NCBI RefSeq assembly: GCF_000020225.1
Contig: NC_010655.1
Location: forward strand, 1,620,001 to 1,652,000
Source: Akkermansia muciniphila ATCC BAA-835
Lineage (GTDB): Bacteria > Verrucomicrobiota > Verrucomicrobiia > Verrucomicrobiales > Akkermansiaceae
Reading direction: 5' to 3'
Length of the DNA: 32,000 nucleotides
The position numbers were made by a program, and so were the translations under genes. Shown here in pieces: positions 1 through 32,000 of this stretch (the first letter of the stretch is position 1; every line of letters starts with the position of its first letter). The notes under the pieces are model-generated. The model was not told where the DNA came from. It saw only the letters and a program-made list of their open reading frames with translations, and searched no databases.

Positions 1-2
1 TA

Positions 3-170
3 AATTACATTAAATATGATATTCCCTACAGCATGATCCTGCAGTTCCTGATGAGCGAGTGTGTTGCAAATGGCGTAAGCTGTTATTACACCCATGCCCG
101 GAAGGTGGATCATGCTGATTTGGAGCGTTTGGACGCTCTGTTTAACAAGCCTGTTGATGTTGAAGAATGA
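3..170 (+). CDS. 3' end of a phage ORF upstream of the tape-measure gene (tail assembly chaperone position); partial
   Basis: This frame is open from the window edge (NYIKYDIPYSMILQFLMSECVANG...KPVDVEE*). Its TGA overlaps the ATG of the next gene (ATGA at 167-170). Function is inferred from position only. Confidence 0.4.
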   Translation, partial: NYIKYDIPYSMILQFLMSECVANGVSCYYTHARKVDHADLERLDALFNKPVDVEE

Positions 171-2287
171 GTGCCGTAAAATTTAAATTCTCCGGAGATT
201 CTTCGGAATTGCTCAAAGAACTGGAGAACATTAAGGAAAAGATCCGCGAGACCTCGGGGCAGGCGGCAAATATGCGTGTTGCTAAGGGCGGTAAGGCTGA
301 CGTAGAGGGATTGGGGGCGTCTTTCAAGAAGTTATTGCCTGCAATTACGGCTGCCGGCGCTGCCGCGGCAGGATTTGGGGCGGCATGGAGCGCTGTCAAA
401 ACAGGAATCAATGACGCGATGGATGATGAATACATGGCGGTACAGTTATCTTCCTATACAAAAAATATTGAGTCGGCCAGGGATTTGCAGTCCCAGCTTG
501 ATCATCTGGCGGCAAATGGCGTTGTTAGCCTGGACGATTTAGGGAAAGCCGCTCAAAACCTGGCCATGCATTTTCGGACAAATAATACGGCTATCATGAG
601 CTGGTCGAAAGTTTTTGCAGATATTGCCGCGTCCGGAAAGATTTCCGCAGAGCAGCTTTCCAATTCATGGGCGAAGGTGATGGCAAACGGATTTGCCGAT
701 TCACGGGCCATTAACCAGCTGCAGAATCAGGGCATTCCCATTATCAAGGCTTTGGCGGAAGAAATGGGCGTGGCGGAAAGACAGGTTGTTGAGCTCGCCA
801 AGAAGCGGGAAATTTCCGCTGACCAGTACGTGAACGCCATGAAGAAAATGCGTGACGCGGAATTTTCCGGGAAGAATTCCGCATTGTCTAATACGACCAT
901 CGGTTCATGGGAAACGCTCAAGGCTACTTTTGAAAATACTATGGGGGATCTGGTGAGTGATAATGTCTCAAAAACGGCCGGGCTTTTTCAGTACCTGACA
1001 TCTCGAATAGAAGAGGCCTCCGAGGTTGGTTTTCATTTTTACGCCATGAATCAAGAGAATTTATCTCTTTTTGAGATCATGTTATCTAGAGTTCAGGCTG
1101 GTTTTGCTGGTCTTACAGGGATTTTTGTGAATGGAAAGTGGGAAAATCCATATCAAGAGGGGACGTATGACCAAAGGAAAAATCTGATTGATTACGGTTC
1201 ATCTGATAAAATCAGGGAAGAAATATCCAAGGCCAAAAGCAATGATGAAATTGAGCTTGTTCAAGAGCGGCTAGGTAAAGAATGGGATGATCTTATTAAA
1301 CAACGCGGCATCCGTCAGAATTATATTGCAAACGATGGCGTAAACAGTGCAGAAGCAAAGGCGGAAATTGAGGCTATTGACAGGATGATTGCCGCCCGTC
1401 AAGAACTTCTTGAGGAAATAGAAGAAGGAGTTTTGTGGAGGGAGAATGAGAAGCAATCAATTAAAGAGATCGTAGAAAACAATCAGAAGGAAGCGAGGGC
1501 TGCCGCTGATTTGAACGATGCAATGGAGAAGCTTAATGAAACAAGAGATAAAGCAAATAAGCAAAAGCCTAAAAAGAAACAGGATGATTTATCAGTCGAT
1601 GGTCTAAAGAAACAGCTTGAAGACGAATTAGCCGCTGTTCAACATATTTCCTTGGATGATTTGGAAGAGGAATTGAAATTACTTGAAAAAGAATTCCAAG
1701 CAGGAGCTTTAGATTTTAATGCAGCCACGAGATATGAAAAGCTGTTATCCGTGGCTGACTCCATCCGGGAAATTAACGCTCAATTAAATAAAAAGAACAG
1801 AGCCGTTAATGATGTGAGACAGGATGCGCAGGAAGAAATTGCCATCATGCAGGCCGAACTTGACGGCGAAAAGGAAAAGCGGCGCGAACTGGAAAAGCAG
1901 CGGGATGTGCGGAAGGAAATGCAATCCCTCGTGAAAAGCGGCATGAATGAGCATGACGCCCTGGGGCTGGCGGAACAGAAGGTTTCCCTGACATACAAGA
2001 TTGAGGACAAAAGGGAAAGGGAGAAAAAGGAAAAAGAGGATTCCAGGGCGCGGGCGCAGGAAATATCCGATGCGTTTAAAACGCGGTTTGACGCAGTACA
2101 GCAGACGCTTTCAAGCGTATCCCGTGTGGGGTCTGGTTTCGGTTCCCTCTTTAGCCTGGTGGGAAAGGGGGATGCCGGCCTTTCCGCTGCCGTGGACTCC
2201 CTCACAAAGGAAGTGCAGACTTCCAACGGATACCTCAGGACGATTGCGGAAAAGGCCGAGAAAGGCGGTGTTGCCCTCTTTAGCTGA
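167..2287 (+). CDS. Phage tail tape-measure protein
   Basis: 706 aa. It has a Gly/Ala hydrophobic segment (PAITAAGAAAAGFGAAW) and a tape-measure-type segment (AINQLQNQGIPIIKALAEEMGV). A long E/K/R/Q-rich coiled-coil forms the C-terminal two-thirds. Tail genes follow. Confidence 0.85.
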   Translation: MSAVKFKFSGDSSELLKELENIKEKIRETSGQAANMRVAKGGKADVEGLGASFKKLLPAITAAGAAAAGFGAAWSAVKTGINDAMDDEYMAVQLSSYTKNIESARDLQSQLDHLAANGVVSLDDLGKAAQNLAMHFRTNNTAIMSWSKVFADIAASGKISAEQLSNSWAKVMANGFADSRAINQLQNQGIPIIKALAEEMGVAERQVVELAKKREISADQYVNAMKKMRDAEFSGKNSALSNTTIGSWETLKATFENTMGDLVSDNVSKTAGLFQYLTSRIEEASEVGFHFYAMNQENLSLFEIMLSRVQAGFAGLTGIFVNGKWENPYQEGTYDQRKNLIDYGSSDKIREEISKAKSNDEIELVQERLGKEWDDLIKQRGIRQNYIANDGVNSAEAKAEIEAIDRMIAARQELLEEIEEGVLWRENEKQSIKEIVENNQKEARAAADLNDAMEKLNETRDKANKQKPKKKQDDLSVDGLKKQLEDELAAVQHISLDDLEEELKLLEKEFQAGALDFNAATRYEKLLSVADSIREINAQLNKKNRAVNDVRQDAQEEIAIMQAELDGEKEKRRELEKQRDVRKEMQSLVKSGMNEHDALGLAEQKVSLTYKIEDKREREKKEKEDSRARAQEISDAFKTRFDAVQQTLSSVSRVGSGFGSLFSLVGKGDAGLSAAVDSLTKEVQTSNGYLRTIAEKAEKGGVALFS

Positions 2288-2288
2288 C

Positions 2289-3068
2289 ATGAACAAGGAT
2301 ATTAAACACACAGGCGGGTACGGATGGCAGGGAGACTTTGAAGCATCCATGTCTGATGATGGCTCCTGGTCGGCAAGCGTTTCTTACGTGGCGCCCCCCG
2401 GGGAGAAATTCACTCCTTCTTACTCTCTGCATTGCCATGTTCCGGGCTTCACGGATTTGACCCTGTCCGGTTACCAGCATTCACGGATGGCGGATTTGTG
2501 GAAAACGTCCTGTACCTTTAAAAAAGACGCTCCGCAGGAGGATGAAGAGCCTGACGATCCGGAACCCGGAGATCCGGACACATGGGACTTTGACCCCAAA
2601 GACACGAAAACCACCTGGGAATTTACGGCCGGCGTGGCGAGCAAGAGCATCTTTGACCATCCGGATTTCAAATCCATGTTTCAGGATAATCCGGATCTGA
2701 AGAAAGCTTATGAAGCAATTATGTCGGGCCGCGTGGATATTGAATCATTGAAGATTGATTCCAGGCTGAAGAGGAAAGATCCGTATGATTTCGGCCTGGG
2801 GGGTGTTAAATACTCCCAGGAACTTTCTGACTTGTTCAACAAGATCATTAATAAGGGAATCACTGACTATTACACAAGATCCTGCTCCTATTCCATCACG
2901 ACCACGGAAGGAAAGGGGCCTGATGCCGCCCTTCAATCATTGATTTCTGCGGGAGGCGGCAATTTCGTAAAGATGGGGGAAGACAAGAATACCTATGGGC
3001 GGAACATGGAAACCACGCAATCCTTCTCCCAGATTTTAGAAGAAGGAATTTTGATTATTGGCTCATGA
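2289..3068 (+). CDS. Phage tail protein (distal-tail position), hypothetical
   Basis: The first in-frame ATG is 2 nt after the tape-measure stop (MNKDIKHTGGYGWQ...). The 2001 start in the ORF track would overlap the tape-measure gene by 287 nt. The stop overlaps the next start (ATGA). Function is inferred from position only. Confidence 0.6.
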   Translation: MNKDIKHTGGYGWQGDFEASMSDDGSWSASVSYVAPPGEKFTPSYSLHCHVPGFTDLTLSGYQHSRMADLWKTSCTFKKDAPQEDEEPDDPEPGDPDTWDFDPKDTKTTWEFTAGVASKSIFDHPDFKSMFQDNPDLKKAYEAIMSGRVDIESLKIDSRLKRKDPYDFGLGGVKYSQELSDLFNKIINKGITDYYTRSCSYSITTTEGKGPDAALQSLISAGGGNFVKMGEDKNTYGRNMETTQSFSQILEEGILIIGS

Positions 3069-3904
3069 TCTGGACAAACGATTTACGGATTAACACGGAC
3101 ATTACGCCGGATGCCGGTAGTCACCAGGCCTACGGGACATACAGAGTGAACCGTACCGTCTCGCAATCGGAAATTGTTCCCATTGCCGGGTTCCGGCGTC
3201 CCAAATGGGCGGCCGCGTCAACCAATCCCAATGCTCCCGGCATGGTGGCGACGGGTTATAAAATCTCCCTGCATTCTCCGACAGCTTACAAGGTCACCGT
3301 AACGTACTCCTATCCATCCGAAGGTGTCAAAGAGGATGAGGAGGGCAACCCATCCCCGGATGATCCGGAAGGCGGAGGTGAGGCGAGCGAGAAATACAAA
3401 GTCAAGATCAGCGACCGTTCAAATATGACTCTTGAACCCTTGCTGAGCTATTACAAGCTGCGGAATCCGGACGGAAGCAGCAAATATCCGGAGGGGGATA
3501 TGCTGATTCTGGCCGTTTATTTGTCCGGCGGCCTTGTCATGTGCAGCAATGGACAGTACCGGCTGAAATGCGAAAAAGACGAAACGCCGGGACATATTCA
3601 ATTGCCCGTTACGCCCATCACGCCGTATATCACGCTCGGGTATAAAAAAATATCACAGAACAATACGGTCATCACGAAAACCTACACGGCGCGCCGTGTG
3701 GAACCGTCCAAGGTGGAACGCGTGGGTAAGATTGTCCAGGGCGGCGAGTTTGGAGGCGCAACGAACGTGCAAGAGTATAAGCTTGATTACCTCTTTACCC
3801 GGTATTCCGTCCACAAAGTAGGCAATCGGGAATACGAAATTACGGAAGAATACACCCAATCCAACCCCGGAGGCTGGTCTGCGGACCTGTACAAAAATGG
3901 ATAA
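3065..3904 (+). CDS. Phage tail/baseplate protein, hypothetical
   Basis: 279-aa ORF translationally coupled to both neighbours. No recognisable motif; assigned by position. Confidence 0.55.
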   Translation: MIWTNDLRINTDITPDAGSHQAYGTYRVNRTVSQSEIVPIAGFRRPKWAAASTNPNAPGMVATGYKISLHSPTAYKVTVTYSYPSEGVKEDEEGNPSPDDPEGGGEASEKYKVKISDRSNMTLEPLLSYYKLRNPDGSSKYPEGDMLILAVYLSGGLVMCSNGQYRLKCEKDETPGHIQLPVTPITPYITLGYKKISQNNTVITKTYTARRVEPSKVERVGKIVQGGEFGGATNVQEYKLDYLFTRYSVHKVGNREYEITEEYTQSNPGGWSADLYKNG

Positions 3905-5270
3905 TATCACCAAGGGTGACCCAATTAAGGCGGATTGGGCCAATGCTCTTACAAATGCCGTCAATGCGGCCGCGCATGGCAAAACAGCCTTGCGCGGTGG
4001 CGGCGGGCAGAACGTTTTCATTTCCCCTTATCAGCGCGGTTCCCGCCCCCTGGCCTTTGATTTGGTGGAAATCACGGATGATGAGGAAGGTAGCCTTTCC
4101 GGCAAGATCTCCGGGGGTGTGCTGTTGTCCGCATACAAAGAGGAACAGGAAGAAAAAATATCGCTGAAAACGGAATGCATGGAAATCAGCGAATATGAAG
4201 CAACCTTCCAATCAGGCGATAAGGTGTGGGTTCATGTGACCTATGATCCGGACACATGGGAGGCTTATGTTGCAATCCTGGAAAAAGGGAAAGAACCGCC
4301 GGGGGCAGAAGAGGGTGAGGCCTACATTATTGTTGGCGAGTTTGAGGAACGCGACCAATCCATTATCTACAGGCACAAAGGAATTACCTGTATCAACTGG
4401 GATGCAATCAAATGGGAATTTGAGAAATTCAAGCTCAAGACGGATCCTTTGTGCGCGCTGGAACTCAAGGAAGAAAAGAACGAAAAGGAAGAAGAGACCG
4501 AAAAGGAACTGACTCTGAATATTGAATCTTCCAGTGAAGAAGAAGAAGATTTGGGTGCCGACAGCAATTTGAAGGTATGGCTGGTGCAGAAAAAGGGGAA
4601 AGGGGAGGGCGGGGCAGAAGATGGGCCGGTCAGGCTTGGCGTGAGAATCAAAGATTCACGGAGTTTTCAGCAGGTGCAGCCGGGAGACGGCCTTGAATGG
4701 AAAACGGAAAAAGGGGCGGATGGCCATAACATCCAGACGGAAATCCTGCAGGTCAGGATTGATTCCACGGTTTCTTCTTCAACGGGGCAAGAGGGAAGAA
4801 TCCCCGTTGACCTGAGTGTGTCGCAGGAGGGATTGAAAGGCGAGGTGGATTTGACAATTGATGATACGGAGCATGATTTATGGGGAGGGTGGAAAATCAA
4901 GCTGTCCAGGGCCACCAGGGGAGTATTGTCTCTTGCGGTCACTCCTGGAGGCGACGCGGAAGAATTGAGTTTTCGCGCCCCTTTGCGGAAAAATGGGAAG
5001 TATGTTGTGCTTGATTATGTCAAGGATCCTCACACCCTGCCGGACGGCACGACTATTGCCTTGTATGACCGGAATGGACAGCTTGATCTTGAGGTCGATA
5101 CGTCCAACACGACCGGCGGCGGGGACGGAGCCCTGATCAGCGATTCCTGGACAGCGTTGGCCTGCGACACTGACCACGCCTTACGCCTGCACCGGGACGA
5201 AAACGGGAAAATCTATATCCAGCAGGGGGAATGGATTGTGACTTCCAAAATTTATTCACCAATAAATTAA
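3897..5270 (+). CDS. Phage tail/baseplate or fibre-like protein with an acidic low-complexity insert
   Basis: 457 aa, 8-nt overlap with the upstream gene. Acidic tract EEKNEKEEETEKELTLNIESSSEEEEDLG. Last gene of the tail block; assigned by position. Confidence 0.55.
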   Translation: MDNITKGDPIKADWANALTNAVNAAAHGKTALRGGGGQNVFISPYQRGSRPLAFDLVEITDDEEGSLSGKISGGVLLSAYKEEQEEKISLKTECMEISEYEATFQSGDKVWVHVTYDPDTWEAYVAILEKGKEPPGAEEGEAYIIVGEFEERDQSIIYRHKGITCINWDAIKWEFEKFKLKTDPLCALELKEEKNEKEEETEKELTLNIESSSEEEEDLGADSNLKVWLVQKKGKGEGGAEDGPVRLGVRIKDSRSFQQVQPGDGLEWKTEKGADGHNIQTEILQVRIDSTVSSSTGQEGRIPVDLSVSQEGLKGEVDLTIDDTEHDLWGGWKIKLSRATRGVLSLAVTPGGDAEELSFRAPLRKNGKYVVLDYVKDPHTLPDGTTIALYDRNGQLDLEVDTSNTTGGGDGALISDSWTALACDTDHALRLHRDENGKIYIQQGEWIVTSKIYSPIN

Positions 5271-5275
5271 TAAAA

Positions 5276-6028
5276 ATGAATTACGCAATATTCTGTTATA
5301 GAGAAGATTATAAATGCCTTGAATTGTGCGTTGGTCAAATCCGCCGGGTTGATCCTGATTGTACGATTTACCTGTTTGACGACGGAAAAGCCCCTCTCGC
5401 AAGAAAAGACATCCCAAGGGGAAGGGACATCATTTACAAAAAGACCTATTTTGAACGCAACAGGAACTTGAATGGCCTCGAATGTATCCGCGGCATGTTG
5501 TCCTGCATGCGTGATATCCCGGGCCGGGAGCCCATCATCAAAATAGACGCTGATACACTGCTGATGTCCCTTGAAGAAATACGGAAATCACTGTTTGAGC
5601 GCAGGAAACTGGCAGGGGGATATCAGTGCGCCTTTCCATTCGCCTGGTCCGGAGTATGTTATTGGGTAACGCGGAAATTCATCAGTGATGCTCTTGATAT
5701 CCTGGTAACGCGTGAATTCCCGACACGCAATCAGGATTATCCGGAGGACGTGACCGTTTCCAGGCTGGCTCTGTACCTGTACGGCCGCAAGGGGGTTGAT
5801 GTCATTGAGTTCCAGGGAGGCAAGTACCTGATCGGCATCAGAACATGTGATTCTGGCCAGTTATCAAAGCTGGCGAAACTGGCCCGCCGCGTGTCTGCCG
5901 TTCACTGCGGACAGCAGGATTTTTATGAGCCGATCATCCAGCAATCAGGCTGTACCATCCGGGAAGCTTGCGCCCGTATCATGTGGGAAATCCTTCACCC
6001 GGGTGAACCGGAAGGATTCAGGCTTTGA
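5276..6028 (+). CDS. Putative GT-A fold (GT2-like) glycosyltransferase
   Basis: Start taken at MNYAIFCY, 5 nt after the upstream stop. N-terminal pattern IFCYREDYKCLELCVGQIRRVDPDCTIYLFDDGKAP (beta-alpha-beta ending in DDG). DxD-like IIKIDADTLL lies ~70 aa later, followed by PEDV. No TM segment or signal peptide. Confidence 0.5.
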   Translation: MNYAIFCYREDYKCLELCVGQIRRVDPDCTIYLFDDGKAPLARKDIPRGRDIIYKKTYFERNRNLNGLECIRGMLSCMRDIPGREPIIKIDADTLLMSLEEIRKSLFERRKLAGGYQCAFPFAWSGVCYWVTRKFISDALDILVTREFPTRNQDYPEDVTVSRLALYLYGRKGVDVIEFQGGKYLIGIRTCDSGQLSKLAKLARRVSAVHCGQQDFYEPIIQQSGCTIREACARIMWEILHPGEPEGFRL

Positions 6029-6488
6029 ACAGATCCAGAATCATCTGGTTTTCCTCAAAACGTTTCTTTCCCGTGCCGTATGCTTTCATGATTTGTTCCG
6101 GCGTCTTTTTCCGCGGTGCCTCCAGCTTTTTGACAGGGCGGCGCTTCATGGCCGCATGTTCCGTCTGCTGCATCATCAGGGAGGGCGGGAGTCCGCTCTC
6201 AGCAAGGAATTTGGAAGCAGCGCGGGAAATGGCCGCTTTATGCACGCCCAGTTTCCGCGCCCTCTGGGCCATGCGTTCATTTCCGAGCACAGACGTCAAC
6301 CCCAGAGCGTATGCCACGCCGAATGCGGTGACATTGGGAGTGCGGCTGTTAATGACGTGATACAGGGCCAGGGACATGATCCGGATCATTTCAAGGGCGC
6401 GTTCCCGAAATTCGTTTTCCTGCTCCTGCCCTTCTTCCGGATACTCAAAATCCGTATGTGCTGTGTAGTATGACTGTTGCGGTTCCAT
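6018..6488 (-). CDS. HTH-containing regulator-like protein, hypothetical
   Basis: 156 aa with protein-like composition, unlike the R/S/C-rich antisense ORFs 5847..6473 and 6025..6360. HTH-like segment NERMAQRARKLGVHKAAISRAASKFLAESGL. Convergent with the glycosyltransferase-like gene (11-nt overlap) and divergent from terS. Confidence 0.5.
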   Translation of the reverse strand: MEPQQSYYTAHTDFEYPEEGQEQENEFRERALEMIRIMSLALYHVINSRTPNVTAFGVAYALGLTSVLGNERMAQRARKLGVHKAAISRAASKFLAESGLPPSLMMQQTEHAAMKRRPVKKLEAPRKKTPEQIMKAYGTGKKRFEENQMILDLFKA

Positions 6489-6498
6489 GCTTGGTGTA

Positions 6499-6536
6499 TT
6501 TACATATCAATATATCATGATATAATAATATGTAAA
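6499..6536. promoter_or_regulatory. 38-bp nested near-perfect palindrome in the divergent region upstream of terS (candidate operator or cos/pac-associated site)
   Basis: TTTACATAT-CAAT-ATATCATGATAT-AATA-ATATGTAAA. The outer 9-bp arms and the inner 12-bp core are perfectly symmetric. It sits in a 58-bp AT-rich intergenic gap. Confidence 0.5.
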
Positions 6537-6546
6537 GAAGGGAATA

Positions 6547-7050
6547 ATGGCAGGGATTTCACAGGCGGAACTTGCCCGGCAATTGGGCGTCAATAAAAGC
6601 ACGATCACGTACCACGTGAAGCGTGGTCTGACGCATGCGCAAATCCGGGAGCTGATTGAAGCCAGGAGGAAGGAAAATCCAATTGCTGAACCTGCTTCTC
6701 CAGAAATTGGGAAAAACGCTCCGGAGGAAGGGGTAGCGGAACTGAGAAAAAGGAAACTTGCTGCGGAAATTACCTACAAGAATTTGCAGGCTGAACAGGC
6801 CCGCGTGAAGCTTGAAAAGGATAAGGCCCGGCTGGTGGACATGGAAGATGTGAATGAGCTTGTCGTACATCTGGCCAGTATTACCAAAGGCGTTCTCCAG
6901 GCATTTGAAAATAAACTGCCGGGGAAGATGGAAGGATTGACGGCTGCGGAAATGGTTCCCATGCTGCGGGAGGAAATCAAGGCCGCTCTGTATTCCATTG
7001 CGGAAGAATCCAGGGCCCAGATCAAGATAATCAGCCGGGCGGAACAATGA
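6547..7050 (+). CDS. Terminase small subunit (N-terminal HTH)
   Basis: N-terminal HTH MAGISQAELARQLGVNKSTITYHV followed by coiled-coil. ATGA overlap with the large terminase gene. Confidence 0.6.
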   Translation: MAGISQAELARQLGVNKSTITYHVKRGLTHAQIRELIEARRKENPIAEPASPEIGKNAPEEGVAELRKRKLAAEITYKNLQAEQARVKLEKDKARLVDMEDVNELVVHLASITKGVLQAFENKLPGKMEGLTAAEMVPMLREEIKAALYSIAEESRAQIKIISRAEQ

Positions 7051-8744
7051 GAGACGTTGAAAAGGCTGCCGGATTTCTGAATCTTTTCGCGGATAACGTA
7101 TCCGCTGGAATGGACGTGGAGCCGATAGAATGGATACGTGAAAACGTGGTAGACCAGCAATCGGCGCGGTCTACCCATATTGATTTTACGTTGAGCCCGT
7201 TTCTGCTGGAACCCATTGACAAATTCCTGAATGACGGCACGGTCAGGCACATTAACCTGATGGCTCCCACCGGTTCCGGAAAGTCGACATTGTTCGTCGG
7301 CTTGCTTAATTACCTCATTGCCAATGATGCGGGGAATACCTTGGTCGCTTTCCAGAATGAACAGGAAACCTCTGATTTCGCGGAAACGAGGCTTTTTCCC
7401 ACATTCCGGGATAATAAGGCTTTAAAAAACTTGCTGCCGAAGAAAAGGCATGCGGCCAGGAAAACGGAGATTCTTTTTCCGCACATGAACTTGTGGATGG
7501 TCTCCGCTACCAAGGGGCAGTTGCAGTCGAAGTCCTGCCGGTATTTGATTGGTGATGAAATGTGGGCGTGGGAAAAGGGAATGGTCCGGGAGTTCCTGGC
7601 CCGCCACCATGATCGGTTCAACCGTAAAATCCTGATGGTTTCCCAGGGAGGGGACAAGGGGACGGACTGGGTTGACGAGTACGGAAAGGGCCGCATCCAC
7701 CATTACCATTGGCAATGCCCCGGCTGCCAGGGATGGAATGCCTATGACTGGCGGGATGTCATTTACAGCAAAGAAGAAAATATTGATTGGGAACGTTTTA
7801 AGGAATCCGTCAAAATGGTTTGTCCCCGGTGTTTGCACGAAATAGAGGATACTGTTCACAACCGGCGCCATCTGGCCGGCGGCGGCAAGTACGTGTTTTC
7901 CGGCAATACGAGCGCCTTGCCGGAGATCGTAAGCTACAATTTTAATGCTTTGGCCTGTTACTGGGTATCATGGGCGGATTTGGCCGTGGAATGGATCCTG
8001 GCCAATAAAAAGAAGAGGAACGGGGATATAGAACCGCTGAAAAAGTTTATCCAGAAGCGGCTTGCTCAAAACATTGTGGATTTGGGCGAGAAAGACGACG
8101 TGTTGAAAATCCCGCTCACGGCGGAAAGCATGGAGGGGTACGCCGTGGAAAACGAACGGGCGCGCTTCTTAACGGTAGATGTCCAGAAAGGGCACTTTTG
8201 GCATACTGTTTACGGCGTGGATGCCGGAGGGGCTTTCCATTTACTTTCAGAGGGGCGTCTTGAAACGTTGGAGGATATTGAACGTAAACAGGCGGAGTTT
8301 AACGTGCCTGATCATTGCGTTGCTTTGGACTGCGCTTTTGATACGGATGCCGTGCGGAAGATATGCGGGCTTCATCACTGGTTTTCCATGAATGGGACGG
8401 TCAAGGAAGAATACGTGCATAAAATCAGGGGGCGGGGGATTAAATTGATTTATGCGCCTCTTGAGCGGCACATGGTGGAGGGGATTCAATGCCTTCATTT
8501 CAACTTTTCTTCCCAGCGGGCGAAGGACGTTCTTGCCGCGCGGATTAAATCGGGGCATTTCAAGGTTCCCCATGATGTTTCTGCCGAGTACATCAAGCAG
8601 ATGCAGGCTGAAAGCAAACAGGAGTCCATAGACAAGCGCACGGGGAGGGTTTCTCTCAAATGGCTTGCGTCCGGTAATAATTCCCACATGTGGGACTGTT
8701 CCTGCATGGCGGTGATTTTTGCCATGATTCACCGGATGATTTAA
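7047..8744 (+). CDS. Terminase large subunit, GpA (lambda-like) type
   Basis: 565 aa. Walker A NLMAPTGSGKST, Walker B-like CRYLIGDEMW, and paired Cys motifs CPGCQGW...CPRCLHE typical of GpA-family terminases. Confidence 0.8.
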   Translation: MRDVEKAAGFLNLFADNVSAGMDVEPIEWIRENVVDQQSARSTHIDFTLSPFLLEPIDKFLNDGTVRHINLMAPTGSGKSTLFVGLLNYLIANDAGNTLVAFQNEQETSDFAETRLFPTFRDNKALKNLLPKKRHAARKTEILFPHMNLWMVSATKGQLQSKSCRYLIGDEMWAWEKGMVREFLARHHDRFNRKILMVSQGGDKGTDWVDEYGKGRIHHYHWQCPGCQGWNAYDWRDVIYSKEENIDWERFKESVKMVCPRCLHEIEDTVHNRRHLAGGGKYVFSGNTSALPEIVSYNFNALACYWVSWADLAVEWILANKKKRNGDIEPLKKFIQKRLAQNIVDLGEKDDVLKIPLTAESMEGYAVENERARFLTVDVQKGHFWHTVYGVDAGGAFHLLSEGRLETLEDIERKQAEFNVPDHCVALDCAFDTDAVRKICGLHHWFSMNGTVKEEYVHKIRGRGIKLIYAPLERHMVEGIQCLHFNFSSQRAKDVLAARIKSGHFKVPHDVSAEYIKQMQAESKQESIDKRTGRVSLKWLASGNNSHMWDCSCMAVIFAMIHRMI

Positions 8745-8767
8745 GCGCAACGGGCGCGCACTAGTAT

Positions 8768-10327
8768 ATGATGATTCTGAGTCAGGCAGCCCCGTTTGAC
8801 ATGGCCACTACCAGCGGCATTGCCCAATCGGTGACGCTTCGTTTTGTGGACGGTGCCGGCGCCGCAAAAGATATTTCCGGCCATGAGTTCCGTTGTGCTG
8901 TCCGCGGCCCTGGCGCCGCCGCCATCAAATGCGAGCCTGTAGACGCCAATACGGCTCTTTTGTCGTGGAGCCCTCTCAAGGCCGGAACGCATGCTTATGA
9001 CCTTTTCATGACCTCTCCTGATGGGGCGGAGCGCCCCTTGATTAAAGGGGAAATCCAGGCCGCTTCCCGTGTTACGCCGCCGGGCAGTGAAGATGTGGTT
9101 ACAATTGGAGACGTGAAAATCATGATCCCTGACGCCGCGGAAGGAGAGGTGAAAATTATCGATCCTTCCGTGGATGCTGCTGAACGGGCTGAATCCGCTG
9201 CTCAAGAAGCCTCAAATGCCAGGAACGATGCTCAGAATGCCAAAAAAGAAGCGGAAAAATCAGCAGAAAGTGCCGCGACATCCGCCACGGCGGCCCAACA
9301 GGCCCTTGAGGCCATTCCGCAGGTGGACGCATCCGGCAACATGACGCTGGACGGCAATATCACCGCGGCGGGAGGCACGTTTGACGGGGCCGTCAACGCC
9401 AATGGAGGTATCAACATCCCGCTTGCCGCGGGGGCGCTGACCGATATGTCAGCGGTCAACCGCCTTTACGCCGCCGGGCTGGCTGCCGTAACTGATGCTT
9501 TTTCCGTCAGGTGTTATCCGCTCCCGGCGAATTGCTCGTCTTCCAACGGGACGGTTTTCAAAACAGACAAGGAACCCAATTCCCTTTATTTCAACGTCCC
9601 GGCTAATTCCGCCTTTACCGTGAAATGCGGCCTCGTGACCAACGCGAGGCCCATGCACAATTATTCCAGCATCCGGGGGTGGGTGGCTCCGGTGCGCCTT
9701 CCGGCTGTCAGCGCTAAATTCACGGCCAGGTTCGGACAGATGACAACGGTCGTGCGCATGGGAAGGGACAGGGACGCATTTACGCTGGTGCCGGATCAGG
9801 CGGCGGGCGGCTACAGGATTGGGGAGATTATCGATATTACGTTTGATCATGTCCGGGACGCGGCCGCAGGGGGGTATCACATTCGTGTCCGGGAGATTTA
9901 TTATTCCAATGCCGAGCAGAAATGGAAGATGAAGACGACGCAGGCCCTCGCGCCGGAGACGTCTTCCAATTCCGGTTATCCCGTCTGCGTGTACGCGGTG
10001 GTTTACGAGCAATACCAGGACGGAGGATATGATACCGAAGACAGGGGAGCGTTGTGGCTGCTGCATGGCGGGAATTCCACCCGCGGCTGCGTCAAGATCG
10101 CCACGGTGAGGGGAGTCCATTGCTTTGAGAATATTTATCCCTTTTCCGGATATTATCTTGATATGGAGAATGCCAACAGCTGGGCGTTGGCCGGAGCGTT
10201 CCTTCCGGCGACGATGCACTTGCATTGCAATAATGTCAATCCGGCGTATTACGGGTTTTCCTCCATGGAGAGCAATATCATTGTCTCCGAGGCGGTGGAG
10301 GATTTTGTTGACCCGGAAGCCGAATAA
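8768..10327 (+). CDS. Tail fibre / receptor-binding-like protein
   Basis: 519 aa. Has the Ala/Ser/Glu-rich helical segment common in phage fibres (AAERAESAAQEASNARNDAQNAKKEAEKSAESAATSATAAQQALEAI). This is followed by GNMTLDGNITAAGGTFDGAVNANGGINIP...DMSAVNRLY and a unique C-terminal domain. Confidence 0.6.
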   Translation: MMILSQAAPFDMATTSGIAQSVTLRFVDGAGAAKDISGHEFRCAVRGPGAAAIKCEPVDANTALLSWSPLKAGTHAYDLFMTSPDGAERPLIKGEIQAASRVTPPGSEDVVTIGDVKIMIPDAAEGEVKIIDPSVDAAERAESAAQEASNARNDAQNAKKEAEKSAESAATSATAAQQALEAIPQVDASGNMTLDGNITAAGGTFDGAVNANGGINIPLAAGALTDMSAVNRLYAAGLAAVTDAFSVRCYPLPANCSSSNGTVFKTDKEPNSLYFNVPANSAFTVKCGLVTNARPMHNYSSIRGWVAPVRLPAVSAKFTARFGQMTTVVRMGRDRDAFTLVPDQAAGGYRIGEIIDITFDHVRDAAAGGYHIRVREIYYSNAEQKWKMKTTQALAPETSSNSGYPVCVYAVVYEQYQDGGYDTEDRGALWLLHGGNSTRGCVKIATVRGVHCFENIYPFSGYYLDMENANSWALAGAFLPATMHLHCNNVNPAYYGFSSMESNIIVSEAVEDFVDPEAE

Positions 10328-10356
10328 GAAACGACGGAAGAAACGACTACCGAAGA

Positions 10357-10773
10357 TTGAGCATGAATAATTCAGAGATACAGATACAGTTTCCCCGGCC
10401 CGGCGAGTGGGGAGAATTCACCCTGACGGCCATTTATCAGGACAAGGGCGGTTATAGACCTCCGGCGCGCTATACGCAGGACGAGATACCAGCGGAACAG
10501 ACCCCGGCCATGCAGGCCGTCGTTGCCTCTCTGGTGGGCATGGGTGAGGACTGGCAGGCGGTGCAGGTGTGGGCACGGCTGGGAAAAGATGTCCTGACCC
10601 TTGCGGAGGATGGTGCCTATACAATGATTGATGCGGTATCTTTGACCGTTGAGGCCGTCCATGCGGAGACCAAAGGCCGCAGGATTTTTACAGTCTCGGA
10701 CTACCCGGCTTTTATCCTGACCGACCCCGCCGCCGTGGAGTTTTTTCAAGCACTTCACTACCTCTACCAATAA
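10357..10773 (+). CDS. Hypothetical phage protein (follows the fibre gene)
   Basis: 138-aa ORF on the same strand, closely spaced. No recognisable motif. Confidence 0.45.
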   Translation: MSMNNSEIQIQFPRPGEWGEFTLTAIYQDKGGYRPPARYTQDEIPAEQTPAMQAVVASLVGMGEDWQAVQVWARLGKDVLTLAEDGAYTMIDAVSLTVEAVHAETKGRRIFTVSDYPAFILTDPAAVEFFQALHYLYQ

Positions 10774-10785
10774 CAACATAATCAT

Positions 10786-11250
10786 ATGACTACTAATAAT
10801 CAATGCAATCATGCCGAGGCTATCGCCAGAGAAATGCACATGTACTATGCAGCCCAGGCACACAATGAGTCCAACACTCCAATCCCTCACTGGGCAGACC
10901 TGACGGAAAACGATCAACAAGGATGGATTGCCGTAGCAAATACTGCCCTCCCGATCATCGGTAAGCATGCGCTGGAAGATGTTCGGGCCTATCTCGGCCT
11001 CAAGGCTTCCGGCGCGTCCACTTGGTGGAAAAAGGCCCTATATGCAGCCGGAGCGGTTATCGCTGGCGCCATCCTTGGCGGCTTGGGAATGTCCCTCTCC
11101 GGCTGCGGTCATTCCGTGGACGTAACGCCGGGCCGCGCCGAGGTATGCAAAGACGGCTCCTGCCTCGTCATTGAGCAGGGACATATCTCCTATTCCCAGG
11201 CCCAGCCGGAAACGGACGTTCCGCCCGTTGTTCAACCTCTGAAAAAGTGA
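10786..11250 (+). CDS. Membrane-anchored phage protein at the head of the lysis cassette
   Basis: 154 aa. Soluble N-terminal domain, then a single hydrophobic helix ALYAAGAVIAGAILGGLGMSLSGC ending in a lipobox-like LSGC. Short Cys-containing tail. The gene ends 4 nt before the holin-like gene. Confidence 0.45.
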   Translation: MTTNNQCNHAEAIAREMHMYYAAQAHNESNTPIPHWADLTENDQQGWIAVANTALPIIGKHALEDVRAYLGLKASGASTWWKKALYAAGAVIAGAILGGLGMSLSGCGHSVDVTPGRAEVCKDGSCLVIEQGHISYSQAQPETDVPPVVQPLKK

Positions 11251-11254
11251 AGCC

Positions 11255-11533
11255 ATGACCGGATCTGTTGTCAACGCGGGCCTGCTGGGGGCTAATGCCC
11301 TGTCCGTGATTGCGTCCGTCACGTCAGGCAACCCCTTTTTGGAGTACATTCAAAACGGGGCCAGCGTGGCCGCGGTCATGGGAATTTTTCTGTGGCGGGA
11401 AATGAAACGGGCGGAACGTTATGAGCGGCTCTATGACGAGGAACGCAAAAAACGCATTGATGCGGAAAATAAATGTTCCGGCTGCGAGTTCACGCGCAAG
11501 GCGCATGAAGAATTCCTGGACAACAGGGACTAG
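11255..11533 (+). CDS. Holin-like small membrane protein
   Basis: 92 aa. Two hydrophobic helices (VVNAGLLGANALSVIASV, GASVAAVMGIFLW) and a highly charged C-terminus (REMKRAERYERLYDEERKKRIDAENK). Lies directly upstream of the endolysin. Confidence 0.55.
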   Translation: MTGSVVNAGLLGANALSVIASVTSGNPFLEYIQNGASVAAVMGIFLWREMKRAERYERLYDEERKKRIDAENKCSGCEFTRKAHEEFLDNRD

Positions 11534-11558
11534 TTTCAACTGTAAAGTTTTTCTTACA

Positions 11559-11577
11559 AGTTCTAACCAGTTCTAAC
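11559..11577. repeat. Tandem direct repeat AGTTCTAAC x2 (10-bp period) between the holin-like and endolysin genes
   Basis: AGTTCTAACcAGTTCTAAC, read directly from the sequence. Confidence 0.6.
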
Positions 11578-11594
11578 AGAAATAATTGATAACT

Positions 11595-12176
11595 ATGAAT
11601 CCTACAGAAAGAAAGATGGCTGCGGCCATCCTCCGGTTTGAAGACAGCCGCGTCACCGGGCCTGATTCCCTGCGCGTTTCCCGCCTTCCCGCCGCCGACA
11701 AGGGCGGCAAGTGGGAGATTTGCGGCATTTGCAACGGTATTGAACCGGACGTGTTTAACAGGTTGAAGGCCCTGCTGGATGCCGGAAGACGTGAAGACGC
11801 CTGGGAAGGTTGTCTTCAGTACGTCCTGGATAATACCGCCGCCGTGCGTTCCTGGCTGGGTTCTGACGCTTTTCCTGGCGTTGAATTCATCCTGCGGGAC
11901 CATTTTTTCAATTCCGGGAGCAGGAATACCGGGAAGATCCTGCAACGTGCGCTGAATATTCACGGTGCCGGGCTCACGGTGGACGGGATTGTCGGCCCCA
12001 AGACCCGGCAGGAACTACAGGACCAGCTGGCCGCCACGGGTGAAGCGGTGTTCCTTATCGCTCTGCAGGAGAAGCGTCAGGCGTTTTACCGTTCGTGCAA
12101 GCAGTTCCCGACCTTCGGGCGTGGCTGGTTGAACCGCTGCGACGATGCGTTCAGCGTGGCCCAGGAGCTTGTTTAG
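11595..12176 (+). CDS. Endolysin, GH108-type muramidase with a C-terminal peptidoglycan-binding domain
   Basis: N-terminal ILRFEDSRVTG...DKGGKWEICGI resembles the GH108 catalytic region. C-terminal LQRALNIHGAGLTVDGIVGPKTRQEL...FGRGWLNRC resembles PG_binding_3. ATG at 11595 is preferred over the TTG at 11586. Confidence 0.7.
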   Translation: MNPTERKMAAAILRFEDSRVTGPDSLRVSRLPAADKGGKWEICGICNGIEPDVFNRLKALLDAGRREDAWEGCLQYVLDNTAAVRSWLGSDAFPGVEFILRDHFFNSGSRNTGKILQRALNIHGAGLTVDGIVGPKTRQELQDQLAATGEAVFLIALQEKRQAFYRSCKQFPTFGRGWLNRCDDAFSVAQELV

Positions 12177-12196
12177 GGTTATTTGTTTCTATCCAC

Positions 12197-12222
12197 GCCC
12201 CCTATTTGAGGGGGCTTTTTTT
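12197..12222. terminator. Rho-independent terminator (bidirectional position between endolysin and hicB)
   Basis: GCCCCCT-atttg-AGGGGGC followed by TTTTTTT. Lies between convergent genes. Confidence 0.75.
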
Positions 12223-12242
12223 GTTGCCTGGGCAAAATAACG

Positions 12243-12686
12243 TCAGGAATTGATCAATTCAGGATGCTTTTCAATAAGGTCAAGCAATTTTGCGGAAGGG
12301 CCGCAGGGGCGCCGCAAGCCGTGTTCCCATTTGACCAGCGTGGAAGGACTGACTCCCAGCACGGCGGCAAAATCTTTCTGACTCATTCCCTGGCTTTTCC
12401 TTAACCGCGCAATGCTTTTTTCATTGCCTGTTTCGCGGAAAGGTGACGGAGAAATAGCTATGGACCGGGGCTGGGGGAGTTCCATTCCCTTTTCCAGATA
12501 ACGTTCAATATACATTTCCGCCACTTCCTGAAGGTTGCGGTTGACTTCTTCCAGGGTTTCCCCGTGGGTGCAGTCCTTTTCAAAATCAGGCAGGGAACCG
12601 ATGTAGCAATTATCTTCATCGCTCCACCGGATGAAACGGCTGTATTTCCCGGCAAGCGCCTTCATGTCCTGTTCAGTCATTTTCAT
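12243..12686 (-). CDS. hicB: HicB-family antitoxin fused to a C-terminal XRE-type HTH
   Basis: N-terminal HicB pattern (RWSDEDNCYIGSLPDFEKDCTHGETLEEVNRNLQEVAEMYIERYLEKGMELPQP). C-terminal HTH (LRKSQGMSQKDFAAVLGVSPSTLVKWEHG). Lies 29 nt downstream of hicA. Confidence 0.8.
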   Translation of the reverse strand: MKMTEQDMKALAGKYSRFIRWSDEDNCYIGSLPDFEKDCTHGETLEEVNRNLQEVAEMYIERYLEKGMELPQPRSIAISPSPFRETGNEKSIARLRKSQGMSQKDFAAVLGVSPSTLVKWEHGLRRPCGPSAKLLDLIEKHPELINS

Positions 12687-12715
12687 AGTTGTTTTTCTTG
12701 GGGTTGCAAGGGAGC

Positions 12716-12925
12716 TTACGCTCCCTTGCTTTTTGCCTCTTCTATCTTCTCCCTGACGTGCTTGACCAGATAGGGCTTGGCATCGTCTCCATCATGCCCG
12801 CAGATGGTCGCTACCGTACCGGAGGCCCGATGCTCATACTGACGGTGGGAACCTTTGCCGCGGCCCGTATTGTCAAAGCCCGCCTTGCGAAGATCGGCAA
12901 CTAGTTGTCGTATCTTAGGAGGCAT
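12716..12925 (-). CDS. hicA: HicA-family mRNA interferase toxin
   Basis: MPPKIRQLVADLRKAGFDNTGRGKGSHRQYEH...ICGHDGDDAKPYLVKHVREKI matches the HicA/YcfA pattern. Start trimmed from 12973 to the MPPKIR methionine. Confidence 0.8.
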   Translation of the reverse strand: MPPKIRQLVADLRKAGFDNTGRGKGSHRQYEHRASGTVATICGHDGDDAKPYLVKHVREKIEEAKSKGA

Positions 12926-12941
12926 GCCTACAATATAGTTG

Positions 12942-12979
12942 CACAATGTGAAAATAGCAAGGATTGTTTTCACATTGTG
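12942..12979. promoter_or_regulatory. 13-bp perfect inverted repeat upstream of hicA (candidate operator)
   Basis: CACAATGTGAAAA-N12-TTTTCACATTGTG, 17-54 nt upstream of the hicA start on the minus strand. Contains the ATGTGA/TCACAT half-site also seen at 13.8 and 15.5 kb. Confidence 0.55.
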
Positions 12980-13145
12980 TCATTTTTTGCTGAGGCAGAA
13001 CTATTGTCTTTCTTAGGATACCCAAGAAAAATATTCTTATTTCTCTTGTCTTGGCTTGTCTTTAGACAATTCCTTGGGACAAAGGGAAGATGGGAGTTTC
13101 ATTTTATCCATGGAAATAGGACGGAGATATACTGGTTTTCTGTCA

Positions 13146-13742
13146 CTATGTGTGATTAATTCCTTGTTCGACTTTCTCGTTTGTCTGTTGTTGATTGGCT
13201 GTTCTGGCATGGCTGTTTGATATGGCTTCAAAGGAAAGATATACAGTACTTGCTAATGCGAACAAGAATAAAAGAAATGCTGCGTTGTTGCAATATTTTA
13301 CTATTTTATCCATTTTATTTGCTTCTTCATCACTTTTGGCAGCTTGTTTTTCATCTCCATTTTGTTGATGAGCTATTTTGTTAGCGTACTCACGATGAAG
13401 CGTTGCGCCAGCAAGGAATGAAATCATTACACAAGAAACAACTGCTGCCCACAAAATCAGTGATATACGAAAATGTATGGTAGAAAGTATTATATTTTCT
13501 CCTTTTAGCAGATATATTAGACCAATGGCGGAGGATGAAATTGTTATAGTTGTTTTGTCCCAATTGGCTTGCGCTCGTGATGAAACTTCCAACGCACGAA
13601 GCCTTTCTTGTTGTTGTATTTTATAGTTTTCTATAGTAAGAGTATTTTCAAAATCACAGCGAATTTTTTCAGTTTCATCTATTTGTTGCTTTGGGGCTTG
13701 TTCGGGGTTATTTCCCGTTGTAAAGGATAGATGGAAATTCAT
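13146..13742 (-). CDS. Orphan 3-TM membrane protein with an N-terminal helical/coiled region
   Basis: 198 aa. Polar N-terminus (~60 aa, QQQERLRALEVSSRAQANWDK), then TM segments ITISSSAIGLIYLL, ISLILWAAVVSCVMISFLAGATL and AAFLLFLFALASTVYLSF, with a charged helix between TM2 and TM3. Sits in the strongly AT-rich region. Confidence 0.6.
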   Translation of the reverse strand: MNFHLSFTTGNNPEQAPKQQIDETEKIRCDFENTLTIENYKIQQQERLRALEVSSRAQANWDKTTITISSSAIGLIYLLKGENIILSTIHFRISLILWAAVVSCVMISFLAGATLHREYANKIAHQQNGDEKQAAKSDEEANKMDKIVKYCNNAAFLLFLFALASTVYLSFEAISNSHARTANQQQTNEKVEQGINHT

Positions 13743-13842
13743 AATAAATATTTGCTAGTTCAATGAATAAATATAAAATTAAGAACTTTTTCTATTTGCT
13801 TTCTCTTACTATATTTTCACATTCATTTTTATTTAATAAAGA

Positions 13843-14412
13843 TTATTTTTTGCGTTTTTTGATGAATAAACGGATAATAGGCATCGCAAAAAGTATCGAA
13901 AAAATTAGAAATACGATGCCCAAATGTCCAAACCCCGAAAGTCTTGATGTGCTGAAGAAGCATAGTCCGCTAACTACCAGACAAAAAATACCTCCTATGT
14001 AACGACAAATAGTGCGGTCTCCTACTACATGAGCCCAATAAGCAATAAATAGGTATCCCAGAATGGCAGGGAAAAGAGACAAGATAACAGTAGATGGTTC
14101 TCCGTATTTCCTAAAACAAGGTGTGGCTATAAGAGGAAGTGAGATAATCATAAAGATAGTGCCAACTCCTGTCCATATAGTCGCTGAGATTGAAGTATCA
14201 ACATTCTTTTTTCTCTGATACAGTTGAGGCGCTACTTCTACCGGAGTGGAAAAAAGAGCGCCATAAGTGACCCATGCGGGAGCCCCTTCCGGGCAAACAG
14301 GAGTCTGGTTATCAATTGTTTCTTGGGATTTTAACGCCTTCAGATATTCAACAGGATAAGGCCCTGACACTTCTCCATTCAGAGATATAAAATAATTCGG
14401 CATAGTTGGCAT
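13843..14412 (-). CDS. GYF_2 (DUF4339)-like N-terminal domain fused to a ~4-TM membrane domain
   Basis: 189 aa. YFISLNGEVSGPYPVEYLKALKSQETIDNQTPVCPEGAPAWVTYGALF fits the GYF_2 pattern (Y..g..GP...l..l...i...t.v..eG...W). Four hydrophobic segments follow, then a KKRKK tail. Confidence 0.6.
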   Translation of the reverse strand: MPTMPNYFISLNGEVSGPYPVEYLKALKSQETIDNQTPVCPEGAPAWVTYGALFSTPVEVAPQLYQRKKNVDTSISATIWTGVGTIFMIISLPLIATPCFRKYGEPSTVILSLFPAILGYLFIAYWAHVVGDRTICRYIGGIFCLVVSGLCFFSTSRLSGFGHLGIVFLIFSILFAMPIIRLFIKKRKK

Positions 14413-14439
14413 TTTATTATCTTTTGATCAAGATACAAC

Positions 14440-14463
14440 AAAAAAGCCTCATGACCTGGAGGC
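14440..14463 (-). terminator. Weak rho-independent terminator-like hairpin on the minus strand
   Basis: Minus strand reads GCCTC-caggtcat-GAGGC followed by TTTTTTG. The stem is only 5 bp. Located 225 nt downstream of the 252-aa gene and 28 nt upstream of the GYF-TM gene start. Confidence 0.35.
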
Positions 14464-14687
14464 CAAGGAGGGATCAGATGGAGACAGTTCTTGGACACAG
14501 GGTTCAAGGAGGTCAAGCCTTCTTCCACCTGTTCAGGTTTTCCCGTCTCTTTGAAGCCACTTCTTGATGTAACTCTTCGAGTGTATTCGTTAAAAATATC
14601 ATACCAAAAAAGAGAAAACAAGAGAGAAGGCTTCTGGAAATGGATCAAAAAGTCCAGCAGTTGTTAAGCTTGGTTGACAGGGGAATT

Positions 14688-15446
14688 TTAGAATGGGATT
14701 TCGTCATCCATATTGTCCCATGGGAAGAGAGAGCCTTCTTCTTTTTTTAAAAAATTATCTAAGTCTTTATTAATACGTTCTTCTGCCCATTTTCTCAACA
14801 CGCTTGCAACCCATTCGCTGAAATTTGAAAAACCATCTATTTTGGCAGCTACCCTCGCATACAGAAGTGGGAAATTATCACTTACTACAACTCCCCAATA
14901 TTCATCTGTTGGAATGTCAGATAAGGCAACCATTGAGGCTTCAGCTTGCTCCATTGTAAGAATGTTAAATTTGATATTTTTCTTTTTACATTTTTCCTTC
15001 TCTTGAAGCAGTAGTTCACGAGTTTTGCTTGTAAGTATATTAGTAATTATTGATATGTGACTTCTATTAATAGTAATCTCTGATTGTGGATTATAAAAAA
15101 CATTCTCTATTTCAGCATTTAATGCATATGCCATCAATGAGGCATCAGCTTCATCAACCACCGCAATATAAAATTGTTTCTTGGGAATATTATACGCCTT
15201 TGGAGATGGATCGAAATCCGGATTTATAAAATGATAGCGATTGTCTTTATGATAATTTACCTGAAGTGCATCAATACTATCAACATTCTCTTCAATAATA
15301 GGATTCCCTCCGTAAAACCAATTTTTAACTGTTCCTTCTGACTTCCCCAACCAGCTAGCTAGCCACTTCATAGAAAGACCTCGGTCTCGAAGCCAAGCTC
15401 TGACATTCTGCTTATAGATGGCTTGAGGATCTTTTTCTTCATCCAT
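14688..15446 (-). CDS. Repressor-like protein: N-terminal HTH plus an unknown ~190-aa C-terminal domain
   Basis: 252 aa. N-terminal VRAWLRDRGLSMKWLASWLGKSEGTVKNWFYG is HTH-like. Divergently transcribed from the excisionase-like gene across a repeat-rich 115-bp region. AT-rich. Confidence 0.6.
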   Translation of the reverse strand: MDEEKDPQAIYKQNVRAWLRDRGLSMKWLASWLGKSEGTVKNWFYGGNPIIEENVDSIDALQVNYHKDNRYHFINPDFDPSPKAYNIPKKQFYIAVVDEADASLMAYALNAEIENVFYNPQSEITINRSHISIITNILTSKTRELLLQEKEKCKKKNIKFNILTMEQAEASMVALSDIPTDEYWGVVVSDNFPLLYARVAAKIDGFSNFSEWVASVLRKWAEERINKDLDNFLKKEEGSLFPWDNMDDEIPF

Positions 15447-15457
15447 AGATTTATATA

Positions 15458-15560
15458 GTGTGATTATATGTGATATGTCAAGCCATGTGCGAGTAATTTT
15501 TTCACATGCTAAAATATTTTGGTGGACTTTATGTGAGATTATATGATATCACATCACACA
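15458..15560. promoter_or_regulatory. Divergent switch region with repeated ATGTGA/TCACAT half-sites
   Basis: ATGTGA at 15468-15473 and 15531-15536. TCACAT at 15502-15507 and 15549-15554. The 24-bp unit ATGTGAGATTATATGATATCACAT spans 15531-15554. Direct repeat GATTATATG(T)GATAT at 15462 and 15537. Confidence 0.6.
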
Positions 15561-15561
15561 T

Positions 15562-15774
15562 ATGAGCAACATCAGCAATCTTACTGCTACGGAACTAGCA
15601 CAGTCACTCCGAGTACATAAAAACACCGTTTCTATGTGGGCTCGCATGGGGATGCCCTGCATCTACATTGGCAGAGTCACGGAACCTCGCCGCGGAGCTC
15701 GCCCTCGTTACGATCTGGAAAAGGTGAAAGCCTGGCTGGAAGAACGGAGCAAGAAAAGAACTTCCGTGGCTTGA
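15562..15774 (+). CDS. Excisionase/AlpA-like (HTH_17, MerR-superfamily) DNA-binding protein; Cro- or Xis-like role
   Basis: 70 aa. LTATELAQSLRVHKNTVSMWARMGMPCIYIG...RYDLEKVKAWLEER fits the excisionase-type HTH pattern. Confidence 0.6.
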   Translation: MSNISNLTATELAQSLRVHKNTVSMWARMGMPCIYIGRVTEPRRGARPRYDLEKVKAWLEERSKKRTSVA

Positions 15775-15878
15775 GTAAGCCTCTCGTCCGACATGCGGCC
15801 CATGTCGAAAACAACGAAGGCCACCTGCGCCAACAGGTGACCTTTAATAACGGGCGTGAGCCCAACTAACGTAAGTAA

Positions 15879-16721
15879 ATGATTAATAATATCATCAACC
15901 ACAAAACGCAAGGCGAAAATGCCTTGATGCCGCAGAACGGTGTTGTACCGTTCCAGAACGAAACCCTGAACTGCACGGTCCGCGCCGTGGTGAAGGACGG
16001 GGAACCCTGGTTTGTCGCAAAGGATGTTTGCGATGCGCTGGAAATTGGTAATGTATCCCAAGCCGTCAGCTACTTGGATGAAGATGAAAAGAGCAACATC
16101 ATTACTAATGATATTGCTCAAAACGGAGGTCGCGCACCTCTCATCATCAATGAATCCGGACTTTACTCTCTAATTCTCCGCTCCCGCAAGCCGGAGGCGA
16201 AGAAGTTCAAGAAGTGGGTGACCGCTGAGGTCCTTCCCTCCATCCGGAAGCATGGTGTGTACGCCACCGGAGAGAAGCTGGAAGAAATGCTTGCCGACCC
16301 GGATACCATGATTCTGACGCTTCAGGCATTGAAAGCTGAACGGGAGAAGAGAAAAGCTCTTGAAGCAAAAGCTGCGGAAGATGCTCCCTATGCATATTTC
16401 GGACGATGCGTGGAAGTTTCCGAGGGCTGCATCCTGATTGGAGAATTTGCCAAGATTCTCGCTCAGAATGGAATGGAGACAGGACAAAACCGTTTGTTTG
16501 AGTATCTACGCAATGAAGGCATTATGGGGAGGCACGGCAATCGTCACAATGTTCCAGCCCAAGAGTATATTGAAGCTGGGTATTTCCGTCTCACTTACCG
16601 GGTTATTCAGCGTTCCGACGGTTCACAGCAGTCCAAACCGACACCGTATTTGACACCCCGCGGTCAAATATGGTTGATGAAGCGTTTGGGATTAACCATT
16701 GAGAATATACCTGCTGCCTAA
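15879..16721 (+). CDS. Phage antirepressor, Bro-N domain plus KilAC/ANT C-terminal domain
   Basis: Bro-N-like VPFQNETLNCTVRAVVKDGEPWFVAKDVCDALEI...INESGLYSLILRSRKPEAKKFKKWVTAEVLPSIRKHG. C-terminal YFGRCVEVSEGCILIGEFAKILAQNGMETGQNRLFEYLRNEGIM is KilAC-like. The start could be 15927 (MPQNGVV). Confidence 0.75.
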   Translation: MINNIINHKTQGENALMPQNGVVPFQNETLNCTVRAVVKDGEPWFVAKDVCDALEIGNVSQAVSYLDEDEKSNIITNDIAQNGGRAPLIINESGLYSLILRSRKPEAKKFKKWVTAEVLPSIRKHGVYATGEKLEEMLADPDTMILTLQALKAEREKRKALEAKAAEDAPYAYFGRCVEVSEGCILIGEFAKILAQNGMETGQNRLFEYLRNEGIMGRHGNRHNVPAQEYIEAGYFRLTYRVIQRSDGSQQSKPTPYLTPRGQIWLMKRLGLTIENIPAA

Positions 16722-16772
16722 GATTTTACATCTGGTGCGTGTATTCGAATTTGGCTCAACCAGCAAAAATTT

Positions 16773-16796
16773 CCCCGTTTCCTTTTGGAAACGGGG
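16773..16796. terminator. Strong hairpin terminator between convergent genes
   Basis: CCCCGTTTCC-tttt-GGAAACGGGG, a perfect 10-bp stem. The minus-strand reading is followed by AAATTTTTG. Confidence 0.7.
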
Positions 16797-16880
16797 ACTT
16801 GACCTGAGTTCTGCTGCCTCAATCTAAATCCAAGTTATGAAGACAACAACCCTACATCACCACAGAATCCTCAATGAGGA

Positions 16881-17228
16881 TTATTCTCCCGCGTCTTCCA
16901 GCGCAGCACTACGGATGAACTCCTCAATAGTTTGCCCGCTGATTTGTGCGGCCTTGGAAATGAGTTTTAAATCATCTTCCGAAAGAGGAACCGCTACCGC
17001 TGCAACACCATTCAATATAGGGACAGAGGATGCTGTCTTGGCCGCTTCTTCTCCTTGCCTATTTATTTCTTTCCGGATTAGCTCAAGCTTGGCCGGAGGA
17101 ATTATGCCTTTAGATCGAAACCAATCATCCACGGACGCCTTTTTAACAAAGCATTTCTGAGCCAACCATTCACGGCTTTTTTTATTTTTCTTTAGCCAAG
17201 ATTTGATGAGTTCCTTTTCATTCTCCAT
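16881..17228 (-). CDS. Small regulator: HTH paralogous to the 252-aa protein N-terminus plus a C-terminal DUF1778/TacA-like RHH segment
   Basis: Start trimmed to MENEKELIKSWLKKNKKSREWLAQKCFVKKASVDDWF. This aligns ungapped with AWLRDRGLSMKWLASWLGKSEGTVKNWF of ORF 14688..15446 (W-L, S, W-L-A, V, W-F conserved). C-terminal LSEDDLKLISKAAQISGQTIEEFIRSAALEDA resembles the DUF1778 antitoxin motif. Alternative start at 17255. Confidence 0.55.
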   Translation of the reverse strand: MENEKELIKSWLKKNKKSREWLAQKCFVKKASVDDWFRSKGIIPPAKLELIRKEINRQGEEAAKTASSVPILNGVAAVAVPLSEDDLKLISKAAQISGQTIEEFIRSAALEDAGE

Positions 17229-17238
17229 GAGGAGAGTA

Positions 17239-17324
17239 TGAGGAAAAATCCTCATTATGCAAGTAAAATATTTGATGTCTTTCCGCAAAAATAGATTGAC
17301 TAGTGATGAAAAATCCTCAATATG
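17239..17324. promoter_or_regulatory. Second divergent control region with TGAGGA/TCCTCA palindrome and a 17-bp direct repeat
   Basis: TGAGGA-AAAA-TCCTCA at 17239-17254. GAAAAATCCTCAtTATG at 17243-17259 is repeated as GAAAAATCCTCAaTATG at 17308-17324. A related perfect palindrome AATCCTCA-A-TGAGGATT lies at 16866-16882. Confidence 0.55.
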
Positions 17325-17515
17325 GAAATATGAACGCGACAGAAAAACACGAAGAACGGATTTCCCTTCCCGCATCGGTCCTCCTCTTAGAGGAGGGAAT
17401 CGCCCGGGGATTGGGAATAACGATAGGAGAACGCATGAGAGCCTTGGCAATAGCGAAAGCTCAAAGAGTGCTCACCTCGAAGAAGAACGTTGAACCCAAA
17501 AAGCCCGCAGCCTAA
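17306..17515 (+). CDS. Small possible ribbon-helix-helix protein
   Basis: ERISLPASVLLLEEGIARGLGITIGERMRALAIAKA has a strand-helix-helix pattern. The start is ambiguous (GTG 17303, ATG 17306 or ATG 17330). Confidence 0.4.
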   Translation: MKNPQYGNMNATEKHEERISLPASVLLLEEGIARGLGITIGERMRALAIAKAQRVLTSKKNVEPKKPAA

Positions 17516-17582
17516 TGGAAGAAGCCCTGATTGACGAATTTATCCGGCTCGGCTGGCACGAACTTTAATCTGCACTGTGACA

Positions 17583-18020
17583 ATGAATTCACATGAAATG
17601 TTCCACCGGACAATCAGTCACGGCCCATATGCCGGGATGGTGGAAACAATTACAAATAAAAATTGTAAATTCGCGGTCCGGTGCTGTTGGTGCAGTTACC
17701 CCTCCGAAAGGGGTAACACTTACTACTCCGTTGTTACGGACAGTCATGGAGCATTGCATAGCCTTGATTTCCTGTGCGCTTCCTGTGCCCGTGAACACAT
17801 CAATGGTATTCCGGACAGGGCAGGGAAGAGCCCCTATCAGTCCCTTGATCCCCGGAAGGAACTTCGCCTCCTGCAAGCCCGCAAGAATAGAGACAGGGCA
17901 CGCCGGCACCAGGCCGTGACGCATCTGCTCTTTTGGCTGGTAATCGCTTTTGCCTGTGTGGCTGTGGCGGCCTTCATCGTCTGCGCCTCTTACACAATAA
18001 CAAAAATCGTCTTAGGATAA
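17583..18020 (+). CDS. Cys-rich protein with a C-terminal TM anchor, hypothetical
   Basis: CKFAVRCCWCSYP...FLCASCAREH (zinc-ribbon-like Cys pairs). Basic segment, then hydrophobic LLFWLVIAFACVAVAAFIVCASYTI. The stop overlaps the next start (TAATG). Confidence 0.5.
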   Translation: MNSHEMFHRTISHGPYAGMVETITNKNCKFAVRCCWCSYPSERGNTYYSVVTDSHGALHSLDFLCASCAREHINGIPDRAGKSPYQSLDPRKELRLLQARKNRDRARRHQAVTHLLFWLVIAFACVAVAAFIVCASYTITKIVLG

Positions 18021-18373
18021 TGGACGCCAATGATCAACGTTTGATAGAAGGGTTGTTTGCCCGCATTGACCGCCTGGTTGCGATCATGGAAGGGAAATAC
18101 TGCCCTGAAACAAGCGGTGAAACCTGGCTGCGTGCGGAAGAGCTTCTCAAACTGCCCCAGTTCCGGCATCGCAAGGGCCGCGTATGGCTCTATGAACTGG
18201 CGAAGACGTCACCGGATATCATGAAAAAGGACTGTCTGCCGCATCAAAAGCGGGGCGCCACCCTCTGGTGCGTGGAACGTATTTCCAAGGCCATGAAAGA
18301 GAATACCGCAAAAATCCTTTCTTTTGACGGTTTATCAAAACCGTCCCGCCCTCACGGCATGAGGAAACAATAA
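18020..18373 (+). CDS. Hypothetical early phage protein
   Basis: ORF trimmed to MDANDQRLIEGL, whose ATG overlaps the upstream stop. No motif recognised. Confidence 0.45.
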   Translation: MDANDQRLIEGLFARIDRLVAIMEGKYCPETSGETWLRAEELLKLPQFRHRKGRVWLYELAKTSPDIMKKDCLPHQKRGATLWCVERISKAMKENTAKILSFDGLSKPSRPHGMRKQ

Positions 18374-18395
18374 CCATTAGAAAATACATAATACA

Positions 18396-18656
18396 ATGAT
18401 TACAAGCAATATTGATACTGCATCTAAACCTGTTCAGGCAAAGCCTTTTGATACAGGCGACAGGGTAATGTTAAATTCCCAGTTAATTATCACCATGCCT
18501 AACCGTGGAAGGACTTATCGTTTTTCTCCGGAAGATGAATTTGTCGTGGTGCGGCGCAAGGACGAGAGCAATTTCTACGTCGCCTTTATCAAGGCTCCCT
18601 GGCTGGGCGTCTTTGAGTTGAATGACGAAGGCTTCTCCTTGTGCGACGAAGACTAA
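18396..18656 (+). CDS. Hypothetical early phage protein
   Basis: 86-aa ORF on the same strand with protein-like composition. Confidence 0.4.
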   Translation: MITSNIDTASKPVQAKPFDTGDRVMLNSQLIITMPNRGRTYRFSPEDEFVVVRRKDESNFYVAFIKAPWLGVFELNDEGFSLCDED

Positions 18657-18736
18657 CGATTTCTTCACGCCTCTGTCCGGGGCGCGTCGATTGAACCTGA
18701 TTAAATAATAATAGTTAATTGATAATAAATAAGATT

Positions 18737-19426
18737 ATGATCGCTATGAATACGACTACAGCACTACTGGTAAACGCAGAACCCCTCTCCCGCGGCAACG
18801 GGAAAGGGGCGGATGTTGTGAATAATGGCAAGACGGCTAATCCTATCATTGCTCACAAGCCAGTAAGTACGACAGACGGGAAGCCCTGTCAACCGGCAAA
18901 GGCTGCCAGAACGGCCAAGAAGCCTGCCGCCCCCAGGAAGAAGCGGTACGATGAAGAGGATTTGATAGCCTTCGGAGAGAATGCTTTCATGCTCCGGGGC
19001 GCTGCAGAAGCCATTTTGGACATGTTCCATGCCTTGTTCTATGCCGATGACAACCAGGAAGAGGTTGTCAATGGCGTGAAGGGAGCCTTCGATGAGGCCG
19101 CCATTCTTCTGCAAAATGCAGCGAATGCGTTTGAAGAGAAGATTCCTTTCAAGGTTTTGGACAAGAGGCGGAAGACTTTTTTTGCCCTGACGGAAATAGA
19201 TGAAAAAGACAGCGATGTTCTTGCCGCGATTACTGCTATCAATTCCGGTTTTATCCAGTGGGATGAAGGAAGTGTTTACGTGAAGGCGACACGTTGCGAA
19301 ATGGCAACTCTTCTGCTTAACCGCGCATTGGAAAGCGCCAAGAAGTCCTTCTACCTTGCCGAAGACTCAACATCAAACCCCGCCCTTGCCGCAACGCTTG
19401 CTTCCATGAAAGGAGGGCACAGGTGA
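18737..19426 (+). CDS. Hypothetical early phage protein with a basic Pro/Ala/Lys-rich N-terminal linker
   Basis: ATG at 18737 preferred over TTG at 18719. KPCQPAKAARTAKKPAAPRKKRYDEED followed by a helical domain. The stop overlaps the next start. Confidence 0.5.
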   Translation: MIAMNTTTALLVNAEPLSRGNGKGADVVNNGKTANPIIAHKPVSTTDGKPCQPAKAARTAKKPAAPRKKRYDEEDLIAFGENAFMLRGAAEAILDMFHALFYADDNQEEVVNGVKGAFDEAAILLQNAANAFEEKIPFKVLDKRRKTFFALTEIDEKDSDVLAAITAINSGFIQWDEGSVYVKATRCEMATLLLNRALESAKKSFYLAEDSTSNPALAATLASMKGGHR

Positions 19427-19662
19427 TGAAGGTTGTTACCCTGAAGATTCCCATCTCACAATCTATTTATGATACCGCCAAATTTGCGGTGGAAGAAGGG
19501 GTGGCGAGAAGCGAAGAAGAGTTCCTGGCCCGCATTGCGCTCAAAGGAATTTTCTCTGATCTTTTTGAAGACGTGCAACCGCACTTGGACGACTATTTGG
19601 ACGAGATGGTTAACAACGTCTATCCCGAGGAACTTGCCGGGGAAGAAAGGAGGACTGTATGA
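19423..19662 (+). CDS. Small hypothetical protein, possibly RHH-like
   Basis: VVTLKIPISQSIYDTAKFAVEEGVARSEEEFLARIALKG has a strand-helix-helix pattern. Translationally coupled on both sides. Confidence 0.4.
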   Translation: MMKVVTLKIPISQSIYDTAKFAVEEGVARSEEEFLARIALKGIFSDLFEDVQPHLDDYLDEMVNNVYPEELAGEERRTV

Positions 19663-19901
19663 CTTCTGAAGAGGGAACAGACGTTCTTCTGAAGGTTTAC
19701 GAAAGTCTTTTCTTACAAGAAAGCAATCTGGTTAAGCTTCTGGAAAATCATTCGGGAGGCCTTATTGAACGAGACCGGATAATGTCCATCATGCGGAGAC
19801 TGAAACGTTTACGTGCTGATACTTACGGTTTGGTTACGCAAAGGTGGCTTAATGCAAAACTTCATGGAAAGGAGGGGGGCGATGAAGCACCTTTATATTG
19901 A
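19659..19901 (+). CDS. Hypothetical early phage protein
   Basis: 80-aa ORF with an ATGA overlap with the upstream gene. Confidence 0.4.
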   Translation: MTSEEGTDVLLKVYESLFLQESNLVKLLENHSGGLIERDRIMSIMRRLKRLRADTYGLVTQRWLNAKLHGKEGGDEAPLY

Positions 19902-20196
19902 CCAATCAGGCCGCGGCGTCCGTGCTGGAGTTGAAAATGAGGCAGTTTGCTTTCCTATGGAAACACCAGAACAGGAAGAACGCCGCTGCATTCAGGAGCT
20001 TTGCCGCATTAAGGGGGAATTGGGGCGTACAGGCCGCTACGGCGTGTATTTTGACCTTACAGGCCCGGAAATAGAGTTTTGGGTAGAAGAGTTCGGCAAG
20101 CCGGGCTTTCTGATCTGCATCAAACACCAGGACGCCGGCACGGTGCTGGATTACGTCCGCAAGAGGTGTGATGAACTACGTTTGATTGAACCATAG
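19882..20196 (+). CDS. Hypothetical early phage protein
   Basis: Start trimmed to MKHLYIDQSG, preceded by the strong SD-like GGAGGGGGG. Overlaps the upstream ORF by 20 nt. Confidence 0.5.
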   Translation: MKHLYIDQSGRGVRAGVENEAVCFPMETPEQEERRCIQELCRIKGELGRTGRYGVYFDLTGPEIEFWVEEFGKPGFLICIKHQDAGTVLDYVRKRCDELRLIEP

Positions 20197-20199
20197 AAC

Positions 20200-21009
20200 A
20201 TGCCTAATAGAATCATCAGGGAAGGGTTTCTGACATCCGACAAGGTCGATAAGCTGAGTTGGGTGGAAGAGTGCTTCTATCATCGTCTTTTACTTGCTGT
20301 AGATGACTATGGACGGTATCACGCCGACCCTCCTCTACTGATCGGAAAGATAATGCCTCGCAAAATAGGCAATGTCAGTAACCAGGACATAGAAAAGTGG
20401 CTCACCGCTTGTGTGACCGCGGGTCTTGTAAGGGTGTACGGTGTCGAAGGGAAGCGTTATCTGGAGGTCTTGCAGTTCGACCAAAGGACCAGGGCGAAGA
20501 AGAGTAAGTTTCCTGCCCCTGATGAAGAAAAAACTGACGCTTGTCAGTCAAATGACGGACATGTGTCAGACATATGTCAGTCACGTGACCGTCATCCGCT
20601 CGCCTATACGGAGACGGAGTCGAATACGAATACGTATACGAAATCGGAAACGGAGACGGAGACGGAGACGGAGACGAAGGAAGCTGCGCCTGACGGCTCG
20701 CTTGCGGCTCCTTCTCGTTCTTCACTTCCTCTTCCTTCCTCACCGGAAGAGGTGGAAGCCTACCTGAAAAACGAGGTAGCCAGATGCCGCTTGAAGCTGC
20801 TCCCCAGGGACGTTTCGGAATGCGCCCTGCAATACTGGGCGGACCGGGGCGGCTCCGGCTGGGTGGACAAGTTCTCCTGCCCCATTGCCGATTGGAAAGC
20901 CAATGCCCTGGGCTACGCCCTGCGCTGGGCAAGAAATCTTGATGCCAAAGGGCAACTACCCGGAGAGGAAAGCGACCCCTTCGATCCAAAATTTAGAAAA
21001 AATATTTAA
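20200..21009 (+). CDS. Phage replication initiator / replisome organiser (DUF4373-like N-terminal domain)
   Basis: The N-terminal pattern EGFLTSDKVDKLSWVEECFYHRLLLAVDDYGRYHADPPLL is typical of phage replication organisers. It has a central low-complexity T-x repeat linker. Lies immediately upstream of dnaB. Confidence 0.6.
   Translation: MPNRIIREGFLTSDKVDKLSWVEECFYHRLLLAVDDYGRYHADPPLLIGKIMPRKIGNVSNQDIEKWLTACVTAGLVRVYGVEGKRYLEVLQFDQRTRAKKSKFPAPDEEKTDACQSNDGHVSDICQSRDRHPLAYTETESNTNTYTKSETETETETETKEAAPDGSLAAPSRSSLPLPSSPEEVEAYLKNEVARCRLKLLPRDVSECALQYWADRGGSGWVDKFSCPIADWKANALGYALRWARNLDAKGQLPGEESDPFDPKFRKNI
20534..20583. repeat. Iteron-like cluster inside the replication gene (candidate ori)
   Basis: CTGAC-GCTT-GTCAG inverted repeat at 20534-20547. 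TGTCAG(T/A)CA occurs three times (20542-20550, 20564-20572, 20575-20583). Confidence 0.5.
20608..20679. repeat. Period-6 tandem tract (ACG/TCG-NNN)x12, including ACGGAG x4
   Basis: ACGGAGACGGAGTCGAATACGAATACGTATACGAAATCGGAAACGGAGACGGAGACGGAGACGGAGACGAAG encodes TETESNTNTYTKSETETETETETK. The perfect ACGGAG x4 spans 20650-20673. Confidence 0.8.
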
Positions 21010-21030
21010 CCCTCAAAAAGAGAAACCATC

Positions 21031-22344
21031 ATGCATTTTACAGAAACACAACTCAACGCCGAAAAGACCGTTCTTGGCAACTGCATTGACGGCGCCGACA
21101 AGGTAGCCGCCCTGATCGAGCAAGGTTTCACGAAGGCTCATTTTGTCCTTCTGGCCCATCAGAAGGTCTGGAGCGCCTTTGAGACTCTGGCCAAGACTCC
21201 AGAAAAGGTCAATATCACCGACCTGATCCAGCACCTGGAAGCCGCCGGCGAGCTTGAATCCGTAGGAGGTCACGCCGGGCTTGTCGAGCTTTCAACCAGC
21301 TTTGCCTACCATTTCCAGTTCGAGCCCTCCGTGAAGATTCTGGTGGAAGCCAAGAAGAAGCGGGATGTGGAATCCCTGTTCATTTCCGGGCTGGAAAATC
21401 TTCAAAACCCAACCCTGAGCAAAGACGAAGTGCTGGCGGAAGCCGAAAAGGTGATGTCCTCCTTACGGGAAAGTTACGGAGTGGCCCAAGTGGCGCGTAT
21501 GGCTGATGGCACACAGAAGGTGGTGGAAGGGTTGGAGTTTCGCATCAAGAATCCAGGACAGACCAAGGGGCTTCCTACCGGCTACCCCTCCCTGGACAGG
21601 ATGCTGGACGGCTTACAGAACACGGCTATGGTGGTCATCGGAGCCCGGCCGGCCGTGGGGAAGACTTCCTTCATGACCAACATTCTGTACAATCTGGCCG
21701 CCGAAGGGGTGCCAGTAGGCATGTTCTCCCTGGAAATGTCCAAGGAGCAGTTGCTTGAACGCACGCTTTTTGGCATGTCCAAAATCAATGCGGCCAATCT
21801 GCGCCGAGGCATCAAGCTGACCAAGTGGCAGCAGGATGCTTTCACCAACGCGGTTCGCAAGGTAAGGAGCCTGCCTTTCTTCGTGGACGACCGGGGCGCC
21901 TTGAGGATTGACCAGATCCAGGCGACCGCCCGGCGCATGGTGGCGGACCACGGCGTGAGGTGCATCGGCGTGGATTACCTGCAGCTTGCCAATCCTACCG
22001 GACGCCAGGCGTCCCGGGAACGGGAGGTGTCGGAGATTTCCGCCGGCCTCAAAGCCCTGGCCAAGGAACTGAATATTCCGGTGATCGTGTTGGCCCAGTT
22101 GAACCGGGAAGCGGAGAAACGCGCCGGGAAGGAAGCCGGGGTTCCCCGTGTGTCCGATTTGAGGGATTCAGGGTCTATCGAACAGGACGCTGATCAGATA
22201 TTGTTGCTCTACAGGCCTTACGTCATGGACAAAAACGCAGATCCGGCAGAGGCGAAAATCATCGTCGGCAAGAACCGCTTCGGGGAGATTGGTTACATTG
22301 ACCTGAAATGGGACGCTGCCGCCACGACTTACAGGGAGGTTTAA
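21031..22344 (+). CDS. dnaB: Replicative DNA helicase DnaB
   Basis: 437 aa. GLPTGYPSLDRMLDGL, Walker A GARPAVGKTSF, Walker B CIGVDYLQL, VIVLAQLNRE and SGSIEQDADQILLLYR. Confidence 0.9.
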   Translation: MHFTETQLNAEKTVLGNCIDGADKVAALIEQGFTKAHFVLLAHQKVWSAFETLAKTPEKVNITDLIQHLEAAGELESVGGHAGLVELSTSFAYHFQFEPSVKILVEAKKKRDVESLFISGLENLQNPTLSKDEVLAEAEKVMSSLRESYGVAQVARMADGTQKVVEGLEFRIKNPGQTKGLPTGYPSLDRMLDGLQNTAMVVIGARPAVGKTSFMTNILYNLAAEGVPVGMFSLEMSKEQLLERTLFGMSKINAANLRRGIKLTKWQQDAFTNAVRKVRSLPFFVDDRGALRIDQIQATARRMVADHGVRCIGVDYLQLANPTGRQASREREVSEISAGLKALAKELNIPVIVLAQLNREAEKRAGKEAGVPRVSDLRDSGSIEQDADQILLLYRPYVMDKNADPAEAKIIVGKNRFGEIGYIDLKWDAAATTYREV

Positions 22345-22371
22345 AACATGATATCACTATTTAAGGTAGTG

Positions 22372-23622
22372 CTACAATTTGGGAAGCTTTTCAAGGGCTT
22401 GTGTAAACTCCTTGGCTCCAAAGTCGATGTATCCTTCATGGACTTCCCGGGAATCGTGCCCCACAATGGCTTGCACAAGAGCAGGGGGAACACCGGCGTC
22501 ATGTAACATGGTTGTTGCCGTATAGCGGAGGCTGTGGAAGGACAATTCATTGACGTGGCGCCGCGTCTCTGTGCCGTTTCCTTCCTGCTTTTTGTATTTT
22601 TTGCCTGCAGCCAGAGGGTCTTTGGCAATAAGGCCACACTGGTACAGGATGTGGCTAAAGATATTTGACAGGCGTCCGGATCCCTTGCTTTCAAAAATAT
22701 TCGCGCATTCAGGATGCAGGAAGTCCCCAGGAGCTTCTTTCTTCCGTTGCTGCAGGTGTTTTTTCAGCGCCGGAAAAATCGGAATCATCAGAGGCTTTCC
22801 CTTTTTCTGCGTGGTCATCCGGATAACGCCTCGTTTCTCGTCAACCTGGGACCACCGGAGCGTTGCCACGTCTCCCAATCTTTGACCGCCCGTATAGAGG
22901 CACGTTTTCACCATGGAGCGCCATTCCGGATTGCATGCGGCCATTACCTTTTCAAGCTCTTCCAATTCGAATTTCCGCCGTTTGACGGCTTTCCCCTTGT
23001 GAGGCTTGGTAATCGCCGTAAAGGGGTTGGTTTCAATAATTTTATAATCAACTGCCGCCTGGAACGCCGCGGAAACCAGCGTAAGAGCAATATTGGCGGT
23101 AGATGGTGAGACACGGGAAAGAAGATGGTTTTTGAAATCGTCCAGCATCAGAGGAGTAATGCGATCCAGAGGCAGGTTGATACGTTCTCCCATTGAGGCG
23201 CGAAATTTGTCAAAGGCTTGTTTGTAGTTCGCTATGGATGCGGGTTTAAGCCCATTGCGCGTAATGCGCCGCATGTGGTCATCAAGCCATAATTTGACAG
23301 AGGGCATTTCCATAGATTCTCCGGTCAATTCCGTGGACAATGCGGAAATGGCCCGGCGTAATTGATAGGCCGGCAGGTTTGCCCGCGCCGTTGATTCAAG
23401 GGCGTCCGCCAGGCGTTGTGCCTTGGTCATAGCCTGTTCCCTGGTCAGGACGTTCAGCTGCTTCCCCATGGACTCTGCGGCTTCTTTTACTTCCCTTGTT
23501 ACCGTGGCGGGGGTATGCTTGATTTTGGTTGACAGCCGGACCAGTTTCCAGCCTGTAGCGGTTCTCACGCGGTATTGTGCGTACCAGTAAGGGCTGTTCG
23601 GCTTTTTATAGATGGAGGCCAT
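22372..23622 (-). CDS. Tyrosine recombinase / phage integrase
   Basis: 416 aa. N-terminal SAM-like region and catalytic-domain motifs TGGQRLGDVATLRW, HSLRYTATTMLHDAGVP and IVGHDSREVHEGY. Lies directly downstream of the tRNA 3' end. Confidence 0.9.
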   Translation of the reverse strand: MASIYKKPNSPYWYAQYRVRTATGWKLVRLSTKIKHTPATVTREVKEAAESMGKQLNVLTREQAMTKAQRLADALESTARANLPAYQLRRAISALSTELTGESMEMPSVKLWLDDHMRRITRNGLKPASIANYKQAFDKFRASMGERINLPLDRITPLMLDDFKNHLLSRVSPSTANIALTLVSAAFQAAVDYKIIETNPFTAITKPHKGKAVKRRKFELEELEKVMAACNPEWRSMVKTCLYTGGQRLGDVATLRWSQVDEKRGVIRMTTQKKGKPLMIPIFPALKKHLQQRKKEAPGDFLHPECANIFESKGSGRLSNIFSHILYQCGLIAKDPLAAGKKYKKQEGNGTETRRHVNELSFHSLRYTATTMLHDAGVPPALVQAIVGHDSREVHEGYIDFGAKEFTQALEKLPKL

Positions 23623-23739
23623 GATTTAGTGGTATCAATAGTGTGCTCTTTTTGCAAGTTGTATCACCATGTTTCAAGATGTTTTTGTGTTTTCTGAAAT
23701 TTCGTAAGAGCTTTGTTTAGAGTGGAATAAAATCAAAAA

Positions 23740-23767
23740 GGCCGTCTCCGGAGAGACAGCCTTTTTC
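23740..23767 (-). terminator. Hairpin terminator just downstream of the tRNA (minus strand), in the att-proximal phage arm
   Basis: GGCCGTCTC-cgga-GAGACAGCC (one mismatch/wobble), flanked by A5 and T5 runs. Confidence 0.6.
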
Positions 23768-23774
23768 TTGAAAC

Positions 23775-23849
23775 TGGTAGGCCCGGTAGGAATCGAACCT
23801 ACATCGTCGGTACCGGAAACCGATGTCCTATCCATTGAACGACGAGCCC
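23775..23849 (-). tRNA. tRNA-Arg (anticodon CCG), CCA encoded
   Basis: Reverse complement GGGCTCGTCGTTCAATGGATAGGACATCGGTTTCCGGTACCGACGATGTAGGTTCGATTCCTACCGGGCCTACCA folds as a cloverleaf. Acceptor GGGCTCG/CGGGCCT (two G-U pairs). D stem GTTC/GGAC. Anticodon stem TCGGT/ACCGA with loop TTCCGGT. T arm GTAGG-TTCGATT-CCTAC. Confidence 0.85.
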
Positions 23850-24001
23850 ATGTTCCCAAGGAACGAGAGAAATAGAATAGAAAAAACGGGCCGGATGCAA
23901 GTATTTTTATGCCGGTGACGGGATTGGCATGATGAAAATGTGAAACGGGGATGTTAAGGGCAGGGAGGTTTCCGGATATTCCGGGAAGAAGGAAGGGGGC
24001 A

Positions 24002-25114
24002 TCAGGATATTTTATGATGAAAAGAGAAGATGGCTGCCAGGACGGCCGCCACGGTAACGGCCATGATGGCCGCGAAAAGCGGCCAGAGATCCAGGAATCC
24101 GGCTCCTTCCAGAAAGATGCGCTGGATGAGTTCCAGGCCGTATCTCATGGGGTTGAGCAGCGTGAGGTCCTGGAAGATTTCCGGCATGCTGGAGATGGGC
24201 GTGGCAAAGCCGGAGAGCATGACCATGGGCACCAGCAGCAGGAAAGTTCCCACAATAGCCTGCTGAAGGGATTGGGCGAAGGAGGAAATGCACAGCCCGA
24301 TGGCCGCCGCCGTGACGATGAAGAGCAGCAGGGCGGCGGAGAGCAGCCAGACGGAGCCCTGGAAGGGGATGCGGAACCAGAACATGGCAACCAGCACCAC
24401 GAAGACGGCCTGCATGATTCCGGTGACGACGGAGGCTGTTCCCTTGCCGAGCAGGATTTCCCCCGGGGTGTATGGGGCGACGAGAAGCTGGTCGAAGGTG
24501 CCTTCCTCCCGCTCGCGGGCGATGGAGAGCGCGCCGGAGAGGATGGAGTTGATGAGCACGAGCACGGCGATGAGGCCGGGAACGATGAACCAGCGTGTGA
24601 TGAGGTTGGGGTTGAACCAGGCGCGGGATTCCGTTTCCACCGGGGAGGAGCCGCCGTTTTTGGAGAGCAGTTCCGCCCCGTAGGCGGCAGCGATTTGCTG
24701 GCCGTAGCTGAGGGCGATGGCCGCCGTATTCGTGTTGCGCCCGTCCGCAATGAGCTGGAGAGATGCGGGCCTCCCCGTCTGAATGTTGCGGGAGAAATCC
24801 GGCGGAATGGTGAGCCCCACGACGATTTCCCGGTTGTCTATCATGCGGTCAATGTCTTTTTCCGTGGCCGCGGCGGCCTGGCGCCGGAAGATTCCCGTGC
24901 CTTCCAGGTCCGCGATGTACTGGGCGGCCGCTTCTCCGCCGTCTTTGTCCAGCACGGCGTATGGCACGCGGGTGACGTTCATGGTGGCGGCATAGCCGAA
25001 GATGGCTATCTGGATGATGGGAGGGATGATGAGGGCCAGCCGGCTTTTTTTGTCCCTGAGCACGGCCAGCAGTTCTTTTCTGACGAGGGAGGCTATTCTG
25101 ATCAGGAAGTCCAT
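24002..25114 (-). CDS. ABC-2 type transporter permease (YbhR/YbhS-like)
   Basis: 370 aa. One N-terminal TM, a large loop, then about five C-terminal TM segments. Lies in an operon with the ATPase. The antisense ORFs here are GC-driven shadows. Confidence 0.8.
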   Translation of the reverse strand: MDFLIRIASLVRKELLAVLRDKKSRLALIIPPIIQIAIFGYAATMNVTRVPYAVLDKDGGEAAAQYIADLEGTGIFRRQAAAATEKDIDRMIDNREIVVGLTIPPDFSRNIQTGRPASLQLIADGRNTNTAAIALSYGQQIAAAYGAELLSKNGGSSPVETESRAWFNPNLITRWFIVPGLIAVLVLINSILSGALSIAREREEGTFDQLLVAPYTPGEILLGKGTASVVTGIMQAVFVVLVAMFWFRIPFQGSVWLLSAALLLFIVTAAAIGLCISSFAQSLQQAIVGTFLLLVPMVMLSGFATPISSMPEIFQDLTLLNPMRYGLELIQRIFLEGAGFLDLWPLFAAIMAVTVAAVLAAIFSFHHKIS

Positions 25115-25118
25115 GGCG

Positions 25119-26225
25119 CTATTCGAGGGATTTGGGTGCTTTCATCCTGGCGATTCCCATGAGCACCACGGCAAAGACGCCCAGCGTGATGCAGCAGGGA
25201 ATGATGACGGAAGGGATGTCCCCGGCCAGGAAGAGGGTCTGGAGCAGGGTGACGTAGTAGCGGGCCGGGATGAGGTAGGTGATGGCCCGGACGGCGGGTG
25301 GCATGTTCAGGATGTCATACAGGAAGCCGGACAGCATGAGGGCCGGCATGAAGGTGCCCATAATGGCGAATTGGCAGGCCAGGAACTGGTTTTTGGTGGC
25401 GGTGGAGATGACCAGCCCCAACCCCAGGGCCACAATCAGGAACAGGGCGGAAACCGCCAGCAGCAGAGTGAGGGAGCCGCGGATGGGGATGCCGAAGACG
25501 AAGGCGGCGAAGAGCATGGAGATAGCCAGGCTGACCATGCCCAGCAGGAAGTTGGTGGCGGCCTTGGCCGCCAGGATTTCTCCGCTGCCCACGGGCGTGA
25601 CGAAGAGGCTTTCCAGCGTGCCGCGTTCATATTCCCGCGCCATGACCAGGGAGGTGAGGAGCGCCCCGATCATGGTCATGATGGTGACGATGACGCCGGG
25701 AACCAGGTAGTAGTGGCTGTCGTTGGCTTCATTGAAGCGGGTGCGCGTCTGCATGTCCAGCACGGGGGCTGTCCGCCCGCCCAGGGAAGACGCCCAGGAG
25801 CCGACGACGGCCTGAAGGTAGTTGCGGATGAGGGTGGCCTGGTTGGCGTTGACTCCGTTGACGACAATCTGGACTTTCGTGGTTCCATTGTGGAGCGTGT
25901 CCGGCGCGTTGCTTTGCAGGGCGATGAAGGCGTCCGCTTCATGGGTGCGCAGTTTTTCTTCAGCCTCCCGGGTGGAGAAGACGCGCGTGGTCTGGAAATA
26001 TCTGGAAAGGGTAAGCCTTGTTTCCAGGTCCGTGGACTGGCTGGAGGCGGGGACGGCCAGGTACGCGATGCGCACGTTTTTGATGTCCATGCTCATGCCG
26101 TAGCCGAAGAGGAGCAGGAGCACGGCCGGAAGGATGACCGCAATGCCCACATTGCCGGGGTCCCGGACCACCTGGTGGAGTTCCTTGACGATGAGGGCTC
26201 CTATTCTTTTGAGGGAGGCGGTCAT
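25119..26225 (-). CDS. ABC-2 type transporter permease (YbhS/YbhR-like)
   Basis: 368 aa, paralogous in architecture to the downstream permease. 4-nt overlap with the ATPase gene. Confidence 0.8.
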   Translation of the reverse strand: MTASLKRIGALIVKELHQVVRDPGNVGIAVILPAVLLLLFGYGMSMDIKNVRIAYLAVPASSQSTDLETRLTLSRYFQTTRVFSTREAEEKLRTHEADAFIALQSNAPDTLHNGTTKVQIVVNGVNANQATLIRNYLQAVVGSWASSLGGRTAPVLDMQTRTRFNEANDSHYYLVPGVIVTIMTMIGALLTSLVMAREYERGTLESLFVTPVGSGEILAAKAATNFLLGMVSLAISMLFAAFVFGIPIRGSLTLLLAVSALFLIVALGLGLVISTATKNQFLACQFAIMGTFMPALMLSGFLYDILNMPPAVRAITYLIPARYYVTLLQTLFLAGDIPSVIIPCCITLGVFAVVLMGIARMKAPKSLE

Positions 26226-27985
26226 GTTTCTCCTCCTCCTTTTTTCATGTGTTCTTCCGTGATGGCCAGGAAGGCGTCTTCCAGAGAAGCGGGGGCTCCG
26301 TCTTCACGCGGGGGAGCGTGTTTGCGGATATCGTCCGGGGAACCTTCCGCCAGCGTGGTTCCATCCATCATGATGAGCATGTTATCGCAAAATTCCGCTT
26401 CTCCCAGGAAGTGCGTCGTGATGATGATGGTGACGCCTTTTTCCGCCAGGGCGTTGATGCGCAGCCAGAAGTCGCGCCGGGCCAGGGGGTCCGCTCCGGA
26501 AGTGGGTTCGTCCAGAAAAAGGATGTCTGGGGAGTGGAGCAGGGCGCACGCCATGCTGAGGCGCTGCTTGTAGCCGCCGGGCAGGTGCGCGGCGGGGGCG
26601 TTCATGTACGGAGTCAGGTGGAATTCTTCTTCCATGGAGCGGATGGCTTCCTGCCGCTCCTTTCCGGACATGCCGTAGGCTCCGGCGAAGAATTCCAGGT
26701 TTTGACGCGTGGTCAGCATGCCGTACATGGAAAATTTCTGGGCCACGTATCCCACTTTCCTGCGCGCCCTGGCGGCGGCGGTCCGCAGATCCGCCCCGGC
26801 CACATTGAGCGTGCCGCCGCTGGCGGGCAGCAGCCCGCAGAGCATGCGGAAAGTGGTGCTTTTCCCCGCTCCGTTGGGGCCCAGAAGGCCGAAGACCTGC
26901 CCTTTGCGGACGGAGAAGCTGACGTGGTTGACGGCAATGAAACTGCCGAATTTCCTGACAAGGTCCGTTACCCGGATGACGGTGCCGCCGTTTTCCGTCC
27001 GCTCCGGTTCCGGCGTTCCGGCAGGGGCGGGGATGTCCTGCGGGGCGAGGTCCACTTGGTCGGCAAGCAGGGTCATGAAGCCGTCGGAGAAGTCCGGCTG
27101 CGCGGGGGCGGGGTGGTATTCCTCCAGCTTTTTCCGTGCGGGGTGGCCGTGGGGAACGATGATGCGGACGGTGTTCCCCTGCGGGGTGGCGTTGATGATG
27201 CCGGGCACGGCGGCCAGCCTGCTCTGGAATTGGCGCGCATGCAGCCCCTCCGGCGTGCGCACCGTCACGCACATTCCTTCCGCCCGGGCGATGACGTCGG
27301 CGGGAGGGGCGTCCATAAGCAGGCGCCCTTCATACATGATGAGGGTTCTGTTGCAGTAGGCCGATTCGTCCATGTAGGAGGTGCTGACCAGTACCCCCAC
27401 GCCTTCCTCTCCGGAGAATTGTTTCAGGATGCTCCACAGTTCCCGCCGGGAGAGCGGATCCACGCCCACGGTGGGTTCATCCAGCAGGATGAGGGGCGGG
27501 GAGGAGACCAGGGAACAGCACAGGCCCAGCTTCTGCTTCATGCCGCCGGAGAGCTTTCCCGCAAGCCGCGTGGTGAAGCGTTCCAGGCTGGTCATGGCGA
27601 GCAGGCTGCGGAAGCGCTTTTCCCTGTCCTGGCCGTAAACGCCGTGCATGCGGGCGTAAAGCTCCATGTTTTCTCGGACGGTAAGGTCTTCATAAAGCCC
27701 GAATTTCTGCGGCATGTAGCCTATGGAGGCCTGGATGGACCGGCTTTTTTTCACGGAGTCCAGATTCAGGACGGAGATAGACCCGCCATGCGGTTTCATC
27801 AATCCCGTGATGAGGCGGATCAGAGTGGTTTTTCCCGCTCCGTCCGGCCCCAGCAACCCTACGATTTCCCCGGCGGACAGGCGGAAGGAGACGTCGTCCA
27901 CCGCCGCAAAGGGGACGCCGGCGGAGTCCGGAAATATTTTCCGGATGTTCCGGCAGTCAATCAGGGGCTGGGATTCCGTGGTCAT
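26222..27985 (-). CDS. ABC transporter ATP-binding protein with duplicated ATPase domains (YbhF-like)
   Basis: Two Walker A motifs (GPDGAGKTT, GPNGAGKST), two signature motifs (LSGGMKQK, LPGGYKQR) and two Walker B motifs (LILLDEPT, ILFLDEPT). Confidence 0.9.
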   Translation of the reverse strand: MTTESQPLIDCRNIRKIFPDSAGVPFAAVDDVSFRLSAGEIVGLLGPDGAGKTTLIRLITGLMKPHGGSISVLNLDSVKKSRSIQASIGYMPQKFGLYEDLTVRENMELYARMHGVYGQDREKRFRSLLAMTSLERFTTRLAGKLSGGMKQKLGLCCSLVSSPPLILLDEPTVGVDPLSRRELWSILKQFSGEEGVGVLVSTSYMDESAYCNRTLIMYEGRLLMDAPPADVIARAEGMCVTVRTPEGLHARQFQSRLAAVPGIINATPQGNTVRIIVPHGHPARKKLEEYHPAPAQPDFSDGFMTLLADQVDLAPQDIPAPAGTPEPERTENGGTVIRVTDLVRKFGSFIAVNHVSFSVRKGQVFGLLGPNGAGKSTTFRMLCGLLPASGGTLNVAGADLRTAAARARRKVGYVAQKFSMYGMLTTRQNLEFFAGAYGMSGKERQEAIRSMEEEFHLTPYMNAPAAHLPGGYKQRLSMACALLHSPDILFLDEPTSGADPLARRDFWLRINALAEKGVTIIITTHFLGEAEFCDNMLIMMDGTTLAEGSPDDIRKHAPPREDGAPASLEDAFLAITEEHMKKGGGET

Positions 27986-29004
27986 GGCCTGGGCTGTTCC
28001 GGGGGCTGTGTTCCGGCGTTCTGGTCCAGGGGGATGGTGACGGTGGCGGGGGCTCCCAGGCGCAGCCGGTTGTCCGGATCGTCCACAATGATGCGCACTT
28101 CATAGACCAGTGCCGTTCTGAGATCCGGCGTTTCCACGTTTTTAGGGGTGAATTCCGCTACGGAGGAGATAAACCCCACCGTCCCTTTGAAGCCGGTGTC
28201 CGGGAAGCTGTCATTGCGCACGGTGGCGGAAAAGCCGGGCTTTACTTTGCCGAGCTGGGATTCCGTGAGGTAGGCCCGCACCCATTTGGTATGGTTCAGG
28301 GAGATGTTGTAAACGGGTTTCTGCGGGGAGGCCATGTCCCCCTTTTCCAGAATGCGGTTGCGCACCACGCCGTTGCCGGGGGCATAGAGCACGGCGTCTT
28401 TCAGGTTCTGCTCCCTGATGGTCAGGCTGGCTTTGGCCTGGTTGTACTGGGCCAGCGCCTGGGCTACGTCTTCCTCACGGGAACCGGCCAGCAGCAGTTC
28501 CAGCTGTTTTCTGGCTACGTCCAGATTGGCGGCGGCCACTTGCCGGGAGGCGACGGCGTCGTCCGCCTCCTGGCGGGAGATGGATTTTGTTTCAGCCAGC
28601 GCCTCCAGCCTTTTGCTGCGCATTCCGGCGTTGTTCAGCGTAGCTTCCGCGGCCTGCACGTTCGCCCTCGCCTGGGCTATTTCTTCCGCGCGCGGGCCGT
28701 TTTTAACGCGCAGGTAGTTTTGGCGGGCGGCTTCCGCTATCTGCCGGGCTTCGTCCGCGGCCTGCCGGAGCCGCACCGTTTCCAGCGTGGCGAGCTTCTG
28801 GCCGGGAACAACCGTGTCCCCTTCGTCCACCAGCACGGAGTCAATACGTTCGGAGATGAGGAAAGCCAGATCCACCTGGCGCAGGTCCACATTGCCGTAA
28901 AGAACGGCTTTGTCCTCGGGCCCGGACGGAGTTTTCCGGTAGATGAGCCAGGCGGCCGTTCCTGCCGCCGCAAGGAGAACCAGGAGGATAACCAGCTTTT
29001 TCAT
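27982..29004 (-). CDS. HlyD-family membrane fusion / secretion protein (YbhG-like)
   Basis: N-terminal signal anchor MKKLVILLVLLAAAGTAAWLI, lipoyl-like VLVDEGDTVVPGQKLATLE, a long coiled-coil and a beta-barrel C-terminus. ATGA-type overlap with the ATPase gene. Confidence 0.85.
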   Translation of the reverse strand: MKKLVILLVLLAAAGTAAWLIYRKTPSGPEDKAVLYGNVDLRQVDLAFLISERIDSVLVDEGDTVVPGQKLATLETVRLRQAADEARQIAEAARQNYLRVKNGPRAEEIAQARANVQAAEATLNNAGMRSKRLEALAETKSISRQEADDAVASRQVAAANLDVARKQLELLLAGSREEDVAQALAQYNQAKASLTIREQNLKDAVLYAPGNGVVRNRILEKGDMASPQKPVYNISLNHTKWVRAYLTESQLGKVKPGFSATVRNDSFPDTGFKGTVGFISSVAEFTPKNVETPDLRTALVYEVRIIVDDPDNRLRLGAPATVTIPLDQNAGTQPPEQPRP

Positions 29005-29137
29005 AGTTTTATTTATACGTGTGTATAATTTATTGCAAGTAAAAATGGAGCCCGCATGACGGAGAAGGAATTAGCGATTTACTAACGGAGGGAGAACAGG
29101 CATAATCCGGCGTCTTTTACTTTTCCCATTATCTGTT

Positions 29138-31966
29138 ATGATGACCGCCACCGAGATACGCCAAAGCTTTCTGGACTTTTTCCGCGAAAAACAGCACACG
29201 GTCGTGCCTTCCGCTTCTTTGATGCCCCAGAGCCCCGGTTTGTTGTTTACAAATGCCGGCATGAATCAGTTTGTCCCGTATTTCCTGGGCGTATGGACTC
29301 CCCCGTGGACGCCCGCCCGCGCTACGGATACCCAGAAGTGCATCCGCGCAGGCGGCAAGCACAATGACCTGGAGGATGTGGGGTATGACTCCTACCACCA
29401 CACGTTTTTTGAAATGCTGGGGAACTGGTCCTTCGGGGATTATTTCAAGAGGGAAGCTATCCGCTGGGCCTGGGAGCTGGTCGTGGAGCGGTGGGGATTC
29501 CCGGCGGAACGCCTGTACGCCACCGTGTACGCGCCGGACAAGAGCAAGGGCGACCCCGGAGAGTTTGACCGGGAAGCTTGGGATTTCTGGGCTGAGCTGT
29601 TCCGTTCCCGAGGGCTGGACCCGGACGTGCATATCGTGCACGGGAATGTGAAGGATAATTTCTGGATGATGGGGGAAACCGGCCCCTGCGGCCCCTGTTC
29701 CGAGCTGCACGTGGACCTGACCCCGGAGGGGAATACGAAGGGAAGCCTGGTAAACAAGGATTCCGACCAGTGCATAGAGATATGGAACCTGGTGTTTATC
29801 CAGTACAATGCGGAGAGCGACGGCTCCATGCGCAATCTTCCGGCATGTCATGTGGATACCGGCATGGGGTTTGAGCGCGCGTGCTCCATCATGCAGTGCA
29901 CGAACGGATTCAAGGATTTTTCCCGCAAACCGTCCAATTACGCCACGGATGTATTCCGCCCCCTGTTTGACCGCCTGGAAGTTTTGAGCGGACGGAAGTA
30001 CGCGGACGTGTATCCGGCGCCCGGTTCCAAAAGGGTGGATGCGGAGGACGGGACCCTTCAGGAGGCGATTGCCTTCCGCGTGATTGCCGATCATCTGCGC
30101 ACGCTCAGTTTTTCCATTGCGGACGGCATTCTGCCGGGCAACAATGGCCGTAATTACGTGCTGCGCCGCATTCTGCGCCGTGCCGTGCGCTATGGGCGCC
30201 GCCTGGGCTTTACCCAGCCGTTTTTGGCGGAACTGGTGGATACGCTGGTGGAGTCCTTCGGACAGGTGTTCCCGGAACTGGCCGCCCGCGCCACTACCGT
30301 GAAGGAGGTTTTGAACCGTGAAGAGGCCAGTTTTAATGAGACGCTGGACCGCGGCCTGGAATTGTTTGACGCGGAAACGGCTTCCGCCGGAAAGGTGAGC
30401 GGCGAGTTCGCCTTCAAGCTGTATGATACGTACGGGTTCCCCATTGACCTGACCGCCCTGCTGGCGGAGGAACGCGGCCTGGATATTGATATGGAGCGGT
30501 TCAACAGGCTGATGGAGGAACAGCGGGAACGCGCCCGGGCCGCCCGCAAGAGCGAGGTGGTGCGCGCCCTGGATTTGAAGACGGACGCCGTGACGGAGTT
30601 TACGGGGTACGATGTGGACGAATGCGCCGCTACGGTGCTGGAAGTGAGCCGCCAGGGGGATTCCCTGTTCATCATCACGGACAAGACTCCGTTTTACGCG
30701 GAAATGGGCGGGCAGGTGTCCGATGCCGGGTTGATTGAAATCGGCGGGGAAAGCTACCATGTGATGGCCGTCCAGCAGATAGGGAATGCCCGAGCCCATG
30801 TGGTGGAGGCCCGTCCCGGGCTGGAGGTGAAGCCCGGCGACCGCGTGCATTTGAGCATTGACGCGGAACGCCGCCGCCGCATTGAGGCGCATCACACCGC
30901 CACGCATCTTCTTCACTGCGCTCTGCATCAGGTGGTCAGCCCGGATGCGGCCCAGCAGGGGTCCTTTGTTTCGGAAGACCGGCTGCGCTTTGACTTTAAC
31001 AGCAGCGCCGTTTCTCCGGACCAGCTCCGCCTGATTGAAGAGAAGGTGAACGGCTGGATTGAGGAGTCTCTTCCCGTGCACTGCACGGAACGCGCTTATG
31101 CGGACGTGAAGGGCAATGCCGCGATTGCCCAGTTCTTCGGCGACAAGTACGGGGATGTGGTGCGCGTGGTTCAGGTGGGCGGATGCAGGGATGGGCTGGA
31201 CGGGGTTTCCATGGAATTCTGCGGCGGAACTCATATTGCCAATACGAAGAATATCGGCCTGTTCAAGATTAAGAGCGAGGGTGCCATCGCTTCCGGCGTG
31301 CGCCGCATTGAGGCGATGACTGGGGACGCTGCTCTGGAAATGATACGGCAGCATGTTGTTGCCAAGAGCCTGGAAATCGCCAAGGCGGTGGAGAAGATCA
31401 AGGAAGTTAATTACGAGTTGGCGGACATGGGGCTGGAACAGGTGCCTGTCCCCACGATTGAAGGCAAGCCGGGGCTGACGGCCCTGGGGGCTTCCGATAT
31501 CCGGACGGTAAATGATTCCCTGGCGCGTTTCGACGCCTCCGTGGAGCATTTCAAACAGACGGCTCTGGATGCGGAGAAGAAGCTTAAAAAAGCCCGCGCC
31601 GGGCAGTCCGCCGCCAAGGCAGACGCCCTGCTGAATGAGTGGCTTTCCGATGCGCCTTCTTCCCTGATCCAGGTGGCGGAGGGCGCCGGGGAATTGCTTC
31701 AGGAACTGCTGAACGGGTTGAAAAAGCGCCAGTATGCGGGCGCCGCCTTCCTGCTGTGCGTGGACAGTTCTTCCTTGCTCCTGGGCGCTTATTGTGGCAA
31801 AGATGCCATTGCGGACGGATTGTCCGCCGGAGATATGATCCGCGAGGTTGCCGCTCTTGCCGGAGGCAAGGGAGGCGGCCGTGCGGATCAGGCCCGCGGT
31901 TCCGCTCCGCAGGATGCCGATCCTCAGGCCCTGGCTGCCGCCGCCCGCAATATTATTAACGGATAA
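29138..31966 (+). CDS. alaS: Alanine--tRNA ligase
   Basis: 942 aa. FTNAGMNQF, GGKHNDLEDVG, GPCGPCSELH, editing-domain HHTATHLLH...CGGTH and a C-terminal GGKGGGRADQARG (DHHA1). Confidence 0.95.
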   Translation: MMTATEIRQSFLDFFREKQHTVVPSASLMPQSPGLLFTNAGMNQFVPYFLGVWTPPWTPARATDTQKCIRAGGKHNDLEDVGYDSYHHTFFEMLGNWSFGDYFKREAIRWAWELVVERWGFPAERLYATVYAPDKSKGDPGEFDREAWDFWAELFRSRGLDPDVHIVHGNVKDNFWMMGETGPCGPCSELHVDLTPEGNTKGSLVNKDSDQCIEIWNLVFIQYNAESDGSMRNLPACHVDTGMGFERACSIMQCTNGFKDFSRKPSNYATDVFRPLFDRLEVLSGRKYADVYPAPGSKRVDAEDGTLQEAIAFRVIADHLRTLSFSIADGILPGNNGRNYVLRRILRRAVRYGRRLGFTQPFLAELVDTLVESFGQVFPELAARATTVKEVLNREEASFNETLDRGLELFDAETASAGKVSGEFAFKLYDTYGFPIDLTALLAEERGLDIDMERFNRLMEEQRERARAARKSEVVRALDLKTDAVTEFTGYDVDECAATVLEVSRQGDSLFIITDKTPFYAEMGGQVSDAGLIEIGGESYHVMAVQQIGNARAHVVEARPGLEVKPGDRVHLSIDAERRRRIEAHHTATHLLHCALHQVVSPDAAQQGSFVSEDRLRFDFNSSAVSPDQLRLIEEKVNGWIEESLPVHCTERAYADVKGNAAIAQFFGDKYGDVVRVVQVGGCRDGLDGVSMEFCGGTHIANTKNIGLFKIKSEGAIASGVRRIEAMTGDAALEMIRQHVVAKSLEIAKAVEKIKEVNYELADMGLEQVPVPTIEGKPGLTALGASDIRTVNDSLARFDASVEHFKQTALDAEKKLKKARAGQSAAKADALLNEWLSDAPSSLIQVAEGAGELLQELLNGLKKRQYAGAAFLLCVDSSSLLLGAYCGKDAIADGLSAGDMIREVAALAGGKGGGRADQARGSAPQDADPQALAAAARNIING

Positions 31967-32000
31967 ACCCCTTACCTGGGCCCTATCGGACACCAATCAT

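Follow-up and report, generated by a model that had tools for sequence, protein, structure and literature searches.

What kind of genetic unit occupies the AT-rich slot that separates the immunity region from the end of the lysis operon in a common Akkermansia muciniphila prophage, a temperate siphophage? The window analyzed here is a 32,000-nucleotide stretch of A. muciniphila ATCC BAA-835, and an earlier note on this DNA had read the slot as one horizontally acquired cassette, in which an HTH repressor is followed by two membrane proteins and hicAB in the manner of lambda cI-rexA-rexB. Our analysis leads us instead to favor, as probable on balance, a mosaic of independently exchanged units in an accessory (moron or defense) position, whose membrane proteins would have anti-phage roles.

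The basic anatomy described in the earlier note stands. All of the ORFs are present and lie on the minus strand (Table 1), and an AT-rich three-gene block does sit on the lysogeny side, flanked by the lysis cassette and the immunity region, at about 37% G+C against about 51% in its flanks (36.7% over 12990-15560, compared with 51.6% over 1-12200 and 50.7% over 15562-23700). The composition of the block is foreign. hicAB, which had been counted as part of the AT-rich run, adjoins it but does not share its low G+C (hicA 55.7%, hicB 50.5%). The strong terminator said to end the minus-strand run at 12197 was assigned to the wrong operon: because the T-run of this hairpin is on the plus strand, it terminates the convergent endolysin operon, and on the minus strand the hairpin is preceded by an A-run and followed by no U-tract. 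A consensus scan of the AT-rich DNA showed no excess of promoter-like sites over shuffled sequence (11 compared with 9.6).

Table 1. Features of the slot and of the neighboring control module, in window positions
Feature	Position	Strand	Basis or content
Intrinsic terminator of the convergent lysis (endolysin) operon	12197-12215	+	Hairpin then T-run, plus strand
hicB antitoxin, 147 aa	12243-12686	-	HicB_lk_antitox 32.7 bits (cut-off 27); C-terminal HTH_3 44.8 (cut-off 23)
hicA toxin, 69 aa	12716-12925	-	HicA_toxin 46.6 bits (cut-off 27); phrog_353
Intergenic region, 198-aa gene/hicA	12926-13145	-	Cassette edge at ~13024, inverted repeat, promoter-like site
198-aa protein	13146-13742	-	Unnamed family; polar helical N-terminus
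Spacer, 17% G+C	13743-13842	-	Breakpoint at ~13806-13810 between GYF cassette and 198-aa block
GYF_2 + 4-TM inner-membrane protein, 189 aa	13843-14412	-	Pfam GYF_2, hydropathy
Relic spacer, 275 nt	14413-14687	-	Degraded terminator, extended -10, HTH gene remnant, hairpin
252-aa probable regulator	14688-15446	-	N-terminal HTH, ~residues 1-66; C-terminal domain without known match; disordered acidic tail ending DDEIPF
Divergent regulatory region, 252-aa gene/HTH_17 gene	15447-15561	.	Six TGTGA/TCACA half-sites, promoter
HTH_17 small regulator, 70 aa	15562-15774	+	Divergent from 252-aa gene
Bro-N/ANT antirepressor	15879-16721	+	phrog_130 Ant, E = 7e-87
115-aa HTH + ribbon-helix-helix protein	16881-17228	-	DUF6290/RHH matches; no S24 domain

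Assortment was compared over eight sister-prophage architectures, T1 to T7 and L035, and all of the homologues are from Akkermansia. The order found in the window (T1) is 252-aa gene, GYF-4TM, 198-aa gene, hicAB. T2 has a 285-aa gene, a 229-aa secreted protein, a 199-aa gene and hicAB, and T3 an S24 repressor, a 230-aa gene, a 192-aa gene and hicAB. In T4 an S24 repressor is followed by GYF-4TM and a 115-aa gene, with neither a 198-aa gene nor hicAB; T5, represented by L020 and L036, runs from an S24 repressor through RES to a 193-aa gene and endolysin, again without hicAB. T6 reads 115, a 233-aa distant member of the 198 family, Ant, 252, 112, 96, TIR-TM and integrase; T7 reads S24, GYF-4TM, GYF-TM, 115, DUF2971 and 308; and L035 has PD-Lambda-5_A, Dcm and Vsr, then GYF-4TM, a 192-aa gene and hicAB. 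The 252-aa, GYF-4TM, 198-type and hicAB genes therefore assort independently, and the lack of co-occurrence that the earlier note had named as a ground for refutation is what is seen. Breakpoints hug the genes, delimiting blocks at 11582-13810, 13850-14426 and 14539-16000 and an hicAB cassette at 12163-13024. Thus, of the proposal of one horizontally acquired cassette, the foreign composition survives and the single unit does not, because the genes assort independently and breakpoints flank each of them.

The same position carries recognized defense genes in sister prophages, namely PD-Lambda-5_A (E = 4e-26), TIR-TM (E = 6e-46) and PDC-S31 (E = 5e-15), along with Dcm, Vsr and HEPN_RES_NTD1+RES. 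This cargo identifies the slot as a defense/moron hot spot, and it shows the deviant G+C and the presence or absence at a fixed position that mark such sites. Prophage defense hot spots have reportedly been described in P2/P4 by Rousset and colleagues in 2022, and the moron concept is said to be that of Hendrix. Like these, the slot combines a fixed position, interchangeable cargo, deviant G+C and gene-hugging breakpoints, and its cargo includes recognized defense genes (PD-Lambda-5, TIR-TM, RES, PDC-S31, R-M and HicAB); unlike the known hot spots, it lies in Akkermansia (Verrucomicrobiota), for which the searches made found no described example. The sister cargo makes a defense or exclusion role a reasonable hypothesis for the membrane proteins, and for both of them such a role is plausible but unproven. 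The earlier suggestion of an exclusion or abortive-infection candidate thus finds support in the neighborhood but not in family matches: neither protein matches a PADLOC, PHROG or NCBIfam defense family or any Pfam model beyond GYF_2. The two families are therefore outside all of the defense catalogues searched. AF2 modeling reached only low confidence (pLDDT 63 and 50), and Foldseek returned nothing below E = 0.03. As the earlier note had also stated, the membrane proteins have neither a virion or lysis role nor a known family.

The spacer between the 252-aa and GYF genes is a relic. Alignment shows that the terminator which directly follows the 252/285-type gene in T2 and T6 is degraded within it. 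It retains a conserved extended -10, TGgTATGAT, at 14606-14598, and what is left of an HTH gene, its first 16 codons (11 of 16 residues identical by tblastn), with the start changed from ATG to ATA at 14586-14584; L028 has the intact gene. Just 5' of the GYF gene, at 14464-14445, is a weak terminator-like hairpin with a T-run, which might block read-through into that gene. The spacer showed no unusual RNA structure (fold z = -0.98) and no match to an Rfam family. With this hairpin and a 275-nt relic between the genes, the sequence gives no clear sign of a single operon.

The 189-aa protein is built as the earlier note had described, with a GYF_2 domain at residues 7-49 (29.4 bits against a cut-off of 25.8, E = 7e-7) and four TM helices by hydropathy; the same domain (PF14237 / DUF4339) is a precomputed annotation on its homologues. 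Because the homologues, all from Akkermansia, begin MPNYF, the start is likely at 14403 and the product 186 aa. By the positive-inside rule, both ends of the protein, the GYF domain at the N-terminus and KKRKK at the C-terminus, are predicted to be cytoplasmic. The homology block 13850-14426 is common to the T4 and T7 prophages, in which the gene lies about 85 nt downstream of the S24 repressor. Indeed, GYF-4TM is the first gene after a repressor-type gene in every architecture that carries it except L035, a position kept behind three different repressor-type genes; in L035, the one exception among the eight architectures, an R-M/PD-Lambda-5 cluster closed by a convergent vsr lies upstream. 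The gene is an ORF-sized mobile cassette without a conserved promoter of its own, and this lack, together with its position, suggests that in the lysogen it is most likely expressed by read-through. The 4-TM part would anchor the GYF domain, as an adaptor on the cytoplasmic side, to the inner membrane, and the protein may serve superinfection exclusion by hindering a membrane-proximal step of an incoming phage.

The 198-aa protein is encoded by a separate cassette, since 198-type genes have varied upstream neighbors and occur with or without hicAB. The three TM helices attributed to it are only partly borne out: TM2 (93-113) and TM3 (151-174) are strong, but TM1 (~64-80) is weak and Ser/Thr-rich. 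Residues 114-150 form a charged helix predicted to be cytoplasmic. An exhaustive profile search extended the family to only 18 proteins, including relatives of 143-233 aa, and distant members in other taxa share the motif FDKxLLTLSxGALG. Among these distant relatives only four contexts are informative, of which one is housekeeping; of the others, one follows an MmeI-type R-M gene at a distance of 5 bp, one is next to DUF4145/DUF6731/integrase, and one is flanked by integrases.

The suggested resemblance of the 198-aa protein to SLATT/DUF4231 effectors was not borne out, as none of 15 family members matched any Pfam SLATT_1-6 or DUF4231 model even at E <= 10, nor was such a signal found in PADLOC, PHROGs or NCBIfam. 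Faint matches to PADLOC PycTM (best E = 0.0018, in 4 of the 15 members) and weak ones to CBASS 2TM effector models (E = 0.0012-0.0027) do not include the window protein itself, and reversed-sequence controls gave similar, weaker matches (RTasSLATT 0.027, 2TM 0.034). Like PycTM, CBASS 2TM and SLATT proteins, the family is 145-230 aa long, its paired TM helices come after a polar helical N-terminus, and its distant members lie in defense or mobile contexts. Unlike them, the 198-aa protein has a third TM helix, and the genomic association with SMODS/cyclase, SLOG, TIR or RT partners expected of SLATT/DUF4231 effectors was not seen: no cyclase, SMODS or RT partner is close by, and the neighbors in the window and in more than 30 loci include no cyclase or RT. 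The 198-aa protein evolves fast. Its dN/dS is 0.25-0.72 (~0.5) and reaches about 0.8-1.2 in the cytoplasmic loop (residues 114-150), whereas hicB and endolysin give 0.07-0.22 (~0.1) at comparable dS. Instead of an arms race, a relaxation of constraint could account for these raised values. The protein may act on the membrane by itself, as an effector of exclusion or abortive infection.

hicA and hicB, as previously called, are a type II toxin-antitoxin pair, with adjacent genes and a DNA-binding domain on the antitoxin. An inverted repeat at 12941-12980 with 17-bp arms overlaps a promoter-like TTGCTA-17-TATATT (12960-12932) and is a probable HicB operator. As is usual for HicAB, the toxin gene comes first and the repeat covers the promoter-like site; there is nothing unusual in the arrangement. 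The cassette is absent from L020 and L036, and hicAB is an autonomous, separate insertion of ordinary G+C with its own putative operator.

How do other explanations compare? The reading closest to the earlier note takes the 252-aa repressor, GYF-4TM and 198-aa proteins as products of one acquired operon, a sensor with a membrane executor that aborts infection. Prophage exclusion genes linked to a repressor are known from lambda cI-rexA-rexB, P22 sieB, lactococcal Sie2009 and the mycobacteriophage cluster N / Butters gp30-31 type defenses. As in lambda, a repressor-type gene on the lysogeny side is followed closely, on the same strand, by genes for small membrane proteins, an arrangement that suggests that these are expressed in the lysogen. 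The three genes are adjacent, lie on one strand and are all low in G+C (0.36-0.41); many A. muciniphila genomes have the trio as a unit, which is very common, and the L035 contig carries GYF-4TM together with a 198-type gene, without the 252-aa gene. However, T4 and T7 have GYF-4TM but no 198-type gene, T2, T3 and T5 have a 198-type gene but no GYF-4TM, and T6 has the 252-aa gene without either of them, so that, unlike Rex, the membrane genes are not an obligate pair. Breakpoints fall at each ORF, the 252-aa and GYF genes are held apart by the gene relic and the terminator-like hairpin, and the upstream HTH protein is, unlike in lambda, probably an ant regulator rather than CI. Nor is there sequence or profile similarity to RexA/RexB or to PADLOC or PHROG exclusion families; Rex models in PADLOC (E <= 1) and PHROGs (E <= 0.1) matched none of the 252-, 189- and 198-aa proteins, and Pfam and NCBIfam gave no RexA/RexB signal either. 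Assortment largely refutes the one-operon reading, which we consider quite improbable, and a single Rex-like three-gene system is unsupported on the same ground. We give very little credence to the 198-aa protein being a third, membrane part of the hicAB module. A 198-type gene does adjoin hicAB in T1, T2, T3 and L035, and block 11582-13810 is common at 91-93% identity, but in T5 the 193-aa homologue is followed directly by a terminator and endolysin with no hicAB. G+C also differs (0.36 for the 198-aa gene versus 0.50-0.56 for hicAB), as does dN/dS, by about five-fold, and the inverted repeat and promoter-like site upstream of hicA provide hicAB with a probable operator of its own.

More serious, though still unlikely in our judgment, is that the membrane proteins serve ends other than defense, such as antiholin-like lysis timing, envelope or lysogenic conversion that changes a surface property in the gut, or GYF-mediated anchoring of a host factor. 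The slot adjoins the lysis cassette, the secreted 229/230-aa protein at the same position in T2 and T3 points to envelope-directed cargo, and neither membrane protein matches a defense family. Against this, the genes do not share a strand with the late/lysis operon, holin-like, spanin-like and endolysin genes are already present at 10357-12176, the neighbors exchanged at this position are mostly recognized defense genes, and the membrane proteins have no enzymatic domains. That the AT-rich ORFs are decaying filler or chance ORFs is hard to credit. They are orphans of narrow distribution with AF2 models of low confidence, and the adjoining 14413-14687 spacer is a demonstrable gene relic. Yet all three ORFs are intact across alleles at 66-86% amino-acid identity with dN/dS below 1 (GYF-4TM 0.09-0.42, 252-aa gene 0.27, 198-aa gene as above), the GYF gene has a curated Pfam domain match, and the 198 family keeps a motif in relatives from other taxa. 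A mosaic of accessory genes remains the explanation that we prefer.

The 252-aa protein appears to belong with a different control module. The HTH assigned to it earlier stands, with weak support from PHROG repressor families (E~0.003), a confident AF2 helical bundle over N-terminal residues 1-66, and BLASTP similarity to the N-termini of sister-prophage S24 repressors; its role as the repressor probably does not. The protein, which is 100% identical across many A. muciniphila genomes, has no Pfam match to Peptidase_S24 and so is not of the CI/LexA type. The 252/285-type gene is strictly linked to Ant+HTH_17 (T1, T2 and T6) and is absent where an S24 repressor is present, which argues that it is probably not the primary immunity repressor. 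The probable candidate for that part is the 115-aa HTH-RHH protein, which occupies the CI position of the sister S24 repressors and resembles those of L017 (33% identity over 115 aa, E = 3e-13) and L020 (52% over 48 aa) by BLASTP.

By analogy with P22 immI, the 252-aa protein is probably a lysogen-expressed regulator of the adjacent HTH_17-Ant operon. Their 115-nt control region contains six TGTGA half-sites where 0.14-0.19 are expected, as well as inverted and direct repeats, and its proximal half is conserved in L028. A minus-strand promoter for the 252-aa gene is predicted there (TTGACA 15481-15476, an 18-nt spacer that includes two ATCACA half-sites, TATATA 15457-15452); with only 5 nt between the end of its -10 and the ATG, the transcript is probably leaderless. 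From this promoter the protein would be made in the lysogen, where it probably silences ant.

The immI region of P22 consists of mnt and arc-ant, and Mnt and Arc are ribbon-helix-helix proteins. The likeness is one of layout, on which alone a Mnt-like role is suggested: a lysogen-type regulator gene and, reading away from it, a small regulator followed by an antirepressor, with operator half-sites clustered in the control region that they share. Unlike Mnt and Arc, the 252-aa and 70-aa HTH_17 regulators are HTH proteins with no homology to them; a large C-terminal domain and an SSB-like acidic tail further set the 252-aa protein apart from Mnt. The immI-like layout occurs only in prophages whose primary repressor has no S24 autocleavage domain.

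Domain and PHROG searches identify the window as prophage, with an accessory slot between the lysis genes and a divergently oriented pair encoding a small HTH_17 regulator and the Bro-N/ANT antirepressor Ant. The genes previously called in this slot are all present on the minus strand: those for three orphan proteins of 252, 189 and 198 aa, and hicA and hicB (Pfam HicA_toxin and HicB_lk_antitox + HTH_3). Pfam finds GYF_2 in the 189-aa protein (residues 7-49; 29.4 bits against a cut-off of 25.8) and hydropathy its four TM helices, hence GYF-4TM. The three TM helices expected of the 198-aa protein are less clear, with two strong segments by hydropathy but a third that is only weak and Ser/Thr-rich. 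The AT-rich block is also real (12990-15560, 36.7% G+C, where the phage flanks have 51.6% and 50.7%), but hicA and hicB, at 50-56%, lie outside it.

The earlier note had read these genes as one operon and as a single Rex-like three-gene system. Homologues are indeed present in other Akkermansia prophages, but the genes assort separately, and their contexts define at least eight slot architectures. The genes thus fail to co-occur in other genomes, which argues against one three-gene system.

Gene order of the accessory slot in the window and in sister Akkermansia prophages (numbers are protein lengths in aa)
Architecture	Locus	Genes
T1	window	252 / GYF-4TM / 198 / hicAB
T2	L001	285/289 HTH protein / 229 signal-peptide protein / 199 / hicAB
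T3	L017	S24 repressor / 230 secreted protein / 192 / hicAB
T4		S24 repressor / GYF-4TM (66% identity) / 115 HTH-RHH / other genes; without 198-type gene or hicAB
T5	L020, L036	S24 / DUF2971/PDC-S31 / GYF-BRCT / GYF-TM / 161 / HEPN_RES_NTD1+RES / 193 / endolysin; without hicAB
T6	L028	115 repressor / 233 distant 198-family member / Ant / 252 (86% identity) / 112 HTH / 96 / TIR-TM / integrase
T7	L029	S24 / GYF-4TM (84% identity) / another GYF-TM / 115 / DUF2971 / 308
L035	L035	PD-Lambda-5_A / 323 partner / Dcm methylase / Vsr / GYF-4TM / 192 / hicAB

BLASTN against the sister loci places the breakpoints close around genes, and the region is best read as a mosaic slot of the prophage for accessory and defence genes, made up of four autonomous units. 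A single operon is not evident either, because the 252-aa gene and the GYF gene are set apart by 275 nt that include a terminator-like hairpin. The strong terminator proposed to end the minus-strand run proves to have its T-run on the plus strand, and therefore terminates the convergent endolysin operon. The 275-nt spacer is what remains of a gene. It has a degraded version of the terminator found after the 252/285-type gene in T2 and T6, conserves the extended -10 TGgTATGAT and, of an HTH gene still intact in T6, keeps the first 16 codons, with ATG changed to ATA. Evidently, on this sequence comparison, the GYF cassette replaced that gene. The spacer has no Rfam family, and the fold of 14404-14700 reveals no unusual structure (z = -0.98).

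Coordinates of the features (window positions unless another locus is named)
Feature	Position	Remark
Tape measure	167-2287
GpA terminase	7047-8744
Lysis genes	10357-12176
154-aa protein	10786-11250	lysis cassette
Hairpin	12197-12215	T-run on + strand
hicB	12243-12686 (-)
hicA	ATG 12925 (-)
Inverted repeat	12941-12980
198-aa gene	13146-13742 (-)
GYF-4TM gene	13843-14412 (-)
Spacer	14413-14687	hairpin 14464-14445; extended -10 14606-14598
252-aa gene	14688-15446 (-)	C-terminus 14688-14720
Control region	15447-15561	promoter of the 252-aa gene within 15447-15482
HTH_17 + Ant	15562-16721 (+)	15562-15774; 15879-16721
115-aa HTH-RHH	16881-17228
Early genes	DnaB 21031-22344
Integrase	22372-23622	host DNA beyond, ~60% G+C
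Block, endolysin through 198-aa gene	11582-13810	91-93% identity to T2/T3
Block, hicAB	12163-13024	missing from T5
Block, GYF ORF only	13850-14426	71-80% identity to T4/T7
Block, 252-aa gene, control region, HTH_17	14539-16000	86% identity to T6
Slot defence genes	L035 453-4014; L028 7355-7978; L020 2122-2946, 4873-5973; L029 7815-8666
Other slot GYF_2 proteins	L020 3042-3758, 3783-4295; L029 6624-7271
252/285-type relatives	L028 5681-6439; L001 7724-8581
Intact HTH gene	L028 6552-6890
229/230-aa protein	L001 9258-9947; L017 4974-5666

The view that the cargo is lysogeny-side, foreign and plausibly defence-related is supported. In the same slot, sister prophages carry PD-Lambda-5_A (E = 4e-26), TIR-TM (E = 6e-46), PDC-S31/DUF2971 (E = 5e-15), a Dcm methylase with Vsr, a HEPN_RES_NTD1+RES protein and HicAB. 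By association only, the two orphan membrane proteins would have a conflict-related role, the strongest argument being that recognised defence genes share their slot. Scanned against PADLOC, PHROGs and NCBIfam, the three orphan proteins gave only weak HTH matches.

AF2 predicts a confident helical bundle for residues 1-66 of the 252-aa protein; the model is poor overall (pLDDT 50, shallow alignment). These 66 residues resemble the DNA-binding N-termini of S24 repressors and of the T2 285-aa protein, and there are weak matches to PHROG repressor families, while Pfam finds no S24 domain. The 252/285-type gene occurs only in prophages with HTH_17 and Ant (T1, T2, T6) and never with an S24 repressor (T3, T4, T5, T7). 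The S24-repressor position, divergent from the early operon, is occupied by the gene for the 115-aa HTH-RHH protein, a closer relative of those repressors (33% identity over 115 aa, E = 3e-13). The 115-nt control region holds six TGTGA half-sites where 0.14-0.19 are expected, and two ATCACA half-sites fall within the 18-nt spacer of the predicted minus-strand promoter of the 252-aa gene (TTGACA-18-TATATA). We therefore read the 252-aa protein, from the absence of S24, the co-occurrence with Ant, the placement of the 115-aa protein and the half-sites, as the lysogen-side regulator of an antirepressor module laid out like P22 immI (mnt / arc-ant), and not as CI. We reject its candidacy as primary CI on the grounds of position and co-occurrence with Ant. 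Because only 5 nt lie between the end of the -10 element and the ATG, the transcript is probably leaderless; the lambda cI transcript from PRM is leaderless too.

Among the sister prophages compared (window, L001, L010, L017, L005, L020, L028, L029), none combines an S24 repressor with the Ant module. T1, T2 and T6 combine an S24-less 115/135-aa HTH-RHH repressor with HTH_17, Ant and a 252/285-type regulator; T3, T4, T5 and T7 have an S24 repressor without Ant. This exclusivity suggests two alternative induction routes, antirepressor and autocleavage, within one phage lineage.

The 252-aa protein ends in NMDDEIPF, its 86% relative in MDDEIPF and its T2 analogue in DEDDEIVF. The conserved C-terminal hexapeptide of SSB, DDDIPF, docks SSB partner proteins (PMC5872125), and the DDEIPF tail nearly matches it. 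Residues 235-252 are predicted to be disordered (pLDDT < 50), and among all ORFs of the window and the sister loci examined only the 252/285-type proteins have such a tail. It may be an SSB-tail mimic that ties ant control to replication or repair proteins.

Homologues of the 189-aa protein begin at MPNYF, so the true start of GYF-4TM is probably 14403. Because the cassette edges hug the ORF, no conserved promoter travels with the gene. In T1 (252 aa) and in T4 and T7 (S24 repressors of 216 and 263 aa, about 85 nt upstream) it is the next gene after a repressor-type gene; only L035 departs from this, having upstream of it an R-M/PD-Lambda-5 cluster whose last gene is a convergent vsr. The gene is under purifying selection (dN/dS 0.09-0.42), the positive-inside rule predicts a cytoplasmic GYF domain and KKRKK tail, and PHROGs contains no match to the protein. 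We infer expression in the lysogen by read-through and an exclusion-type role. GYF_2 turns up repeatedly in the slot, in at least four architectures, namely 4TM, 2-3TM, a 215-aa TM form and a soluble GYF_2+BRCT fusion, and this recurrence hints at a common partner for the otherwise uncharacterised bacterial GYF_2 domain.

The family of the 198-aa protein comprises just 18 proteins in an exhaustive HMM search of 1.84 billion representatives, including 143-233-aa relatives from other taxa. These relatives share a polar N-terminal helix, a Ser/Gly-rich TM1 with the motif FDKxLLTLSxGALG, TM2, a charged helix and TM3. Distant members lie 5 bp downstream of an MmeI-type R-M enzyme, beside DUF4145, DUF6731 and an integrase, between two integrases and, in one case, in a housekeeping neighbourhood; in T6 the 233-aa member follows the primary repressor after 30 nt. 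The window gene evolves fast (dN/dS 0.25-0.72 overall, about 0.8-1.2 in the cytoplasmic charged helix 114-150); at comparable dS, hicB has 0.07-0.11 and endolysin 0.10-0.22. Against the T2/T3 alleles, dS changes from about 0.06 (residues 1-85) to about 0.31 (86-198), suggesting a recombination breakpoint inside the gene near residue 85.

A role of the 198-aa protein as a HicAB component or partner is ruled out, since T5 has the gene without hicAB. The earlier note's loose comparison with SLATT/DUF4231 effectors also falls: no relative belongs to any Pfam family, and SLATT membership is excluded by the absence of a profile match at any threshold. PADLOC gave weak PycTM matches in 4 of 15 members (best E = 0.0018) and weak matches to CBASS 2TM effector models (E about 0.001-0.003), none of them to the window protein itself, and reversed sequences still match TM effector models, at 0.027-0.034. 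The AF2 model has three long helices, with moderate confidence at residues 90-170 only (pLDDT 63, shallow alignment). Its Foldseek matches in PDB (best E = 0.14) and BFVD (best E = 0.03) were no more than generic helical hairpins, and the extended family profile, run against PDB sequences, matched a designed coiled coil and nothing else.

For the two membrane proteins, the proposed mechanisms of inner-membrane exclusion and of a stand-alone membrane effector are tentative possibilities, at or somewhat below even odds. A bolder joint reading seems to us unlikely: that the 198/233-aa 3-TM family are new stand-alone prophage-borne effectors that act without a cyclase partner, blocking infection or aborting it, as distant, simplified PycTM/2TM cousins; that GYF_2-4TM is a new repressor-coupled superinfection-exclusion factor with a cytoplasmic GYF adaptor at the membrane; and that the DDEIPF tail may couple antirepressor control to the replication/repair machinery. 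If true, this coupling would let the prophage be induced by a route independent of S24.

Both repressor-side morons and defence hot spots in prophages are well-established features. No new principle is involved, and the novelty is modest: a known kind of feature in an under-studied host, two uncatalogued families and an unusual regulator. A. muciniphila is a next-generation probiotic candidate, and to our knowledge very little is known of its phages and phage resistance. A defined hot spot of swappable defence cargo offers a practical way to predict how phage-sensitive individual strains are and to discover defence genes in Verrucomicrobiota. Both the GYF_2-4TM and 3-TM families are absent from current defence catalogues, and they are cheap to test one gene at a time.

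Homologues of the 252-aa, GYF-4TM and 198-aa proteins are all from Akkermansia. Several complete A. muciniphila chromosomes encode the 252-aa protein at 100% identity, and the prophage is widespread in the species, with more than 2,000 assembly blocks indexed for the identical protein. Neither megablast of 12200-15600 nor tblastn of the three orphans matched any of 50,697 deposited phages, and alignment-based scans of GTDB species representatives found no relative; the slot cargo is therefore strain-variable. An Rfam scan of 11500-18000 gave no family, and literature searches on Akkermansia prophages, DUF4339/GYF_2 and superinfection exclusion brought up nothing on these genes.

Three smaller features deserve mention. 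Upstream of hicA, an inverted repeat with 17-bp arms overlaps a promoter-like site; the repeat, which Rfam matched spuriously to mir-567 below threshold, is most simply a putative HicB operator. The gene upstream of the 198-type gene in T2 and T3 encodes a 229/230-aa protein with a signal-peptide-like N-terminus (MNVKSIIATILIASSLMSSG...) and no family in Pfam or NCBIfam, by its sequence a further envelope-directed orphan. Finally, the 154-aa lysis-cassette protein, which has no family match, contains a hydrophobic stretch ending in a lipobox-like LSGC and may be a spanin-type lipoprotein.
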